Shown here: piece by piece, positions 1 to 35,705 of the stretch | Position numbering within the stretch: the stretch's first letter is position 1 | How the letters are laid out: the number at the start of each line of letters is the position of its first letter | Virus record (IMG/VR): IMGVR_UViG_2698536687_000005 | Length of the DNA stretch: 35,705 nucleotides | Source: a virus | Taxonomy: Duplodnaviria; Heunggongvirae; Uroviricota; Caudoviricetes | Reading direction: 5' to 3' (one strand) | The notes under the pieces: generated by a model | The model's database searches: none | What the model was told of the DNA's origin: nothing | Seen by the model: only the letters and a program-made list of their open reading frames with translations | Made by a program: the position numbers and the translations under genes

Positions 1-1053
1 TTACGGGGTAATGCCAACCGCTGCCGCCACTTTGTCGCCACTTGGCAGCGTTGCCAGAGGATTGAAACGGAGCGCCGTTTCCAGATGATCCGGTGCCAGA
101 TGTGCGTAACGCATAGTCATTTTTATATCGTGGTGTCCGAGAATTTTTTGTAAGGCCAGAATGTTTCCACCCGACATCATGAAGTGCGCCGCAAACGTAT
201 GGCGCAGAACGTGTGTGAGTTGACCGCGAGGGAGCACGATAGACGTTTTTTCCATCACGGATAAAAATTGAAAATAGCAGTCTGTGAAGAAATTGAACCC
301 ATCAAGCGCCATGATCTCTTCGTAAAGCTCTTTACTGATAGGGATGCTTCTGTTTTTCTTCCCCTTCGTTCTGACAAAGGTAATTCGGTATTTGGTCACC
401 TGTGAGCGAGTAAGATTTACGGCTTCACGCCAGCGTGCGCCTGTGCTTAAGCATATCTTAACTACCAGTGCCAGAATTGGGTCCTGACGTTTGCAATCAG
501 CCAGCAATTCAACAATCTGCTCATGGGTAAGCCATGCCATCTCTTTTTCTGCGATGGTGAATTTTCGCATGTTCTCCAGTGGGTTCGGATACGACCATTC
601 GCCCAGACGGGATAGTTCGCTAAAAACACTACTTAGATAGCTTTGCTCCAGGTTAATGGTGACCGGGCTTGCTCCTTTCTTCCATTTCTCGCTGAAGTAG
701 ATCTCGCCTGTCAGGCGTTTATCTCGATAGTGGGCAAACATTTTAGAGGTGAGATCGGTTGCAAGAGGATTGCCCAGAGCGTCAACCATCAACAGCAATT
801 TGTCATAGACATGCTGCCCAGCTGTCAGAGATTTACCATGTAGTTTGAACCATAGTTCAACCACGTCTTTCAGTGTTCGACGATCCACTGATTCACCCAG
901 CCAGGGCTTTGCTTCGGTTTCTTCCATCGTGTGACGCTCAAAAGCCAGAGCTTCGCCTTTGGTGGCGAATTGTTTACGCACACGACGTCCACTACGTCCG
1001 GCGGGGTAACATTCGCAAAGCCATTTTCCTGTGGTGAGTTTTCGTACTGCCAT
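1..1053 (-). CDS. int: Tyrosine integrase (P2-type)
   Basis: 350-aa ORF; C-terminal catalytic signature 'HVLRHTFA ... GHHDIKMTMRYAHL' (R-H-R-Y); sits at prophage end next to immunity region; stop codon at positions 1-3. Confidence 0.9.
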   Translation of the reverse strand: MAVRKLTTGKWLCECYPAGRSGRRVRKQFATKGEALAFERHTMEETEAKPWLGESVDRRTLKDVVELWFKLHGKSLTAGQHVYDKLLLMVDALGNPLATDLTSKMFAHYRDKRLTGEIYFSEKWKKGASPVTINLEQSYLSSVFSELSRLGEWSYPNPLENMRKFTIAEKEMAWLTHEQIVELLADCKRQDPILALVVKICLSTGARWREAVNLTRSQVTKYRITFVRTKGKKNRSIPISKELYEEIMALDGFNFFTDCYFQFLSVMEKTSIVLPRGQLTHVLRHTFAAHFMMSGGNILALQKILGHHDIKMTMRYAHLAPDHLETALRFNPLATLPSGDKVAAAVGITP

Positions 1054-1058
1054 AAAAA

Positions 1059-1078
1059 AGCCCTCATATCAGAGGGCT
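1059..1078 (-). terminator. Intrinsic terminator-like hairpin immediately upstream of int start
   Basis: 7-bp GC-rich stem AGCCCTC/GAGGGCT with 6-nt loop; on the minus strand it is followed by the T-run at 1054-1059 and then the int ATG; right arm contains the int GAGGG Shine-Dalgarno. Confidence 0.5.
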
Positions 1079-1136
1079 AAATTTAACTGTATATACAACC
1101 AGTAATCAATGTGTGATTACTATGAAACATACATTG

Positions 1137-2813
1137 CTAAGCAACATGCAGTTCATCGTTGGCGGAAGTTGCTGCTTTGCGCTCTTGCTCAATCGCCAGT
1201 GACTCTCTATATTCTTTCGCTTCCGCAAACATTGTCCATTGTGCGTTGATGTTCATATCTTCAATAACAGACTTAATTTCTTTAATATTTACGTTGAAAA
1301 ACTCTTTTCGTGAGTTAATTTTATTGACCTGTTTTTCGTTGAAGACTTTATGCAGATGATTTTCTAATGATGGTGCATCATCACTATAAATCATCGCATG
1401 AACATCGAACGAAAAAGGAACACTAGCATCACCGAGTTCACGAACACGATCAAGTGGTTCAAGGCGGCGTGTCATTCCAATTTTATATACATCTTCGCCA
1501 AATGAGCCAATATTACTAATTATATAAACGTGGCCTGATCTAGTTTGTTGAGCCATAGAAATAGCTCGTTGGTTTTTAGCTTCAGCTTCTTCATATTTTA
1601 ACTGTAGTTCAGCTATTTTTTGCTCTAAAGCTAAGCGTTGTTCTTCATTTGCAAGCATAAGCTCTTTTGTTGCTTTATTTATAGCTTGCTGAATAGCTTT
1701 CTCTTCTTTTTCAGCTTCTTTTATCGCTTTTTCATACTCCCTACGAGCTCTTTCCTCTTCACGAAGTTGTTCTTTAATCCTTCTTTGCTCTTCTTTTTCT
1801 TCGAGCATAATTTCATTAACTGCAACTCCCCATTTTAGCTCGTTGAGTCGAGCTTGAAGATAGATGTCACTTATTTTTGCGGACCTAAAGGCAGAACCAT
1901 TGTAATTTACAAGTTGAAACGCATCTTTTATCTCTTGGGAAAGTTTTCCAAAATTGTTGTGTTTGACTTTTGATAAAATACTGTCAACTCTTCCATTGAA
2001 GGCATCTAAAACAAAGTTGATAGCAGTATTACGCCTGTTTTGTTCAACATAATCACACGAAGCAGCTTTATTAGTTTTTATTAATGATTTTGTTAACTCC
2101 CTGGCTTTTTGTAATTCCTTACCTGCATCTGTAAACTCATAATTTTCTGCCAATTCATCGAGAACGCTACGGTTAGGGATGATCCATTCATCACCATAAC
2201 CTTCAATTTTATTTTTCATTGATTTGGCAACTGCTTCATATTTTTCTGCAAACTCTTTAGCTTCATATGCTGAACCAGCAATCTCTTTTGCTCTTTCTTC
2301 TGCATCGGAAATAATTTTCACTGCATTGTCATTAGCATTTGAGATCAGCTCATTTGCTTTACTATTGGCATTATCAAGACGTTCTTTAGCTTTCAGGCGT
2401 GCATCGCGAGCGTCTTTAGTAATTGCTATAGCTTCGCTATTAGCGTTGCTTATTTTTATCTGAGCTTGATAATTTGCTTCGTTTACTGTCTTAGCAGCCT
2501 TTATTTGGGCTTCTTCTATTTTTTGCCTGGCTATTGAGTCTGCATTTTTTATCTTATTCTCTGCTTCCATCACTGCGCTGTGCAATTCTACGTATTGCCA
2601 TAATGGCGCAGCTCGTCCTTCAAGCTCTGATAGATCTCGTACAGTCTGTGCTAATTCTTCTTGATTTTCTTTCAGTTGGTTGGAAAGGGCTATGTTGTTA
2701 TCTGTCAAGGTATTTATAGCCGCTTTATGTTTTTTGCTTTGCTTAAATAATATTACAGCTAGAATGGGGGTGAGAAATGCTAATAAGAATATAACGATGG
2801 AAAATGAATTCAT
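1137..2813 (-). CDS. Membrane-anchored coiled-coil protein with DUF4041-like region and C-terminal T5orf172/MUG113 (GIY-YIG-like) domain; candidate defence/abortive-infection cargo
   Basis: 558-aa ORF. N-terminal hydrophobic helix (SIVIFLLAFLTPILAVILF), about 300 aa of K/E/A-rich heptad-like sequence, C-terminal 'HVYIISNIGSFGEDVYKIGMTRRLEPLDRVRELG...FSFDVHAMI...LENHLHKVF' matching the T5orf172 signature. AT-rich relative to backbone. AAGGA RBS 8 nt upstream. Confidence 0.75.
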   Translation of the reverse strand: MNSFSIVIFLLAFLTPILAVILFKQSKKHKAAINTLTDNNIALSNQLKENQEELAQTVRDLSELEGRAAPLWQYVELHSAVMEAENKIKNADSIARQKIEEAQIKAAKTVNEANYQAQIKISNANSEAIAITKDARDARLKAKERLDNANSKANELISNANDNAVKIISDAEERAKEIAGSAYEAKEFAEKYEAVAKSMKNKIEGYGDEWIIPNRSVLDELAENYEFTDAGKELQKARELTKSLIKTNKAASCDYVEQNRRNTAINFVLDAFNGRVDSILSKVKHNNFGKLSQEIKDAFQLVNYNGSAFRSAKISDIYLQARLNELKWGVAVNEIMLEEKEEQRRIKEQLREEERARREYEKAIKEAEKEEKAIQQAINKATKELMLANEEQRLALEQKIAELQLKYEEAEAKNQRAISMAQQTRSGHVYIISNIGSFGEDVYKIGMTRRLEPLDRVRELGDASVPFSFDVHAMIYSDDAPSLENHLHKVFNEKQVNKINSRKEFFNVNIKEIKSVIEDMNINAQWTMFAEAKEYRESLAIEQERKAATSANDELHVA

Positions 2814-2833
2814 TTTTAAATCCTTTTACTATA

Positions 2834-3430
2834 TTAATTTGAAACTATTGTACTTCTTATACAAGCAACTACTTCAATATCAGAAAATGCACATTCAAAG
2901 CTATTCTCTGTACTTGTAATTTTAATCATACCTTTTGGAAGCTTTGTGATTTTTCGAATGGAATAGGTTCCGTCGATGTTGATTAACCAGTGCCCATCAA
3001 GTACTTCAGAAAATTTTTGATCACAAATGTATGTGACGAGCCCATCCTGAATAACAATTGGTGATGAAAGATTTGCAGGAAGAAATGATGAATCGAAGAC
3101 ATATGAACCATCTTCAATCATTTTGCCTGCGGTAAGGCGAAACTTGGCAAGCTCTTCTGTAGCTGCTGTCAGCGAGCTTTGCTTAAGGCCTTGCCCGGTG
3201 GTTAACCATTTCAGTGAGGTTCCTGTTTCAAGAGCACATTGGATTATCCAGTCTGCAGGAAACGTATCCCGCAAATACCTGTTCGCCAGAGTGCTTTTTG
3301 ATACTTCCAAGTGATCAGCTAAAGCCTGTCGTGTCGTAAAGCCATAAGCTTCGACTAATCGCTCAATCGCAGCCTTACCACCTTTATTGGGATTTATTTT
3401 GATCTCATTTGGGTACTTTGATGTTGACAT
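2834..3430 (-). CDS. cI: Immunity repressor, phage 186 CI-like (N-terminal HTH, no S24 autoprotease motif seen)
   Basis: 198-aa ORF; N-terminal HTH-like 'FTTRQALADHLEVSKSTLANRY'; no G-x-S-M/Lys dyad; positioned between int-side cargo and apl, opposite orientation to apl. Confidence 0.75.
   Translation of the reverse strand: MSTSKYPNEIKINPNKGGKAAIERLVEAYGFTTRQALADHLEVSKSTLANRYLRDTFPADWIIQCALETGTSLKWLTTGQGLKQSSLTAATEELAKFRLTAGKMIEDGSYVFDSSFLPANLSSPIVIQDGLVTYICDQKFSEVLDGHWLINIDGTYSIRKITKLPKGMIKITSTENSFECAFSDIEVVACIRSTIVSN
3406..3418. repeat. 13-bp direct repeat CATTTGGGTACTT, copy 1 (inside cI N-terminal codons)
   Basis: Exact copy of the motif at 3465-3477; a degenerate third copy CATTTTGGGATAC lies at 3751-3763. 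Confidence 0.5.
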
Positions 3431-3525
3431 ATCTCTTTTGCGATCCTAGTATCAATTTTGTCCCCATTTGGGTACTTGTCACGATTACTACAGGCTCACC
3501 ACAAGCCAATAGGAGATGTTGCATC
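3431..3525. promoter_or_regulatory. Lysis/lysogeny switch region between cI and apl (expected convergent pR/pL)
   Basis: 95-bp intergenic region between oppositely oriented cI and apl; contains one copy of the repeated 13-mer CATTTGGGTACTT (3465-3477) and a TTGACA hexamer at 3424-3429 overlapping the cI start. Confidence 0.5.
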
Positions 3526-3747
3526 ATGACCCCTAACATTTCAATAACTCTGAATACGCCACATGTCACAATTGAGCGTTATAGCGAACTTACTGGTCTT
3601 TCTATCGACACCATCAACGATATGCTGGCTGATGGTCGCATCCCTCGCCATCGCCTTCGGAAAGACAAGAAAAGAGAAAAGGTAATGATCAACCTTGCTG
3701 CTCTTACCGTTGATGCACTTACTGATTGCAATGTTGTATTCAACTAG
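3526..3747 (+). CDS. apl: Apl/Cox-like excisionase and transcriptional regulator
   Basis: 73-aa product from ATG at 3526 with AGGAG RBS at 3511-3515; HTH-like '[26 protein letters not shown]'; first gene of rightward early operon. Confidence 0.7.
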
Positions 3748-3779
3748 TTCCATTTTGGGATACATCAGGGGTGTCGACT

Positions 3780-4289
3780 ATGTTTGATTACCAAGTTTCC
3801 AAACATCCACATTTTGACGAAGCCTGTCGTGCATTCGCACTGCGCCACAACCTGGTGCAACTGGCAGAACGTGCAGGCATGAATGTACAGATTCTGCGGA
3901 ACAAGCTGAACCCAGCTCAACCTCATTTATTAACCGCACCAGAAATCTGGTTGCTTACCGATCTGACTGAAGATTCAACGCTGGTAGATGGCTTTCTGGC
4001 ACAGATTCACTGCCTGCCATGTGTACCGATTAATGAGGTGGCAAAAGAGAAACTGCCGCATTATGTCATGAGTGCAACCGCAGAGATCGGGCGTGTTGCT
4101 GCAGGTGCGGTATCCGGCGATGTAAAAACCAGTGCAGGTCGTCGTGATGCTATCAGCAGCATTAACTCTGTAACACGGCTGATGGCGCTGGCCGCTGTTT
4201 CATTGCAGGCCCGTTTACAGGCTAATCCTGCGATGGCGAGTGCAGTTGATACCGTTACTGGCCTCGGTGCTTCATTCGGTTTGCTGTGA
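3780..4289 (+). CDS. cII: Phage 186 CII-like lysogeny-establishment regulator
   Basis: 169-aa product from ATG at 3780 (the track ORF is N-terminally extended); sequence '[24 protein letters not shown]...' and length match the 186 CII family as recalled. Confidence 0.7.
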
Positions 4290-4296
4290 GGTGCTT

Positions 4297-4497
4297 ATGC
4301 TGACGAAAGAACCATCATTTGCATCGCTGCTGGTAAAACAAAGCCCGGCAATGCACTACGGTCACGGCTGGATCATGGGGGAGGATGGTAAACGCTGGCA
4401 TCCGTGCCGTTCACAGGATGAATTGCTGGCAGAACTATCTACGAAAAAACGGGGGAACAAATGGCTATTGAAGGCGCTGCGGCAACTGTTCCATTAA
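4297..4497 (+). CDS. Small early protein, unknown function (occupies the position of 186 fil)
   Basis: 66-aa product from ATG at 4297 immediately after cII stop; no recognisable motif. Confidence 0.4.
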   Translation: MLTKEPSFASLLVKQSPAMHYGHGWIMGEDGKRWHPCRSQDELLAELSTKKRGNKWLLKALRQLFH

Positions 4498-4802
4498 GCC
4501 CCGGTGAACGCCTGAATGGACTTAATCACATTGCGGAGTTAAGGGCGAAAGTTTTTGGCCTGAATATTGAGTCAGAGCTTGAGCGGTTTATTAAAGATAT
4601 GCGTGATCCACGGGATATCAATAATGAACAAAATAAACGAGCACTGGCTGCCATATTCTTTATGGCAAAAATTCCAGCTGAACGTCATAGTATCAGCATT
4701 AATGAGCTGACTACTGACGAAAAGCGGGAGCTGATTAAAGCAATGAATCATTTTCGTGCAGTGGTGAGCTTATTTCCCAGACGGCTAACCATGCCGAATT
4801 AA
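4461..4802 (+). CDS. Hypothetical early protein
   Basis: 113-aa ORF overlapping the end of the preceding gene; start uncertain. Confidence 0.35.
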   Translation: MAIEGAAATVPLSPGERLNGLNHIAELRAKVFGLNIESELERFIKDMRDPRDINNEQNKRALAAIFFMAKIPAERHSISINELTTDEKRELIKAMNHFRAVVSLFPRRLTMPN

Positions 4803-4869
4803 CCAACTAATGAAATTAATGGCGTAAACCCGCCGGGCATCCCTTTATCTAAATTCAGGAGAATTGATT

Positions 4870-5103
4870 ATGCGTAATATTGAAACCCTCACGACTAAAA
4901 CCGGACCGGATGACGCAGGGCTTAATATTTTACTGACAGAGGCTCGTCTGGAAGAACGCCGGGCAAGGGCTGAAGCAATGGCAGCTCGCCTTGATAGCCT
5001 GGCGTGTCATATCTCATCCCGTCAGCTAAACCACGTGGAAGCGGCAGAACTGCTGCGTGTGACTGCTGAAGCAATCCAGAACGAAGCGCAGGAGATCCAC
5101 TAA
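4870..5103 (+). CDS. Hypothetical small early protein
   Basis: 77-aa product from ATG at 4870 with AGGGA RBS 7 nt upstream; Ala/Arg/Glu-rich helical sequence. Confidence 0.5.
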   Translation: MRNIETLTTKTGPDDAGLNILLTEARLEERRARAEAMAARLDSLACHISSRQLNHVEAAELLRVTAEAIQNEAQEIH

Positions 5104-5330
5104 TGGCTGATGCAATGGATCTCGTACAGCAGCGCGTTGAAGAAGAACGCCAGCGCCATATCCGTGCTGCCCGTGCCAAAACGCCGGGCGTGTCCCGCGT
5201 GCTTTGCGTTGAGTGTGAAGCGCCAATTCCGCCAGCACGCCGCCGTGCCATTCCGGGTGTGCAGCTTTGCATTACATGTCAGGAAATCGCAGAGCTGAAA
5301 GGCAAACATTACAACGGAGGTGCTGTATGA
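5103..5330 (+). CDS. TraR/DksA-family C4 zinc-finger protein (P2 orf82-like)
   Basis: 75 aa; C-x-x-C ... C-x-x-C ('CVECEAP ... CITCQE') in TraR/DksA arrangement; start overlaps previous stop (TAATGG). Confidence 0.7.
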   Translation: MADAMDLVQQRVEEERQRHIRAARAKTPGVSRVLCVECEAPIPPARRRAIPGVQLCITCQEIAELKGKHYNGGAV

Positions 5331-6184
5331 GCACCATCTTGAAATGGGCGGGAAATAAAACCGCCGTAATGTCCGAACTGAAAAAACATCTTCCTGCTGG
5401 TCCGCGACTAGTTGAACCTTTCGCGGGTTCCTGTGCTGTGATGATGGAGACGGATTATCCCTGCTATCTGGTTGCGGATATTAATCCTGATTTAATCAAC
5501 CTCTATAAAAAGGTTGCCGCTGATTGTGAATCGTTTATATCTCGCGCCAAAGTTTTATTTGAGATCGCAAACAGGGAGGTGGCTTATTACAACATAAGGC
5601 AGGAGTTTAATTACTCAACTGAAATTACTGATTTCATGAAAGCGGTATATTTCCTGTATCTCAATCGTCACGGTTACCGTGGGTTATGTCGCTATAACAA
5701 GAGCGGGCATTTCAACATTCCCTACGGTAATTATAAAAATCCGTATTTCCCTGAAAAAGAAATTCGCGCTTTTGCAGAAAAAGCCCAGCGAGCAACGTTT
5801 ATCTGCGCCAGCTTTGATGAAACGCTGGCGATGTTGAAGGCGGGGGATGTGGTGTATTGCGATCCGCCTTATGACGGTACGTTTTCCGGCTATCACGCTG
5901 ACGGCTTTACTGAAGATGACCAGTATCACCTGGCATCCGTTCTTGAACATCGGTCATCAGAAGGACATCCGGTCATTGTTTCTAACAGTGACACATCCCT
6001 GATCCGTTCGCTGTATCGCAATTTTACTCACCACTATATCAAGGTAAAACGCAGCATCGGCGTAGCAGCTGGTGAGAGTAAATCAGCAACAGAAATCATT
6101 GCTGTTTCCGGGCCGCGCTGCTGGGTGGGATTTGATTATTCGCGTGGCGTGGATAGTTCTGCCGTGTACGGAGTACGTGCATGA
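5327..6184 (+). CDS. dam: DNA adenine methyltransferase, Dam family (orphan, phage-encoded)
   Basis: 285-aa product from ATG at 5327 with GGAGG RBS; Dam-like N-terminus 'KWAGNK' and catalytic 'DPPY' motif ('[10 protein letters not shown]'). Confidence 0.8.
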
Positions 6185-8595
6185 GCCATGCCGATATGAG
6201 CAACTGCTGCGGCTTTAACGAGGCTGCCGCATCGTTCTCATGGAACAGCCCGAAAAAGGCCATTAACCCTTATCTGGACCCGGCGGAAGTTGCGCCGGTT
6301 TCTGCGCTTTCAAACCTGATCACTCTGTACGCTGCCGATAACGAGCAGGAACAACTGCGCCGCGAGGCACTGAGTGATCAGGTCTGGGAGCGTTATTTCT
6401 TTAATGAATCCCGTGATCCTGTCCAACGCGAAATAGAGCAGGATAAGCTCATTAGCCGGGCAAAGTTGGCGCATGAGCAGCAGCGTTTTAACCCGGACAT
6501 GGTCATTCTGGCAGACGTCAGCGCCCAGCCCTCCCATATCAGCAAGCCGCTGATGCAACGTATTGAATACTTCAGCAGCCTGGGCAGGCCAAAGGCTTAT
6601 TCCCGCTATTTACGTGAGACGATTAAGCCATGTCTGGAACGACTGGAGCATGTACGCGACAGCCAGCTATCTGCATCTTTTCGTTTTATGGCAAGCCATG
6701 TAGGGCTGGACGGCCTGCTGATTCTGCCTGAAATGAGTCAGGATCAGGTGAAACGCCTGTCTACCCTTGTCGCTGCGCATATGAGCATGTGCCTTGATGC
6801 AGCTTGTGGTGATTTGTATGCCACCGATGACGTTAAGCCAGAAGAAATCCGCAAGACATGGGAAAAGGTGGCAGCGGAAACCCTGCGTCTGGATGTCATC
6901 CCGCCTGCGTTTGAGCAACTCCGTCGGAAAAGAAACCGCCGTAAACCCGTGCCCTATGAACTCATTCCGGGTTCGCTGGCGCGTATGTTGTGCGCCGACT
7001 GGTGGTACCGGAAATTATGGAAAATGCGTTGCGAATGGCGGGAAGAGCAGTTGCGTGCTGTCTGCCTGGTCAGCAAAAAAGCATCTCCCTATGTCAGCTA
7101 TGAAGCCGTGATGCATAAACGTGAGCAGCGCCGCAAGTCACTGGAGTTTTTCCGTTCTCATGAACTGGTGAACGAAGAGGGCGACACGCTGGATATGGAA
7201 GACGTGGTAAACGCCAGCAGCAGCAACCCGGCGCACCGCCGCAATGAGATGATGGCCTGTGTTAAAGGTCTGGAGCTTATCGCGGAAATGCGCGGTGACT
7301 GCGCCGTTTTCTACACCATTACCTGTCCGTCACGTTTCCATTCCACGCTCAATAACGGCAGACCAAACCCAACCTGGACAAATGCGACGGTAAGACAAAG
7401 CAGCGATTATCTGGTCGGCATGTTTGCTGCATTTCGTAAGGCGATGCACAAAGCCGGGTTGCGCTGGTATGGCGTGCGGGTGGCTGAGCCGCATCATGAC
7501 GGTACAGTTCACTGGCACCTGTTGTGTTTCATGCGCAAAAAAGACCGCCGCGCCATTACTGCATTGTTGCGTAAGTTTGCCATCCGTGAAGACCGCGAGG
7601 AACTGGGTAATAACACTGGTCCACGCTTTAAATCTGAGCTGATAAACCCGCGCAAAGGAACGCCGACAAGCTACATCGCGAAATACATCAGTAAGAACAT
7701 TGACGGGCGTGGTCTGGCTGGCGAGATCAGCAAGGAAACGGGTAAATCCCTGCGTGATAACGCTGAATACGTTAATGCCTGGGCGTCTCTGCATCGTGTT
7801 CAGCAATTCCGCTTCTTTGGTATTCCGGGACGTCAGGCTTACCGTGAACTTCGCTTGCTGGCTGGTCAGGCGGCAAGGCAACAGGGTGACAAAAAAGCAG
7901 GTGCGCCGGTACTGGATAACCCGCGTCTTGATGCCATTCTGGCTGCTGCTGATGCTGGTTGTTTTGCCACCTACATCATGAAGCAGGGCGGCGTACTGGT
8001 TCCCCGCAAATATCACCTCATCAGAACCGCTTATGAAATCAACGAAGAGCCAACCGCCTATGGCGATCACGGTATTCGTATTTATGGCATCTGGTCACCC
8101 ATTGCAGAGGGCAAGATCTGCACTCATGCAGTGAAGTGGAAAATGGTTCGTAAGGCCGTTGACGTTCAGGAGGCGGCAGCCGACCAGGGCGCTTGCGCCC
8201 CTTGGACTCGTGGCAATAACTGTCCCCTTGCTGAAAATTTGAACCAACATGAGAAAGATGAATCAGCAGATGGGGATACCAGAACGGACATTACCTGCAT
8301 GGATGACAAGGAATTGCACGATTACCTGCACAGTATGAGCAAAAAAGAGCGCCGGGAACTGGCAGCAAGATTGCGCCTGGTTAAACCGAAACGGCGTAAA
8401 GACTACAAACAGCGAATTACAGAGTATCAGCGTCAGCAGCTCGTCTATGAACTGAAGTCCAGAGGATTTGATGGCAACGAGAAAGAGGTCGATTTGCTCC
8501 TTTGCGGTGGCAGTATTCCGTCAGGAGCAGGCCTGCGTATCTTCTATCGGAACCAGCGTTTGCAGGAAGATGATAAGTGGCGGAACCTGTATTAA
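6181..8595 (+). CDS. A: Replication initiation endonuclease, P2 gpA family (rolling-circle)
   Basis: 804-aa ORF; P2 A-like; Y-x-x-K rolling-circle motif '[12 protein letters not shown]'; start overlaps dam stop (ATGA). Confidence 0.85.
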
Positions 8596-8687
8596 TCACA
8601 CGGGTTAACAATTCGTGCTCTTAATAATACCAGGCATATCAGGCTGATGAACGTAAAAAAACGTTTTACATCAGTAAGATTATTATA

Positions 8688-8707
8688 TACTGTAAATATA
8701 AACAGTG
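8688..8707 (+). promoter_or_regulatory. Consensus LexA (SOS) box TACTGTAAATATAAACAGTG
   Basis: CTGT-N8-ACAG with AT-rich spacer at 8690-8705, about 45 bp upstream of the small ORF starting at 8749. Confidence 0.6.
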
Positions 8708-8748
8708 GTTATATGTACAGTATTGCGTATGGTGTTATAGGAGGAAAG

Positions 8749-8937
8749 ATGCAGGACTATTTTTTGGAGTCTTTGAAGCTCCAGCGCATTGATTTTTTTC
8801 TTAAGCTTGTAGCGGCTAGTGAGTGTAGTGATGAAGAGAAGGGGCTAGCTCTGCAGTGGGTTTCTGAATTGACTGATGAGTTGATGGCGAAAATTCGAAG
8901 CCATGAATACAGTAGGTCGATGGATGTAATCAGTTGA
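8749..8937 (+). CDS. Small SOS-box-associated protein; candidate Tum-like antirepressor or other SOS-induced cargo
   Basis: 62-aa product from ATG at 8749 with AGGAGGA RBS at 8739-8745; AT-rich; downstream of LexA box and upstream of a terminator hairpin. Confidence 0.45.
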   Translation: MQDYFLESLKLQRIDFFLKLVAASECSDEEKGLALQWVSELTDELMAKIRSHEYSRSMDVIS

Positions 8938-8970
8938 GCTTGTTTCGTTAGGACTTGATAAGGGAACCGA

Positions 8971-8996
8971 AAAGGGGCATTAAGCCCCTTTCTCAT
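8971..8996 (+). terminator. Intrinsic terminator hairpin between the small ORF and the convergent lipoprotein gene
   Basis: Stem AAAGGGGC/GCCCCTTT (8971-8978, 8984-8991) with 5-nt loop, followed by T-rich TCTC. Confidence 0.5.
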
Positions 8997-9004
8997 AAGT
9001 TGAT

Positions 9005-9304
9005 TTAGTTGTTACCCAAAGAGCCGGCCATGGCTGCATATTTAATTTCTTCGCTGGGTATTTCAGGATGTAGTTGAATTTGCCTGATGATATAGCCAGG
9101 AACTTCTTCACTCCACAGTTTCGCCGCGTCCTTACAGACCTTATACGCGAAGTCTCTATTCTCAAAGGCATAGGATTTTCCGTATGCATATTGCTGACAG
9201 GCATGAACATAAGCTCCGAAGTCGCCGTCTTTATCTGGCAAAGCACATCCAGCTAAGGCTATGATGATTGCTACTAACGTAAAGGAGAAAGTTATACGTT
9301 TCAT
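9005..9304 (-). CDS. Small lipoprotein, unknown function (cargo)
   Basis: 99 aa; signal peptide with lipobox 'LAGC' (MKRITFSFTLVAIIIALAGC); AT-rich. Confidence 0.65.
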   Translation of the reverse strand: MKRITFSFTLVAIIIALAGCALPDKDGDFGAYVHACQQYAYGKSYAFENRDFAYKVCKDAAKLWSEEVPGYIIRQIQLHPEIPSEEIKYAAMAGSLGNN

Positions 9305-9360
9305 GGTCTCTTTCTAAGCGTTTAGCATTATTTAACTAAGGGGTATCTGCCGTGATTTGG

Positions 9361-9389
9361 TAGTCCCTGATATATATTCTCAGGGACTA
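9361..9389. promoter_or_regulatory. Inverted repeat TAGTCCCTG-N11-CAGGGACTA between the two lipoprotein genes
   Basis: 9-bp perfect arms around AT-rich spacer ATATATATTCT; candidate operator or terminator/promoter element. Confidence 0.4.
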
Positions 9390-9412
9390 TGCTGAAGTAG
9401 CTTTAATTTTGA

Positions 9413-10219
9413 TTATTTAGAAAGGTACTTATCTCTAAGTTGATTCAGTCTGTCAGCATCGCGTTCTGAAAACTCGGCGTCACCATAGATCGATTTCCCA
9501 TCTGCGTCTTCAAGGCCAATGACTGTGACGGTAAATATAGCATCAGCCGGAACTTTAAGTTTTCCCCAATCAGAGTATCTATTAGGGGCTAATTTCCAGT
9601 TGGCTTTCTCACCTGGTTCCAGACCTCCAGAAATTTTATAGTTGAAGACGTCAGAGAACCAAGGGACGCTTCTTCCTGGGCTGGCAATAACTCCTTTGAA
9701 GAATACTCTGGCAACCGCTTTGTCTGTTCCGTTTTCAACGCTAATATCCAGAATTGGCTGATCATTGCCGTAATCCTCTTTCTGGAAATAAAAACGGGAA
9801 CGTTCGACCTTGAAGGCTTTCATTTTTTCCGCAGCCTGTGTTGCAGAGGTTTGTTTGGCTTCCAGTTCTTTTATTTCTTGCAGAGCCTGTTCTTTCTCTC
9901 TCTTCTCACGCTCAAGGCGAATAGTTTGTGCGTAATTTATAACCTCATCACCAGTTTTACCTTCCAACGCTGACTTAATTTTTGTTTCGTAGACGTCCCC
10001 AGAAGACGTTCCAGCCTGCATTAGCTCTCTCATGTTGATTTGGCTAAAGGCAACGACTTTAACTGCATCATCAAACTGAGCTTTTTTATCTGCAGGTAAG
10101 GACTCTCTTACTTTTTGAATGGACTCTTTCATCGACTGATCGCTTGATGCATCGATCTTCGGTTTGTCACAAGCAGTAAGCAGCAGAGCAAAAGCAATTA
10201 CGCCAGTTAATTTCTTCAT
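9413..10219 (-). CDS. Lipoprotein with central coiled-coil and C-terminal domain of unknown function (cargo)
   Basis: 268 aa from ATG at 10219 (track ORF extends to 10291); signal peptide 'MKKLTGVIAFALLLTAC' with lipobox; charged coiled-coil segment 'EREKREKEQALQEIKELEAKQ'. Confidence 0.65.
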   Translation of the reverse strand: MKKLTGVIAFALLLTACDKPKIDASSDQSMKESIQKVRESLPADKKAQFDDAVKVVAFSQINMRELMQAGTSSGDVYETKIKSALEGKTGDEVINYAQTIRLEREKREKEQALQEIKELEAKQTSATQAAEKMKAFKVERSRFYFQKEDYGNDQPILDISVENGTDKAVARVFFKGVIASPGRSVPWFSDVFNYKISGGLEPGEKANWKLAPNRYSDWGKLKVPADAIFTVTVIGLEDADGKSIYGDAEFSERDADRLNQLRDKYLSK

Positions 10220-10247
10220 ATCCCTATCCCAATCGTAAAAAAACAAG

Positions 10248-10268
10248 GCTAATCCTAACAGGATTAGC
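10248..10268. promoter_or_regulatory. Palindrome GCTAATCC-N5-GGATTAGC upstream of the 268-aa lipoprotein gene
   Basis: 8-bp perfect arms, 29-51 bp upstream of start codon at 10219; candidate operator. Confidence 0.4.
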
Positions 10269-10740
10269 GGGCATGACAAACTCATAGCCATATAGGTGTG
10301 CTGTATAAATTAGCGGGATGAGAAAGCCTGCACAGACCCTCATGTTGAAACTTGATTTTAGCTCAAAAGAGCTGACACTAAATAACTGCGCGGAATAATG
10401 CTCCACTTTCGGTTAGCCCTTGGCCCTTGCTGGGTAAGGCGTGGGGCCGTTTTCTTCGCCTGATCCTGCTGTATCTGGCCTACAGTATGTTGTCCTTACG
10501 CGACATGCCACATGTCAGTAAACGGCAGGTGTAGCAGTATTAGACGCAGCTATTTAGTGTGTATTAAGCTGGCTCATATTTATGACTGGTTTCAAGGTTT
10601 GACCGATTTCATGTCATGCATGTCTATGCTGCATGAGTTCGCATGATCGTTTGAGGATCGGTTTGGCTAAGACATGCCAGAACTGGCGGGCTTTTGCTCA
10701 TGTCATGCAGGTGCATGAAAACTACTACATAAAGCGGGCA

Positions 10741-10759
10741 GGCGTGGCGGGGATACGAG
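10741..10759. other. Candidate cos site (P2/186-type cohesive end)
   Basis: GGCGTGGCGGGGATACGAG; first 13 nt match the 186 cohesive-end sequence as recalled (GGCGTGGCGGGGAAAGCAT); lies between gene A side and Q as expected. Confidence 0.45.
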
Positions 10760-10869
10760 CGCGCGCTCATGGTTGAATTAATGAAATTATGGTGTTAAAT
10801 AGGCTAGCTTTTTAAGTCGTGAATATTCAATTTTTCAACTCATTTTTTTCATAGGGAGAAGTAATTGAC

Positions 10870-11568
10870 ATGGTTATGTTAGTGGATGACTGTCCACGAT
10901 GTGGATCACAAAAAATAGCGTTTGATGTTAATGGGCTGAATTGCACTAGGGTTTACAATGCATTGGGCGGGGGTAAAACATACGAGTACGAGGTCTATTG
11001 TGTTTGCCGAGAGTGTCATAAAACGACAATGTTTCTTTGCAGACCTTTAACGAAAAATAAAACTTTAGATGGCTATAATTGGGAAAGTGGAATATTCGGC
11101 TTAAAGGAAGTTGCAGAGGTTGTTAGGCCTATATCACCAGCAGACTTAGCAGTAGAGGAGCCACCAGAGTTCTTACCTGAGCATATCAATAGTGCATATG
11201 AGGAAGGGGCGAAATGTTTGGCTATAGGTTGTTATAATGCAGCAGCAACCATGTTTAGGCTTTGCCTTGATTATGCCACAAAAGGACTTCTTCCTGATGG
11301 GGAGCAAGGGCCTGCGCAAAAAATAAGGAGAAGCCTAGGGTTAAGAATGGAGTGGTTATTTGATAATCATCTACTGCCTGAAGCTTTAAGGGAACTAGCT
11401 GAATGCGTTAAAGATGACGGAAATGATGGAGCGCATGAAGGTATTTTGGATAAAGCTGCTGCTGAGGATCTTGAAGATTTTACCTATCTTTTTTTAGAAC
11501 GGCTTTACACTGAACCTCAACGCCTTATCGAAGCCAAGACAAGGCGTGAACAAAGAAGAAACAAATAA
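10870..11568 (+). CDS. Zn-ribbon + DUF4145 (HEPN-like) protein; candidate single-gene defence/Abi cargo
   Basis: 232 aa; N-terminal 'CPRCGS ... CVCRECH' four-Cys arrangement; C-terminal 'YEEGAKCLAIGCYNAAATMFRLCLDYATK ... NDGAHEG' resembling DUF4145; AT-rich promoter-like upstream region; GGGAGAAG RBS. Confidence 0.6.
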   Translation: MVMLVDDCPRCGSQKIAFDVNGLNCTRVYNALGGGKTYEYEVYCVCRECHKTTMFLCRPLTKNKTLDGYNWESGIFGLKEVAEVVRPISPADLAVEEPPEFLPEHINSAYEEGAKCLAIGCYNAAATMFRLCLDYATKGLLPDGEQGPAQKIRRSLGLRMEWLFDNHLLPEALRELAECVKDDGNDGAHEGILDKAAAEDLEDFTYLFLERLYTEPQRLIEAKTRREQRRNK

Positions 11569-11576
11569 GTTCGGAA

Positions 11577-12611
11577 TTATTCTTCTGAAAGAATATAGGG
11601 CGTAAATTTAATCACTTCTTCGCCCAGCCAGTCGTTCAGCTCTTGTAGCCTTTTTTGCAAGGGCGTTAATTCATTACGTACAAATACGCGACTGGCTTTC
11701 TCCACATCCCCAAACCCCCCGACATTATTAGGCATTATCCCCATCATTTGCGGCGGCACGCGGTGTGCAGCCATCATGTCGTCACGGCTCACGTTTTTGA
11801 TATTCAGAAACTCATCCTTCGCTGCGACTTCTGACAACGGGATAATCTGAAGCCCGTCCTTTTTGCCGTTAGGCGAGTACATAAACAGATTGCGGAAGTT
11901 GCCAGGGCCTTTGGCGCTTTTCATCGCGTTGCGGAGGTTGTTCACGTCCTCCTGGTTCTGCGCAGCGTCGGTCATGTACATGATGAAGCCAGCATGACTG
12001 CCGTTAATGTAATACTTTCGACGGAACAGCGTGGCAGACTCATTGAGCAGGGCGGACGGAATGGCAGAAAGATAGCCGGGCAGGCCGTAGATCTCCTGGT
12101 TAATGTCCGGTTCCATCAGATGAAAAATGCTGCCTTTCGTGAACTGATACGGCTGGGTTGTCATACCGAATTGCAGAAACCAGTAGGTATCCAGGTCTAA
12201 CCCGCGTCGGGTGTATTTTGCCAGAGCAGGCTCAAGGGCGATAACTTCACCGAAGCGGTTCGTGCGTTTCTCCAGGTAGGCGTTACCAAATACCAGATAG
12301 TCCTGCACAAAACGTGAAAAAGCCTGCTGGCTGAGCAGCGGGTGGGGGATGTAGGTACTGGTCAGAATGTTGCATTTCACCGCAATTGGTGAACTGTGAT
12401 GCACGGCGGCGCGGAAGGTGCGCGCCAGTCCGTCAAAGCTTACTGGCGGCTCATACCAGCGATCTGTCTGTACGCATTCCACATAGTCCAGTAGTTCGCG
12501 GCGGTCCAGAACAGGAACGGGATCACCGAAGCTGAATGCTTCGGCTGTAGTTTGACTTTTATGCTGGATCTGGTTCGTCGACGCAGCGCGGTTCTTCTTA
12601 CTCTTTCCCAT
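11577..12611 (-). CDS. Q: Portal protein (P2 gpQ)
   Basis: 344 aa from ATG at 12611 (track ORF begins one codon earlier at TTG); P2 Q-like size and position; start overlaps P stop. Confidence 0.88.
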   Translation of the reverse strand: MGKSKKNRAASTNQIQHKSQTTAEAFSFGDPVPVLDRRELLDYVECVQTDRWYEPPVSFDGLARTFRAAVHHSSPIAVKCNILTSTYIPHPLLSQQAFSRFVQDYLVFGNAYLEKRTNRFGEVIALEPALAKYTRRGLDLDTYWFLQFGMTTQPYQFTKGSIFHLMEPDINQEIYGLPGYLSAIPSALLNESATLFRRKYYINGSHAGFIMYMTDAAQNQEDVNNLRNAMKSAKGPGNFRNLFMYSPNGKKDGLQIIPLSEVAAKDEFLNIKNVSRDDMMAAHRVPPQMMGIMPNNVGGFGDVEKASRVFVRNELTPLQKRLQELNDWLGEEVIKFTPYILSEE

Positions 12612-14377
12612 CAAAAAATCTCCACAATATTACTGGTATTGGCGGACTCGCCCTGCAGTGGTTCGTTAAACAGTGCGTGCATTGTTGCCCAGGCCAGATC
12701 GGCGTGGCTGGCTTCTTCGCTGCGGCTGGCTTCATAGGTCGGGCGGTTGCCACTGGCGGTGGTTGCGCGACGGATTGCCATGAATGACTGCGCAATGTCG
12801 GTGTGCCCGGCGTCAAACTCCAGACGGCGGTGGCTGATAATGTCGTAGGCCTTGAGTACCAGGGCGTTTTTAACGTTGGGGTTGTAGACAAACTCCCGGA
12901 CGGCAGGAAAGAACGCTTTCACGTTCTCGTAAACCCCGTGACCAACGCCGGTTGAGTCGATACCGATATAAGTCACGTTGTACTGTTCGGTAAGTTTTTT
13001 GATGGCGTCAGCCTGGGCGCGGAAGTCCATCCCGCGCCACTGGTGACGCTCAAGAATGCGGAACTTACCACCCGGCACGGCTGGCGGTGCCACCACCACG
13101 CATCCAGCGCTGTCGCCGTTTTGCGTACCTTTTGCCGGGTCATAACCGATCCACACTTCGCGCCAGCCAAACGGGCGCAGCGCCAGTGCATGAAAGTCGG
13201 TCCAGACTTCCCAACTGTCCACCATGCACGCCTGCAGCTCGCTGAGCGGAAACACGGACGCGAGATCGTCCACAAACTCGCACATCAGCAGGTTCTGGTA
13301 TTCGTCTGGGCTGTACTCCATGCGTAGCTGGTCGAGGTCGAACAGGTTACAGCCGCCGCGCACCGCATCTTCCACGGTGACTATCTGGCGGTATTGCCCG
13401 TCTGCGCACAGCAGGCCGGGGGCCAGATTGCTGTGGGACAGGTCGATGTCCACCTTATCGGCTTTGTTGCGCCCACGGTTGAACAGCGCACCGGACCAGA
13501 ACGGATAAGCACTGTGTGTCAGACTGGATGGCGTGGAAAAATAGGTTTGTCGCCATTTTTTGTGAATAGCCATACCGGAAGCCACTTTGCGCAGCTCCTG
13601 GAATTTCGGTATCCAGAAATATTCATCCAGATACAGGTTGCCGTGGTAACTCTGGGCCGTGCGGGCATTGGTGCCGAGGAAGTAAAGCGTGGCCCCGTTA
13701 GGAAGCACCATCGGATCGCCTTTCAGCTCCACCTCCACTTCTTTGGCAAAGTCGATGATGTACTGTTTAAAGACGTGGGCCTGAGCCTTGCTGGCAGAAA
13801 GGAAAATCTGGTTACGCCCGGTCAGCAGGGCGTCAATCAGGGCTTCACGGGCAAAGTAAAAGGTCGCGCCGATCTGGCGTGACTTCAGCAGGTTGCGGAT
13901 GCGGTTGGTTTTTCCGGCTTCCCACCAGTGGCGCTGGTAGTTGAACATAGAGGAATGGAAGATTTCTTCCAGTTTCTCAATCTGTTCATCGGTGAAAACA
14001 TTCTTTTCCGGCTGACGACGTGGGCCTTTGTTGCGGTTGGCAACGTTAGGGTTTAAGTCGGCTTCGTTGCCGCCATTGTTAAACTTGCCGATCCGCGCGT
14101 GGCGCTCAGACTGGCGTGCCAGCAGGTCAATTTCTTTGAAATCTTTCCCTTCTTTGTGCTCCTTCATAATGAGCTGGCAGTAGCGTGCGGCGGTGGTGAG
14201 CTGCATCTGATCCAGCGGCCCATAGTCACCCCACTTGTCGCGTTTTTTCCAGCTGTGAACGGTTGCAACTTTCTCGCCCAGCATTTCAGCAATGCGGGCG
14301 ACGCGGTATCCCTGAAAGTACAGCAGCATGGCCTGCCGACGGGGATCGAGATCTGCGGGTGTCAGTGTGGTGTTCAT
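12611..14377 (-). CDS. P: Terminase large (ATPase) subunit (P2 gpP)
   Basis: 588 aa; P2 gpP size (about 590 aa) and position. Confidence 0.88.
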   Translation of the reverse strand: MNTTLTPADLDPRRQAMLLYFQGYRVARIAEMLGEKVATVHSWKKRDKWGDYGPLDQMQLTTAARYCQLIMKEHKEGKDFKEIDLLARQSERHARIGKFNNGGNEADLNPNVANRNKGPRRQPEKNVFTDEQIEKLEEIFHSSMFNYQRHWWEAGKTNRIRNLLKSRQIGATFYFAREALIDALLTGRNQIFLSASKAQAHVFKQYIIDFAKEVEVELKGDPMVLPNGATLYFLGTNARTAQSYHGNLYLDEYFWIPKFQELRKVASGMAIHKKWRQTYFSTPSSLTHSAYPFWSGALFNRGRNKADKVDIDLSHSNLAPGLLCADGQYRQIVTVEDAVRGGCNLFDLDQLRMEYSPDEYQNLLMCEFVDDLASVFPLSELQACMVDSWEVWTDFHALALRPFGWREVWIGYDPAKGTQNGDSAGCVVVAPPAVPGGKFRILERHQWRGMDFRAQADAIKKLTEQYNVTYIGIDSTGVGHGVYENVKAFFPAVREFVYNPNVKNALVLKAYDIISHRRLEFDAGHTDIAQSFMAIRRATTASGNRPTYEASRSEEASHADLAWATMHALFNEPLQGESANTSNIVEIF

Positions 14378-14423
14378 GGCACAAACCTACAGCCTTGAAT
14401 GAAGGCTTTCCCCGCCTGCGGTT

Positions 14424-14441
14424 TGTGTGGTTGTCGGTACA
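14424..14441. promoter_or_regulatory. Late-promoter activator dyad TGT-N12-ACA in the P/O divergent intergenic region
   Basis: TGTGTGGTTGTCGGTACA; centre about 55 bp upstream of expected rightward start before O (ATG 14520). Confidence 0.55.
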
Positions 14442-14519
14442 AATACCGCGCATTGTTTCACTGCCCCCATCACCGCAACCATAAGGCTCCAGTAAGTTTT
14501 TTCTAACGGAGCACGGCTC

Positions 14520-15353
14520 ATGACAGTGAAAGCAAAGCGTTTTCGCATCGGGGTGGAAGGTGCCACCACCGACGGACGCGAAATCCAGCGTGAATGGCTG
14601 GAACAGATGGCAGCCAGCTACAACCCGGCGGTGTATACCGCGCTGATTAACCTTGAGCACATCAAGTCTTATCTGCCGGACAGCACCTTTAACCGCTACG
14701 GCAAGGTGACTGCGCTGTTTGCTGAAGAAATCACGGAAGGTCCGCTGGCAGGCAAGATGGCGCTGTATGCCGACGTTGAGCCAACGGAGTCCCTGGTGGA
14801 ACTGGTGAAAAAAGGCCAGAAATTATTCACCTCTATGGAAGTCAGCCCGAAGTTTGCTGATACGGGCAAAGCCTACCTGGTCGGCCTGGCTGCCACTGAT
14901 GACCCTGCCAGTCTGGGCACTGAAATGCTGACATTCAGCGCCAGTGCAGCCCATAACCCGCTGGCAAACCGCAAGCAGAATCCCGCCAATCTTTTTACCG
15001 CTGCAGAGGAAACGGTGATCGAACTGGAAGAAATCCAGGATGACAAACCGTCCCTGTTTGCCCGTGTCACGGCGCTGTTCACCAAAAAAGAGCAGTCCGA
15101 TGACGCCCGGTTCTCTGATGTGCATAAGGCCGTGGAACTGGTCGCCACTGAGCAGCAGAACCTGAGTGCGCGCACCGAAAAATCCCTGTCTGAGCAGGAA
15201 GAACGCCTGTCTGAGCTGGAGACTGCCCTGCAGGCACAGCAGACCGCCTTTAACGAACTGGTGGACAAGCTGAGCCATGAAGACAGCCGCCAGGACTACC
15301 GCCAGCGTGCAACAGGCGGTAACGCCCCCGCTGACACTCTGACCAATTGCTGA
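14520..15353 (+). CDS. O: Capsid scaffolding protein (P2 gpO)
   Basis: 277 aa; position and size as P2 gpO; acidic/coiled-coil C-terminus. Confidence 0.85.
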   Translation: MTVKAKRFRIGVEGATTDGREIQREWLEQMAASYNPAVYTALINLEHIKSYLPDSTFNRYGKVTALFAEEITEGPLAGKMALYADVEPTESLVELVKKGQKLFTSMEVSPKFADTGKAYLVGLAATDDPASLGTEMLTFSASAAHNPLANRKQNPANLFTAAEETVIELEEIQDDKPSLFARVTALFTKKEQSDDARFSDVHKAVELVATEQQNLSARTEKSLSEQEERLSELETALQAQQTAFNELVDKLSHEDSRQDYRQRATGGNAPADTLTNC

Positions 15354-15369
15354 TGGAGCACAAAACCTG

Positions 15370-16428
15370 ATGAAGAAGAATACCCGCTTTGCTTTTAACG
15401 CTTACCTGCAGCAGCTGGCGCGTCTGAACGGTGTGGCAGTTGAAGAACTGTCCAGCAAGTTCACCGTGGAGCCGTCTGTACAGCAGACGCTGGAAGACCA
15501 GATCCAGCAGTCCGCCGCTTTCCTGACGCTGATTAACGTCACGCCAGTGACTGAGCAGTCCGGTCAGCCGCTGGGGCTGGGTGTTGGCAGCACCATTGCC
15601 GGAACCACTGACACCACCGCGAAAGAGCGTGAACCTGTCGATCCGACGCTGATGGTCGATGTGGAATATAAATGCGAGCAGACCAACTTTGACACGGTGC
15701 TGACCTACGCGAAGCTGGACCTGTGGGCGAAGTTTCAGGATTTCCAGGTGCGTATCCGTGACGCCATCGTGAAACGTCAGGCACTGGACCGCATCATGAT
15801 CGGCTTTAACGGCGTGAAGCGTGCGAAAACCTCCAACCGTAGTGAAAACCCGCTACTGCAGGATGTGAACAAAGGCTGGCTGCAGAAAATCCGTGAAGAT
15901 GCACCGGATCACGTCATGGGCAGCACCACCACGGGCGGTGAAACCACACCGGGTGCGGTGAAAGTCGGGAAAGGTGGCGAATATGCCAACCTGGACGCCG
16001 TGGTGATGGATGCCGTTAATGAGCTTATCGACGTGGTCTACCAGGACGATGACGATCTGGTGGTGATTTGCGGGCGTGAACTGCTGTCTGACAAGTATTT
16101 CCCGCTGGTCAACAAAGAGCAGGAAAACAGTGAAAAACTGGCTGCCGATATGATCATCAGTCAGAAACGCATGGGTGGCCTGCAGGCGGTGCGTGCGCCG
16201 TTCTTCCCGCCGAATGCGCTGCTGATCACCCGTCTGGATAACCTGTCCATCTACTGGCAGGAAGATACCCGCCGCCGTTCAGTTATCGACAACCCGAAAC
16301 GTGACCGGATTGAAAATTTTGAATCCGTTAACGAAGCCTATGTGGTTGAGGACTATCGCTGCGCTGCACTGGTGGAAAACATCCAGATTGGTGACTTCAG
16401 CGCCGCCGCAGCAGAAACCGGAGCGTAA
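15370..16428 (+). CDS. N: Major capsid protein (P2 gpN)
   Basis: 352 aa; position and size as P2 gpN. Confidence 0.88.
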   Translation: MKKNTRFAFNAYLQQLARLNGVAVEELSSKFTVEPSVQQTLEDQIQQSAAFLTLINVTPVTEQSGQPLGLGVGSTIAGTTDTTAKEREPVDPTLMVDVEYKCEQTNFDTVLTYAKLDLWAKFQDFQVRIRDAIVKRQALDRIMIGFNGVKRAKTSNRSENPLLQDVNKGWLQKIREDAPDHVMGSTTTGGETTPGAVKVGKGGEYANLDAVVMDAVNELIDVVYQDDDDLVVICGRELLSDKYFPLVNKEQENSEKLAADMIISQKRMGGLQAVRAPFFPPNALLITRLDNLSIYWQEDTRRRSVIDNPKRDRIENFESVNEAYVVEDYRCAALVENIQIGDFSAAAAETGA

Positions 16429-16431
16429 TTC

Positions 16432-17082
16432 ATGAGCCTGAGTCCCGCACGGCAGCATCGCCTGCGCGTTCAGGCTGAACAGGCCGCTCGCGAGGGTGGC
16501 AGTGTTCGCCACGCGTCGGGCTATGACCTGATGCTGCTGCAACTGGCGGAAGACCGTCGCCGTCTCAAGGGCGTTCAGTCCACGGTAAAAAAAGCGGAAA
16601 TCAAGGTGGAGCTGCTGCCGAAATATGCTGCCTGGGCGGAGGGCGTTCTGGCTGCCGGAGGCGCTCAACAGGATGACGTGCTGATGTACGTGATGCTGTG
16701 GCGCATTGATGCCGGAGATTATACCGGGGCGCTGGAGATCGGGCGTCATGCCCTGCGTCATGGCTGGGTGATGCCGCTGGGTAACCGCAACGTGCAGACC
16801 GTGCTGGCAGAGGAAATGGCAGACGCGGCGCAGAGCGCAATGCTTGCCGCCACCGGCTTTGATGCCGCTCTGTTGCTGCAGACGCTGGAGATGACAGACG
16901 GTCTGGATATGCCGGATCAGTCACGGGCGCGACTGCATAAAGCCATTGGTGCGGTCCTGAGCGAAAGCAACCCGGCCTCCGCCCTGAACCACCTTACCCA
17001 TGCGCTGCAACTCGATCCCCGCTGTGGCGTGAAAAAAGACAAACAGCAGCTGGAGCGCAGACTGCGCAATGACAGCCGCTGA
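16432..17082 (+). CDS. M: Terminase small/endonuclease subunit (P2 gpM)
   Basis: 216 aa; position after N as in P2. Confidence 0.8.
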   Translation: MSLSPARQHRLRVQAEQAAREGGSVRHASGYDLMLLQLAEDRRRLKGVQSTVKKAEIKVELLPKYAAWAEGVLAAGGAQQDDVLMYVMLWRIDAGDYTGALEIGRHALRHGWVMPLGNRNVQTVLAEEMADAAQSAMLAATGFDAALLLQTLEMTDGLDMPDQSRARLHKAIGAVLSESNPASALNHLTHALQLDPRCGVKKDKQQLERRLRNDSR

Positions 17083-17177
17083 CAGAACGTGCCCCCGCGC
17101 ACGGGCGGCACGGGGTGGCGAAAGGCACTGCCACATCAAAACCCCGTCCACCGCCCTCTATTTCAGGAGAAAGCAGC

Positions 17178-17642
17178 ATGAAGTTTGTTGCGCCAGAACA
17201 GGCACCGGAACAGGCGGAAATCATCAGAAATACGCCGTTCTGGCCTGATGTGGACCTGTCGGAGTTTCGCAGTGTGATGCGCACTGACGGCACGGTGACG
17301 CAGCCGCGTTTAAAGCAGGTTGCGCTGTCGGCAATTTCGGAGGTCAACGCAGAGCTGTATGAGTTTCGCAGACGCCAGCAGATGCTGGGGTATGTCTCGC
17401 TGGCAGAGGTTCCGGCGGAACAGCTGGACGGGAAAAGTGAGCGCATTCAGCACTATTTCAACGCGGTTTACTGCTGGGCACGCGCCATGCTCAACGAGCG
17501 TTATCAGGACTATGACGCCACGGCATCCGGTGTGAAGCGGGGCGAGGAACTGGCGGAAGCAAGCGGTGATTTGTGGCGTGACGCCCGCTGGGCCATCAGC
17601 CGGGTGCAGGATGCGCCGCACTGCACAGTGGAGCTTATCTGA
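17178..17642 (+). CDS. L: Head completion/stabilisation protein (P2 gpL)
   Basis: 154 aa from ATG at 17178 with AGGAGA RBS (track ORF begins at an upstream GTG). Confidence 0.8.
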   Translation: MKFVAPEQAPEQAEIIRNTPFWPDVDLSEFRSVMRTDGTVTQPRLKQVALSAISEVNAELYEFRRRQQMLGYVSLAEVPAEQLDGKSERIQHYFNAVYCWARAMLNERYQDYDATASGVKRGEELAEASGDLWRDARWAISRVQDAPHCTVELI

Positions 17643-17845
17643 TGAAAGTGCGTGCGTATCAGTATGACACGGTGGACGCGCTTTGCTGGCGTCATTACGG
17701 GCGCACGCAGGGTGTCACGGAGCAGGTACTGAAGGCAAATCCGGGGCTTGCCGAATACGGCCCCTTTTTACCTCACGGGCTGCAGGTGGAGCTGCCGGAC
17801 ATTCCGACCACCACCACCGTGCAGACCGTCCAGCTATGGGACTGA
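17642..17845 (+). CDS. X: Tail protein X (P2 gpX)
   Basis: 67 aa, same length and position as P2 gpX. Confidence 0.8.
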   Translation: MKVRAYQYDTVDALCWRHYGRTQGVTEQVLKANPGLAEYGPFLPHGLQVELPDIPTTTTVQTVQLWD

Positions 17846-17848
17846 ATT

Positions 17849-18064
17849 ATGACGCTTGAGCGAATCAGCGCCTTTATCACGTACTGCATCGCCGTTGTGC
17901 TGGCCTGGCTGGGCGATTTGTCCATCAAGGATGCCTCAACGCTGGGCGGCCTGATGATTGGTGTGCTGATGCTGGCTATCAACTGGTACTACAAACACAA
18001 AGCCTACCAGCTTCTGCGCGACGGGCAGATCTCGCGGGAGGACTATGAATCCATCAATCGTTAA
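17849..18064 (+). CDS. Holin
   Basis: 71 aa with two hydrophobic segments and charged C-terminus, directly upstream of endolysin. Confidence 0.65.
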   Translation: MTLERISAFITYCIAVVLAWLGDLSIKDASTLGGLMIGVLMLAINWYYKHKAYQLLRDGQISREDYESINR

Positions 18065-18557
18065 ACGCTGCCTTGTCGGGGCCGTGCTGGCTATTGCTGC
18101 CACGCTGCCGGGGTTTCAGCAGCTTCACACCTCCGTGGAGGGGCTGAAACTGATTGCCGATTACGAAGGCTGTCGTCTGCAGCCGTATCAGTGCAGCGCG
18201 GGCGTCTGGACCGACGGCATTGGTAACACGTCAGGCGTCATTCCCGGCAAAACCATTACGGAACGACAGGCAGCAGAAGGACTGATTTCCAACGTGCTGC
18301 GTGTGGAGCGGGCGCTGGAAAGGTGTGTGAAACAACAGCCGCCGCAGAAGGTATATGACACTGCGGTGTCGTTTGCCTTCAACGTGGGAACGGGCAATGC
18401 CTGCAGTTCCACGCTGGTGAAATTACTCAATCAGCGGCGCTGGGCGGATGCGTGCCGACAGTTGCCGCGCTGGGTTTATGTGAAAGGTGTGTTTAATCAG
18501 GGGCTGGATAACCGCCGTGCGCGGGAGATGGCCTGGTGTTTACAGGGAGCAAACTGA
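18045..18557 (+). CDS. K: Endolysin, T4-lysozyme-like (P2 gpK position)
   Basis: 170 aa; 'EGCRLQPYQCSAGVWTDGIGNT' resembles the T4 lysozyme catalytic E-D-T region. Confidence 0.82.
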   Translation: MNPSIVKRCLVGAVLAIAATLPGFQQLHTSVEGLKLIADYEGCRLQPYQCSAGVWTDGIGNTSGVIPGKTITERQAAEGLISNVLRVERALERCVKQQPPQKVYDTAVSFAFNVGTGNACSSTLVKLLNQRRWADACRQLPRWVYVKGVFNQGLDNRRAREMAWCLQGAN

Positions 18558-18558
18558 A

Positions 18559-18936
18559 ATGAAAAAGAAATTAATCAGCGGGCTGTTTCTGATGTTATGG
18601 ATGGCGCTGTTAATCGCAGCAATGGTGTATCCCCAGGGGATTTTTCCGGTACTGGCAGCGTCCGGCGTTTGGGTAGCCTGTTTACTGACATGGGCGGTAA
18701 TTCCGGTAGCACTGGCTGCGTTAATTAAGAATGGCCCGCTCTGGCAGGAGTTGAGGGCATCTTTGCTGAAGGCCATTACCCGAAAAGAAAACGTATTTAT
18801 CAGCTGGGTGATGCGATTGCTGATTGTCGTAAGTCTCGCCTGGACGGGGTGGGCTATTACCCTGGTCTTTTATCTACTGACCGTTATTGCCTTCTGGATC
18901 ACCCGTAATCAGATGGCGCAACAGGTAGCAGCATGA
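18559..18936 (+). CDS. lysA: Lysis regulator membrane protein (P2 LysA-like)
   Basis: 125 aa from ATG at 18559; multiple transmembrane segments. Confidence 0.7.
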   Translation: MKKKLISGLFLMLWMALLIAAMVYPQGIFPVLAASGVWVACLLTWAVIPVALAALIKNGPLWQELRASLLKAITRKENVFISWVMRLLIVVSLAWTGWAITLVFYLLTVIAFWITRNQMAQQVAA

Positions 18937-19361
18937 ACCGGTTGCTGCTGGTTATGCTGGCGTTATTACTGGCGGCGCTGGGCTGGCAGACGTGGCGGCT
19001 GGCTGATGCCAGCCAGACCATCAGCACGCAGGCAGACGAGCTGCAGAGCAAAAGCCAGGCACTGGCAAAGAGCAACAGCCAGCTTATCAGCCTGTCCATT
19101 CTGACTGAAACCAATAACCGGGAGCAGGCGCGGCTCTATGCCGAAGCAGAACAGACCAGCGCGCTGCTGAGACAACGACAACACCGGATAGAGGAACTGA
19201 AACGTGAGAACGAGGATTTACGCCGCTGGGCTGATACTCCTTTGCCTGCTGACATTATCCGGCTGCGGGAACGTCCGACGCTCACCGGAGGTGCAGCTTA
19301 CCGTCAGTGGTTGTCCGCGAGTGACGCCGTGTCGGCTGGATCAGGCAGCGCCGCGCACTAA
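18933..19361 (+). CDS. lysB: Spanin inner-membrane subunit (LysB/Rz-like)
   Basis: 142 aa; N-terminal TM then coiled-coil. Confidence 0.75.
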   Translation: MNRLLLVMLALLLAALGWQTWRLADASQTISTQADELQSKSQALAKSNSQLISLSILTETNNREQARLYAEAEQTSALLRQRQHRIEELKRENEDLRRWADTPLPADIIRLRERPTLTGGAAYRQWLSASDAVSAGSGSAAH

Positions 19362-19494
19362 CGGTGATCTGAACGCGTTGCTGGATGAAACGGAGGCCGC
19401 CTGGGCGGTCTGTGCAGACAAAGTGGACATGATTATTGCGTGTCAGGAGCGAAACAGTGAACAAACCACAATCCCTGCGCCACGCCCTCAATAA
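19204..19494 (+). CDS. lysC: Spanin outer-membrane lipoprotein subunit (LysC/Rz1-like), overlapping lysB in another frame
   Basis: 96 aa; lipobox 'LSGC'; overlaps the 3' part of lysB as in P2. Confidence 0.7.
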   Translation: MRTRIYAAGLILLCLLTLSGCGNVRRSPEVQLTVSGCPRVTPCRLDQAAPRTNGDLNALLDETEAAWAVCADKVDMIIACQERNSEQTTIPAPRPQ

Positions 19495-19888
19495 AGCGGT
19501 GCCTTATGTCCGCAATAACCCGGACAAACTGCATCTGTTTGTGGATAACGGTTCGCTGGTTGCCACGGGGGCCAGCTCCATGTCATGGGAGTACCGTTAC
19601 ACCCTGAACGCGGTGATTGAGGATTTCAGCGGGGACCAGAATCTGCTGATGGCCCCGGTTTTGCTGTGGCTGCGGGATAACCAGCCCGATGCCATCAATA
19701 ATCCGGCGTTACGGGAAAGACTATTCACCTTTGAGGTGGATATTCTGCGCAACGATGTCTGTGATATCAGCCTTAACCTGCAACTGACGGAGCGTGTGCT
19801 GGTCAGCACTGACGGCAGTGTGTCGAGCGTTGAAGCTGTAGCAGAACCCGATGAACCTGAAGAAATGTGGACGGTGAAACGTGGCTGA
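19436..19888 (+). CDS. R: Tail completion protein (P2 gpR)
   Basis: 150 aa; position and size; exact start uncertain. Confidence 0.75.
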   Translation: MRVRSETVNKPQSLRHALNKAVPYVRNNPDKLHLFVDNGSLVATGASSMSWEYRYTLNAVIEDFSGDQNLLMAPVLLWLRDNQPDAINNPALRERLFTFEVDILRNDVCDISLNLQLTERVLVSTDGSVSSVEAVAEPDEPEEMWTVKRG

Positions 19889-20327
19889 ACTGCAGAAGGT
19901 GGACGACTGGCTGAGTGCTTTGCTGGCGAATCTGGAGCCAGCCGCCAGAAGCCGCATGATGCGCCAGCTGGCGCAGGAACTGCGCCGGGCACAGCAGCAG
20001 AACATCAGGATGCAACGCAATCCTGATGGCAGCAGCTATGAACCGAGGCGAGTAACAGCACGCAGTAAAAAAGGCCGCATCAAACGGCAGATGTTTACAA
20101 AACTTCGCACCAAAAAATACCTGAAAACCGCCGCCAGCACGGATTCTGCCAGCGTGCAGTTTGAAGGTAAGGTGCAGCGTATTGCCCGCGTTCACCATTA
20201 CGGCCTGCGTGATCGCGTCAGTCGCAAAGGACCTGAGGTCCGTTACGCAGAGCGTCGTCTTCTGGGCGTAAATGATGATGTTGAGGCAATGACCCGCGAC
20301 ATGATTCTGCAATGGCTGGCGGGGTGA
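19881..20327 (+). CDS. S: Tail completion protein (P2 gpS)
   Basis: 148 aa; position and size. Confidence 0.78.
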   Translation: MAELQKVDDWLSALLANLEPAARSRMMRQLAQELRRAQQQNIRMQRNPDGSSYEPRRVTARSKKGRIKRQMFTKLRTKKYLKTAASTDSASVQFEGKVQRIARVHHYGLRDRVSRKGPEVRYAERRLLGVNDDVEAMTRDMILQWLAG

Positions 20328-20331
20328 TCTT

Positions 20332-20349
20332 TGTATCAGCACTGATACA
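20332..20349 (+). promoter_or_regulatory. Late-promoter activator dyad TGT-N12-ACA upstream of V
   Basis: TGTATCAGCACTGATACA, embedded in perfect palindrome TTGTATCA-GCAC-TGATACAA, between S stop and V start. Confidence 0.55.
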
Positions 20350-20395
20350 AGTTGCAGCACTGCCGCCTTTCTTCCCCTGATGGCAACCTTTCCCT

Positions 20396-20974
20396 ATGAA
20401 CGCACAACTAACCGAAATCATGCGCCTTATCACCAATCTGATCCGCATAGGTGTAGTCACCGAAGTGGACCGGGAAAACTGGCTTTGTCGGGTGAAAACG
20501 GGCGACCTTGAAACCAACTGGATTAACTGGCTGACGCTGCGCGCGGGTAATGCCCGCACATGGTGGCGACCATCGGAAGGTGAGCAGGTGGTGCTGCTGA
20601 GTCTGGGCGGCAATCTGGAAACCGCCTTTGCGTTACCCGCCATCTATTCGAATCAGTTCGCGCCACCGTCGACGTCGGCGGACGCCTGCGTGACAGAACA
20701 TCCTGACGGTGGCTGGTTTGAATACGAACCCGCCACCGGGCGCTGGTATGTCAGGGGCATCAAATCAATGGTCATTGAGGCCGCTGACAACATCACCATG
20801 AAAACCAGTGAGTTTGTGCTGGAGGCTGACCGCACGCGTATTAACAGCGAAGTAGTGATGAATGGTGGTGTTACCCAGGGCGGCGGTGCAATGAGTTCTA
20901 ACGGAATTGTGGTTGATGCACATCAGCATACTGGCGTCCTGAAAGGCGGCGACACAACCGGAGGCCCGGTATGA
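20396..20974 (+). CDS. V: Baseplate spike protein (P2 gpV)
   Basis: 192 aa; P2 gpV-like. Confidence 0.85.
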   Translation: MNAQLTEIMRLITNLIRIGVVTEVDRENWLCRVKTGDLETNWINWLTLRAGNARTWWRPSEGEQVVLLSLGGNLETAFALPAIYSNQFAPPSTSADACVTEHPDGGWFEYEPATGRWYVRGIKSMVIEAADNITMKTSEFVLEADRTRINSEVVMNGGVTQGGGAMSSNGIVVDAHQHTGVLKGGDTTGGPV

Positions 20975-21330
20975 CGCTTTATAGCGGGATGAACAATACC
21001 AGCGGTAAAGCCATTACTGATATTGACCATCTGCGCCAGTCGGTGCGGGACATTCTGCTGACGCCGCAGGGTAGCCGCATTGCTCGCCGTGAATATGGTT
21101 CCCTGCTGTCGGCACTGATAGACCAGCCACAAAATCCGGCGTTACGCCTGCAGGTCATGTCGGCAGTGTATGTGGCGCTGAGTCGCTGGGAGCCACGGCT
21201 GACGCTGGATTCCATCACCATCAACAGCAATTTTGACGGTTCAATGGTGGTGGAGCTGACCGGGCGGCGGAATAACGGTGTGCCTGTGTCCCTTTCCGTA
21301 TCAACAGGAGCAGAGAATGGCAGTGATTGA
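20971..21330 (+). CDS. W: Baseplate wedge protein (P2 gpW, gp25-like)
   Basis: 119 aa; position and size. Confidence 0.85.
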   Translation: MTLYSGMNNTSGKAITDIDHLRQSVRDILLTPQGSRIARREYGSLLSALIDQPQNPALRLQVMSAVYVALSRWEPRLTLDSITINSNFDGSMVVELTGRRNNGVPVSLSVSTGAENGSD

Positions 21331-22225
21331 CCTTTCGCAGTTACCTGCGCCGCAGATTGTGGATGTGCCGGACTTTGAGACGCTGCTTGCCGAACGCAAG
21401 GCAGAATTTGTAGCGCTTCATCCGAAAGATGAGCAGGAAGCAGTGATGCGTACGCTGGAACTGGAATCTGAACCCATTACCAAATTGTTGCAGGAGAACG
21501 CTTATCGTGAGTTGCTCCTGCGCCAGCGCATTAACGAAGCCGCGCAGGCGGTGATGGTGGCTTATGCCATAGGGAGCGATCTGGACCAGCTCGCTGCCAA
21601 TTACAACGTGAAACGCCTGACGGTGACGCCTGCTGATAATGACGCTGTGCCACCCGTTGCTGCTGTGATGGAAAGCGATGAAGCGTTACGCCTGCGTGTG
21701 CCTGCGGCTTTTGAAGGGCTTTCGGTTGCGGGGCCAACCGCAGCTTATGAATTTCATGCCCGAAGCGCCGACGGTCGGGTGGCGGATGCCAGTGCAACCA
21801 GCCCGGCACCTGCAGAGGTGGTACTGACTGTCCTTAGCCGCGAAGGCGACGGAACAGCAGAAAAAGACCTGCTGGATGTGGTGGAGAACGCCCTGAACAG
21901 TGAGAACGTCCGCCCGGTGGCTGACCGTCTGACGGTTCGCAGCGCAGAAATCATACCGTACCGCGTGGAAGCCACCATTTTTCTCTATCCGGGGCCGGAA
22001 GCAGAGCCGGTAATGGCAGCGGCAAAAGCCAGCCTGCAGAAGTACATCGCCAGTCAGACGCGTCTTGGTCGGGATATCCGCCGTAGCGCCATCTTTGCTG
22101 CCCTGCATGTTGAGGGTGTTCAACGTGTGGAACTGGCTTCTCCGCTGGCGGATGTGGTCCTGAACAAAACACAGGCGGCATCATGTACGCAGTGGAGCGT
22201 AACAAACGGAGGAACGGATGAATAG
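21317..22225 (+). CDS. J: Baseplate protein J
   Basis: 302 aa from ATG at 21317 (same length as P2 gpJ). Confidence 0.85.
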   Translation: MAVIDLSQLPAPQIVDVPDFETLLAERKAEFVALHPKDEQEAVMRTLELESEPITKLLQENAYRELLLRQRINEAAQAVMVAYAIGSDLDQLAANYNVKRLTVTPADNDAVPPVAAVMESDEALRLRVPAAFEGLSVAGPTAAYEFHARSADGRVADASATSPAPAEVVLTVLSREGDGTAEKDLLDVVENALNSENVRPVADRLTVRSAEIIPYRVEATIFLYPGPEAEPVMAAAKASLQKYIASQTRLGRDIRRSAIFAALHVEGVQRVELASPLADVVLNKTQAASCTQWSVTNGGTDE

Positions 22226-22823
22226 TCTGCTGCCACCGGGTTCAACTTCACTGGAGCGCCGACTGGCGCAGACCTGTAGCGGGATTTCTGATCTGCAGGT
22301 GCCGCTGCGTGACTTGTGGAATCCGGCTGCCTGTCCGGTCAGCTTCCTGCCTTATCTCGCCTGGGCGTTCTCTGTGGATCGCTGGGACGAGGGCTGGACA
22401 GAAAGCGTCAAACGCCAGGTAGTGAAGGATGCTTTTTATATTCATCAGCATAAAGGAACCACCAGTGCCGTGCGGCGGGTGGTGGAACCGTTCGGATTCC
22501 TGATCCGCATTATTGAGTGGTGGCAGACCGGAGAAACACCGGGCACGTTTCGCCTGGATATCGGCGTGCAGGACCAGGGCATCACTGAAGATACCTATCT
22601 GGAACTTGAGCGGCTGATAAGCGATGCCAAACCATGTAGCCGTCACATGATCGGCATGTCCATCAATCTGCAGACCAGCGGTCCGCATTGGGTGGGGGCC
22701 GCCAGCTATCTTGGCGAAGAAATCACGATCTATCCGTATATCAACGAAACAATTATTTCTGGCGGCACCGCGCATGAAGGCGGGGCGGTCCATGTTATTG
22801 ACACAATGAGAGTGAATCCATGA
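22218..22823 (+). CDS. I: Baseplate/tail protein I
   Basis: 201 aa; position. Confidence 0.82.
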   Translation: MNSLLPPGSTSLERRLAQTCSGISDLQVPLRDLWNPAACPVSFLPYLAWAFSVDRWDEGWTESVKRQVVKDAFYIHQHKGTTSAVRRVVEPFGFLIRIIEWWQTGETPGTFRLDIGVQDQGITEDTYLELERLISDAKPCSRHMIGMSINLQTSGPHWVGAASYLGEEITIYPYINETIISGGTAHEGGAVHVIDTMRVNP

Positions 22824-24550
22824 GCACAAAATTTTATACCCTGCTGACGGATATTGGCGCGGCGAAACTTGCCAGCGCCGCCGCACTCGGTGTGCCGTTA
22901 AAAATTACCCATATGGCGGTAGGCGATGGCGGCGGAACATTACCAACGCCGGATGCAAAGCAGACTGCACTGGTAAATGAGAAACGCCGGGCTGCGCTGA
23001 ATATGCTCTATATCGACCCGCAAAACAGCAGCCAGATTATTGCTGAACAGGTGATCCCTGAAAACGAGGGTGGTTGGTGGATACGTGAAGTGGGCCTGTT
23101 TGATGAATCCGGGGCATTAATTGCCGTGGGCAACTGCCCGGAAAGCTATAAGCCGCAACTGGCTGAAGGCAGCGGGCGCACCCAGACAGTGCGCATGGTG
23201 CTGATTACCAGCAGCACGGACAATATCACCCTGAAAATCGACCCTGCTGTCGTGCTGGCAACCCGTCATTATGTAGATCAACAAATAGAAATTCATGAGC
23301 AATCGCGCCGCCATCCTTCTGCGTCTTTGACAGAAAAGGGATTTGTACGTCTGTATAGCGGTGTGGAAAGCAATGATGAAACAGTCGCTGCAACGCCAAA
23401 AGCAGTGAAAATAGCGATGGATAATGCCAGCGCCAGACTGGCAAAAGACCGCAATGGTTCTGATATTCCCAATCCGGCACTGTTTGTTCAGAATCTGGGA
23501 TTGAAAACGACTGTTGATAAAGCTGCATCAGCGATTCAGCCAGGAGATTATGGAATTGGCCTGGCTTATCTGAAAACCATGGGAACCAAATCGCAATTTT
23601 TTGCTTATGGTACAGCTGTCGGCTATCCAGAAGTGCCAACACATGGTGCTGGTTTCCAGGCCTGTTACAACGACAATCGACGTGCACAGATTTATGTCGC
23701 TAATGATGGCAAGATGTACTGTCGATTCAGCATGTTATCGAAAATTGCCGATGATGAAACACCGTGGAATCAGGTGTTCACCAGTGCACATTATCCAGAA
23801 GCATCAGTGAGTGTTAAAGGAATGGTGCAACTGGGGAACGATGTAAACAGCGTGTCAGAAAATGTTGCGGCGACATTGAAAGCGGTAAAAATTGCGATGG
23901 ACAACGCCAGCGCGAGACTGGCAAAGGACCGCAATGGTGCTGATATTCCTGACCCGACTTTGTTTATTCAGAATTTGGGACTTAAACCGACGGTTGATAA
24001 GGCTGAAAGTGCTCTGCAACAGGGAGCATACGGAATTGGTGGTAAAAATAACTACGAAATGGGGGAGGTTTCACAGTTTCTTGCATATTCAGGTAATGCA
24101 GATGAAGTGCCATCGAATGGTGCAGGTTTTCAGGCTGCGTATAACAAGAACAGACGCGCGCAGATTTTCATCACCGGAGCAGGGGAAATGTATCACCGTT
24201 TCAGCGGCTCTGATACGGTTAAAGACAGTACAACGCTATGGCGCCGGGGTGTTTGTGAAGATGAATTTTCATTTGGCAGCAATTATCACCGAATAACTGG
24301 CGGTGTGCTGAAGCAGTTTTTTAACAGTTATTTTTCCGGGGAAACTGGTGTGGTGAATAAAAATTATCAGGTGAATTTTCCGACACCATTTGCCCGTCAG
24401 TGCTGGTACGTGATCCCTGTTTTCCGTTCGGCACACGGTGGGAGTGTTGAGGGGGTTGCCATTACAACTATTACTGCAACTGGTTTTACTCTGAGCATCA
24501 CCGGGGATAACGGTGGATGGAATATTGGGTTTATTGCGGAGGGGGTCTGA
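22820..24550 (+). CDS. H: Tail fibre protein (P2 gpH family) with internally duplicated C-terminal module
   Basis: 576 aa; N-terminus 'MSTKFYTLLTDIGAAKLASAAALG...' typical of P2 gpH; two tandem homologous segments of about 120 aa in the distal part. Confidence 0.88.
   Translation: MSTKFYTLLTDIGAAKLASAAALGVPLKITHMAVGDGGGTLPTPDAKQTALVNEKRRAALNMLYIDPQNSSQIIAEQVIPENEGGWWIREVGLFDESGALIAVGNCPESYKPQLAEGSGRTQTVRMVLITSSTDNITLKIDPAVVLATRHYVDQQIEIHEQSRRHPSASLTEKGFVRLYSGVESNDETVAATPKAVKIAMDNASARLAKDRNGSDIPNPALFVQNLGLKTTVDKAASAIQPGDYGIGLAYLKTMGTKSQFFAYGTAVGYPEVPTHGAGFQACYNDNRRAQIYVANDGKMYCRFSMLSKIADDETPWNQVFTSAHYPEASVSVKGMVQLGNDVNSVSENVAATLKAVKIAMDNASARLAKDRNGADIPDPTLFIQNLGLKPTVDKAESALQQGAYGIGGKNNYEMGEVSQFLAYSGNADEVPSNGAGFQAAYNKNRRAQIFITGAGEMYHRFSGSDTVKDSTTLWRRGVCEDEFSFGSNYHRITGGVLKQFFNSYFSGETGVVNKNYQVNFPTPFARQCWYVIPVFRSAHGGSVEGVAITTITATGFTLSITGDNGGWNIGFIAEGV
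23373..24205 (+). repeat. Tandem duplication inside gene H (two homologous ~350-bp units)
   Basis: Unit 1 about 23373-23730 ('NDETVAATPKAVKIAMDNASARLAKDRNGSDIP...GAGFQACYNDNRRAQIYV') and unit 2 about 23853-24205 ('SENVAATLKAVKIAMDNASARLAKDRNGADIP...GAGFQAAYNKNRRAQIFI'); divergent copies. Confidence 0.8.
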
Positions 24551-24984
24551 TGAGTTATTTTTACAGTCCATCAAGAAATGCATTTTATAACAGTGAACTG
24601 AAATCTGATTATTACGATGCTCTCGATGCGTGGCCGGATGACTGTATTGAGGTAAGTGATGCAGTCTATCAGGAGTTTTATCTTGGTTATCGGGAAGGGT
24701 ACAAAATGGTTGCAGGTACTGATAACCAGCCATCATGGGAAGAACGTCCACCATTGACCCATGAGGAACAGGTGGAACAGGCAGAAATGATGAAACAGAT
24801 GCGCATTAATGAGGCTAACAACCTGATTAATGAAAAACAATGGCCATCAAAATTACAGCTTGGCAGGCTGAACGAAATGGAGACAACCAGATTTAATGCG
24901 ATGCTGGATTATCTTGAGTTACTTGAAAATATTAATGTAAGTGATGCCCCGGATATAGTCTGGCCTTTATCACCAGAAGTCTGA
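24550..24984 (+). CDS. G: Tail fibre assembly chaperone (P2 gpG)
   Basis: 144 aa from ATG at 24550 overlapping H stop (ATGA); follows H. Confidence 0.78.
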   Translation: MSYFYSPSRNAFYNSELKSDYYDALDAWPDDCIEVSDAVYQEFYLGYREGYKMVAGTDNQPSWEERPPLTHEEQVEQAEMMKQMRINEANNLINEKQWPSKLQLGRLNEMETTRFNAMLDYLELLENINVSDAPDIVWPLSPEV

Positions 24985-24988
24985 ATAC

Positions 24989-25008
24989 ATCCCCGCGTCT
25001 GCGGGGAT
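24989..25008 (+). terminator. Hairpin after G (weak terminator)
   Basis: ATCCCCGC-GTCT-GCGGGGAT perfect 8-bp stem; no strong U-tract. Confidence 0.35.
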
Positions 25009-25023
25009 TGCTGTATCCGCCGT

Positions 25024-25041
25024 TGTGCCATTTTTCATACA
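25024..25041 (+). promoter_or_regulatory. Late-promoter activator dyad TGT-N12-ACA upstream of FI
   Basis: TGTGCCATTTTTCATACA; centre about 85 bp upstream of FI ATG (25117). Confidence 0.6.
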
Positions 25042-25116
25042 AACCACATAACGTGCATCCTGCTCGTTTCAACCAGAACATAGGTAGACCCCCTCTACTA
25101 CCGGAGAGACTGCCTT

Positions 25117-26289
25117 ATGGCTCAGGATTACCACCACGGGGTGCGCGTTGTTGAAGTCAACGAAGGCACCCGATCCATTACCACGGTGAGCACCGCCATC
25201 GTGGGTATGGTCTGCACGGGCGATGATGCCGATGCAAAAATGTTTCCTCTTAATAAACCCGTGCTGATCACTGATGTGCTGACTGCCAGCGGTAAAGCGG
25301 GTGAGTCCGGTACTCTGGCCCGTTCGCTGGATGCCATCGCTGACCAGGCAAAACCCGTGACCGTTGTTGTGCGTGTGCCGCAGGGTGAAACGGAAGAAGA
25401 AACCACGACCAATATCATCGGCGCAGTGACTGCTGAAGGTAAAAAAACAGGCATGAAAGCCCTGTTATCTGCCCAGACACAGCTCGGCGTTAAACCGCGC
25501 ATTCTCGGCGTGCCAGGTCACGATAACAAAGCCGTTGCTACTGAGTTGCTGAGTGTGGCGCAAAGCCTGCGTGGGTTTGCTTACCTGTCAGCGTATGGCT
25601 GCAAGACGGTGCAGGAGGCGATCACTTACCGTGAAAACTTCAGCCAGCGCGAAGGGATGCTGATCTGGCCTGACTTTACGGGCTGGGACACGGTGCTGAA
25701 TGCCGAAGCAACGGCATATGCCACCGCCCGTGCGCTCGGTCTGCGCGCCAAAATTGATGAGCAGACCGGATGGCACAAAAGCCTGTCCAACGTGGGCGTG
25801 AACGGTGTCACCGGAATTTCTGCTGATGTGTTCTGGGATCTGCAGGACCCGGCAACCGATGCAGGTCTTCTGAACCAGAACGACGTCACCACGCTTGTGC
25901 GTAAAGACGGTTTCCGCTTCTGGGGTTCCCGCTGCCTGAGTGATGACCCGCTCTTTGCCTTCGAAAACTACACCCGCACGGCGCAGGTGCTGACGGACAC
26001 AATGGCAGAAGCGCACATGTGGGCAGTGGACAAACCGCTGAACCCGTCGCTGGCCCGCGACATTATCGAAGGTATCCGCGCCAAAATGCGCAACCTGGTC
26101 AGTCAGGGCTATCTCATTGGTGGTGATTGCTGGCTGGATGAGTCGGTGAACGACAAAGACACGCTTAAAGCCGGAAAACTCACCATCGACTACGACTACA
26201 CGCCAGTGCCGCCACTTGAAAATCTGATGCTGCGCCAGCGCATCACCGATCAGTACCTGGTGAATTTCGCCAGCCAGGTCAGCGCGTAA
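25117..26289 (+). CDS. FI: Tail sheath protein (P2 gpFI)
   Basis: 390 aa; position and size. Confidence 0.9.
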
Positions 26290-26298
26290 GGGGACAAC

Positions 26299-26814
26299 AT
26301 GGCTTTACCACGCAAATTAAAACATCTGAACCTGTTTAACGACGGGAACAACTGGCAGGGAATCGTTGAGTCGCTGACGCTGCCGAAATTCACCCGCAAA
26401 TATGAGAAGTATCGCGGCGGCGGTATGCCGGGGGCGGTGGATGTGGATCTGGGACTGGATGACAGTGCACTGGATACAGAATTTTCCATTGGTGGTACTG
26501 AACTGCTGCTGTTTAAGCAGATGGGCAAAGCCACGGTGGATGGCATCCAGCTGCGCTTTACCGGCTCTATCCAGCGTGATGATACCGGGGAAGTGCAGCC
26601 CGTGGAGCTTGTGGTGCGTGGACGTCACAAAGAAGTGGATTCCGGTGAGTGGAAGACGGGCGAAAGCAACACCACCAAAGTGACCAGTACCAACAGCTAC
26701 GCGAAGCTGACCATCAATGGTGAGGTGCTCTATGAAGTGGACCTTATCAACATGGTGGAAATTGTGGACGGTGTGGACCTGATGGAAGCGCACCGCAACG
26801 CCCTCGGCCTCTGA
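26299..26814 (+). CDS. FII: Tail tube protein (P2 gpFII)
   Basis: 171 aa; position and size. Confidence 0.9.
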   Translation: MALPRKLKHLNLFNDGNNWQGIVESLTLPKFTRKYEKYRGGGMPGAVDVDLGLDDSALDTEFSIGGTELLLFKQMGKATVDGIQLRFTGSIQRDDTGEVQPVELVVRGRHKEVDSGEWKTGESNTTKVTSTNSYAKLTINGEVLYEVDLINMVEIVDGVDLMEAHRNALGL

Positions 26815-26868
26815 TGTATCTGAACGGCGCGGGATACCGCGCCAGAACCCAATTCACAGGACAACAAA

Positions 26869-27171
26869 ATGAGCGATAAGCAGACTGAAAAGACCATTCA
26901 ACTGGATACCCCTATCAAGCGCGGTAAAACAGAAATTACCGAAATTGTGCTGCGTAAACCGCAGTCCGGTGCGCTGCGCGGTACACGCCTGCAGGCCATT
27001 ATGGATATGGATGTGAACGCGATGATGACCGTGATCCCCCGCATCTCCAGCCCGGCACTGACCGCACAGGAAATTGCAGAGATGGACCCGGCAGATCTCA
27101 CCGCCATGTCGGTTGAGGTTGTCACTTTTTTGTTGAAGAAGTCGGTGCTTGCCGGTTTACCGACAGCCTGA
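26869..27171 (+). CDS. E: Tail assembly chaperone E
   Basis: 100 aa; contains T6G slippery site at 27126-27132 near its 3' end. Confidence 0.85.
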   Translation: MSDKQTEKTIQLDTPIKRGKTEITEIVLRKPQSGALRGTRLQAIMDMDVNAMMTVIPRISSPALTAQEIAEMDPADLTAMSVEVVTFLLKKSVLAGLPTA

Positions 27172-27305
27172 CGGTTGACGATCTGGTGGCAGATATCGCC
27201 ACCATTTTTCACTGGCCGCCATCCGTTACTGACGTTATGCCGCTGACCGAAGTGCTGGAATGGCGGTATAAAGCGATTCAGAGAAGCGGGGCCAATGATG
27301 AGTGA
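26869..27305 (+). CDS. E': E+E' frameshift-extended tail chaperone (programmed -1 frameshift at TTTTTTG)
   Basis: The -1 frame after 27126-27132 is open for 57 codons (VEEVGACRFTDSLTV...RSGANDE) ending at TGA 27303-27305, inside the start of T; total about 144 aa. Confidence 0.7.
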
Positions 27306-30300
27306 TAATAACCTGCGCCTTCAGGTCATTCTTAATGCGGTTGACAAACTCACCCGTCCATTCCGTGCTGCACAGGCCAGTTCGAAAGAGCTGGCTGGCG
27401 CAATCAGAAACTCCCGTGACGCATTAAAGCAACTCAATCAGGCGGGTAACAGCCTGGAAAAATTTCGCAAGCTGCAGGCCGATAACAAGAAGTTAGGCGA
27501 CAGGCTGAACTATGCCAGACAGAAGGCTAATTTGCTTAGCTCTGAGCTGGAGGCGATGGAACAACCATCACAACGGCACCTTGTGGCTTTAGGTCGGCAA
27601 ACGCTGGCAGTCCAACGCCTGGAAGAACAACAAAAATATTTGCAGAAGCAAACGGCGCTTGTGCGTGCAGAACTGTACCGGGCGGGAATTTCTGCGAAAG
27701 ATGATGCGGGAGCAACTGCCCGTTTAGCCCGTGAAACATCACGTTATAACCAGGAATTGTCGAAACAGGAGGCGCGCCTGAAGCGACTGGGGGAAGCTCA
27801 GCGCAGGATGGATGCGGCGCGTGCCAGTTATGCCCGTTCGCTGGAGGTGCGCGATCGTATTGCAGGAGCCGGAGCCACCACCACGGCTGCAGGGCTGGCA
27901 ATGGGTGCGCCAGTGATGGCGGCAGTAAAAAGCTATACCAGCATGGAAGATGCCATGAAAGGTGTGGCAAAGCAGGTCAATGGTCTGCGTGACGATAATG
28001 GCAATCGCACTGCACGTTTTTATGAAATGCAGGATGCCATCAAGGCTGCCAGCGAACAGTTGCCGATGGAAAACGGTGCGGTGGACTTCGCTGCACTGGT
28101 TGAAGGTGGGGCGCGCATGAACGTCGCAAACCCTGACGACAGCTGGGAAGACCAGAAACGTGACCTGCTGGCCTTCGCCAGTACGGCAGCAAAGGCGGCA
28201 ACAGCCTTTGAGCTGCCAGCGGATGAACTGTCAGAAAGTCTGGGGAAAATCGCCCAGCTCTACAAAATACCTACCCGCAATATTGAACAGCTCGGCGATG
28301 CGCTGAACTATCTGGATGATAACGCCATGTCGAAAGGGGCGGACATCATTGATGTGATGCAACGTCTGGGCGGTGTGGCTGACCGTCTGGATTATCGTAA
28401 AGCGGCGGCGCTGGGTTCCACCTTCCTGACACTGGGCGCTGCGCCGGAGGTTGCAGCCAGTGCAGCAAACGCGATGGTGCGTGAATTGTCCATTGCCACC
28501 ATGCAAAGCAAGAGTTTCTTTGAAGGAATGAATCTGCTGAAACTCAATCCTGAAGTGATTGAAAAGCAGATGACGAAGGATGCGATGGGAACTATCCAGC
28601 GCGTACTGGAGAAGGTGAACGCACTGCCGCAGGATAAACGTCTGTCTGCCATGACCATGTTGTTTGGTAAAGAGTTTGGCGATGACGCGGCGAAACTGGC
28701 AAACAACCTGCCGGAACTGCAGCGCCAGCTAAAACTGACAGCGGGCAATGATGCGCTCGGCTCCATGCAGAAAGAATCCGACATTAACAAGGACTCACTT
28801 TCTGCGCAGTGGTTGCTGGTCAAAACCGGAGCGCAGAACACCTTCAGCAGCCTGGGCGAAACGCTGCGCCAGCCGCTGATGGATATTCTGTACACGGTGA
28901 AAAACATCACGGGGGCGTTGCGCCGCTGGGTGGAAGCTAACCCGGAACTGACAGGCACACTGATGAAAGTAGCCGCTGTGGTGGCTGCGGTTACCGTAGG
29001 CCTCGGCACCTTAGCGGTGGCGCTGGCTGCAGTGCTGGGGCCGCTGGCAGTGATCCGTCTGGGATTCTCTGTGCTGGGTATCAAAACGTTACCTTCCGTT
29101 ACGGCAGCAGTAACTCGAACCAGCAGCGCGTTGTCCTGGCTGGCTGGCGCACCACTGGCACTGCTGCGACGCGGGCTTGCTTCATCGGGCAACGCCGCAG
29201 GTTTACTTACTGCGCCGTTGTCGTCTTTGCGCCGCACGGCATCACTGACGGGAAATGTCCTGAAAACTGTAGCAGGTGCGCCGGTTGCACTTTTGCGGTC
29301 TGGATTATCCGGTTTACGTGCTGTTGCTGTGATGTTTATGAATCCTTTGGCGGTACTGCGCGGTGGACTGGTCGCCGCAGGCACGGTGCTGCGAGTACTG
29401 GCATCTGGTCCACTGGCGATGCTGCGCGTTGCCCTGTATGCCGTATCTGGTCTGTTAGGTGCTCTGCTCAGTCCGATAGGTCTTGTGGTTACTGCACTGG
29501 CGGGCGTGGCGCTGGTTGTCTGGAAATACTGGCAACCCATCACCGCATTTCTTGGTGGCGTGGTGGAAGGATTCAAAGCGGCGGCAGGTCCCGTCAGTGC
29601 AGCATTCGAACCGCTTAAGCCCGTGTTCCAGTGGATTGGCGACAAAGTACAGGCGCTGTGGGGCTGGTTTACTGATCTGCTGACGCCCGTTAAGTCGACC
29701 TCTGCCGAACTGCAGAGTGCAGCGGCAATGGGGCGGCGATTCGGAGAGGCACTGGCGGAAGGGCTGAATATGGTCATGCATCCGCTGGACTCCCTGAAAT
29801 CCGGCGTTTCCTGGTTGCTGGAGAAACTTGGCATTGTCAGTAAAGAGGCCGCAAAGGCAAAACTGCCGGAAAGCGTGACGCGTCAGCAACCTGCGACGGT
29901 GAATGCAGACGGTAAAGTGATGATGCCATCGGGTGGTTTTCCGTCATGGGGATATGGTTTTGCGGGGATGTATGACAGCGGCGGGTATATCCCGCGCGGG
30001 CAGTTTGGCATCGTCGGTGAAAACGGGCCGGAAATTGTTAACGGCCCGGCAAATGTAACCAGCCGGAGAAATACAGCTGCACTGGCTGCCGTTGTCGCCG
30101 GAATGATGGGCGTTGCTGCCGCGCCAGCAGAGCTTCCACCGTTGCACCCTTTGGCACTTCCCGCGAAAGGCGGTGAAGCGATGGTGAGTCGCGCAGCCAC
30201 TGTGCCGCTCGTTCAACAGATTGAGGCACCGACGCAGATCATCATTCAGACGCAGCCAGGACAAAGTGCGCAGGATATTGCGCGGGAGGTGGCACGCCAG

Positions 30301-30375
30301 CTTGATGAACGTGAACGCAGGCTGAAGGCAAAAGCCAGGAGTAACTACAGCGATCAGGGGGGATACGACGCATGA
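27295..30375 (+). CDS. T: Tail tape measure protein (P2 gpT family, expanded)
   Basis: 1026 aa; coiled-coil N-terminal third, hydrophobic repeat-rich middle, position between E/E' and U. Confidence 0.88.
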   Translation: MMSDNNLRLQVILNAVDKLTRPFRAAQASSKELAGAIRNSRDALKQLNQAGNSLEKFRKLQADNKKLGDRLNYARQKANLLSSELEAMEQPSQRHLVALGRQTLAVQRLEEQQKYLQKQTALVRAELYRAGISAKDDAGATARLARETSRYNQELSKQEARLKRLGEAQRRMDAARASYARSLEVRDRIAGAGATTTAAGLAMGAPVMAAVKSYTSMEDAMKGVAKQVNGLRDDNGNRTARFYEMQDAIKAASEQLPMENGAVDFAALVEGGARMNVANPDDSWEDQKRDLLAFASTAAKAATAFELPADELSESLGKIAQLYKIPTRNIEQLGDALNYLDDNAMSKGADIIDVMQRLGGVADRLDYRKAAALGSTFLTLGAAPEVAASAANAMVRELSIATMQSKSFFEGMNLLKLNPEVIEKQMTKDAMGTIQRVLEKVNALPQDKRLSAMTMLFGKEFGDDAAKLANNLPELQRQLKLTAGNDALGSMQKESDINKDSLSAQWLLVKTGAQNTFSSLGETLRQPLMDILYTVKNITGALRRWVEANPELTGTLMKVAAVVAAVTVGLGTLAVALAAVLGPLAVIRLGFSVLGIKTLPSVTAAVTRTSSALSWLAGAPLALLRRGLASSGNAAGLLTAPLSSLRRTASLTGNVLKTVAGAPVALLRSGLSGLRAVAVMFMNPLAVLRGGLVAAGTVLRVLASGPLAMLRVALYAVSGLLGALLSPIGLVVTALAGVALVVWKYWQPITAFLGGVVEGFKAAAGPVSAAFEPLKPVFQWIGDKVQALWGWFTDLLTPVKSTSAELQSAAAMGRRFGEALAEGLNMVMHPLDSLKSGVSWLLEKLGIVSKEAAKAKLPESVTRQQPATVNADGKVMMPSGGFPSWGYGFAGMYDSGGYIPRGQFGIVGENGPEIVNGPANVTSRRNTAALAAVVAGMMGVAAAPAELPPLHPLALPAKGGEAMVSRAATVPLVQQIEAPTQIIIQTQPGQSAQDIAREVARQLDERERRLKAKARSNYSDQGGYDA
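29131..29440 (+). repeat. About five tandem ~60-bp (20-aa) repeats inside T
   Basis: Recurring 'GAPLALLRRGL / TAPLSSLRRTA / GAPVALLRSGL / NPLAVLRGGL / GPLAMLRVAL' units. Confidence 0.6.
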
Positions 30376-30857
30376 TGATGGTGCTGGGATTGTACGTGTT
30401 TATGCTGCGCACCGTTCCGTATGAGGAACTGCAGTATCAACGCAGCTGGCGACATGCGGCAAACAGCCGGGTTAACCGACGCCCGTCAACGCAGTTTCTG
30501 GGACCGGATAACGACATGCTGACGCTTTCTGGCGTTCTTATGCCGGAGATAACAGGCGGCAGGCTGTCGTTGCTGGCACTGGAGCAGATGGCAGAACAGG
30601 GGAAAGCATGGCCCCTGATTGAAGGCAGCGGCACGATTTACGGCATGTATGTGATTGAGGGACTGAATCAGACTAAAACGGAGTTTTTCCGCGACGGTAT
30701 GCCGCGCCGGATTGAGTTCACCCTGTCGCTCAAACGAGTGGATGAATCCCTGTCCGATATGTTCGGTGATCTCAGTGCGCAACTGAATAATCTGCAGGAA
30801 ACGGCAACATCTGCTTTAAGCGATATCAGTAAAACGGTGGGAGGGCTGCTGTCGTGA
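30372..30857 (+). CDS. U: Tail protein U
   Basis: 161 aa; position and size as P2 gpU. Confidence 0.85.
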   Translation: MMMVLGLYVFMLRTVPYEELQYQRSWRHAANSRVNRRPSTQFLGPDNDMLTLSGVLMPEITGGRLSLLALEQMAEQGKAWPLIEGSGTIYGMYVIEGLNQTKTEFFRDGMPRRIEFTLSLKRVDESLSDMFGDLSAQLNNLQETATSALSDISKTVGGLLS

Positions 30858-31954
30858 ATTTCAGCTCTGAACTGCTTAACAAGGGCAACAAAACTCCCGC
30901 ATTCAGCATCAGTATTGAGGGCAGGGATATCACTACTGTGCTGGACAACCGCCTGATGGGGCTTACGCTGACGGATAACCGGGGCTTTGAAGCGGACCAG
31001 CTTGATCTGGAGCTGGACGATGCTGACGGAAAAATCGTGCTGCCGCGCCGTGGTGCGGTCATTACGCTGGCGCTGGGCTGGAAGGGGCAGCCGCTTTTCC
31101 CGAAAGGGGCATTCACGGTGGACGAGATTGAACACACTGGCGCACCGGACCGCCTGACTATCCGGGCGCGAAGTGCTGATTTTCGGGAAACGCTGAATAC
31201 CCGCCGTGAAAAGTCGTGGCACAAGACCACGGTCGGGGAAGTGGTGAAGGAAATAGCCGCGCGGCACAAACTGAAGATGGCATTGGGTAAAGACCTGTCA
31301 GATAAACCCGTGGAACATATAGACCAGACCAATGAGAGTGACGGCAGTTTTCTGATGCGGCTGGCGCGCCAGTACGGTGCTATTGCGTCGGTGAAAAATG
31401 GCAATCTGTTATTCATCCGGCAGGGACAGGGTAAAAGCGCCAGCGGTAAACCACTACCGGTTATCACTATCACACGTAAGGACGGCGACAGTCACCGCTT
31501 TACCCTGGCAGATCGCGGAGCCTACACGGGCGTAATTGCCAGCTGGTTGCATACCCGCGAACCCGCGAAGAATGAAAGCACCACGGTGAAGCGTAAGCGC
31601 AGGACTAAGAAGCAGAAGAAAGAGCCGGAAGCGAAGCAGGGCGATTACCTGGTGGGTACAGATGAAAACGTGCTGGTACTTAATCGCACCTATGCCAACC
31701 GGAGCAACGCCGAACGGGCGGCGAAAATGCAGTGGGAACGCCTGCAACGCGGCGTTGCGTCATTCTCGCTACAACTGGCAGAAGGTCGGGCAGATCTCTA
31801 CACGGAAATGCCAGTGAAAGTCAGTGGCTTTAAACAGCCGATAGATGATGCGGAATGGACCATTACGACTCTGACGCATACCGTCAGCCCCGATAACGGT
31901 TTTACAACCAGTCTGGAGCTTGAAGTGAGGATTGATGATTTCGAAATGGAATGA
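30854..31954 (+). CDS. D: Tail protein D (late control D family)
   Basis: 366 aa; GTG start overlapping U stop; P2 gpD-like. Confidence 0.85.
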   Translation: MNFSSELLNKGNKTPAFSISIEGRDITTVLDNRLMGLTLTDNRGFEADQLDLELDDADGKIVLPRRGAVITLALGWKGQPLFPKGAFTVDEIEHTGAPDRLTIRARSADFRETLNTRREKSWHKTTVGEVVKEIAARHKLKMALGKDLSDKPVEHIDQTNESDGSFLMRLARQYGAIASVKNGNLLFIRQGQGKSASGKPLPVITITRKDGDSHRFTLADRGAYTGVIASWLHTREPAKNESTTVKRKRRTKKQKKEPEAKQGDYLVGTDENVLVLNRTYANRSNAERAAKMQWERLQRGVASFSLQLAEGRADLYTEMPVKVSGFKQPIDDAEWTITTLTHTVSPDNGFTTSLELEVRIDDFEME

Positions 31955-32044
31955 TTCTTCGCAATGGAGAACTTTTAAGTTTGCAAAATGGAATAATGCG
32001 GTATCATTATTGTGAATTTAGCAAAAATGGGGAGAACTCGAAAA

Positions 32045-32263
32045 ATGATGATTTGCCCACTGTGTGGAAGTGCCGCCCATACTCGCAGCAGTTTTCAGGT
32101 ATCTTCATTGACCAAAGAGCGTTACAACCAGTGCCAGAACATTAACTGCAGCCATACTTTTGTTACCCATGAAACTTTTGTTCGTTCGATTGCAACGCCA
32201 AAAGAGTCAAATCCGGTTCAGCCGCATCCAATGAAATCAGGACAGGTGGCGCTCTCTCTTTGA
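32045..32263 (+). CDS. ogr: Late gene transcription activator Ogr/B (zinc finger)
   Basis: 72 aa from ATG at 32045; 'CPLCGSAAH ... YNQCQNINCSHTF' C-x2-C ... C-x4-C arrangement as in P2 Ogr. Confidence 0.85.
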   Translation: MMICPLCGSAAHTRSSFQVSSLTKERYNQCQNINCSHTFVTHETFVRSIATPKESNPVQPHPMKSGQVALSL

Positions 32264-32331
32264 CTCTGCCGCCATTTTTTCACCATTGCTAAAAACAGTG
32301 ATTCTAAAAATCATTGTTTTCGAATAAGTGC

Positions 32332-32862
32332 CTAGCATCCGATAAGGTCGTTTGCTTCAAACTTTGGCAAATGATACTCATTTGCCAAATGTTCGTTATC
32401 TTTGTTATTTTTTAAATATTTGTATTTTAATGTATTTTTATCTTCATTGTATGATAATAAAGCTTCCCCGATAGGAACATCACGCCACCCTATTTGAATG
32501 CAAAGAAGGATAGTGACCTGCCCTTTATGGTTTAGCTTACCCGAGAATGTAAAGGTGCATTTCTCTTCATCAAGGCTTGTTGATGAACAGTTAGTGATAG
32601 TCCCTCCCAAATTGCCGACGACATCTGATGACTCAATTTTTATGCTTATTATATTCTCATTATGGTTGCGAATATCACCAACATTGTTCCAGTTTTTTGA
32701 GACTAGAAGCTCAATAATTCTTTTTTTCTTAAGGCGTTTTACTTCCTTTGCCTGTGGTGAGTATAAGAGGTATGCGGGTATGCCTGCTACAATCGTTGCT
32801 ACAATTGCCAGCACAGCTAATATAATGGTAACCATCTGAAGTCCTTGTTCTTCTGCCGCCAT
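32332..32862 (-). CDS. Membrane-anchored protein of unknown function (cargo between ogr and host junction)
   Basis: 176 aa; N-terminal TM helix (LQMVTIILAVLAIVATIVAGIPAYLLY); strongly AT-rich unlike flanking phage and host DNA. Confidence 0.6.
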   Translation of the reverse strand: MAAEEQGLQMVTIILAVLAIVATIVAGIPAYLLYSPQAKEVKRLKKKRIIELLVSKNWNNVGDIRNHNENIISIKIESSDVVGNLGGTITNCSSTSLDEEKCTFTFSGKLNHKGQVTILLCIQIGWRDVPIGEALLSYNEDKNTLKYKYLKNNKDNEHLANEYHLPKFEANDLIGC

Positions 32863-32930
32863 TTTGCCGCCAAAGATAAGTAAAGTAGTTTCTAACTTAT
32901 TGATTATGGAATGGAAGAATAGCAGGCAAC

Positions 32931-32973
32931 AAAAAACCCATCAACCTTGAACCGAAATGGCGGGGTTGATGGG
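32931..32973 (-). terminator. Intrinsic terminator on minus strand downstream of ybjL
   Basis: 10-bp stem CCCATCAACC/GGTTGATGGG (32937-32946, 32964-32973) preceded on plus strand by AAAAAA (a U-tract on the minus-strand transcript). Confidence 0.55.
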
Positions 32974-33085
32974 CTCCACAAAATGGGGACATCAAAGAAA
33001 AGCAGTGGCACTAATTAAGACTGATGCCCTGCGGAAAAGTTCTGCGGTTGTGCAAAAAAATTTCATTTTCAGGGCAACTTCAGTT

Positions 33086-34771
33086 TTATCCTAATCCTGG
33101 CCATACCATGACGATGATTGTCCCTGCCAGCGTCAGCAGGACGTTGGCGATTGCATAGGTGCCCGCATAGCCCAGCGCCGGGATGTTACTGCGAGCTGTA
33201 TCACTGATGATCTCCATTGCCGGCGCGCAGGTACGTGCGCCCATCATTGCGCCGAACAACAGCGCGCGGTTCATTCGCAATACATAAGCACCGAACAAGA
33301 AACAGATAACCACGGGCACCAGACTGACAATCAATCCGGCAATCAACATCTGACCGCCAATCGCGCCCAGGCCGTTATTAATACCGCTACCGGCGCTCAG
33401 ACCAACGCCTGCCATAAACACCATCAAGCCGAACTCTTTCACCATGCTTAATGCACCCTGCGGAATGTAACCGAAGGTCGGGTGGTTAGCACGCATAAAG
33501 CCCAGCATAATTCCGGCGAATAACAACCCGGCAGCGTTCCCCATGCCGAAACTGAATGTGCTGAACTGGAAGGTGATCATCCCGATCATCAGCCCAATAA
33601 CAAAGAAGGCGCAGAATGCCAGCAGGTCAGTGACCTGGCTGTGAATCGAGATAAAGCCGATGCGATCGGCGATGGTTTTTACGCGGCGGGCATCGCCGCT
33701 GACTTGTAAAACGTCACCTTTGTTAAGCACGACGTTGTCATCTATCGGCATCTCAATCTGGCTACGAATGACGCGGTTAAGGAAGCAACCGTGATCGGTC
33801 AACTTCAGTTGTGCGAGACGTTTACCTACAGCGTTATGGTTTTTAACGACCACTTCTTCAGTGACGATACGCATGTCGAGAAGGTCACGATCGAAAACTT
33901 CTTTACCGTTACGGAAGCTGGGATCGAGTCGGGCATGGGCGTCGGGATAGCCTACCAACGCTATTTCATCGCCCATTTGTAGCACGGCATCACCGTCTGG
34001 ATTTGCCAGAATCCCGTTACGTCGAATACGTTCAATGTAGCAGCCGGTTTGTCGATAAATACCCAGTTCACGCAGATTTTTGCCGTCGGTCCAGGCCACC
34101 AGTTCCGGGCCGACGCGATAGGCGCGGATCACCGGTAAATAAACCTTACGGTTGGCATCAGTGTCCAGGCCACGTTCGCGGGCGATTTGCTGGGCGCTGG
34201 TCTGTAAGTCCTGATGCTGCAATTTCGGCAAGTAACGCGCACCAACAATCAAACTCACCAGACCGATTAAATAGGTTAAGGCATACCCGAGGCTCAGATT
34301 ATCCAGTGCCAGTGAGAGCTGCCTGCTTTCCATGCCGGAATGACGCAGTGTATCGCCAGCACCGACCAGAACCGGTGTCGACGTCATAGAGCCTGCTAAC
34401 ATACCGGCCGTCAGGCCAATATCCCAGCCAAACAGCTTACCTAACCCTAAGGCGATCACCAGCGCACTGCCAACCATCACCAGTGCTAACATTAGGTAAT
34501 TTTTCCCATCGCGAAAAAAAATGGAAAAAAAGTTCGGTCCGGCTTCGACCCCGACGCAGAAAATAAACAGCATAAAGCCAAGATTAAGCGCATCGGTGTT
34601 AATGCTGAAATGTTGTTGGCCTAATAACAGCGATACGACTAAAACGCCAATGGAATTACCCAGTTGGATCGAACCAAGTCGTAACTTTCCGAGACATAGC
34701 CCAAGCGCGAGGACCACAAATAATAACAGAATGTAATTCCCATTTAACAATTCGGCGACGTTTATATTCAC
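33086..34771 (-). CDS. ybjL: Host putative transporter YbjL
   Basis: 561-aa polytopic membrane protein recognised as E. coli YbjL; synteny with ybjM and grxA. Confidence 0.9.
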
Positions 34772-35040
34772 GGAGGCTAACTTCTTGTTTACTAGTAAGC
34801 TGTTGAAAGAAATGGTAATTTACGATAATGTTTTTTACCAGAATTCAGGGCGCAGATTCATTCAGCGCACCTAAACGATAGTAAAGTAACAATATATTTT
34901 ACTAGTGTAATCACATTAGGTATCAACGGCTATATGAATTGCGTTGGCCTATATTAGCATGGAATGCGAAGCGGCTTTATCTTACTGAACGCCACACTGG
35001 CGAAAAATGTGTTCGATAGACGCAGTGTCAGGAGGAACGA

Positions 35041-35418
35041 GTGAAACATAAACAACGTTGGGCGGGGGCAATCTGCTGTTTTGTCCTCTTCATTGTGGTG
35101 TGCCTTTTTCTGGCGACGCACATGAAAGGCGCTTTTCGGGCTGCCGGGCATCCTGAAATCGGCTTGCTATTTTTCATTCTTCCTGGAGCAGTCGCCAGCT
35201 TCTTTTCACAGCGTAGAGAAGTCCTGAAACCTCTGTTTGGCGCAATGCTGGCGGCACCCTGTTCGATGCTCATTATGCGGCTGTTTTTTTCACCGACGCG
35301 CTCATTCTGGCAAGAGCTGGCATGGTTACTAAGCGCGGTGTTCTGGTGTGCGCTGGGGGCACTGTGTTTCTTATTTATCAGTAGTTTGTTTAAACCACAG
35401 CACAGAAAAAATCAGTAA
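35041..35418 (+). CDS. ybjM: Host inner-membrane protein YbjM
   Basis: 125 aa, four hydrophobic segments; synteny between ybjL and grxA. Confidence 0.85.
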   Translation: MKHKQRWAGAICCFVLFIVVCLFLATHMKGAFRAAGHPEIGLLFFILPGAVASFFSQRREVLKPLFGAMLAAPCSMLIMRLFFSPTRSFWQELAWLLSAVFWCALGALCFLFISSLFKPQHRKNQ

Positions 35419-35447
35419 AGCCCTCAACGCGAGGGCTTGTCAGACGA

Positions 35448-35705
35448 TCAGGCGTCCAGATTTTCTTTCACCCATGCAGCAAAATCGGTATAGCCGCCGA
35501 TATGTTGCTGATCGACAAAAATCTGCGGCACGGTTTCTACGGGTTTACCTGCCTTTTGTTGTAGATCTTCTTTAGTGATCCCTTCCGCACGAATATCTAC
35601 ATACTGATACTGAAAATCATCGCGTTCATTGCTCAATTTCTCAGCCAGATCTTTTGCACGCACACAGTAAGGGCAACCCGAACGACCAAAAATAACGGTT
35701 TGCAT
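35448..35705 (-). CDS. grxA: Host glutaredoxin 1
   Basis: 85 aa; active site 'CPYC'; start codon at window end (35703-35705). Confidence 0.9.
   Translation of the reverse strand: MQTVIFGRSGCPYCVRAKDLAEKLSNERDDFQYQYVDIRAEGITKEDLQQKAGKPVETVPQIFVDQQHIGGYTDFAAWVKENLDA

Follow-up and report, generated by a model that had tools for sequence, protein, structure and literature searches.

A probable divergent member of the SNIPE (PD-lambda-1) family carried as cargo between cI and int of a 186-type prophage

SNIPE, or PD-lambda-1 (E. coli ECOR26 RCP76574.1, 500 aa; Vassallo et al. 2022, PMC9519451; Saxton et al. 2026, PMC13190303), is a phage defence encoded by a single gene on a prophage. Its defence is direct: infected cells survived and grew at high multiplicity of infection, unlike those with the abortive control PD-lambda-3, and the protein cut DNA during injection and contacted the tape-measure protein (PMC13190303). 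The GIY-YIG domain was not sequence-specific, and SNIPE without its membrane helix cleaved the host chromosome and was toxic; a DNA-binding role was shown for the DUF4041 domain, and the N-terminal region was reported to associate with ManYZ (PMC13190303). [quoted passage not shown] According to the SNIPE authors, the N-terminal region is highly variable among homologues and is not family-defining.

Prophage intervals with variable contents have been described as defence hotspots between cI and int of P2-related K139-like Vibrio phages (Rousset et al. 2022, PMC9122126) and from "integrase to primase" in P2-like prophages (NAR 2026, PMC13586616); their alternative contents include known defence systems. 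A search for SNIPE or PD-lambda-1 at the cI–int position found neither term in the P2-related hotspot literature examined.

We analysed a stretch of 35,705 nucleotides (IMG/VR record IMGVR_UViG_2698536687_000005; Caudoviricetes), hereafter the window, containing a P2/186-like E. coli prophage inserted between rybB and rcdA. Rfam, run across the full window, matched RybB alone, located outside the prophage. As listed in Table 1, a large gene was found between cI and int, and we consider it highly probable that its product is a divergent, separate-subfamily member of SNIPE (PD-lambda-1), that is, a membrane-anchored defence nuclease carried as cargo in a 186-like cI–int slot. The setting differs from the two published hotspots in that the prophages are enterobacterial, of the 186 type and located between rybB and rcdA, and in that the cargo and a cI allele form one block. 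An earlier note on this DNA had placed a 558-aa AT-rich gene here, on the same strand as cI and int and 20 bp from the cI stop; its coordinates were right and the layout was confirmed on the sequence. The gene had a G+C content of 0.367, compared with 0.399 in cI, 0.486 in int and 0.515 across the prophage, and the stop codon of the gene was 83 nt from the ATG of int.

Table 1. Positions in the window of the SNIPE-like gene, its predicted parts and its surroundings
Feature	Position	Strand	Description
int, tyrosine integrase gene	1..1053	minus	350 aa; Int_N and Phage_integrase; opposite side of slot from cI
Element upstream of int	1054..1136	minus	fixed int-side edge of cargo slot
SNIPE-like gene	1137..2813	minus	558-aa ORF, ATG start; PADLOC PD-Lambda-1, Pfam and PHROG matches
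GIY-YIG (T5orf172/MUG113) nuclease domain, codons 427–528	1230..1535	minus	Pfam
Charged linker helix, codons 316–423	1545..1868	minus	helices 316–387 and 390–423 in model; aligns with SNIPE linker
Globular DUF4041 domain, codons 217–314	1872..2165	minus	Pfam; model secondary structure
Helical stalk, Ala/Asn/Lys-rich, codons 24–203	2205..2744	minus	single continuous helix 3–203 in AlphaFold2 model
Predicted single-pass membrane helix, codons 4–23	2745..2804	minus	hydropathy, AlphaFold2 helix, conservation
cI-to-gene spacer	2814..2833	minus	exactly 20 nt; Shine-Dalgarno AAAGGA at 2821–2826
cI repressor gene (186 type)	2834..3430	minus	198 aa; Pfam Phage_CI_repr and Phage_CI_C
Candidate pR	3424–3452	plus	face to face with candidate pL; consensus scan alone
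Candidate pL, GTGACA-16-CAAAAT	3455..3482	minus	faces cI; consensus scan alone

A PADLOC check on the locus, as proposed in the earlier note, returned the PD-Lambda-1 defence profiles (PDLC03976, E = 5.3e-120, aa 106–550 against positions 36–481 of 491 in the profile; PDLC03977, E = 2.1e-116, nearly the full profile length covered). The protein also matched PHROG 1847 (E = 3e-132), and the NCBI pipeline names it "SNIPE associated domain-containing protein". A 500-aa E. coli protein was used as a stand-in for SNIPE, since it has every one of the nine residues that the SNIPE paper names. BLASTP against this stand-in gave 49% identity over the C-terminal 293 aa (aa 265–555, E = 2e-76) and no similarity N-terminal of aa 265. 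In the aligned part E484 corresponded to the catalytic E414 of SNIPE and K327 stood at the position of W257. A multiple alignment of homologues showed a 12-residue gap in DUF4041 (columns 418–429), at a place where a conserved "TEWTVxGSxxEG" is present in the SNIPE clade. Family membership, domains and conservation of the catalytic residues were shown by these sequence comparisons; nuclease activity, membrane topology, action at the injection stage and target phages are predictions by homology.

The domains expected by the earlier note passed their curated Pfam cut-offs: DUF4041 (PF13250; aa 267–322, 46.6 bits, cut-off 27) and, at the C terminus, the nuclease-like T5orf172 (aa 427–520, 61.8 bits, cut-off 20) and MUG113 (aa 443–520, 70.7 bits, cut-off 22.3). 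One N-terminal membrane helix had also been expected, and was predicted from a Kyte-Doolittle 19-residue maximum of 2.86 at aa 4–23; with the basic cluster KQSKKHK that follows, it fits a predicted topology of N-terminus out and C-terminus in. For the helix itself, compared across 11 species, dS was saturated and dN was 0.23–0.35. The ~300 aa of coiled coil in the same account were roughly right as a total but proved to be two helices (aa 3–203 and 316–423) split by the globular DUF4041 domain. The claim that the architecture was unusual had to be dropped, since the family, its mechanism and the cI–int hotspot in P2-related phages were already published.

The stalk, an N-terminal "adaptor" region, gave a weak DivIVA/Wag31-like match far under the cut-off. 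A tandem-repeat search of the gene DNA found nothing, indicating that the Ala/Asn-rich stalk was not a recent DNA repeat. The segment aa 231–330 was the only net-basic one (17 K/R against 10 D/E, net +7), all others being net acidic, and this is consistent with the DNA-binding role shown for DUF4041 in SNIPE. The nuclease domain contained GHVYI (427–431), YKIGMT (443–448), R449, R450, R456 and E484 (codon 1362–1364), and in an alignment of 37 homologues GHVY (427–430), KIGMTRRL (K444–L451), R456, H472, E484, N497, N500 and RKEFF were invariant. An AlphaFold2 model of moderate quality (pLDDT 72.8, pTM 0.35) placed the membrane helix and stalk first, then the globular domain, the linker helix and the beta/alpha nuclease domain, an order also given in the SNIPE paper (PMC13190303). 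Foldseek of the PDB with the whole chain gave no match at E ≤ 0.001, and a PDB sequence search gave none at E ≤ 1. Local Foldseek matches to Slx1, a GIY-YIG nuclease, were weak (probability 0.6–0.7, ~75 residues), and were used as weak support only.

The predicted protein thus shares with SNIPE an N-terminal membrane helix, a helical stalk, DUF4041, a charged linker helix and a C-terminal GIY-YIG domain with its catalytic Glu, and it is likewise encoded by a single prophage-borne gene. It differs in being 58 aa longer, with DUF4041 preceded by ~70 additional residues and a C-terminal tail that is shorter, in its unrelated N-terminal 264 aa and gapped DUF4041, and in that its defence activity is predicted. 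Because these 264 aa are unlike the ManYZ-associating region of SNIPE, the target range and host partner of SNIPE could not be transferred to it. The copy encoding the stand-in belongs to a lambdoid prophage, in which it follows ren and neighbours nin-region genes, whereas the window gene is in a P2/186-like cI–int slot.

In phage 186, cI (22433–23011) and int (21423–22433) overlap by one base with no gene between them, in agreement with the earlier note, according to which the 186 backbone is not known to have a large gene here. Comparison of related E. coli prophages also revealed cargo variation: bounded by the cI stop and, at the int end, by a conserved int-upstream element of ~85 nt, the interval held the SNIPE-like gene, HEC-01, a KAP NTPase, hypothetical proteins of 329, 314 or 349 aa, or a 63-aa ORF alone. 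The 329-, 314- and 349-aa genes had no Pfam or PADLOC match. With constant flanks and variable content including known defence systems, the cI–int interval was shown, at the level of sequence, to be a cargo slot. Genes with DUF2971 and Panacea domains were rejected as contents of this slot, being located between int and the attachment site, a different slot. Among P2-family prophages, old, tin and fun(Z) of P2 are defence genes, non-essential cargo expressed in lysogens; they occupy other slots (gpA to portal; within tail genes) and encode unrelated proteins with unrelated mechanisms.

The int-upstream element was common to five cargo variants, and a pairing-preserving variant of it was found in two more. 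In the window, CAATGTATG and CATACATTG form a 9-bp inverted repeat within this element, a terminator-like hairpin (AGCCCTC-N6-GAGGGCT followed by T6, 1078–1059) abuts the int ATG, and the predicted fold had an energy of −29 kcal/mol (z = −4.6).

The SNIPE-like gene was present in 165 of ~1,330 E. coli genomes matching this region and was not universal at this position. The cI allele (at least 90% identity) was found in ~163 E. coli genomes, and in 7 of the 11 species loci the gene was immediately preceded by cI at 81–100% identity, indicating that the allele and the gene travel together as one block. The same int–gene–cI block also occurs in two isolated phages, KP12 and vB_EcoM-813R9. The long ORF, the Shine-Dalgarno sequence, the membrane helix and a GTAAAAGGATTT motif upstream of the ATG were kept in 11 enterobacterial species; dS was saturated and dN was 0.07–0.35, indicating purifying selection across these species. 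A 477-aa form starting at Met82 (some records, P0050) was rejected on this conservation and selection.

The neighbours of the gene in the window are cI and int; in 3 of the 11 species it lies outside the cI–int context, among unrelated genes, and in another three it is followed by an additional gene of ~1 kb. No neighbour was constant across the 11 species, which fits a single-gene system without an obligate partner, and the three loci outside the cI–int context show that the gene does not depend on the candidate pL. A scan of the cI-to-gene spacer found no terminator-like or promoter-like site, and from the layout co-transcription with cI is plausible. The arrangement of the candidate pL and pR resembles the annotated pR/pL of phage 186; expression of the gene from pL is suggested by geometry and the consensus scan alone.

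[quoted passage not shown] At the site of injection, the basic DUF4041 would bind DNA as well as the tape-measure complex of the infecting phage, and the GIY-YIG domain, with E484 as catalytic Glu, would cut the phage genome on entry. Tethering would hold the nuclease off the host chromosome and the resident prophage, so that the cell would survive. The gene most likely rides on the repressor transcript, in which case the product would be made in every lysogen.

Many prophage-borne nuclease defences work by abortive infection, and the earlier note had suggested a prophage-encoded defence or abortive-infection effector. Defence was supported by the PD-Lambda-1 match (E = 5e-120) and the cargo slot. 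In an abortive system, infection would free or activate the nuclease, host and phage DNA would be destroyed and the infected cell would die, protecting its neighbours, and the unspecific GIY-YIG domain of the homologue and the host-chromosome cleavage and toxicity of SNIPE lacking its membrane helix (PMC13190303) would be in line with this. However, the window protein retains the membrane anchor that prevents self-cleavage in SNIPE, and the characterised homologue defends directly, full-length SNIPE letting infected cells survive at high multiplicity of infection (PMC13190303); we regard abortive infection as unlikely. Another reading refines the preferred one and does not contradict it: a SNIPE-family protein whose specificity or partner is other than lambda/ManYZ, by way of the stalk and the altered DUF4041. 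The unrelated N-terminal 264 aa, the 12-residue gap and K327 in place of W257, the residue whose W257R change strengthened defence against Bas14, point to such a difference, but target ranges may overlap broadly because wild-type SNIPE is already weakly ManYZ-independent against most siphoviruses, and we give this reading an even chance.

A SNIPE-family nuclease was also weighed against two readings that take the protein for something other than a defence. T5orf172 and GIY-YIG domains are known in free-standing phage homing endonucleases, and the gene is AT-rich against the backbone, as it might be were it a selfish T5orf172-type endonuclease self-inserted between cI and int and of no use to the lysogen. 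The membrane helix, the 200-aa stalk and DUF4041 argue against this, Pfam found no NUMOD, IENR1 or HTH DNA-binding family in the protein, and the same slot carries unrelated non-endonuclease cargo; moreover, the gene, which is under purifying selection, diverged across genera in step with one cI allele. A homing endonuclease was rejected on architecture and co-divergence with cI, and is very improbable. The records of KP12 and vB_EcoM-813R9 use the name "chromosome segregation ATPase" and JGI "V-type ATPase subunit H", which would make the protein a structural or segregation factor, and weak matches of its coiled coil to models of SMC and DivIVA point the same way. These matches were confined to coiled-coil sequence of biased composition and were far under the cut-offs (SMC model TIGR02169, 15.5 bits against 729.4, coiled coil only; DivIVA_Wag31, 26 bits against 260), and we rejected SMC, DivIVA and V-ATPase as names for the protein. 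No ATPase family was found by Pfam, so the segregation-ATPase reading was refuted at the sequence level, and the probability left to a structural or segregation role is negligible.

The family, its mechanism, its carriage by prophages and the cI–int hotspot in P2-related phages were known, and standard defence profiles recognise the gene; the SNIPE-like gene is real but largely ordinary, and there is little new in it. The analysis does correct misleading records, namely the name "chromosome segregation ATPase" and the 477-aa form without the membrane helix, and documents a well-delimited cargo slot, some of whose contents are without annotation, in common prophages of E. coli, Klebsiella and Citrobacter. 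As a natural SNIPE variant with a different N-terminus and DUF4041 surface, the protein could be used for testing the proposal of the SNIPE authors that these set phage specificity. A broader reading in three parts is offered tentatively, at somewhat less than even confidence. The 558-aa clade would be a functionally distinct branch of the SNIPE family, in which the unrelated stalk and shortened DUF4041 aim the nuclease at an entry route or phage group other than lambda/ManYZ. Being inherited with one cI allele, the gene would form with it a two-layer immunity cassette, the repressor acting against the phage's own kind and the injection-stage nuclease against others, and the 329-, 314- and 349-aa genes of the same slot may be undescribed defence systems.

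The 558-aa ORF lies between cI and int of a P2/186-like prophage, within which the window begins. Its ATG is 20 nt from the cI stop, with an AAAGGA Shine-Dalgarno sequence within the gap, and its stop is 83 nt from the int ATG. G+C content was 0.367 for the ORF, 0.399 for cI, 0.486 for int and 0.515 for the prophage. ORF calling and the G+C count confirmed the coordinates, strand, 20-nt gap and AT-richness reported in the earlier note. The Pfam search proposed there detected DUF4041, T5orf172 and MUG113, and its N-terminal transmembrane helix was recovered as a strongly hydrophobic stretch (aa 4–23) followed directly by KQSKKHK. The gene is real and had been read correctly.

Coordinates of the gene, its flanks, protein segments and alternative cargo of the cI-int slot (L-numbers, compared loci)
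Feature	Position	Strand	Remarks
int	window 1–1053	minus	350 aa; integrase by Pfam
Conserved element, ~85 nt	window 1054–1136	minus	directly upstream of int, ending at int ATG
558-aa ORF	window 1137–2813	minus	ORF call
cI	window 2834–3430	minus	198 aa; 186-type repressor by Pfam
DUF4041	aa 267–322		above Pfam cut-off
T5orf172	aa 427–520		above Pfam cut-off
MUG113	aa 443–520		above Pfam cut-off
Single helix	aa 3–203		AlphaFold2 model
Small globular domain	aa 217–314		AlphaFold2 model
Second long helix	aa 316–423		AlphaFold2 model
Beta/alpha domain, then terminal helix	aa 427–528 (domain)		AlphaFold2 model
HEC-01 (AAA_21 ATPase with DUF4276)			slot cargo, sister prophage
KAP-family NTPase			slot cargo, sister prophage
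Hypothetical protein, 329 aa	L005:5100–6089		slot cargo, sister prophage
Hypothetical protein, 314 aa	L007:5066–6010		slot cargo, sister prophage
63-aa ORF only			slot cargo, sister prophage
Hypothetical protein, 349 aa	L003:1851–2900		slot cargo, related Klebsiella phage 4LV2017
286-aa gene	L012:5789–6649		in or next to slot, sister prophage

A 477-aa version, beginning at Met82 and missing the membrane helix, is given in some records, including protein cluster P0050; this form was ruled out by N-terminal conservation across 11 enterobacterial species. The long ORF, Shine-Dalgarno sequence and hydrophobic N terminus were retained in all 11, and dN was 0.23–0.35 in codons 1–81 and 0.07–0.13 in the remainder, low against saturated synonymous sites, which argues that the 558-aa form is the real one and that the membrane helix belongs to the protein. 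Public names were inconsistent (records OM835953 and ON470620; cluster P0050): ‘chromosome segregation ATPase’, ‘vacuolar-type H+-ATPase subunit H’, ‘DUF4041 domain-containing protein’ and ‘SNIPE associated domain-containing protein’ were all in use.

The protein matched both PADLOC PD-Lambda-1 profiles over nearly their whole length (E = 5e-120 and 2e-116) and PHROG 1847 (E = 3e-132), and we are highly confident that it belongs to the SNIPE (PD-lambda-1) family. Functional screening of E. coli fosmids led to the discovery of PD-lambda-1 (Vassallo et al. 2022, PMC9519451), whose founding gene is ECOR26 RCP76574.1 (500 aa; DUF4041 at 197–252, T5orf172 at 357–448); it was later renamed SNIPE and characterised as a single-pass inner-membrane protein (Saxton et al., Nature 2026, PMC13190303). 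An exhaustive search gave 3,379 family clusters (50% identity) at E ≤ 1e-3 and 1,411 at E ≤ 1e-30. The 558-aa form was common in Escherichia, Citrobacter, Salmonella, Klebsiella, Enterobacter and relatives (82–99% identity).

An E. coli 500-aa protein (L001:5984–7486) was taken as a stand-in for SNIPE because it contains every one of the nine residues that the SNIPE paper names. Identity with the window protein was 49% over aa 265–555 (E = 2e-76), and pairwise alignment found no similarity upstream of aa 265. The alignment offset of 70 residues equates SNIPE's catalytic E414 with E484, which was invariant among 37 aligned homologues, as were GHVY (427–430), K444–L451 (KIGMTRRL), R456, H472, N497, N500 and R502–F506 (RKEFF). 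The conserved ‘TEWTVxGSxxEG’ segment in DUF4041 of the SNIPE clade is replaced in the window clade by a 12-residue gap. SNIPE W257, at which W257R strengthened defence against phage Bas14 (PMC13190303), corresponds to a lysine (K327). The stand-in gene lies in a lambdoid prophage (L001:5984–9393 region) after ren, adjoining nin-region genes and on the opposite strand to its neighbours; next comes a 515-aa HD-domain gene that may be another cargo or defence gene.

The AlphaFold2 model (pLDDT 72.8) had the layout published for SNIPE. The sole net-basic segment was residues 231–330. A sequence search of the PDB found no relative, and Foldseek against the PDB matched only the GIY-YIG nuclease Slx1, weakly and locally. 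The stalk's weak DivIVA-like match is of a kind already listed in Supplementary Table 3 of the SNIPE paper, which includes homologues whose N-terminal regions bear a membrane helix and are similar to DivIVA or to ATP synthase subunit b (PMC13190303).

In phage 186 the cI and int genes share one base, so no gene lies between them in that backbone, in agreement with the earlier note. Nor is the 558-aa gene universal at this slot: sister prophages at the same chromosomal site, beside rcdA, hold other cargo, and the int-to-cII distance was ~2.9 to 4.7 kb in an evenly spaced sample. The 329-, 314-, 349- and 286-aa genes had no Pfam or PADLOC match; given the other occupants of the slot, they are candidate novel defence genes. 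A cI-int defence hotspot has been noted in P2-related Vibrio phages (PMC9122126), and a 2026 survey placed 8% of P2-like prophage defence systems between integrase and primase (PMC13586616).

Of 5,426 complete E. coli genomes, 165 contained the whole of window block 1–4300 (~1,330 matched parts); two isolated phages, Klebsiella KP12 and Escherichia vB_EcoM-813R9, also had the entire block. The cI allele (at least 90% identity) occurred in ~163 E. coli genomes, compared with 165 for the 558-aa gene; in seven of the 11 species this cI allele (81–100% identity) lay directly upstream of the gene and int downstream. Klebsiella phages shared ~97% identity in int (1–1065) and on the cII side (3480–4300) but not 1066–3479. 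Taken together, the 558-aa gene travels and diverges with cI as a single block. Window cI (198 aa; 192 aa in phage 186) is shorter than the cI genes annotated for other immunity types in this prophage family (292–312 aa; L004:4137–5030, L005:4151–5089, L007:4176–5054), a difference that may stem either from an additional domain or from how the start codon was chosen.

Scanning the sequence from cI to the 558-aa gene revealed neither a terminator-like nor a promoter-like site, which, with the 20-nt gap and Shine-Dalgarno sequence, suggests that the gene is carried on the repressor transcript. Upstream of cI were face-to-face promoter-like sites, as in 186. This account of expression is drawn wholly from sequence. 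In the element directly before int, an inverted repeat of 9 bp (CAATGTATG/CATACATTG) is accompanied by a terminator-like hairpin (1078–1059) with a T6 run abutting the int ATG, and the hairpin is conserved whatever the cargo; GAGGG in the hairpin's 3′ arm is likely the int Shine-Dalgarno sequence. The element folded at −29 kcal/mol (z = −4.6), and was kept in five cargo variants; two others have a form of it that preserves the pairing. It is the int-side edge of the cargo slot and may restrict how much int is expressed from the lysogenic transcript.

Just past the prophage's ogr end lie the gene for the small RNA RybB (32928–33006, minus strand, 105 bits) and then ybjL, and rcdA adjoins int in matching genomes; rybB and rcdA thus flank the prophage, whose attachment site may share sequence with the end of rybB. 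A second cargo slot, lying from int to the attachment site, was occupied in one sister prophage by a DUF2971 gene and in another by a Panacea-domain gene and its partner (L090:586–1338, L091:241–1469); it matches a reported ‘integrase to att’ hotspot (PMC13586616). The classical P2 hotspot that separates the replication endonuclease gene from the portal gene (8596–11576) held three ORFs, of 292 aa (DUF6694, E = 4e-22), 232 aa (DUF4145, E = 4.5e-7; weak PADLOC PD-T7-4 match, E = 1.2e-6) and 96 aa (no match). Over 1–4300 the sequence of strain L725 is identical to that of the window, but its genes in this hotspot are different.

The SNIPE mechanism, carried over by homology, is the best-supported account of how the 558-aa protein would work. 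The earlier note had also offered an abortive-infection effector; this is disfavoured, since defence by the characterised homologue SNIPE is direct and infected cells survive (PMC13190303). Readings as a homing endonuclease or, after one of the public names, a ‘segregation ATPase’ are likewise disfavoured. In SNIPE, DUF4041 contacts siphovirus tape-measure proteins, ManYZ associates, for lambda, with an N-terminal region highly variable among homologues, and the nuclease attacks the host chromosome when the membrane helix is removed (PMC13190303). We are moderately confident that an injection-stage, non-abortive mechanism applies to the window protein. Confidence as to which phages it would target is low, because its N-terminal region and part of DUF4041 differ from those of SNIPE. 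The family of this gene is now well understood and its type of location already described; what is new is the window protein as an additional SNIPE-family member with a predicted defence role.

Follow-up and report, generated by a model that had tools for sequence, protein, structure and literature searches.

In the window, by which we mean the whole 35,705-nt stretch of DNA analysed here, a 62-aa ORF very probably encodes the Tum antirepressor of a Fels-2/DuoHS-like (P2/186-family) prophage, as part of an SOS-induced module that would inactivate a non-cleavable CI repressor. From sequence comparison and analogy with studied phages, SOS-dependent induction through an antirepressor is the best explanation because the CI of the window is of the 186 type, in which a domain search found PF07022 and PF16452 only and no S24 peptidase domain, as the sequence-only reading had described it. 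That reading had also placed an SOS box at 8688–8707 and, behind it, a ribosome-binding site and the ORF at 8749–8937, all of which were confirmed by direct reading of the sequence; the ORF starts with ATG at 8749 and its TGA ends at 8937. The features of the region are as follows.

1–1053 (− strand), int
1137–2813 (− strand), PD-Lambda-1 defence gene
2834–3430 (− strand), CI immunity repressor, 198 aa (PF07022 and PF16452), presumed target of the antirepressor
between CI and gene A, CII, DUF5347, a DksA-like gene, and Dam methylase
6181–8595, replication gene A (PF05840)
8665–8670 (+ strand), −35-like hexamer TTTACA of the putative tum promoter, from direct reading and conserved in relatives
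8688–8693 (+ strand), −10-like hexamer TACTGT, doubling as the left arm of LexA box 1, from the geometry of 186 p95 and the alignment of relatives
8688–8707 (+ strand), LexA box 1, strong, TACTGTAAATATAAACAGTG, from direct reading
8703–8722 (+ strand), LexA box 2, weaker, CAGTGGTTATATGTACAGTA
8739–8744 (+ strand), Shine-Dalgarno sequence AGGAGG, 4 nt 5′ of the ATG, from direct reading and kept in orthologs
8749–8937 (+ strand), tum (TumA-type), 62 aa, predicted two-helix hairpin, from phrog_698, hhalign, and DuoHS orthology
8938–8940 (no strand), recombination breakpoint; at 8938 the homology to every DinI-carrying relative stops
after tum and before portal Q, cargo
8971–8991 (no strand), GC-rich hairpin AAAGGGGC-ATTAA-GCCCCTTT with an 8-bp stem, in the gap between tum and the convergent lipoprotein gene
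11577–12614 (− strand), portal Q, followed by terminase

The window represents an E. coli prophage of the P2/186 family that is colinear with DuoHS, the P2-like prophage of E. coli HS, at 93–96% identity. Both prophages have the same insertion site, and the ybjL–ybjM–grxA flank is 98.8% identical. The colinearity is interrupted by four replaced segments (1117–3177, 8939–11602, 23410–25115, and 32321–32852).

The product of the 62-aa ORF matched phrog_698 from end to end (E = 1e-37); PHROG lists this family as of "unknown function". We compared the ORF with eight orthologs, one of which (E. coli HH194M) was identical to the window, while the other seven differed from it at dS values of 0.44–1.75. 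At these distances dN/dS was 0.04–0.07 (about 0.06), and therefore the ORF encodes a strongly constrained protein; by this sequence measure it is a real protein-coding gene under strong purifying selection. Over 8400–9420 the window and HH194M are 99.8% identical. The gene was present in 1,104 of 5,426 complete E. coli genomes (approximately 20%) with a DNA identity of 90–95%, and it was also found in Fels-2, SopEphi, and Klebsiella P2-like phages. The family comprises 484 clusters (90% identity) across Enterobacterales, none of which carries a useful name; databases label the gene "hypothetical protein", "levan regulatory domain protein", or, in PHROG, "unknown function". Some records annotate an extended 96-aa ORF (8647–8937). 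We rejected this version, whose start codon would lie 5′ of the −35 hexamer; every family member begins at the MxD motif that opens the 62-aa form, and PGAP, too, annotates 62 aa.

From an alignment of 27 sequences, AlphaFold2 predicted a two-helix hairpin (helices 2–23 and 28–61; pLDDT 86), in which the conserved Cys26 occupies the turn. A Foldseek search of this model against the PDB returned generic helical hairpins alone (best E = 0.78), and phmmer found no match to the ORF among PDB sequences. Pfam, NCBIfam, and PADLOC gave no meaningful match either. An exhaustive single-sequence search of 1.8 billion representatives retrieved small proteins of the same family only, with no fusion of Tum length among them, and many stand-alone database entries of 63–78 aa are named "Tum protein".

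The sequence-only reading had called the LexA box perfect. This held for its CTGT and ACAG arms but not for the full 20-mer, which agreed with the LexA consensus at 17 of 20 positions. The minimal motif CTGT-N8-ACAG has no significance by itself, with one match in the window against 0.43 expected and at least one match in 36 of 100 shuffled sequences. The box 1 20-mer, by contrast, was unique in the window at up to three mismatches to the consensus, and 0 of 100 shuffles contained a match. Scored with an approximate LexA position weight matrix built from 28 E. coli LexA sites, box 1 reached 23.4 bits, a score that beats 22 of the 28 known sites and was equalled in 0 of 200 shuffles. Box 1 is unchanged in DuoHS of E. 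coli HS, Fels-2, RE2010, and ST340phi10.2.

Box 2 scored 15.2 bits with the same matrix, inside the range of the known sites. Its 16-mer core is GTG-N10-CAG and shares 1 bp with the core of box 1; the two 16-mers, CTGTAAATATAAACAG and GTGGTTATATGTACAG, are of the CTG-N10-CAG type and have G8705 in common. In Fels-2-like relatives the GTG...ACAG ends of box 2 are kept in all, while the central bases drift. The 42 bp at 8683–8724 matched more than 1,100 PLSDB plasmids, mostly small and mobilizable, with approximately 90% identity, and in the plasmids inspected it immediately precedes an operon for a colicin-like tRNase bacteriocin, an immunity protein, and a lysis protein. The two operators read as follows.

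42-bp operator of the window: TATACTGTAAATATAAACAGTGGTTATATGTACAGTATT
42-bp operator of a cloacin-type plasmid: TATACTGTATATAAAACCAGTGGTTATATGTACAGTATT

Judged by their sequence, boxes 1 and 2 constitute a colicin-type double SOS operator, and we infer that LexA binds both directly. At colicin-type operators two bound LexA dimers give very tight repression, and their cooperative binding makes induction tight and delayed (PMC2994835). Neither box 2 nor the separate DinI-like gene of the relatives described below figured in the sequence-only reading. An early MAFFT reading that equated the single box of 186 with box 2 was dropped; promoter geometry puts the 186 box at box 1.

A generic promoter and terminator scan called neither element in 8500–9400, the tum promoter being under its threshold, and the assignment of this promoter therefore rests on comparison with the annotated p95 of 186. 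The layout of the putative tum promoter matches the −35 and −10 elements of p95, and the −10 element of 186 (7045–7050 of the 186 record) falls where the LexA site begins. TT(T/C)ACA, a spacer of 17–18 nt, and TACTGT are common to Fels-2, SopEphi, RE2010, ST512phi13.6, ESSI2-like phages, and 186. As for the terminator that had been proposed after the ORF, an 8-bp hairpin is present at 8971–8991, but its + strand T-tract is poor and it fails the terminator scan. The whole 70-nt stretch folds at −20.6 kcal/mol (z = −2.0). The hairpin may be a bidirectional terminator, perhaps mainly or also for the convergent gene at 9005–9304 (− strand). A search of 8400–9400 with Rfam detected no RNA family.

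Alignment to 186 Tum and to DinI had been suggested as a check, and the length given there for 186 Tum (146 aa) agrees with the 186 record. Pairwise BLASTP revealed no similarity of the ORF to 186 Tum or PSP3 TumA. In contrast, profile comparison by hhalign between the window family (27-member alignment) and homologs of the N-terminal part of Tum (13-member alignment) gave a probability of 96.7% (E = 4.6e-10), with residues 1–46 aligned ungapped on 1–46. Residues 1–70 of 186 Tum also matched phrog_698 in register (6e-6; 6–44 on 6–44), and phrog_8554 and phrog_1993 were matched by both the ORF and 186 Tum. E7, R13, R19–L20, A22, C26, D30, E32, A34–L35, and E40 are common to the ORF family and Tum. 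DinI (PF06183/NF007893) had no match in the 62-aa ORF, while residues 72–142 of 186 Tum matched DinI (1.5e-11) and PDB entry 1ghh. These comparisons indicate that the ORF is a homolog of the N-terminal half of 186 Tum, that is, of the antirepressor half and not the DinI half, and a remote one because pairwise BLAST was negative. The suggestion of a minimal or novel antirepressor thus survives in its first part, the protein corresponding to the TumA half only, but not in its second.

The ORF starts the variable region between gene A and portal Q, and the order of gene A followed by tum is also seen in 186, PSP3, Fels-2, SopEphi, DuoHS, and ESSI-2. ESSI-2-like phages, which belong to other Peduoviridae genera, carry homologs with 44–49% identity directly after gene A, with a strong single LexA box approximately 30–40 nt 5′ of the start codon and no DinI gene. 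The box has been kept upstream of these distant homologs although the promoters have diverged, and therefore the SOS box travels with the gene family.

Experimental evidence comes from DuoHS, whose tum (ECHS_RS04495) encodes a protein identical to that of the window at 61 of 62 residues. In the HS chromosome ECHS_RS04495 is a 62-aa gene just upstream of a DinI-like gene, and it is the locus tag given for the deleted tum in the supplement of the Phollow study (PMC12055606, Nat Microbiol 2025). The DuoHS tum promoter is 96% identical to that of the window, with an identical box 1 and two central base differences in box 2. In-frame deletion of tum abolished mitomycin-triggered lysis and virion foci of DuoHS, lexA(Ind-) likewise abolished both, and the SOS reporter response of the tum mutant was normal (PMC12055606). 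Loss of induction without the gene or with uncleavable LexA, which had been predicted for the window ORF, was thus seen with an ortholog that is 98% identical, and by analogy tum and cleavable LexA would be needed in the window prophage too. Together with the hhalign result and the Fels-2 and SopEphi orthologs, this supports the earlier proposal of an SOS-controlled antirepressor at the genomic position of 186 tum. The DuoHS experiments establish that tum is necessary for induction; the direct target lies beyond them.

Work on related phages points in the same direction. A passage in PMC3121763, citing Bunny et al. 2002, describes a stop codon that divides tum into two parts in Fels-2 and in PSP3, and the antirepressor activity in PSP3 resides in the upstream gene (PMC3121763). 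The same paper implicates SOS and Tum in the lethality of Fels-2 in lexA null strains (PMC3121763), and STM2726–STM2727–STM2728 of Fels-2 is among the operons responsive to the mutagen MX (PMC2225428). For the induction of SopEphi in the inflamed gut, a passage in a review credits SOS-enhanced expression of Tum, citing Diard 2017 (PMC9827884).

The CI of the window is 33% identical to 186 CI and 55% to DuoHS CI. An alternative that we consider improbable is that Tum is needed for induction but has no direct action on CI, its target being Apl/Cox-like, CII, or RecA/LexA, as for DinI-like proteins. The DuoHS data give the necessity of tum alone, and a legend in that study describes Tum as acting "by inhibiting pro-lysogenic regulators" (PMC12055606). 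In most relatives, moreover, the gene is linked in an operon to a DinI-like RecA modulator, and Tum is nearly invariant (84–97% conserved) across phages with very different CI proteins (38–50% identical to that of the window). This alternative is opposed by the homology to the N-terminal half of 186 Tum, since the 186 record annotates full-length Tum as inhibiting CI DNA binding and a passage in PMC3121763, citing Shearwin 1998, states that 186 Tum binds its repressor and prevents operator binding. The normal SOS reporter in the tum mutant argues that the protein is dispensable for SOS signalling, and the ORF has no DinI similarity.

The N-terminal domain of CI also co-varies with the type of Tum, which likewise speaks against a target other than CI. 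Its HTH domain is 72–84% identical among phages that have the Tum type of the window and 45–47% identical for 186 and PSP3, while the linker and C-terminal domain are 23–32% identical in all phages compared. This domain split would resolve the mismatch between a conserved Tum and a variable CI, a mismatch that would fit binding to CI only if the target is the N-terminal domain. The comparison is therefore consistent with Tum targeting the DNA-binding domain of CI and with possible cross-induction between such prophages; the co-variation is a correlation, which could simply reflect shared ancestry. By analogy with 186, we infer direct binding of Tum to CI, probably at the conserved N-terminal domain, and the CI-binding mechanism is here carried over across a remote homology because BLAST sees no similarity to 186 Tum or PSP3 TumA.

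DuoHS, Fels-2, and most E. coli copies have a DinI-like partner gene. In the window, cargo begins two bases after the stop codon of tum, in the place of the DinI-like tumB, and no DinI-like (tblastn), 186-type Tum, or orf97 sequence was found anywhere in the window. From this comparison, the DinI-like partner was lost from the window lineage, with cargo substituted by recombination. Among the 1,104 E. coli genomes carrying the gene, just 20 have the DinI-less junction, and this rarity, together with the loss of the DinI gene two bases past the stop codon, would be expected if the antirepressor without its partner were a crippled remnant, insufficient or mistimed, in a prophage that is poorly or not SOS-inducible. 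The 186 record likewise annotates internal starts that give DinI-like truncated forms of Tum, described as modulating induction. We regard this second alternative as very improbable: the ORF, the ribosome-binding site, and both boxes are intact and do not differ from those of E. coli HH194M, ESSI-2-like phages naturally combine a LexA-boxed homolog with no DinI gene, the upstream gene of PSP3 alone is reported to carry the activity, and stand-alone entries named Tum are many.

That the gene is SOS-induced cargo (a moron, for instance a toxin, a defence factor, or a division inhibitor) that plays no part in induction, as the sequence-only reading had allowed, would suit its position at the edge of the variable region and its uninformative database labels, but it is rejected as barely conceivable by its place in a conserved backbone (more than 1,100 genomes are homologous through gene A and the ORF, with the homology ending at the stop codon), its homology to the N-terminal domain of Tum, the absence of a PADLOC match, and, most directly, the phenotype of the DuoHS tum deletion, which effectively refutes it. 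All three alternatives are much less likely than an antirepressor acting on CI.

For the antirepressor acting on CI, the following sequence of events is proposed. In the lysogen, LexA dimers would occupy the two overlapping operators, which in a weak sigma-70 promoter (TTTACA-17-TACTGT) cover the −10 hexamer and the point where transcription starts, and tum would be silenced. After DNA damage, active RecA would promote self-cleavage of LexA, and the promoter would fire. The helical-hairpin protein would then build up and inactivate the 186-type CI, which is presumed incapable of autocleavage, most likely by stoichiometric binding that blocks operator binding as with 186 Tum, and the early lytic promoter would be released. 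In the window prophage the module would consist of the antirepressor alone, its usual co-transcribed DinI-like gene having been replaced. A wider set of predictions, which we put forward tentatively and consider unlikely to hold jointly, is that Tum of the Fels-2/DuoHS type acts on the N-terminal and not the C-terminal domain of CI, that one allele induces in trans P2-like prophages with CI proteins of 38–55% identity, that the double operator and the loss of DinI give a higher or later SOS threshold, and that a separate LexA-boxed int promoter makes excision SOS-dependent.

The SOS-controlled Tum induction system was already known, and the window shows a variation on an established mechanism. 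The main value of this analysis lies in annotation: an SOS induction switch present in about one-fifth of complete E. coli genomes is labelled hypothetical, and the same mislabelled switch occurs in P2-like prophages of Salmonella and Klebsiella, including the virulence-converting SopEphi. With phrog_698 connected to both 186 Tum and the genetics of DuoHS, the inducibility of such prophages becomes predictable from sequence. Particular to the window prophage are the replacement of the DinI-like partner by cargo and the doubled operator, and this natural variant is handy material on the roles of the partner and of the second box in the timing of induction. If the N-terminal domain of CI is indeed the target, a single antirepressor allele could induce many P2-like prophages in trans.

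Among known systems, DuoHS is similar in having tum after gene A and the same chromosomal integration site, and differs in that its DinI-like gene lies 10 nt 3′ of tum, where the window has cargo. STM2728 of Fels-2 (95% identical) and orf10 of SopEphi (90% identical) are orthologs behind the same double operator; in contrast to the window, a DinI-like gene comes next, which the Fels-2 record likens to PSP3 TumB, and the records call the ORF just "hypothetical" or "unknown". PSP3 shares the split layout, with a small upstream antirepressor gene behind a LexA box; its record gives a tumA of 60 aa, described as "similar to 5' end 186 tum; UV induction of prophage", together with tumB, which is DinI-like. 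However, TumA of PSP3 belongs to another subfamily (phrog_1993), tumB is retained, and the LexA box is single (28.9 bits).

Phage 186 has the same non-cleavable class of CI, a Tum that acts as a LexA-controlled antirepressor from the same genome position and is homologous to the window ORF over approximately 46 N-terminal residues, and a p95 promoter whose −10 likewise lies inside the LexA box. On the other hand, 186 Tum is a protein with a C-terminal DinI-like fusion and approximately 18% identity to the window protein, which is the N-terminal module alone; the LexA box of 186 is single and stronger (27.5 bits), and orf97, which the window lacks, lies downstream of its tum.

GfoA, GftA, and FsoA of Gifsy and Fels-1 phages (Lemire et al. 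2011) are also small LexA-controlled antirepressors of non-cleavable repressors, are co-transcribed with a dinI homolog as most Tum relatives are, and are able to affect other prophages in trans (PMC3121763); they differ in belonging to lambdoid phages with other repressor families and in the reversed gene order, with dinI first. The double operator itself resembles that of the colicin-like tRNase operons on ColRNAI-type plasmids, with 38 of 42 bp the same, an identical box 2 20-mer, and the same 1-bp overlap of the boxes. The −35 region of the colicin/cloacin operator is unrelated to that of the window, and it drives a bacteriocin, whereas the operator of the window would drive a prophage antirepressor.

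The 62-aa tum ORF (8749-8937, plus strand), which encodes the SOS-induced antirepressor, has been annotated by several phage records and gene callers in an N-terminally extended form of 96 aa (window 8647-8937; L013:6146-6436 in another compared record), in some records under the name "levan regulatory domain protein". The extended form was rejected since its start would precede the promoter and the family alignment gives it no support. In UniRef, a 62-aa family member is called "Levan regulatory protein". In PHROGs, phrog_698 and the Tum-related sister families 8554, 1993, and 37919 are all listed as "unknown function".

The tum region appears to be interrupted in L007 (K. pneumoniae p1878-9k, NZ_CP072999.1), a 9-kb "plasmid" record that carries gene A and looks like a prophage fragment. 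At its locus 2501-2548, homology to the tum promoter ends after approximately 48 nt, directly past LexA box 1; beyond it lies ltrA, which encodes the reverse transcriptase/maturase of a group II intron. From this break and the adjacent ltrA, a group II intron appears to have inserted into the tum operator or the tum gene.

Downstream of tum, the cargo at 8939-11602 substitutes for the DinI-like gene and is made up of three ORFs:
9005-9304, minus strand, putative lipoprotein of 99 aa (phrog_7666)
9413-10291, minus strand, DUF6694 lipoprotein (phrog_7468)
10870-11568, plus strand, DUF4145 protein (phrog_1305; weak similarity to PD-T7-4, E 1e-6)
The outer portion of the cargo differs from that of HH194M, the closest E. 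coli genome.

When CI (window 2834-3430, minus strand) was compared with the CI proteins of relatives (alignment A6), the N-terminal HTH domain was well conserved among Fels-2-like phages, at 72-84% identity; the linker and C-terminal oligomerisation domain showed 23-32%, and diverge from one another as much as they do from 186 CI. Fels-2-like phages have mosaic CI repressors.

Two features lie between cI and int:
1137-2813, minus strand, PD-Lambda-1 anti-phage defence protein of 558 aa (PADLOC E 5e-120; Pfam DUF4041, T5orf172/MUG113)
1085-1104 (within 1054-1111), minus strand, LexA-like box upstream of int, AACTGTATATACAACCAGTA (LexA matrix 25.3 bits)
A gap of 20 nt separates the PD-Lambda-1 ORF from cI, which lies upstream of it, so the two probably share a transcript in the lysogen. 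The segment holding it (1117-3177) is among the blocks that differ between the window and DuoHS, a related prophage of E. coli HS.

The LexA-like box, the second strong one in the window, scores higher than box 1 of the tum operator. It is situated between the int start and the stop codon of PD-Lambda-1. Read on the strand of int, the box takes up the spacer that separates a -35-like TTGATT from a -10-like TTAAAT. A hairpin (AGCCCTC/GAGGGCT) followed by T6 comes after the box and abuts the int ATG, and the Shine-Dalgarno of int falls within this hairpin. The box is kept in DuoHS (L018:2835-2854, 23.8 bits) and Klebsiella phage 4LV2017 (L016:1184-1203), in both of which other genes set cI and int apart. 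Among the compared relatives, RE2010 and ST512phi13.6 lack the box, and int abuts cI in both. The box, the promoter-like hexamers, the hairpin, and retention where genes separate cI from int together suggest an SOS-inducible int promoter, which the hairpin would insulate from cI-operon read-through.

The tum operator also resembles a known system. Its 8683-8724 segment is identical at 38 of 42 positions to L005:1497-1538, from a cloacin/colicin-type plasmid, where a double SOS operator precedes an operon for a colicin-like tRNase bacteriocin; the box 2 20-mer is identical in the two. Matches to the operator occur in >1,100 plasmids, and on those inspected the operon behind it contains a cloacin-family immunity gene. 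The likeness could be a coincidence among many variants. Being closer than LexA binding alone needs, it hints that P2-like phages and Col-type plasmids have exchanged the operator or share it by ancestry.

What the first reader, a model, noticed from the sequence alone, without database searches (positions are those of the whole stretch)
9005..10291. Two co-oriented lipoprotein genes with palindromic upstream elements in the tin/old hotspot position
In P2 the interval between gene A and cos carries the anti-phage genes tin and old. Here it carries two AT-rich minus-strand lipoprotein genes (99 aa, lipobox LAGC; 268 aa, lipobox LTAC, with a coiled-coil segment). Each is preceded by a perfect inverted repeat (TAGTCCCTG-N11-CAGGGACTA at 9361-9389; GCTAATCC-N5-GGATTAGC at 10248-10268). 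Small prophage lipoproteins elsewhere act in superinfection exclusion (Cor, Llp), but I recognise neither protein, so this pair may be an undescribed envelope-level exclusion or defence module.
Basis: partly seen in the sequence, partly recalled or inferred. Interest (0 to 1): 0.65.

Follow-up and report, generated by a model that had tools for sequence, protein, structure and literature searches.

The report
Two-lipoprotein cargo operon in P2 hotspot
A P2/186-like prophage carries, in its known cargo hotspot, a small operon for two exported lipoproteins of unknown function; the pair is real and conserved, is already listed untested in a published catalogue, and nothing yet shows it defends against phages.

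Summary
Window 9005-9304(-) and 9413-10219(-) encode two lipoproteins in the gpA-cos-gpQ hotspot of a P2/186-like prophage. Both palindromes exist and are non-random.

The 268-aa protein belongs to Pfam DUF6694, a widespread family at about 50% identity across phyla. The 99-aa protein belongs to a tiny family restricted to Enterobacteriaceae mobile elements. The exact pair is "system #103" (31 occurrences) in Rousset et al. 2022 Table S5B, and its sequences are absent from their table of tested systems.

The pair is conserved as one block, with saturated synonymous sites, omega 0.06-0.08 and a 108-nt spacer kept in the P2-like and phage-plasmid copies. It occurs in P2-like prophages, in SSU5-like phage-plasmids and in a third element. 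Each gene is nevertheless found more often without the other.

Both palindromes travel with the DUF6694 cassette. The upstream one overlaps a conserved extended -10 promoter. The intergenic one is a conserved sense-strand RNA hairpin.

Neither protein matches a known defence, Cor, Bor or spanin family, and the fold searches were uninformative.

Best reading: a self-contained moron operon of two periplasmic lipoproteins acting at the envelope. Phage exclusion is plausible but unproven.

The parts
9413..10219 (-). 268-aa DUF6694-family lipoprotein. Lipobox LTA|C17; +2/+3 residues are Asp-Lys. Predicted layout: lipid anchor, helical domain (27-85), long helix (90-133), beta-sandwich (136-246), C-terminal helix.
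   Evidence: Pfam PF20404 E 3.5e-22 and phrog_7468. At least 354 homologous clusters at about 50% identity over the full length. AF2 pLDDT 85. Lipobox rule met. omega 0.064 against the Citrobacter copy.
9005..9304 (-). 99-aa lipoprotein. Lipobox LAG|C20; +2 residue is Ala, the outer-membrane type. The mature part is about 80 residues, predicted as a four-helix bundle. Invariant C-A-[FL]-P-D-K-D-G-D motif and invariant Cys36/Cys57.
   Evidence: phrog_7666, no Pfam match. Only 14 clusters, all in Enterobacteriaceae elements. An exhaustive profile search of 1.84 billion representatives finds nothing beyond this family. Alignment A1. AF2 pLDDT 73. omega 0.079.
10252..10279 (-). Promoter-like site for the operon: -35 TTGTCA, 16-nt spacer ending in TGT (extended -10), -10 TAGGAT.
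   Evidence: Consensus scan. The -35, the TGT-TAGGAT and the 16-nt spacing are kept in the roughly 77%-identical phage-plasmid copies, although the spacer sequence itself has diverged. No expression data.
10248..10268 (-). Perfect 9-bp palindrome GCTAATCCT-GTT-AGGATTAGC, followed on the minus strand by CTTGTTTTTTT. It overlaps the -10 hexamer and has the shape of an intrinsic terminator for transcripts arriving from upstream.
   Evidence: Fold -12.5 kcal/mol, z -4.0. Its left arm is not conserved in the phage-plasmid lineage. No other copy in the window.
9361..9389 (-). Intercistronic stem-loop, 24 nt after the DUF6694 stop codon and 57 nt before the 99-aa ATG. No U-tract follows it.
   Evidence: Fold -16.1 kcal/mol, z -4.6. 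A 12-pair stem is kept in five lineages. The substitutions are U-A/U.G/C-G, G-C/G.U and A-U/G.U, which pair only in the sense (minus-strand) RNA. It travels with the DUF6694-only plasmid cassettes.
8971..8991 (.). GC-rich hairpin AAAGGGGC-N5-GCCCCTTT between the convergent 62-aa gene (8749-8937, +) and the 99-aa gene. Probable bidirectional terminator that ends the operon.
   Evidence: Conserved in all pair-bearing lineages examined.

Best explanation
The region is a self-contained cargo ('moron') operon in the P2-family gpA-cos hotspot.

Proposed layout:
- A sigma-70 promoter with an extended -10 (10279-10252) drives, on the minus strand, the DUF6694-family lipoprotein gene.
- A conserved intercistronic RNA hairpin follows. 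It probably protects or partly terminates the upstream message and so sets the ratio of the two products.
- The 99-aa lipoprotein gene comes next, then a GC-rich terminator.

The proteins:
- Both are exported and lipid-anchored in the periplasm.
- The small one carries an outer-membrane-type sorting residue (+2 Ala) and probably one disulfide.
- The large one carries +2 Asp, a possible inner-membrane retention signal. It holds a beta-sandwich at the end of a long helical stalk.
- The two proteins are evolutionarily independent and each can function without the other. Their adjacency reflects an old two-gene block shared by P2-like prophages and SSU5-like phage-plasmids.

Function (inferred, not shown): because neither protein can reach the cytoplasm, any benefit must arise at the envelope. 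The likeliest role is modifying or shielding an envelope component. That could exclude incoming phages at adsorption or DNA entry, or protect against other envelope-directed attack, in cells carrying the element.

Shown here: gene structure, lipoboxes, purifying selection, cassette boundaries, conservation of the promoter and hairpin, and distribution.
Inferred: transcription pattern, membrane sorting and biological role.
For: - Gene structure and lipoboxes.
- Low GC and opposite orientation to flanking phage genes.
- Promoter-like site conserved at about 77% overall identity, hairpin conserved with strand-specific wobble changes, terminator hairpin conserved.
- Strong purifying selection on both genes despite saturated synonymous sites (omega 0.064 and 0.079, dS about 2).
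- The block, with its 108-nt spacer, is present in 20 of 5426 complete E. coli genomes, always in the P2-like hotspot. It is also present with the same spacer in Citrobacter/Enterobacter phage-plasmids. The two genes are also adjacent, 135 nt apart, in a third, integrase-linked contig.
- Independence of the two genes. DUF6694 occurs alone at >99% nucleotide identity on three E. coli plasmids, in four unrelated phages and in chromosomes of several genera. The 99-aa gene occurs with an unrelated 139-144-aa lipoprotein in 18 of 32 sampled loci and is present in 215 plasmids; it is also found alone or after a SWIM-like protein.
- The DUF6694 gene is broken by IS1 or a frameshift in some copies while the 99-aa gene stays intact.
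- Envelope-level phage exclusion is suggested only by context. The hotspot is rich in anti-phage cargo (PMC9122126). In three of the four other phages the DUF6694 gene sits inside the tail-gene module. That resembles the T5 exclusion lipoprotein gene llp, which lies next to the receptor-binding protein gene (PMC9586334).
- Sorting rule: Asp at +2 followed by certain +3 residues retains a lipoprotein in the inner membrane (PMC9595528).
Against: - The hotspot also carries non-defence cargo such as partition systems and cytolethal distending toxin, so position alone is weak evidence.
- DUF6694 is about 50% identical across distant phyla, and many copies lie between housekeeping genes. That argues against a blocker of one host-specific phage receptor and for a broadly conserved envelope target or a general physiological role.
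- Retention of adjacency and spacing across saturated divergence could mean the two proteins do cooperate, which would contradict the 'independent' part of this explanation.
- Promoter, co-transcription and membrane sorting are predictions. Whether +3 Lys permits inner-membrane retention was not established here; from memory of the literature it may weaken it.
Confidence: 0.5

Rival explanations
1. The two lipoproteins form an obligate two-component envelope system. The DUF6694 protein would be held in the inner membrane with its helical stalk spanning the periplasm. The 99-aa protein would sit in the outer membrane. Together they would bridge or block the periplasmic route used by incoming phage DNA, as a new kind of superinfection exclusion.
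For: - Adjacency, order and the 108-nt spacer persist between the E. coli P2-like and the Citrobacter/Enterobacter phage-plasmid copies, although synonymous sites are saturated.
- A third lineage, at 79% identity, also has a 99-aa homologue downstream.
- Three of the four DUF6694 lineages at >=76% identity keep the partner.
- The sorting residues differ (Asp+2 against Ala+2), which could place the two proteins in opposite membranes.
- A conserved intercistronic hairpin implies co-transcription.
- Stalk length varies in a homologue: P0061 has a 36-aa insertion.
Against: - Each gene is found far more often without the other. There are at least 354 DUF6694 clusters against 14 clusters for the 99-aa protein.
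- DUF6694 occurs alone at >99% identity on plasmids.
- The 99-aa gene occurs with an unrelated upstream lipoprotein in most phage-plasmids, and also alone.
- The DUF6694 gene is inactivated by IS1 or a frameshift while the 99-aa gene stays intact.
- In the third lineage the 99-aa homologue has lost its lipobox cysteine.
- No complex prediction could be run.
Confidence: 0.15
2. The genes are lysogenic-conversion factors unrelated to phages. They would improve host fitness or virulence, for example through serum or complement resistance as with lambda Bor/Iss or TraT, envelope stress tolerance, or resistance to colicins or type VI effectors.
For: - The same hotspot carries non-defence cargo, including a toxin.
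- DUF6694 is widespread in chromosomes of free-living and plant-associated bacteria, outside any phage context.
- The 99-aa gene is carried by about 200 Klebsiella phage-plasmids.
- No defence-family match.
- Small prophage lipoproteins with such roles are known (Bor; own knowledge).
Against: - No Pfam match to Lambda_Bor, TraT or known immunity families at E<=1.
- DUF6694 recurs inside phage tail modules, a typical site for exclusion genes.
Confidence: 0.3
3. The pair is an accessory lysis device analogous to a two-component spanin, with an inner-membrane coiled-coil protein and a small outer-membrane lipoprotein.
For: There is a superficial resemblance in architecture: a coiled-coil periplasmic protein followed by a small lipoprotein. 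Rousset's table tagged the pair with the Pfam name Lysis_col.
Against: - The genes lie in the cargo hotspot, on the opposite strand to the late genes, and not in a lysis cassette.
- The DUF6694 protein is itself a lipoprotein, not a type II membrane protein.
- The 99-aa protein is a folded helical domain rather than a short proline-rich o-spanin.
- No Rz, Rz1 or Lysis_col hit at E<=1 in current Pfam.
- Each gene occurs alone, and also on non-phage plasmids and chromosomes.
Confidence: 0.03
4. The palindromes are protein-binding operators or recombination sites, rather than a promoter-overlapping terminator and an RNA hairpin.
For: - The 21-bp palindrome has 9-bp half-sites with a 3-bp gap and overlaps the -10, the geometry of a dimeric repressor operator.
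- Both palindromes sit just inside the ends of the mobile DUF6694 cassette.
Against: - No second copy of either half-site pattern lies in the phage regulatory region or elsewhere, beyond chance.
- The left arm of the upstream palindrome is not conserved where the promoter elements are.
- The intergenic stem tolerates G.U-compatible changes that would be mismatches in duplex-DNA symmetry or on the other strand.
- Cassette end-points differ between plasmids: 9314 against 9400, and 10271/10273 against 10306.
Confidence: 0.1

Closest known systems
P2-hotspot 'system #103' in Rousset et al. 2022 (Cell Host Microbe; PMC9122126, Table S5B)
   Same: It is the same two proteins. The 99-aa sequence is identical and the larger one differs at one residue (P/T). 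It is given there as the 292-aa form with the upstream start. The entry records 31 occurrences among 18,150 P2 hotspot loci and a signal peptide in both proteins.
   Different: That entry is only a catalogue line, with weak Pfam labels (LPAM_1 | Lysis_col). Neither sequence appears in their Table S2 of tested systems. The family assignment, distribution outside P2, cassette boundaries and regulatory elements are worked out here.
Cor (T1, phi80, N15) and Llp (T5) superinfection-exclusion lipoproteins
   Same: Like them, the 99-aa protein is a small phage-borne lipoprotein with an outer-membrane-type sorting residue and two conserved cysteines that could form one disulfide. Llp has 61 mature residues and a Cys11-Cys58 bond, and acts from the periplasmic face of FhuA (PMC9586334). 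Like llp, which lies next to the T5 receptor-binding gene, DUF6694 genes sit in the tail modules of other phages.
   Different: - No sequence relationship. The PHROG Cor family matches only the signal peptide of the 268-aa protein (E 0.054) and does not match the 99-aa protein at all.
- The 99-aa mature part is longer (80 residues).
- DUF6694 is four times the size of Cor or Llp and is conserved across phyla that lack a common phage receptor.
- No receptor is known for either protein.
Pfam DUF6694 (PF20404) / NCBI 'DUF6694 family lipoprotein'
   Same: The 268-aa protein matches over nearly the whole model (residues 7-101, 79 bits) and aligns end to end with family members.
   Different: The Pfam model covers only the N-terminal helical domain. 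The long helix and beta-sandwich are not modelled by any Pfam family. The family has no known function, and no paper in the searched library mentions it.
P2 tin and old (the cargo at this position in phage P2)
   Same: They occupy the same genomic slot between gene A and cos, as accessory genes not needed for phage growth.
   Different: By my own knowledge, Old is a cytoplasmic ATPase-nuclease and Tin acts on T-even phage replication. Both work inside the cell. The two proteins here are exported and share no similarity with them, and PADLOC gives no hit.
Lambda Bor / Iss and other moron lipoproteins
   Same: Each is a small lipoprotein gene with its own promoter and terminator, with atypical base composition, inserted between conserved phage genes and presumably expressed in the lysogen.
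   Different: There is no Pfam or structural similarity. No serum-resistance or other phenotype is known for the proteins here.

Membership tests
Bacterial lipoprotein (PROSITE PS51257-type signal) | K/R in the first 7 residues, an uncharged h-region, a lipobox [LIVMFWSTAG]2-[LIVMFYSTAGCQ]-[AGS]-C, and Cys between positions 15 and 35 | tested here: met
   Both proteins match by regular expression: Cys20 (LAG|C) and Cys17 (LTA|C). The lipobox is conserved in both family alignments.
Bacterial lipoprotein (PROSITE PS51257-type signal) | Actual Lgt/LspA/Lnt processing and lipid attachment; membrane localisation | not testable with these tools
   This needs globomycin sensitivity, palmitate labelling and membrane fractionation. 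Only the +2 residues (Ala; Asp-Lys) can be read (rule from PMC9595528).
Pfam DUF6694 (PF20404) | Score above the curated gathering threshold (24.3 bits) | tested here: met
   The 268-aa protein scores 79.2 bits, E 3.5e-22, over residues 7-101 and profile positions 5-101 of 102. The 99-aa protein gives no hit.
Cor superinfection-exclusion lipoproteins (PHROG 1119) | Sequence match to the family profile over the mature protein | tested here: not met
   The only hit is E 0.054, confined to residues 1-20 (signal peptide) of the 268-aa protein. The 99-aa protein gives no hit.
Known anti-phage defence systems (PADLOC-DB v2.0.0) | HMM match of a component protein | tested here: not met
   Neither lipoprotein gives a hit at E<=1. 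In contrast, the prophage's 558-aa protein matches PD-Lambda-1 at 5e-120.
P2-family gpA-gpQ hotspot cargo (Rousset et al. 2022) | Variable genes lying between replication gene A and portal gene Q, next to cos | tested here: met
   A is at 6181-8595, Q at 11577-12614 and cos near 10709. The neighbouring cargo differs between otherwise near-identical prophages. The pair is listed as system #103.
Moron (own promoter and terminator, foreign composition, between conserved phage genes) | Atypical base composition and a flanking terminator | tested here: met
   GC is 0.425 against 0.53-0.55 for the phage genes. A conserved GC hairpin lies at 8971-8991.
Moron (own promoter and terminator, foreign composition, between conserved phage genes) | An autonomous promoter active in the lysogen | tested here: inconclusive
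   A consensus match (TTGTCA-N16-TGT-TAGGAT) is conserved between diverged copies. There are no transcription data.
Two-component spanin (Rz/Rz1; P2 LysB/LysC) | A type II inner-membrane coiled-coil protein plus a short o-spanin lipoprotein, encoded in the lysis cassette; Pfam Rz/Rz1 match | tested here: not met
   The genes are not in a lysis cassette. The large protein is a lipoprotein. There are no Rz, Rz1 or Lysis_col hits.
Lambda Bor / Iss, TraT | Pfam family match | tested here: not met
   No such family appears at E<=1 for either protein.
Obligate two-gene system | Partners co-occur wherever either is found | tested here: not met
   The genes co-occur in three element types. Each is commoner alone or with other partners.

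The most novel reading that the evidence does not exclude
The inner-membrane-retained DUF6694 stalk protein and the outer-membrane 99-aa lipoprotein cooperate, within the enterobacterial subclade that keeps them adjacent, as a trans-periplasmic exclusion device. It would block phage genome delivery or receptor function. This would be a new class of envelope-level superinfection exclusion, carried by P2-like prophages and by phage-plasmids.
Probability: 0.12. Interest if true: 0.65.

Novelty: new member of a known kind. Interest (0 to 1): 0.35.

Why it matters
Most catalogued anti-phage systems act inside the cell. Envelope-level exclusion proteins are few (Cor, Llp, Sie and Imm types) and hard to find by homology.

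This work yields two clean, strongly conserved, separately mobile periplasmic lipoproteins in a validated defence hotspot. One belongs to a large family of unknown function that recurs inside phage tail modules. Defined cassette boundaries and regulatory elements make them cheap, well-posed candidates for plating and adsorption tests.

A positive result would give a function to Pfam DUF6694 and to a gene carried by about 200 Klebsiella phage-plasmid records. A negative result would show that this hotspot also spreads non-defence envelope cargo.

The finding is not a surprise to specialists. The pair is already in a published catalogue, and lipoprotein morons are a familiar theme.

Tried and rejected
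- Sequence searches against solved structures, with single sequences and with profiles, gave only chance-level hits.
- Foldseek against viral structures gave TM-scores below 0.33 to uncharacterised proteins.
- The AlphaFold-database libraries were unavailable.
- An exhaustive profile search for distant relatives of the 99-aa protein found only its own family, plus two tandem-repeat artefacts (P0136, P0137).
- I tested whether the alternative upstream partners (139/144-aa lipoprotein, SWIM-like 168-aa protein) or the small exported neighbours of DUF6694 in other genomes are related to either protein. They are not.
- I looked for further copies of the palindrome half-sites as evidence of an operator family. 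None exceeded chance.
- The spanin idea and the Lysis_col label were rejected on position, topology and lack of Pfam hits.
- Literature searches for DUF6694 and PF20404 found no paper.
- The 2026 NAR paper on P2/P4 hotspots has no supplementary text held, so its machine-learning defence scores for these proteins could not be checked.
Full report
**What the window is.** The window is a P2-family prophage of the 186/Fels-2 type.
- It has an integrase (1-1053, -), a 186-type CI repressor (2834-3430, -), CII (3726-4289), a Dam methylase (5267-6184) and replication gene A (6181-8595, +).
- Further on are portal Q (11577-12614, -), terminase (12611-14377, -) and tail genes up to gpD (30854-31954).
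- Host genes ybjL and ybjM lie at the right end.
- The genome record of phage Cartapus, annotated with a P2-like cos, begins at window position 10709, so cos lies there.
- The finding therefore sits between gene A and cos. This is inside the gpA-gpQ interval that Rousset et al. 2022 defined as the P2 hotspot and that holds tin and old in P2 itself (PMC9122126).

**Checking the observation.** All elements of the observation are present.
- The 99-aa ORF is at 9005-9304(-). The larger ORF is at 9413-10291(-), and its conserved start is the ATG at 10219 (268 aa). RefSeq and every homologue use that start.
- Both proteins meet a PROSITE-type lipoprotein rule, with Cys20 after LAG and Cys17 after LTA.
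- GC content is 0.425, against 0.53-0.55 for neighbouring phage genes.
- The palindromes are perfect and slightly longer than reported. One has 10-nt arms at 9361-9370/9380-9389; the other has 9-nt arms at 10248-10256/10260-10268.
- They are not chance events. The whole 35.7-kb window has only four such perfect hairpins, and two of them flank the 268-aa gene. Only 0.3% of dinucleotide shuffles of the 2.3-kb region give two or more.

**What the proteins are: the 268-aa protein.**
- It is a clear member of Pfam DUF6694 (E 3.5e-22; 79 bits against a threshold of 24.3) and of PHROG 7468.
- It has at least 354 homologous clusters. These align end to end at about 50% identity in Enterobacterales, Pseudomonas, Methylophaga, Desulfobacula and uncultured lineages.
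- AlphaFold2 with a 51-sequence alignment gives a confident model (pLDDT 85). It shows a short linker after the lipid cysteine, a helical domain (27-85), one 44-residue helix (90-133), a beta-sandwich (136-246) and a C-terminal helix.
- One homologue (P0061) has a 36-residue triplicated insertion in the long helix, so stalk length is variable.

**What the proteins are: the 99-aa protein.**
- It has no Pfam family and belongs to PHROG 7666.
- Its family is tiny: 14 clusters, all from Enterobacteriaceae.
- A profile search of 1.84 billion representative proteins found nothing beyond it except two repeat artefacts.
- The mature part is highly conserved, with an invariant C-A-[FL]-P-D-K-D-G-D motif and invariant Cys36 and Cys57. 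The signal peptide varies freely.
- The model is a four-helix bundle of moderate confidence (pLDDT 73).
- Neither protein matches any PADLOC defence model, any NCBIfam above threshold, or any solved structure by sequence. The fold searches give no functional lead.

**Already catalogued.** Rousset et al. 2022 list exactly these two sequences in Table S5B as P2-hotspot system #103. The entry gives the Pfam labels 'LPAM_1 | Lysis_col', 31 occurrences, and a signal peptide in proteins 1 and 2. The sequences occur only in that file and not in Table S2, which lists the tested systems. The main text describes no lipoprotein system. The pair is therefore known as a catalogue entry but appears untested. 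No paper in the searchable library mentions DUF6694 or PF20404.

**Is it a pair? Evidence for linkage.**
- In complete E. coli genomes the two genes occur together in 20 of 5426 genomes, always in this prophage slot.
- The same two-gene block lies in roughly 106-110-kb SSU5-like phage-plasmids of Citrobacter and Enterobacter. It has the same order and the same 108-nt spacer, and sits among replication genes, at about 76% and 73% protein identity.
- Between these two versions synonymous sites are saturated (dS about 2), while omega is 0.064 and 0.079. Both genes are therefore under strong purifying selection and the block is old.
- A third lineage, a 79%-identical DUF6694 gene next to an integrase, also has a recognisable 99-aa homologue downstream. 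There the lipobox cysteine has become tyrosine.

**Is it a pair? Evidence against obligate linkage.**
- The DUF6694 gene alone, at >99% nucleotide identity, sits on three small E. coli plasmids.
- More distant DUF6694 genes stand alone in Pectobacterium, Enterobacter, Methylophaga and Klebsiella chromosomes.
- They also stand alone in four unrelated phages. These are Escherichia phage PHB10 after the tape-measure gene, Pseudomonas phage PseuP_222 between the tail-tip K and I genes, a Pseudomonas phage just before its tail genes, and Marinobacter phage AS1 near its integrase.
- A 77%-identical DUF6694 copy has no 99-aa partner.
- Among 32 loci retrieved with the 99-aa family, 13 have DUF6694 upstream. 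Eighteen have an unrelated 139-144-aa lipoprotein 10 nt upstream, and one has nothing.
- In Salmonella the 99-aa gene follows a SWIM-like cytoplasmic protein at the end of a lambdoid prophage.
- 215 plasmid records, 200 of them Klebsiella, carry the 99-aa gene.
- The DUF6694 gene is split by IS1 in 2 of the 20 E. coli genomes and frameshifted in two viral contigs, while the 99-aa gene stays intact.
- Conclusion: the association is real within one enterobacterial subclade but is not obligate.

**The palindromes and the operon: cassette boundaries.**
- BLAST boundaries show that the plasmid-borne DUF6694 cassette equals window 9314-10273, which includes both palindromes.
- Homology to the Salmonella copy of the 99-aa gene covers only 8991-9332, reaching just 28 nt upstream of its ATG.
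- Both palindromes therefore belong to the DUF6694 unit. In the Klebsiella/Buttiauxella phage-plasmid and Salmonella prophage contexts the 99-aa gene follows another gene after a gap of only 10-30 nt. This suggests it usually relies on an upstream promoter.

**The upstream palindrome.**
- It overlaps a promoter-like site, TTGTCA-N16-(TGT)TAGGAT.
- In the diverged phage-plasmid copies the -35, the extended -10 and the spacing are retained. The left arm of the palindrome is not.
- The promoter is therefore the conserved element.
- In the E. coli version the palindrome plus its T-run also has the form of an intrinsic terminator. This could insulate the operon from transcription arriving from the Q-P side.

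**The intergenic palindrome and the terminator.**
- The intergenic palindrome folds stably (-16.1 kcal/mol, z -4.6).
- It is kept as a 12-pair stem in five lineages. The substitutions are U-A/U.G/C-G, G-C/G.U and A-U/G.U, which preserve pairing only in the sense-strand RNA.
- With so few sequences this is suggestive rather than conclusive.
- No U-tract follows it, so I read it as an intercistronic stabiliser or partial terminator that sets the ratio of the two products.
- A GC-rich hairpin at 8971-8991, conserved in all lineages examined, ends the operon and is shared with the convergent 62-aa gene.
- Neither palindrome half-site recurs in the window above chance, so there is no sign of an operator family.

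**How it most likely works.**
- Both products are exported and lipid-anchored, so they cannot act on phage DNA or replication inside the cell.
- The 99-aa protein has Ala at +2, which in E. coli means transfer to the outer membrane. It has two invariant cysteines that could form a disulfide.
- The DUF6694 protein has Asp at +2 in 25 of the 51 aligned sequences (Asp-Lys in 20, Asp-Gln in 5), and in all the enterobacterial members displayed except Pectobacterium, which has Asn. With suitable +3 residues this is the Lol-avoidance, inner-membrane retention signal (PMC9595528). Whether +3 Lys permits retention was not established here.
- My best reading is a self-contained moron operon whose products modify or shield an envelope component. 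This could exclude incoming phages at adsorption or entry, or protect against another envelope-directed threat. Each protein would be capable of acting alone.
- The exclusion idea rests only on context. The hotspot is rich in anti-phage cargo. DUF6694 genes recur in tail modules, much as llp lies next to the receptor-binding gene of T5 (PMC9586334).
- Against a receptor-specific blocker stands the cross-phylum conservation of DUF6694 and its many non-phage locations.
- A non-phage conversion role, such as serum, colicin, T6SS or stress tolerance, is almost as likely.
- An obligate trans-envelope two-protein device is possible but disfavoured by the distribution data.
- A spanin-like role is very unlikely.

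**Comparison with known systems and novelty.**
- The nearest functional analogues are Cor and Llp, which are small outer-membrane lipoproteins with one disulfide encoded by phages. Membership is excluded by sequence: the Cor profile matches only a signal peptide.
- The nearest formal classification is Pfam DUF6694 for the large protein and none for the small one.
- The pair is a catalogued but uncharacterised entry of the P2 hotspot.
- I rate it a new member of a known kind (prophage moron lipoproteins in a cargo hotspot), not a new kind of system.
- Interest is modest. It is a clean, testable candidate with newly defined boundaries and regulatory elements, but it carries no evidence of function and is unlikely to surprise specialists.

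Noticed in passing
window 1137-2813 (-): A 558-aa protein (GC 0.37) lies between the integrase and the CI repressor. It matches PADLOC PD-Lambda-1 at E 5e-120 and Pfam DUF4041 + T5orf172/MUG113. This is a recognised anti-phage gene in the prophage's second cargo slot.
   Followed up: partly
window 10870-11568 (+): A 232-aa DUF4145 protein (PHROG 1305) lies between cos (about 10709) and portal gene Q. It has a weak PADLOC match to PD-T7-4 (E 1.2e-6, partial). The same gene is present at 99.6% identity in phage Cartapus. In other carriers of the lipoprotein pair, different genes occupy this position.
   Followed up: partly
window 8687-8723: A 37-nt near-palindrome (ATACTGTAAATATAAACA-T-GGTTATATGTACAGTAT) lies 26 nt upstream of the 62-aa ORF 8749-8937 (PHROG 698). 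It contains CTGT-N8-ACAT and so looks like a LexA box. By my own knowledge, 186-type phages keep an SOS-controlled gene (tum) in this position.
   Followed up: no
window 9236-9247 (codons 20-23 onward) and alignment A1: The 99-aa family has an invariant acidic motif C-A-[FL]-P-D-K-D-G-D directly after the lipidated cysteine. It resembles the start of a calcium-binding loop (DKDGD). Cys36 and Cys57 are also invariant.
   Followed up: no
protein P0061 (DUF6694 homologue), alignment A2 columns about 150-185: A triplicated 36-residue insertion (ERQQALDEIKELEQKE-like) lies in the long helix. The stalk length of DUF6694 proteins can therefore vary.
   Followed up: no
L011 6516-9516 (Buttiauxella phage-plasmid): Immediately downstream of the 99-aa gene lies a three-gene block that includes a Peptidase_U49 (Lit-like) protein. 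This phage-plasmid locus therefore also behaves as a variable cargo site that can hold defence-type genes.
   Followed up: no
L066 2964-4546 (E. coli ECONIH4); L040 and L043 (IMG/VR): The DUF6694 gene is split by IS1 in 2 of the 20 complete E. coli genomes. It is frameshifted in two viral contigs. The adjacent 99-aa gene is intact in all of them.
   Followed up: partly
L025 5824-6174 (Pseudomonas phage PseuP_222); L016 8075-8440; L027 4513-4968: In other genomes DUF6694 genes are flanked by other small exported proteins unrelated to the 99-aa family. These are a 116-aa lipoprotein 16 nt downstream in PseuP_222, and signal-peptide proteins in Pectobacterium and Marinobacter phage AS1.
   Followed up: partly
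window 32332-32862 (-) and 32363-32389: An AT-rich 176-aa ORF with no Pfam or PADLOC match lies at the right end of the prophage, next to ybjL. It contains a perfect palindrome with 12-nt arms.
   Followed up: no

Follow-up and report, generated by a model that had tools for sequence, protein, structure and literature searches.

RAZR, the ring-activated zinc-finger RNase of Escherichia coli UMB1727 (PDB 9Y9C, 9Y6U; Zhang et al., Nature 2026, PMC13017515), was formerly called PD-T7-4 and was discovered by Vassallo et al. (2022; PMC9519451), who described it as "Zn finger-HEPN". It is activated by portal and Gp77 rings and assembles around them; the triggers, a portal or an Erf-like recombinase, form rings of ~170 Å. 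The assembly is a 24-mer, single-stranded RNA is cleaved non-specifically, and infection is abortive. Specificity is determined by the zinc-finger domain, and residues R29, Y31, R35, T41, and E43 contact the trigger. The replacements R146A and H154A each abolish defence, and overproduction of RAZR alone is not toxic (PMC13017515). In DUF4145 proteins the HEPN motif Rx4-6H has been described as "mostly conserved (80%)" (Anantharaman et al. 2013, PMC3710099).

A cos-proximal defence hotspot between gpA and gpQ of P2-like prophages has likewise already been published (PMC9122126, PMC9519451), and its cargo is treated by Rousset et al. (2022), Vassallo et al. (2022), and NAR 2026 gkag898. Rousset et al. 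(2022) catalogue the protein WP_000245245 as cargo of this hotspot. The "putative HEPN" gene of the P2 hotspot that was tested by the same authors (pFR103) is a different protein.

The cos-portal locus

The window, i.e. the whole stretch of 35,705 nucleotides that was analysed (IMG/VR record IMGVR_UViG_2698536687_000005), has the gene order gpA (6181..8595), cos, defence candidate, Q. The features around the candidate are the following.

10617..10767, no strand: conserved cos region, common to other P2-like phages
10741..10759, no strand: putative 19-nt cohesive-end sequence (cos) of the 186 type, by sequence similarity to 186
10773..10800, plus strand: candidate promoter TTGAAT-N16-TTAAAT, sub-threshold in the promoter scan
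~10853-10861, plus strand: Shine-Dalgarno-like AGGGAGAAG, read from the sequence, 8 nt before the ATG
10870..11568, plus strand: Zn-ribbon-DUF4145(HEPN) gene, a 232-aa ORF with an ATG start; RAZR-like single-gene defence candidate
11577..12614, minus strand: portal gene Q (ORF plus Pfam Phage_portal), convergent with the defence candidate; context and not part of the system

The first-pass annotation had placed a 232-aa plus-strand gene with a strong ribosome-binding site and its own AT-rich promoter-like region between a candidate cos (10741-10759) and Q, and had given its span as 10800-11568. The ORF was confirmed between the 186-type cos end and the Q stop at 11577, and the end of the span held, but the start did not, because 10800 takes in upstream non-coding DNA. 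The Shine-Dalgarno-like element agreed with the proposed ribosome-binding site. The assignment of cos was likewise strengthened: the putative cohesive end, GGCGTGGCGGGGATACGAG, is identical to that of phage 186, GGCGTGGCGGGGAAAGCAT, in the first 13 of 19 nt, the shared part being GGCGTGGCGGGGA at 10741-10753. Moreover, the record of Escherichia phage Cartapus begins at window position ~10709, and its first 59 nt (10709-10767) are annotated as a putative cos site. About 40 records of Klebsiella, Salmonella, Yersinia, and Escherichia P2-like phages matched the region at 85-92% DNA identity over 10617-10767 only. The homology thus stops ~8 nt past the cohesive end, at ~10767, and in ~1270 E. coli genomes the cos-region match likewise breaks off near this position.

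The claim of a separate promoter did not fare as well. In a sigma-70 scan, the plus strand from cos to the ATG yielded no promoter, and all that was seen was the sub-threshold element at 10773-10800. This element may be the promoter of the cassette; it could instead be part of the packaging signal. Its position is conserved among alleles: just right of cos, GGTTGAA and TGGTAT(C/T)AAA columns were kept in 15 diverged alleles.

The stop codons of the candidate and Q are 8 nt apart. A terminator scan and an inverted-repeat search revealed no convincing intrinsic terminator between the two genes, whereas P2 (tQ) and 186 (tW) have one near the portal gene. In these two phages only the terminators, and no gene, lie between cos and the portal gene, and the distance from cos to the portal stop is 167-176 nt as compared with 818 nt in the window. 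On the other side of cos, the nearest gene in the window encodes a DUF6694 protein. GC content is 0.39-0.43 across the candidate versus 0.51-0.62 in Q and P.

The encoded protein is 100% identical to Cartapus gp01 (YP_010663973.1), which has the same cos-gene-portal arrangement, and to RefSeq WP_000245245.1. Both records give the domain name alone ("DUF4145 domain-containing protein").

Relationship of the protein to RAZR

The protein is divided into the parts listed here (all on the plus strand).

10870..11040: N-terminal Cys4 zinc ribbon, aa 1-57, C8-x2-C11 ... C46-x2-C49; putative trigger sensor
11041..11136: hypervariable linker, aa 58-89, 22-23% mean identity; left unaligned to RAZR by hhalign
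11179..11514: DUF4145/HEPN domain, aa 104-215, Pfam match; 70-73% mean identity across the family
11410..11436: predicted catalytic motif K181-D-D-G-N-D-G-A-H189, (K/R)-x7-H, by alignment to RAZR
11515..11565: conserved basic C-terminal tail (A222, R225, R226, R229)

An HMM search matched Pfam DUF4145 (PF13643) to aa 114-203 with E=4.5e-7 and 30.3 bits, above the gathering cutoff of 23.1 bits. In PADLOC, the sole credible defence match was PD-T7-4 (E=1.2e-6, 26 bits, aa 36-200, 127 of 211 model positions). NCBIfam gave no match for the 232-aa protein. A single-sequence structure model (pLDDT 39, pTM 0.26) placed helices over aa 104-230 at low confidence.

Conservation was evaluated in alignments of 24 homologues, which span several bacterial phyla, and of 52 homologues. 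C8, C11, C46, and C49 were invariant in both, as were H189 and the tail columns A222, R225, R226, and R229. The best-conserved stretch of the protein is K181-DDGNDGA-H189, in which K181 was invariant among the 24 and present in at least 90% of the 52. Among 266 retrieved relatives, the position of the "R" was occupied by K in 165 and by R in 67. The zinc-ribbon loop (aa 21-40), on the other hand, is hypervariable, with ~15% identity as compared with ~70% in the HEPN domain.

When the PDB was searched with HMMER, neither the protein nor its family profile retrieved 9Y9C, although RAZR is present there. The link was therefore established by way of an undoubted member of PD-T7-4 and by comparing profiles. 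Streptococcus phage Javan263_0009 is such a member (PADLOC E=7.7e-71, 236 bits), and the profile of the family alignment seeded with it (A6) matched 9Y9C at E=4e-76. When the alignment of the window protein's family (A1) was compared with A6 by hhalign, the two agreed over 178 columns with a probability of 97.8% (E=8e-13), including both CxxC knuckles and the HEPN helices. The two CxxC knuckles of the window protein fell on their RAZR-family counterparts, CPxC and CxxC, AAATMFRLCLD was paired with SAALSRLAIEK, and CVK181DDGNDGAH189 with SVRVVGNNAVH. BLASTP against RAZR itself (9Y9C) gave 25% identity over 136 aa of the HEPN domain. In both comparisons K181 stood opposite R146 and H189 opposite H154 of the RAZR motif R146-IVGNQAV-H154. 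The RAZR residues in contact with the trigger fall in the inter-knuckle loop, matching the hypervariable loop of the window protein. Homologues from an Stx phage (POCJ13) and a Burkholderia phage were considered as bridges to RAZR and rejected, their PD-T7-4 scores being lower than that of the window protein.

These results bear on most of what had been read from the protein at first pass. The four-cysteine ribbon, the DUF4145 domain, and its assignment to the HEPN superfamily were all upheld, and KDDGNDGAH, pointed out as an R-x4-6-H-like motif, falls in register with R146 and H154. The proposal of a compact abortive-infection effector gains support, as a candidate, from the RAZR-like architecture and homology. 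Judging from the alignments, the clade of the window protein is best read as a sister clade of RAZR inside one superfamily. The canonical motif of the HEPN superfamily is Rx4-6H, whereas RAZR itself has R-x7-H and the window protein K-x7-H. Arg at the catalytic position was invariant in 20 aligned sequences of the RAZR family. Conservation of the motif and the interchange of K and R suggest that the K181-type site is catalytically competent, and a Lys-type (K-x7-H) site may differ in activity from the Arg-type site of RAZR.

Distribution and alternative functions

The gene was found in 43 of 5426 complete E. coli genomes as compared with ~1230-1270 that have a related Q or cos region; it is missing from ~97% of the E. 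coli prophages with such a region. Other phages carry other cargo in the cos-Q slot: this applies to Fels-2, to RE-2010 with an AIPR protein annotated "prevents superinfection", and to a Klebsiella phage with an ATPase and RloB pair. Thus, the earlier remark that P2 and 186 have no gene at this place was correct for these phages, but a gene there is not unusual, as the slot belongs to a published hotspot. The low GC content, the presence in 43 genomes, and the alternative cargo in the slot show that the gene behaves as variable cargo and is no conserved backbone component.

The clade is large (927 clusters at 50% identity with E<=1e-3, across many phyla), and most of its members reside in bacterial chromosomes and plasmids without phage context. 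For the partner-gene search, 455 flanking ORFs were clustered. Outside P2 contexts there were 59 species-level loci, and no neighbour family was present at more than 3 of them. Recurrence next to the family was limited to the P2 genes Q, P, and A; elsewhere transposases, integrases, toxin-antitoxin genes, TIR, KAP NTPase, AbiEii-type ATPases, and housekeeping genes were found. As no neighbour family recurs more often than this outside P2 contexts, we deduced that the gene has no partner and would work alone.

Taken together, the gene is probably a stand-alone anti-phage (superinfection-exclusion) RAZR-like cargo of the gpA-gpQ hotspot in a P2/186-like prophage. Its product would most likely be a one-protein anti-phage RNase and a distant relative of RAZR. 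The finding is credible and largely explained by the known hotspot and the kinship with RAZR.

The neighbourhoods also bear on the idea that the protein is a HEPN toxin serving as a prophage addiction or stabilisation module of the toxin-antitoxin kind and not as a phage sensor. The protein has a HEPN domain, toxin-antitoxin systems often include HEPN toxins (PMC3710099), and HipA, HigB, and HepT are among the neighbours at some loci. However, neighbour clustering yielded no conserved adjacent antitoxin or MNT gene, and the neighbours in the window are the convergent Q and the DUF6694 protein beyond cos. In addition, RAZR is not toxic when overproduced alone, and a hypervariable sensor domain suits the recognition of foreign proteins. 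We consider such a module unlikely.

Still less probable, in our estimation, is a DNA-binding or regulatory phage protein, i.e. a zinc-ribbon transcription factor or packaging accessory factor acting near cos, that is no immune effector. PHROGs places the protein in phrog_1305, labelled "DNA binding protein", and a zinc ribbon combined with an Arg-rich C-terminal tail would fit this label, which is, however, an unverified annotation. Position can be argued in both directions. The gene is cos-adjacent, 44 of 61 viral contigs have it directly beside the portal gene, and the homologue in Gordonia phage Meyran is gene 1, directly ahead of the terminase genes. Against this, the homologue is not beside a P2 portal gene at 62 of 67 species-level genomic loci, and the gene is absent from P2, 186, and ~97% of the E. 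coli prophages with related Q or cos, while unrelated cargo fills the same slot in other phages. Furthermore, conservation peaks at the HEPN catalytic motif and not at the zinc ribbon. That the Lys-for-Arg clade is inactive and acts in phage counter-defence, as a decoy or inhibitor co-assembling or competing with RAZR-type systems of the host, is highly improbable: the Arg that RAZR needs for defence (lost in R146A) is replaced by Lys and the gene is phage-borne beside a portal gene, portals being RAZR triggers, but H189 and the entire K-DDGNDGA-H motif are invariant in 24 homologues where a dead site should drift, K and R alternate at the catalytic position inside one family, and most members lack phage context.

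Proposed mode of action and comparison with known systems

On the preferred reading of a stand-alone RAZR-like RNase, the protein would be produced in the lysogen and stay inert there. Upon infection by another phage, the variable zinc-ribbon and linker region would, by homology with RAZR, bind a phage protein; the corresponding trigger in RAZR is a portal or Erf-like ring of ~170 Å. Binding would reposition the HEPN dimers such that the (K/R)-x7-H site (K181/H189) cuts single-stranded RNA, and the cleavage would stop translation and abort the infection. The contrast between a variable zinc-ribbon loop and linker and a conserved HEPN domain is the same evolutionary signature as in RAZR.

That RAZR senses portals poses a puzzle, namely how a prophage builds its own portal when a RAZR-type sensor is encoded 8 nt from the portal gene. 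Across loci, the convergent stop codons of the family gene and Q are 8-48 nt apart, and the Q-junction arrangement persists over a range of Q identities from 98% down to 62%. This spacing, the convergence, the missing tQ terminator, and the retention across Q divergence gave rise to the idea that the tight portal linkage of the clade is functional and makes the gene a self-exempting weapon of phage against phage. Read-through from the late operon might silence the sensor by antisense transcription while the resident phage makes its own portal; alternatively, the linkage might hold a self-tolerant sensor-portal pair together. A functional linkage of either kind seems rather doubtful to us. Strict co-evolution of sensor and portal was not supported, because phages with nearly the same portal can differ widely in the N-terminal regions. 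In phages with portals at least 95% identical, these regions were only 33-55% identical at the lowest, and in P2-like phages the divergence of the N-terminal sensor region outpaces that of Q by far.

If the RAZR-like function is confirmed, the ring-activated mechanism would be extended to a second, very large clade, Lys would be able to replace the HEPN Arg, and one more type of hitherto unassigned P2-hotspot cargo would have a named mechanism. For annotation, a gene product named "DUF4145 domain-containing protein" and encoded where cos meets Q in a P2-like prophage can be marked as a candidate for RAZR-like defence.

Other single-protein HEPN Abi effectors comprise PD-T4-5 (Abi2/AbiD-like), PD-T7-3 (HEPN system), and AbiU2-type and RnlA/LsoA-type toxins. 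A HEPN RNase effector in abortive infection is common to them and the window candidate (PMC3710099), but they have different N-terminal domains and the canonical Rx4-6H, and none of their models in Pfam and PADLOC matched the window protein.

The candidate resembles P2-hotspot cargo in its locus, low GC content, patchy presence in related prophages, and probable organisation as its own transcription unit facing the portal gene. In virion DNA, P2 old and tin occupy the right end, on the gpA side of cos, whereas the left end, on the Q side, holds the window gene. Cargo on the A side turns over fast, whereas the type of gene found in the window stays at the Q junction down to 62% portal identity.

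In comparison with RAZR, overall identity is just 20-25%, K181 takes the place of the catalytic R146 with retention of a basic side chain, the interdomain linker is ~30-40 aa longer than in E. coli RAZR, and the C-terminal tail of the window clade is Arg-rich whereas the corresponding RAZR tail is not basic. Both, however, are single genes for proteins of similar architecture (232 aa versus 219 aa in RAZR), in which a Cys4 zinc ribbon makes up the N-terminal part and a DUF4145/HEPN domain the C-terminal part. They share the AAxxxRLC helix motif and the basic-x7-His motif in register, their sensor domain is the most variable part, and both are carried by mobile elements.

Organization of the prophage and its cos-portal interval

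ORF calls and annotation identified the window as a complete P2/186-like prophage with the following layout.

Features of the prophage and its flank (window coordinates)
1..1053, integrase
2834..3430, CI repressor
6181..8595, replication gene A
8647..8937, plus strand, A-side cargo ORF, 96 aa, no family
9005..9304, minus strand, A-side cargo ORF, 99 aa, no family
9413..10291, minus strand, A-side cargo ORF, 292 aa, DUF6694
10741-10759, 186-type cohesive end (cos) between A and Q; its initial 13 nt, GGCGTGGCGGGGA (10741-10753), are identical to those of 186 cos
10870..11568, plus strand, DUF4145 gene (ORF of 232 aa), right of cos
11577..12614, minus strand, portal gene Q
12611..14377, minus strand, terminase gene P, followed by the late genes
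from ~32.9 kb, host genes
32928-33006, minus strand, RybB sRNA (Rfam, 105 bits), just past the last phage genes
33086-34771, minus strand, Asp-Al_Ex + TrkA_C protein (Pfam), after RybB
35041-35418, plus strand, YbjM-family protein (Pfam), after RybB

Because RybB and the genes for the Asp-Al_Ex/TrkA_C and YbjM-family proteins flank the last phage genes, the prophage appears to be integrated beside rybB. The ~1-kb stretch between gene D (ending at 31954) and RybB contained an ORF of 176 aa (32332-32862, minus strand) that matched no Pfam or PADLOC model and is possibly another cargo gene.

The first-pass annotation had placed a gene between cos and Q, where P2 and 186 are not known to have one, and both statements held. 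According to record comparison, P2 and 186 possess only a terminator between cos and the portal gene, and the distance from cos to the portal stop is 818 nt in the window versus 167-176 nt in these phages. The GC content is 0.39-0.43 over the DUF4145 gene, as opposed to 0.51-0.62 in Q and P. The predicted promoter-like region and strong ribosome-binding site fared unequally: AGGGAGAAG was read before the ATG, but a consensus scan found no plus-strand promoter between cos and this codon. A sub-threshold TTGAAT-N16-TTAAAT is located at 10773-10800, and its columns are kept among 15 diverged alleles. Just right of cos, the element GGTTGAA ... TGGTAT(C/T)AAA is conserved across alleles that otherwise diverge downstream; either the cassette promoter or a portion of the packaging signal may account for it.

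The DUF4145 gene and Q converge, with 8 nt between their stop codons, and neither strand showed an intrinsic terminator at 11560-11580; P2 and 186 carry tQ and tW, respectively, downstream of the portal gene. Because no such terminator parts the two genes, late P-Q transcription may run antisense through the DUF4145 gene while the phage makes its own portal. No complete Escherichia coli genome in the collection matches Q at more than 95.1% DNA identity, whereas strain TW10598 has a copy of the neighboring DUF4145 gene with 100% identity, suggesting recombination at or near the junction of the two genes.

Distribution and neighborhood of the DUF4145 gene

The slot corresponds to the published cos-proximal gpA-gpQ defense hotspot of P2-like phages (PMC9122126, PMC9519451, PMC13586616). 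The exact protein is gp01 of Escherichia phage Cartapus and RefSeq WP_000245245. Rousset et al. tabulated it under "DUF4145" with their hotspot loci, outside the set of systems tested there (PMC9122126); the "Putative HEPN" construct pFR103 from that work encodes a different protein. Other Peduoviridae hold different plus-strand cargo between cos and Q: Fels-2 encodes a 565-aa protein there, RE-2010 an AIPR protein with the annotation "prevents superinfection", and a Klebsiella phage an ATPase + RloB pair; thus, a gene at this point is not anomalous. Two P2-like loci, including that of Enterobacter wuhouensis (6697-7795), have an extra ~1.1-kb gene between the DUF4145 gene and Q, and the slot can therefore hold more than one cassette.

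On the A-side of the hotspot (gpA to cos, 8647-10291), none of the three cargo ORFs matched PADLOC. Other prophages with the DUF4145 gene differ on this side, where they encode DUF2971, DUF6575, or a product labeled valyl-tRNA synthetase. A second defense gene (1137-2813, minus strand, 558 aa, GC ~0.36) lies between integrase and CI repressor; its product matched PD-Lambda-1 in PADLOC (E=1.7e-119) and DUF4041 + T5orf172/MUG113 in Pfam.

The prevalence check at the cos-Q junction proposed initially yielded the DUF4145 gene in 43 of 5426 complete E. coli genomes, always on the chromosome, versus ~1230-1270 E. coli genomes with a related Q or cos region. Window positions 10617-10767 share 85-92% identity with many P2-like phages, and in E. 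coli genomes without the gene homology ends at ~10767. In IMG/VR, a relative abuts a P2-type portal gene in 44 of 61 loci, within 48 nt in 42 of the 44. Across these 44 loci protein identity falls from 100% to 49% and that of Q from 98% to 62%, and the distance to gene A ranges from 584 to 3645 nt. It is this persistence beside the portal gene that stands out about the P2-linked copies.

When one genome per species was considered, the P2 portal gene adjoined a family gene in only 5 of 67 loci. Outside P2 contexts these loci revealed no recurring neighbor; transposases, integrases, toxin-antitoxin genes, TIR, KAP NTPase, AbiEii-type ATPases, and housekeeping genes were encountered. Thus, the DUF4145 gene is a stand-alone accessory element. 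An addiction toxin of the toxin-antitoxin kind is an unlikely explanation, as no partner gene recurs near family members.

Relationship to the antiphage RNase RAZR

The DUF4145 region proposed initially was recovered by Pfam (PF13643, aa 114-203, E=4.5e-7, above the gathering score); NCBIfam gave no match for the protein. The single PADLOC match was PD-T7-4 (E=1.2e-6, aa 36-200). PHROGs assigned phrog_1305 (E=9.5e-53), a family labeled "DNA binding protein"; this label would fit a DNA-binding or packaging accessory protein, a reading that we consider distinctly improbable.

PD-T7-4 was discovered by Vassallo et al. in 2022 and described as "Zn finger-HEPN" (PMC9519451); Zhang et al. (Nature 2026) renamed it RAZR, the ring-activated zinc-finger RNase (PMC13017515). 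RAZR combines a Cys4 zinc-finger domain with a DUF4145/HEPN RNase whose catalytic residues are R146 and H154. Linear oligomers of RAZR are inactive; assembly of 24 copies around ~170 A rings, formed by the portal proteins of T7, T3, and SECphi18 or by the Erf-like SECphi27 Gp77, switches it on. Activated RAZR cleaves single-stranded RNA non-specifically and infection is aborted; specificity is set by the zinc-finger domain, its most variable region (PMC13017515).

Neither the protein nor the family profile reached RAZR when searched directly against the PDB with HMMER. A bridge was provided by Javan263_0009 of a Streptococcus phage, taken from weak tblastn matches in phage genomes and a true PD-T7-4 member (PADLOC E=7.7e-71). 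Its homologues formed alignment A6, which matched PDB chain 9y9c_OA (the 219-aa E. coli RAZR) with E=4e-76. Profile-profile comparison of A6 with A1, an alignment of 24 sequences of the DUF4145-gene family, gave 97.8% probability (E=8e-13) over 178 aligned columns and query residues 6-220.

Paired segments (DUF4145 protein, then RAZR family)
CPRCG with CPNCG
second CxxC knuckle with second CxxC knuckle
PPEFLPEHI with SPNQDMPDNV
AAATMFRLCLD with SAALSRLAIEK
CVK181DDGNDGAH189EG with SVRVVGNNAVHPG

BLASTP against RAZR (25% identity, 136 aa) likewise placed K181 opposite R146 and H189 opposite H154. From this register KDDGNDGAH, suggested at first as an R-x4-6-H-like motif, is the predicted active-site motif. 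Both K181 and the entire K-DDGNDGA-H motif are invariant in the 24 aligned homologues, and K181 is at least 90% conserved in a 52-sequence alignment.

The family comprises 927 clusters (50% identity) at E<=1e-3, 137 of them reaching E<=1e-30. It is spread over Proteobacteria, Planctomycetes, Verrucomicrobia, Nitrospirae, Omnitrophota, and Actinomycetes, with further members on plasmids and in other temperate phages. Relatives were seen in unrelated temperate phages: Gordonia phage Meyran (gene 1, 94-783, the first gene, before the terminase genes at the genome end), Virgibacillus phage Mimir87 (ORF17, 3183-4115, among tail genes; a longer protein, PD-T7-4 E=5e-12), and Shigella phage POCJ13 (gp20, 4040-4714). 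In Stx-type phages the relative adjoins a Ren-like exclusion gene and a RelE/ParE module.

Proposed action and comparison with RAZR

Compared with the query, family members averaged ~15% identity over the inter-knuckle loop (aa 21-40), ~22% over the linker, and 70-73% over the HEPN domain; the peak, 95-97%, fell on the catalytic motif. The RAZR trigger-contact residues R29, Y31, R35, T41, and E43 fall in the corresponding loop. Among 37 distinct P2-linked loci, proteins paired with portals at least 95% identical had N-terminal regions as low as 33-55% identical and HEPN domains 66-94% identical. Such divergence is to be expected where an immune sensor is joined to a conserved effector. Near-identical portals accompanied by very different N-terminal regions also argue against strict co-evolution between the sensor and the phage's own portal.

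The protein is probably a RAZR-like single-protein abortive-infection system that guards the lysogen from other phages. Recognition of a phage protein would fall to the variable zinc ribbon and linker; by analogy, this target would be a portal or recombinase that forms rings, and assembly would position HEPN dimers such that K181 and H189 cleave single-stranded RNA. Architecture, homology, active-site register, conservation pattern, behavior as cargo, and lack of a partner gene come directly from the sequence analysis; expression, Lys-based catalysis, trigger class, and phenotype are inferred. Because the catalytic position is mostly K or R among relatives (165 K and 67 R in the 266 retrieved), sequence conservation argues for a functional basic residue and against a dead site; an inactive decoy or anti-RAZR protein, as the lysine in place of the RAZR arginine might imply, is very unlikely.

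The initial observation and the idea of a HEPN effector were essentially right, but RAZR had already been described as a protein type (2022 and 2026) and the P2 hotspot as a locus (2022), and the protein itself was catalogued. RAZR belongs to a separate clade with 20-25% identity to the DUF4145 protein, and its catalytic Arg is invariant in the 20 aligned RAZR-family sequences, whereas the DUF4145 protein has Lys there. The latter also differs in a longer, hypervariable inter-domain linker (aa 58-89) and an Arg-rich, conserved C-terminal tail. What is new is that the protein represents a very large sister clade, distinct from RAZR, with (K/R)-x7-H at the predicted active site, and that in P2-like phages its gene keeps a stable link to the portal gene.

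Follow-up and report, generated by a model that had tools for sequence, protein, structure and literature searches.

Two themes recur among the described fibres that most resemble the locus analyzed here. [quoted passage not shown] 2018 judged to be products of duplication (PMC6116203). [quoted passage not shown] The second theme is the switching of fibre ends by DNA inversion: the Mu G/Gin, P1 C/Cin, e14 P/Pin and p15B Min systems possess an invertase, an inverted pair of 26-bp sites and an alternative end, and the Mu S/S' (PDB 5YVQ, 8JU3), P1 S and phage 186 K fibres carry a conserved junction, with gix/cix, between their constant and variable parts. Here, we describe a tail fibre gene, H, that touches on both themes. 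Its distal part is predicted to have the known 'two tandem knobs plus lectin-like foot' design in the order adapter-knob-adapter-knob-foot, a reading we adopt because its second knob is modelled as knob-like and its last 104 aa as a lectin-like sandwich. It differs from the known design in having longer linkers and no long shaft before the foot, and it contains two segments that resemble the Mu junction in a locus that lacks all three components of an inversion system.

The window, by which we mean the whole 35,705-nt stretch of viral DNA that was analyzed, is a P2/186-like prophage of Escherichia coli. H lies in a P2-like late operon with the P2 gpH-type order gpI - H - Tfa (Caudo_TAP) - sheath: ORFs and Pfam place a gpI homologue upstream of H and, directly downstream, the Tfa chaperone gene with the sheath gene after it, and the annotation of the GF47 prophage, identical over H-Tfa, supports this order. 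The features of the locus are:

22820..24550, + strand: tail fibre gene H, 576 aa (ORF list, Pfam, RefSeq annotation of the GF47 prophage)
22820..23266, + strand: N-terminal baseplate-attachment domain (Phage_tail_fib, PF12571; aa 1-149)
23303..23539, + strand: adapter 1 (aa 162-240), a Phage_fiber_2 repeat at aa 169-209 plus a segment homologous to the Mu S junction
23540..23782, + strand: predicted knob-type domain X1 (aa 241-321), homologous to X2 and assigned with a local domain profile
23783..24019, + strand: adapter 2 (aa 322-400), a second Phage_fiber_2 repeat at ~aa 329-369 plus a Mu-junction-like segment
24020..24250, + strand: knob-type domain X2 (aa 401-477), with a predicted knob-like fold
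24251..24547, + strand: C-terminal lectin-like foot (aa 478-576, 99 aa), the probable main receptor-binding tip
24550..24984, + strand: Tfa/gpG homologue, tail fibre assembly chaperone (PF02413 Caudo_TAP, E = 4.9e-26)

PF12571 matches aa 1-149 of H with 218 bits (E = 6.8e-65), and PF03406 scores 101.6 bits over two stretches (gathering cut-off 22), with one Phage_fiber_2 stretch at the head of each repeated unit. The Tfa start and the stop codon of H overlap (TGATG). Tfa runs to 24984, and the sheath gene begins at 25117. P2 gpH and P2-like H alleles share with this gene the PF12571 domain, the first Phage_fiber_2 repeat and the order I-H-G(Tfa)-FI. A P2-type H of 919 aa also contains two internal repeats, each of ~95 aa (z = 31.7), but the compared P2-type H carries gp37_C-type distal domains and no X-type knob, and its distal part is unrelated in sequence to that of H here. 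The block formed by distal H and Tfa is compositionally foreign to its surroundings, with a GC3 of 0.37-0.43 versus 0.55-0.65 in the flanks.

The distal part of H is built from two homologous units arranged in tandem and in frame with a period of 480 nt: unit 1 spans aa 162-321 (23303-23782; 160 aa) and unit 2 aa 322-477 (23783-24250; 156 aa), and the two are 60% identical at the amino acid level. The motif KAVKIAMDNASARLAKDRNG, followed by.DIP, occurs at aa 194 and aa 354, and the motif GAGFQA.YN.NRRAQI at aa 276-291 and aa 434-449. Aligning aa 1-321 locally with aa 322-576 gives a score of 435, compared to 33.5 +/- 5.3 for shuffled sequences (n = 300; z = 75), and at the DNA level a repeat finder detects a 239-nt direct repeat (23321-23559 and 23801-24039) with 480-nt spacing and 71% identity. 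These data bear out an earlier, sequence-only reading of the window, which had proposed tandem homologous units in distal H. That reading had placed them at 23373-24205, inside the true span, and had put their length at ~120 aa, which is too short. Identity between the units is uneven, at 70% over the first 86 aa, within which one 20-aa block is fully identical, and 51% over the remainder. Comparison of the units gives a dN/dS of ~0.2, with dS saturated at 1.4-1.9; both units are under purifying selection.

That the repeat could be an assembly duplication, or H a decaying gene of a functionless prophage, is a notion with next to no probability left to it, and population data refute it. The copies are merely 71% identical in DNA and so do not represent an assembly repeat, and 47-48 of 5426 complete E. 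coli genomes carry the 576-aa ORF intact and 97.7-100% identical over its full length. The ORF also occurs on hundreds of contigs in its two-unit form, and on 15 IMG/VR viral contigs with two different N-terminal backbones. Damaged copies, which such a reading would draw on, do occur: P0122 is a frameshifted variant of the allele, and in E. coli NS-NP030 the gene is interrupted by the IS66 family element ISEc8. An apparent mosaic breakpoint at window position ~23482 in NS-NP030 is this ISEc8 insertion, and we rejected it as a recombination event. Against this stands, in addition, the purifying selection on both units. The H-Tfa segment is 100% identical in the three E. coli chromosomes GF47, GF50 and GF54; complete genomes carry the allele in up to three places, and each of the 48 matching genomes has at least one place covering at least 80% of the 1248-nt query. 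When the distal 415 aa were used as a homologue query, the best 120 matches were all 98-100% identical 576-aa copies. Per-site variability across 121 distinct 576-aa sequences, which are very similar to each other and were chosen by this same region, does not form a clear hot spot in any of X1, X2 and the foot.

X1 and X2 have no Pfam family, and neither Pfam nor PHROGs provides a functional name for them. A PDB sequence search with a profile of seven X domains returned no chain at E <= 10, and hence no solved knob. An AlphaFold monomer model of X2 with short flanks, based on a 10-row alignment, shows five strands with a mean pLDDT of 71.6 (80-90 in the core), in agreement with the antiparallel sheet of five to six strands within ~80-85 aa by which Buth et al. 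2018 delimit knob-like domains. In a Foldseek search with this model, the top three PDB matches are R1/R2 pyocin fibres, with probabilities of 0.96, 0.92 and 0.57 and E-values of 0.2-0.5. From this model, and from the homology of X1 to X2, we predict that X1 and X2 are knob-type five-stranded beta domains of ~80 aa each. The arrangement of these domains differs from that of the R-pyocin in several respects. The pyocin knobs are joined by one short helix-plus-turn, whereas in H a Phage_fiber_2/Mu-junction adapter of ~80 aa precedes each knob; a ~93 A shaft separates Knob2 from the foot in the pyocin, whereas X2 abuts the foot; and the two knobs of R2 pyocin are 20% identical, compared to 48% for X1 and X2.

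Outside this H family, the X domain occurs in otherwise unrelated fibres and is always internal. A profile of the whole unit, run against 1.84 billion cluster representatives, matched 1233 proteins, nearly all of them through the adapter only; among the 150 of these proteins that were listed, nine contain an X domain, including one frameshifted copy and one fragment of this allele. The X profile scores 123 bits on P0121, the 50%-cluster representative of the allele itself. Four of the proteins place the domain as follows:

P0149: X at 248-328 of 573
P0216: X at 402-481 of 658
P0250: two adjacent X copies and an S74 chaperone end
P0268: X at 126-206 of 475

By tblastn, the domain also turns up in various kinds of isolated phages: Hafnia phage yong1, the HK633 side tail fibre, CAjan, JLBYU60, Proteus phage Privateer and Enterobacter phage KKP_3711. 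Scanning genome contigs with the knob-alignment profile identified one locus, in Enterobacter, and a homologue search with a 10-sequence, 81-aa knob profile, which is too divergent for a word-index search, returned one fragment only.

The repeat is followed by the 99-aa foot. The last 104 aa of H are modelled as a seven-strand sandwich (pLDDT 74; monomer, 5-row alignment), and the foot model is a beta-sandwich that can be superposed on solved lectin-like feet. Its match to Gp53-like_C (PF21882), the family of Acinetobacter phage AP22 gp53 (PDB 4MTM), falls just below threshold (23.3 bits, E = 9.6e-5, gathering cut-off 24.9), and a PDB sequence search with the tip gave no match; in two other fibres that bear X, a significant Gp53-like_C domain forms the C-terminal end. 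Among the structure matches of the tip, the foot-only chain 6cxb ranks first, and it is missing from the match list of X2, indicating that the two models match different parts of the pyocin fibre. Judging from these models, the main receptor-binding module is most likely the C-terminal foot that follows the repeat, not the repeat itself. As to the earlier suggestion that the units may form two receptor-binding or polysaccharide-binding modules, the repeated part could plausibly bind sugar, by analogy with the knob-like domains of saccharide-binding fibres and with Knob2, but the likeliest primary tip lies outside the repeat.

The adapters link H to Mu. The only PDB sequence matches obtained with H are to the Mu tail fibre S/S', with aa 327-413 (adapter 2) aligning to Mu S residues 111-198 at E ~1e-23. 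Adapter 1 was assigned through its alignment to the same Mu S segment and its 70% identity to adapter 2, and each adapter is 57.6% identical to that segment. Residues 111-198 of Mu S include the boundary of the G segment (the Sc/Sv, gix junction), where gix, TTATCCAAAACCTCGGTTTACAGGAA, encodes IQNLGLQE. As in Mu, a Caudo_TAP chaperone gene lies downstream, and the gix-encoded peptide is conserved in both adapters of H, at two positions with the same, direct, orientation:

23484..23509, + strand: gix-homologous position 1 (adapter 1), encoding F-VQNLGLKT; 14/26 bases as in gix, dyad 4/12
23964..23989, + strand: gix-homologous position 2 (adapter 2), encoding F-IQNLGLKP; 13/26 bases as in gix, dyad 3/12

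This homology raises the question of whether the locus is the frozen remnant of a Mu G-, P1 C- or p15B Min-type system that inverted several segments, in which the adapters were once crossover sites and the cassettes once invertible segments, now fixed in direct order. The likeness of VQNLGLKT and IQNLGLKP to IQNLGLQE speaks for such an origin, as does the annotation of a 'Mu-like inversion crossover site' at the same position in phage 186 K. At the DNA level, however, gix is matched more closely, at 16/26, by seven unrelated sites in the window than by either adapter position, and we rejected the gix-equivalent DNA as a live crossover site since chance matches at other places in the window fit at least as well. 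Mu combines one junction with an inverted second site, the alternative S'/U' genes and Gin, whereas H has two direct junction-like segments with degenerate sites. A tblastn search of the whole window with Mu Gin found no homologue (best E = 2.7), the DNA repeat finder detected no matching inverted repeat, and on the opposite strand the ORF list shows neither an alternative fibre 3' end nor an alternative chaperone gene. In the GF47 prophage, whose H-Tfa segment is identical, there is no recombinase other than the integrase within 20 kb on either side of H. The absence of an invertase and an invertible segment, asserted from the sequence alone, therefore holds. Since the DNA is degenerate, the orientation direct and a Gin homologue lacking, we interpret the gix-like positions as inherited protein homology and not as a recombination site. 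Inversion as a working system is largely refuted here, and we regard a relic of one as very unlikely.

What the adapters do mark are the joints at which fibre alleles differ. With a degenerate DNA pattern for GAG[FW]Q..Y...RRAQ we collected 27 IMG/VR loci, 15 of which have the two-unit H with a motif spacing of 474 nt. One of the 27, L016, resembles the window at only 66% DNA identity in the N-terminal domain and at 97-99.7% from aa 162 to the stop codon, a pattern that shows the whole distal block to be mobile between P2-like backbones. Comparison of copy number across H alleles revealed one-cassette as well as two-cassette forms. In L014, the N-terminal part through X1 is 87.8% identical to the window. 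The match breaks off within 'AATLKAVK' of adapter 2 (window position ~23889), beyond which the distal part is a different one, rich in glycine; the fragment P0123 belongs to this type. Conversely, L005 (P0125) encodes an H of 416 aa, 160 fewer than 576, in an intact I-H-Tfa-sheath context, and matches the window at 96% identity over X2 and foot. The one adapter it has is a chimera: positions 0-32 are 77% identical to adapter 1 versus 50% to adapter 2, positions 62-79 match adapter 2 (98%), with the crossover inside KAVKIAMDNASARLAKDRNG.DIP, between positions 32 and 62 of the adapter. Tfa travels with the X2-foot block: L005 and the window share 86.6% identity over the homologous segment that begins in adapter 2 and takes in most of Tfa. 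Because the breakpoints of both one-cassette alleles fall in an adapter, we identify the adapters as the joints of exchange, and the units behave as exchangeable cassettes. One-cassette alleles are rare (a few contigs), while two-cassette alleles are found on hundreds of contigs, and their rarity suggests that they may derive from the two-cassette allele and not be its parents. In complete E. coli genomes, X1 and the X2-foot segment occur in the same number, 48 genomes and 66 places each. The longest identical run between adapters 1 and 2 is 12 nt, shorter than RecA-dependent exchange needs for efficiency, which fits the constant length of the region in these genomes.

How the two units came to lie side by side is a separate question. 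The sequence-only reading had viewed them as an old duplication retained under selection; the selection is evident, but duplication is not the best reading of their origin. In its simplest form, one adapter-plus-knob unit would have been doubled in an ancestral H by unequal crossing-over, kept, and allowed to diverge, as Buth et al. infer for the pyocin knobs (PMC6116203). In favor of this, the 480-nt period keeps the units exactly in register and in frame, both are equally low in GC, and both share the low dN/dS of ~0.2. The adapters, moreover, are closer to one another (70%) than to any other 50%-cluster representative (at most 66%), a result that fits true duplication and common descent, or gene conversion. 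The knobs tell a different story: X1 and X2 share 48% identity, X2 reaches 50-52% with the knobs of unrelated fibres and X1 48-49% with others, so that the two are as distant mutually as from knob domains in unrelated phages, and only 4/200 neighbor-joining bootstraps join them as sisters. The saturation of dS and the occurrence of each cassette separately in other alleles, with breakpoints at the adapter, also count against a duplication in situ, which we hold to be possible but distinctly the less likely account. Because the knobs are not sisters and one-cassette alleles have their breakpoints in the adapter, a lineage-specific duplication fits less well than either the joining of two already-diverged cassettes at the adapter or a duplication that predates the spread of the domain. 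We therefore favor, as the probable explanation, that the distal 415 aa comprise two joined or exchangeable adapter-plus-knob cassettes followed by a lectin-like foot. Counting against it, along with the mutual closeness of the adapters and the rarity of one-cassette alleles, are the models themselves, monomers whose alignments were very shallow, at 10 and 5 rows (mean pLDDT 72 and 74), and the fact that X has no sequence-level similarity to any solved knob.

Under the joined-cassette explanation, we propose the following model for the fibre. Each cassette of ~160 aa would consist of a conserved adapter of ~80 aa and then a five-stranded knob-type domain of ~80 aa, and the two knobs would sit as a pair of beads along the shaft of the homotrimeric fibre. 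The beta-sandwich foot, folded with the help of Tfa, would make the main contact with surface carbohydrate, while the knobs would give the fibre length and rigidity and, by analogy with R-pyocin Knob2, might make secondary glycan contacts. X1 and X2 would be already-diverged members of a dispersed domain family. Cassettes would swap between fibre genes at the adapters by homologous recombination, the complete two-cassette block would pass between P2-like backbones, and a register-shifted exchange at either adapter would give rise to one-cassette alleles. A bolder extension, which we offer as speculation and think rather improbable, is that the adapters serve as built-in alternative recombination registers at which knob cassettes are gained or dropped, tuning fibre length and the number of glycan sites, with X1, X2 and the foot each reading a different surface sugar as a multivalent 'combination lock'.

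The repeat in H is an ordinary bead-on-a-string fibre design, and the current view of fibre architecture is unchanged by it. H genes often contain internal repeats in tandem, and many fibres that bear an adapter hold as many as 17 Phage_fiber_2 stretches. What is special here is that the repeated unit takes in a long adapter of the Mu-junction type: among 148 cluster representatives, only this allele family has two well-separated long adapters. The two-knob, X1-only and X2-only alleles, with their breakpoints mapped, provide a natural example of fibres built from exchangeable cassettes. The finding also defines a knob subfamily of ~80 aa that has no Pfam model and is scattered over the fibres of other enterobacterial phages, which is of use in annotating receptor-binding proteins and in engineering P2-type or tailocin fibres.

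The distal portion of H, the tail fibre gene, together with the downstream chaperone gene Tfa (window positions 23303-24984), has a GC content of 0.41-0.485 and a GC3 of 0.37-0.43 throughout, below the GC3 of 0.55-0.65 in neighbouring tail genes. The composition break falls at residues 161/162 of H, the point at which homology with other backbones begins.

Interrupted or frameshifted copies of this H allele also occur. In E. coli NS-NP030 (comparison locus L004, 889-5069), an ISEc8 element of the IS66 family lies inside an H allele of the window type and splits the gene. Its insertion point corresponds to approximately position 23482 of the window, almost exactly the position in adapter 1, the adapter of the first distal cassette, that is homologous to the Mu gix crossover site; we consider this placement probably a coincidence. 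The second case involves a reading frame that overlaps H:

23892-24296, plus strand: +1 ORF of the window, in a different frame from H

P0122, a 491-residue H variant in the database, carries a frameshift through which X2, the knob-type domain of the second cassette, runs on into this ORF; the variant reflects either a pseudogene or an error in sequencing.

A different type of H is found in a P2-type phage (L034; NC_070906.1, 2036-4795), whose 919-residue protein contains two clear tandem repeats of ~95 residues (z = 31.7) and a weak third, and has ends of the gp37_C type. Its repeat motif, DLNT...G.LE....Q.YTTR.GN.Y.R....W, is distinct from that of the window H. H alleles therefore commonly carry domains repeated in tandem.

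Elsewhere, the window carries additional genes at three positions. The first lies between the integrase (1-1053) and CI repressor (2834-3430) genes, in a stretch of low GC content (0.36):

1137-2813, minus strand: 558-residue protein with DUF4041 and T5orf172/MUG113 domains

Its match to PD-Lambda-1, a defence model of PADLOC, is strong (E = 5e-120), and the protein is probably anti-phage cargo carried by the prophage. Between the replication and portal genes, a lower-GC stretch (9413-11568) contains two cargo ORFs:

9413-10291, minus strand: DUF6694 protein
10870-11568, plus strand: DUF4145 protein

The DUF4145 protein weakly matches PADLOC PD-T7-4 (E = 1e-6). The annotated prophage of E. coli GF47, which has the same H-Tfa segment, instead encodes a nuclease and an AAA ATPase at this position. 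The third position covers 32332-34771:

32332-32862, minus strand: 176-residue ORF in a low-GC (0.395) stretch
33086-34771, minus strand: gene for a 561-residue permease (domains Asp-Al_Ex and TrkA_C)

Neither Pfam nor PADLOC matches the 176-residue ORF, a possible moron at the end of the prophage. The ORF sits just before the permease gene, which is probably a host gene.

Among complete E. coli genomes, the window's fibre allele is found at 66 places in 48 genomes, with two or three places in some, which implies that one host can harbour several P2-like prophages that share their receptor-binding block.

Follow-up and report, generated by a model that had tools for sequence, protein, structure and literature searches.

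Gene X, an AT-rich open reading frame between ogr and the host junction in the 35,705-nucleotide stretch of DNA analysed here (the window), is dispensable cargo (a 'moron') of a P2-like phage whose integration site is the 3' end of rybB; it occupies the ogr-attP-int interval, which varies among P2-like phages. It is a real gene, it is borne by the phage, and it can be assigned both to a protein family and to a fold class; we hold this structural and genomic description with high confidence. The existence of remote homologs and a confidently predicted fold show that the gene is truly coding. Its open frame is also improbable by chance: of 5000 shuffles of the 662-bp region, 2 gave a frame of 176 codons or more, and the stop-codon frequency yields P ~2e-6 for one frame.

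A cargo gene at the rybB attachment site

The features on which the argument rests are the following, with positions counted from the first letter of the window.

1..1053, minus strand: integrase gene (int), whose 3' end holds the second exact arm-type repeat (22-40)
32045..32263, plus strand: ogr, late-gene activator of 72 aa, convergent with gene X
32264..32331: arm copy 1 (relic), after ogr; its first ~57 nt are ~80% identical to the single arm of KP12 and CFT073
32267-32285, minus strand: degenerate arm-type repeat in copy 1, from a motif search
32332..32862, minus strand: gene X, 176-aa ORF with an ATG start in the program-made ORF list (RefSeq WP_023147539.1, 'hypothetical protein')
32332..32835, minus strand: alternative frame of gene X, 167 aa, starting at Met10 (ATG 32835-32833)
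32782..32808, minus strand: 12-nt in-frame tandem repeat in gene X, coding for ATIV-ATIV inside the transmembrane (TM) helix
32852..32927: arm copy 2, adjoining the core
32854-32872, minus strand: tandem repeat TGGCGGCA-N3-TGGCGGCA in arm copy 2, spanning the first ATG of gene X
32893-32905: IHF-consensus-like site AATCAATAAGTTA in arm copy 2
32928..32941, minus strand: att core ATGGGTTTTTTGTT, the last 14 nt of rybB
32928..33006, minus strand: rybB, host sRNA gene (Rfam RF00110, 105.3 bits, E 2.6e-22, gathering score 40, full model 1-79)

Alignment shows that the core is common to attB of K-12, attL of E. coli NT1F34, attR of the window and of CFT073, and attP of both the metagenomic contig L019 and phage KP12. 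Since it lies on the host side of gene X, all DNA up to and including position 32927 is phage, and this includes gene X as well as the 65 nt upstream of it. The sRNA gene rybB is intact at attR, lies on the same strand as gene X and ends 65 nt upstream of it; P2-like prophages of E. coli W, B and Crooks are known to integrate at this gene (PMC3032704). The comparison with the rcdA-ybjL interval of K-12 had been set beforehand as the check on phage or host origin, and it decides for the phage: in the K-12 annotation rybB is all that the interval holds, and gene X is absent from this empty site. The preliminary description had correctly placed the gene between ogr and the host junction, but the hairpin that it read as the ybjL terminator is that of rybB.

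The excised form of the element was found as a metagenomic contig of 33,274 bp (L019), which reads CI, int, attP, X and then the convergent ogr and gpD, and whose int is 99% identical to that of the window. As this contig holds gene X between attP and ogr, the gene travels in the phage genome; the earlier proposal of prophage cargo at the att-proximal end is thus borne out by the excised order as well as by the position of the core. In the excised genome int stands directly upstream of gene X across attP and in the same orientation.

Close relatives of the phage do without the gene. In CFT073 a P2-like prophage sits at the same core, and the ogr stop is followed by an arm of ~75 bp and then by the core, without gene X, so that the window has 588 bases more. 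KP12, an isolated Klebsiella phage with 96% identity across gpD, ogr and the first arm, uses the same core, and its ogr leads through a 165-bp attP into int, again without gene X. Both relatives share the ogr-attP-int module with the window and lack just the 588-bp block. Among 5426 complete E. coli genomes, gene X is present in 3 and the uninterrupted CFT073-type ogr-arm-core junction in 1119. A wider collection of assemblies indexes the exact protein in 483 blocks, and all 10 of the places inspected show the order ogr-X-(rybB)-ybjL. The gene, its spacer and ogr are identical among prophages that differ in gpD at 27-49 of 1101 sites (2.5-4.5%) and in ybjL at up to 24 sites, which fits a recent spread of the ogr-X-arm module, as judged from sequence at loci that were chosen for an identical protein.

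The base composition of gene X sets it apart from both of its surroundings, as the preliminary description had stressed: its GC content of 0.375 (0.367 for the extra block at 32264-32851) compares with 0.55 over 27000-32263, which holds late genes, and with 0.49 in the host part of the window. Along the GC profile, values stay at 0.35-0.40 over 32200-32950, rise to 0.54-0.60 in the tail genes leftward and are ~0.5 in the host genes rightward. Gene X therefore has what marks P2-like cargo, in that it lies inside an att-bounded element, is present or absent among syntenic relatives and differs in composition from the backbone. Like the old/tin and Z/fun genes, it is variable, low in GC, dispensable and located in the interval from the tail (D/ogr) through attP and int to CI; unlike them, it is placed within a duplicated recombination arm, on that side of attP where ogr lies and not in the classical gpA-gpQ or tail-fibre hotspots, and has no homology to any characterised cargo gene. 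Recent surveys count the int-att and tail-CI intervals among the minor hotspots for cargo and defence genes in P2-like phages (PMC13586616; 10.1101/2024.10.15.618418).

The prophage of strains NT1F34 and NT1N28 has shrunk to int-DUF4041-IS1-CI ... 'D-ogr-X, with gene X intact. In the NT1F34 remnant (L001/L012), IS1 lies between the DUF4041 gene and CI, a deletion fuses CII' to 'gpD, and both att-proximal cargo genes are kept. Retention of an intact gene X in degraded prophages amounts to two independent cases only, NT1F34 and the Huaxiibacter prophage described below.

The DUF4041 gene of the window (1137-2813, minus strand) lies between int and CI and encodes a 558-aa protein with DUF4041 (SNIPE in precomputed Pfam matches) and T5orf172/MUG113 domains. 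In KP12 this position is taken by a gene with the annotation 'chromosome segregation ATPase', a likeness of position, and the X-bearing excised contig lacks the DUF4041 gene; the latter is a second variable cargo gene and a likely defence candidate. Before the portal-side genes, in the classical old/tin cargo hotspot of P2-like phages, the window encodes a DUF6694 protein (9413-10291, minus strand) and a DUF4145 protein (10870-11568, plus strand).

The protein, its relatives and its predicted fold

The 176-aa minus-strand ORF named in the preliminary description is found exactly in the ORF list, and its translation has one hydrophobic segment at residues ~10-34 (maximum of 2.85 over a 19-residue Kyte-Doolittle window) that is followed by KEVKRLKKKR. 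The shorter, 167-aa form from Met10 is, judging from the sequence, the likelier product. An AAGGA motif (32846-32842) stands 6 nt 5' of the Met10 ATG, the 167-aa version is annotated in several GenBank entries (P0003), and the homolog P0018 begins at the TM segment. The annotated first ATG (32862), for its part, falls between two units of the arm repeat, and CFT073 and KP12 have ATT there; we rejected it as the likely start, given its place inside the repeated arm and its lack of conservation among relatives without gene X. The ATIV repeat is present in 1, 2 or 3 units among database variants (172, 176 or 180 aa), and because the number of 12-nt units differs in this way, the length of the TM segment varies by slippage. 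A scan of the plus strand for terminators also returned a perfect 12-bp inverted repeat with a 3-nt loop (TTTGGCAAATGA/TCATTTGCCAAA, 32363-32389) in the 3' coding part of the gene.

An exhaustive HMMER search of 1.84 billion representatives found eight remote relatives of 112-185 aa with 24-42% identity. One N-terminal hydrophobic segment with a K/R-rich stretch is found in X and in six of the eight, the two without it being the shortest (112 and 147 aa), and the family has in common the motifs W-x-N-x-G, G-x-I-T-N-C, G-K-x3-K-G, G-W-R and L-P-R-F. A word-indexed search of 5.8 billion clusters returned only the E. coli cluster of X itself, to which a profile added 3; the metagenome scan gave a single locus with gene X, the excised contig, and the GTDB scan for relatives also gave one. 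Scans of IMG/VR found no relatives, tblastn with X and three of its homologs matched none of 50,697 phage records, and scans of X and its homologs against Pfam, PHROGs, PADLOC and NCBIfam yielded nothing above threshold. A profile search of PDB sequences returned only matches with E > 0.4, and a literature search with the RefSeq accession found no paper. Weak matches to Glug (0.14), TcaA_3rd_4th (P0021 only, 23.9 bits against a cut-off of 27) and PycTM (0.03) were judged to be noise or driven by the TM segment.

Where the genomic context of a relative could be read, it was always that of a phage or prophage, and two of the relatives adjoin an att site. In Huaxiibacter chinensis a homolog with 42% identity occupies the same slot, in the order ybjL, rybB, X and a decayed P2-like prophage; ogr of this prophage (L018) carries a nonsense codon while the homolog of X is intact. 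The decayed prophage at rybB (8499-11475 of that locus) has a fused gpV/gpD fragment, and inside the remnant lies a 508-aa gene with a SIR2_2 domain (9949-11475, GC 0.36), a probable further defence cargo. In Salmonella Paratyphi B a homolog with 25% identity overlaps the int stop (ATGA), where the lysogenic CI-int operon of a 186-like prophage ends; beyond the homolog come the att region and host genes. Drawn on the circular phage genome, E. coli gene X and the Salmonella homolog share the interval downstream of int and differ by the side of the core on which they lie. A third homolog (L016) lies beside terS/terL of an unrelated metagenomic phage. The X family is thus tiny, phage-restricted and new to annotation libraries.

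All homologs are lower in GC than their neighbours. Given this, and given that a different genus has the 42% homolog in the equivalent slot, low GC is probably a trait of the family. The preliminary description had deduced recent acquisition from AT-richness; the recency agrees with the identical ogr-X-arm modules beside divergent gpD genes, but as a deduction from composition it is no more than half right and overstates the case.

AlphaFold run on the nine-row family alignment gave a model with pLDDT 85.6 and pTM 0.71, whereas the single sequence of X reached a pLDDT of 50. The model has a TM helix at 3-34, a helix at 38-53, eight strands that form a barrel and a short helix at 154-162; the layout is thus a TM anchor at ~10-34, a basic juxtamembrane helix at 38-53 and an eight-stranded β-barrel at 57-175, which gives a predicted shape to the soluble C-terminal domain that had been proposed at the outset. 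Foldseek of the model against PDB and BFVD found no match at E ≤ 0.001. Among the known systems nearest to X are the eight-stranded up-and-down barrels of avidin, calycin and Gid4 type; they differ from it in having 8-15% identity, no profile match and another cellular context.

Basic residues flank TM segments on the cytoplasmic side (the positive-inside rule). All seven full-length members have 0-3 K/R before the TM segment and 3-7 after it, an excess by which the rule predicts an N-out/C-in anchor with the barrel in the cytoplasm. We thus suggest that X is a single-pass inner-membrane protein with its N-terminus outside and its C-terminus inside. A cleavable signal peptide was considered and rejected, since the n-region, where there is one, is acidic, and the hydrophobic stretch runs over 24 residues with the K/R block after it.

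Duplicated attP arms and possible transcription

The 588-bp extra block is bounded by two diverged copies of the entire ogr-side attP arm, of which copy 2, next to the core, is presumably the functional one. The pattern TGGCGRCA-N3-TGGCGRCA occurs exactly twice in the window, at 22-40 in the 3' end of int and at 32854-32872, where 0.11 would be expected by chance; the repeats have an 11-bp period and are present on both attP arms. By analogy with the organisation of P2 attP, they are probably arm-type binding sites of Int, and the same comparison fits AATCAATAAGTTA as a putative IHF site. The simplest idea for the duplication is that gene X and an arm of its own were imported as one piece from a diverged phage that integrates at rybB. 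The locus offers a clean natural case of the insertion of cargo inside a recombination arm.

Integration swaps what stands upstream of gene X, from int to a host sRNA. The standard promoter scan found no promoter upstream of the gene on the minus strand; a relaxed scan gave a weak sigma-70-like TTGCCT-15-CATAAT (32929-32903) or TTGTTG-18-CATAAT, both within 32932-32903. The hairpin upstream of the gene in the lysogen is the rybB terminator (-23 kcal/mol), while in the excised genome it is a weaker one after int (-9.2 kcal/mol). Read-through from the strongly sigma-E-dependent rybB into gene X is conceivable.

Possible roles of the protein

The two effectors closest to X in architecture are the S-2TM-β proteins Cap15 (of CBASS) and OptE (of Panoptes), which disrupt the inner membrane in abortive infection (PMC12657218). 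X shares with them a soluble C-terminal β-barrel, a generic criterion, and departs from them in several ways. It has one TM helix, not two, by both hydrophobicity and the AlphaFold model; none of the nine X-family members gave a Pfam or PADLOC match to such proteins up to E = 10, except PycTM at 0.03; and it has no CD-NTase or mCpol partner, its neighbours and those of its homologs being ogr and rybB, int (Salmonella) or unannotated ORFs (L016). X is therefore not a member of the S-2TM-β family, and the similarity is one of architecture.

A second group for comparison is formed by T4 Imm, P22 SieA, HK97 gp15 and lactococcal Sie2009, small inner-membrane proteins of temperate or lytic phages that are encoded at accessory positions, act alone and often belong to orphan families. 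X would resemble these superinfection-exclusion proteins in being of the small inner-membrane type and in its accessory position; it differs from them in its lack of sequence similarity (PHROGs, Pfam and PADLOC negative) and in its predicted cytoplasmic β-barrel domain.

We tentatively favour, at somewhat less than an even chance, the view that X protects the lysogen against other phages at the inner membrane. X would be expressed in the lysogen, and its barrel would bind a phage-derived or infection-derived ligand or protein. Either the TM segment would then perturb the membrane once oligomerised, in a Cap15/OptE-like abortive infection, or X would block genome entry as in superinfection exclusion, with the TM segment as an anchor. 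The accessory, phage-borne position of the gene in a described hotspot, the locations of its relatives, its intact state in degraded prophages and the predicted topology speak for this view. The negative family searches, the single TM helix without a cyclase partner and the negative search for a convincing promoter speak against it, and the great rarity of gene X argues against a broadly useful defence. We may speculate further that X founds a new family of stand-alone anti-phage effectors with one TM helix and a cytoplasmic β-barrel, a single-gene relative or a convergent form of Cap15/OptE that senses its trigger directly without a cyclase; in this extended version integration would also rewire expression, the gene standing after int in the free phage and behind the sigma-E-dependent rybB in the lysogen, where envelope stress could feed its transcription. 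Taken whole, this extension seems to us a long shot.

The position next to rybB also bears on another explanation, in which X is a lysogenic-conversion factor unrelated to defence, whose tethered barrel would have a metabolite, lipid or protein of the host as its binding partner and would affect stress responses or the physiology of the envelope. Since integration leaves 65 nt between rybB and gene X, which follows it on the same strand, a coupling to the sigma-E/RybB circuit is possible; the two genes are co-directional in both E. coli and Huaxiibacter, the cargo position and low GC of the gene agree with such a role, and barrels of the calycin, avidin and lipocalin type do bind small ligands. 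The strength of the rybB terminator speaks against it, as do the Salmonella and L016 homologs, which are not beside rybB, and we consider a conversion factor unlikely, if still worth bearing in mind.

The excised contig suggests instead that X might serve the phage's own cycle, for example by excluding co-infecting phages in the lytic cycle or by tuning lysis or the state of the membrane. There CI, int, attP and X follow one another on one strand with only the weak hairpin between int and X, and the Salmonella homolog is translationally coupled to int. Being directly downstream of int across attP, gene X would be transcribed with CI-int, during the establishment of lysogeny or after excision, and integration would cut it off from that operon. 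Viable isolated relatives manage without X, and the gene is intact in defective remnants that can no longer replicate; a role in the phage cycle is accordingly one to which we give little credence.

These same remnants, two independent degraded prophages that have kept the gene, could also be read as the mark of a membrane toxin, or of an element of the addiction type, which would stabilise the end of the prophage and persist since its loss is costly. X is a small membrane-anchored protein, and one family member has the weak PycTM-like match (E 0.03). The gene has no antitoxin candidate, being flanked by ogr and rybB; its length of 167-176 aa and its folded barrel set it apart from type I toxins; and 1119 genomes have the same type of prophage without X, all of which makes an addiction element improbable.

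That X is a mere passenger, an ORF in decay or without function that came along with the duplicated attP arm, would suit its extreme rarity, the lack of a clear promoter and the near identity of the E. coli copies, by which selection is not measurable, but we regard this as very improbable given the open frame, the homologs at 24-42% identity that keep length, TM anchor, basic stretch and motifs, and co-variation in nine sequences that sufficed for AlphaFold to give a confident model.

P2-like prophages that integrate at rybB are very common, being present in about one fifth of complete E. coli genomes. At present, X is one more uncharacterised prophage membrane protein. Should it protect lysogens, the anti-phage repertoire would gain a minimal membrane effector made up of a single gene, and the ogr-attP-int interval of rybB-integrating P2-like prophages would be a slot worth mining.
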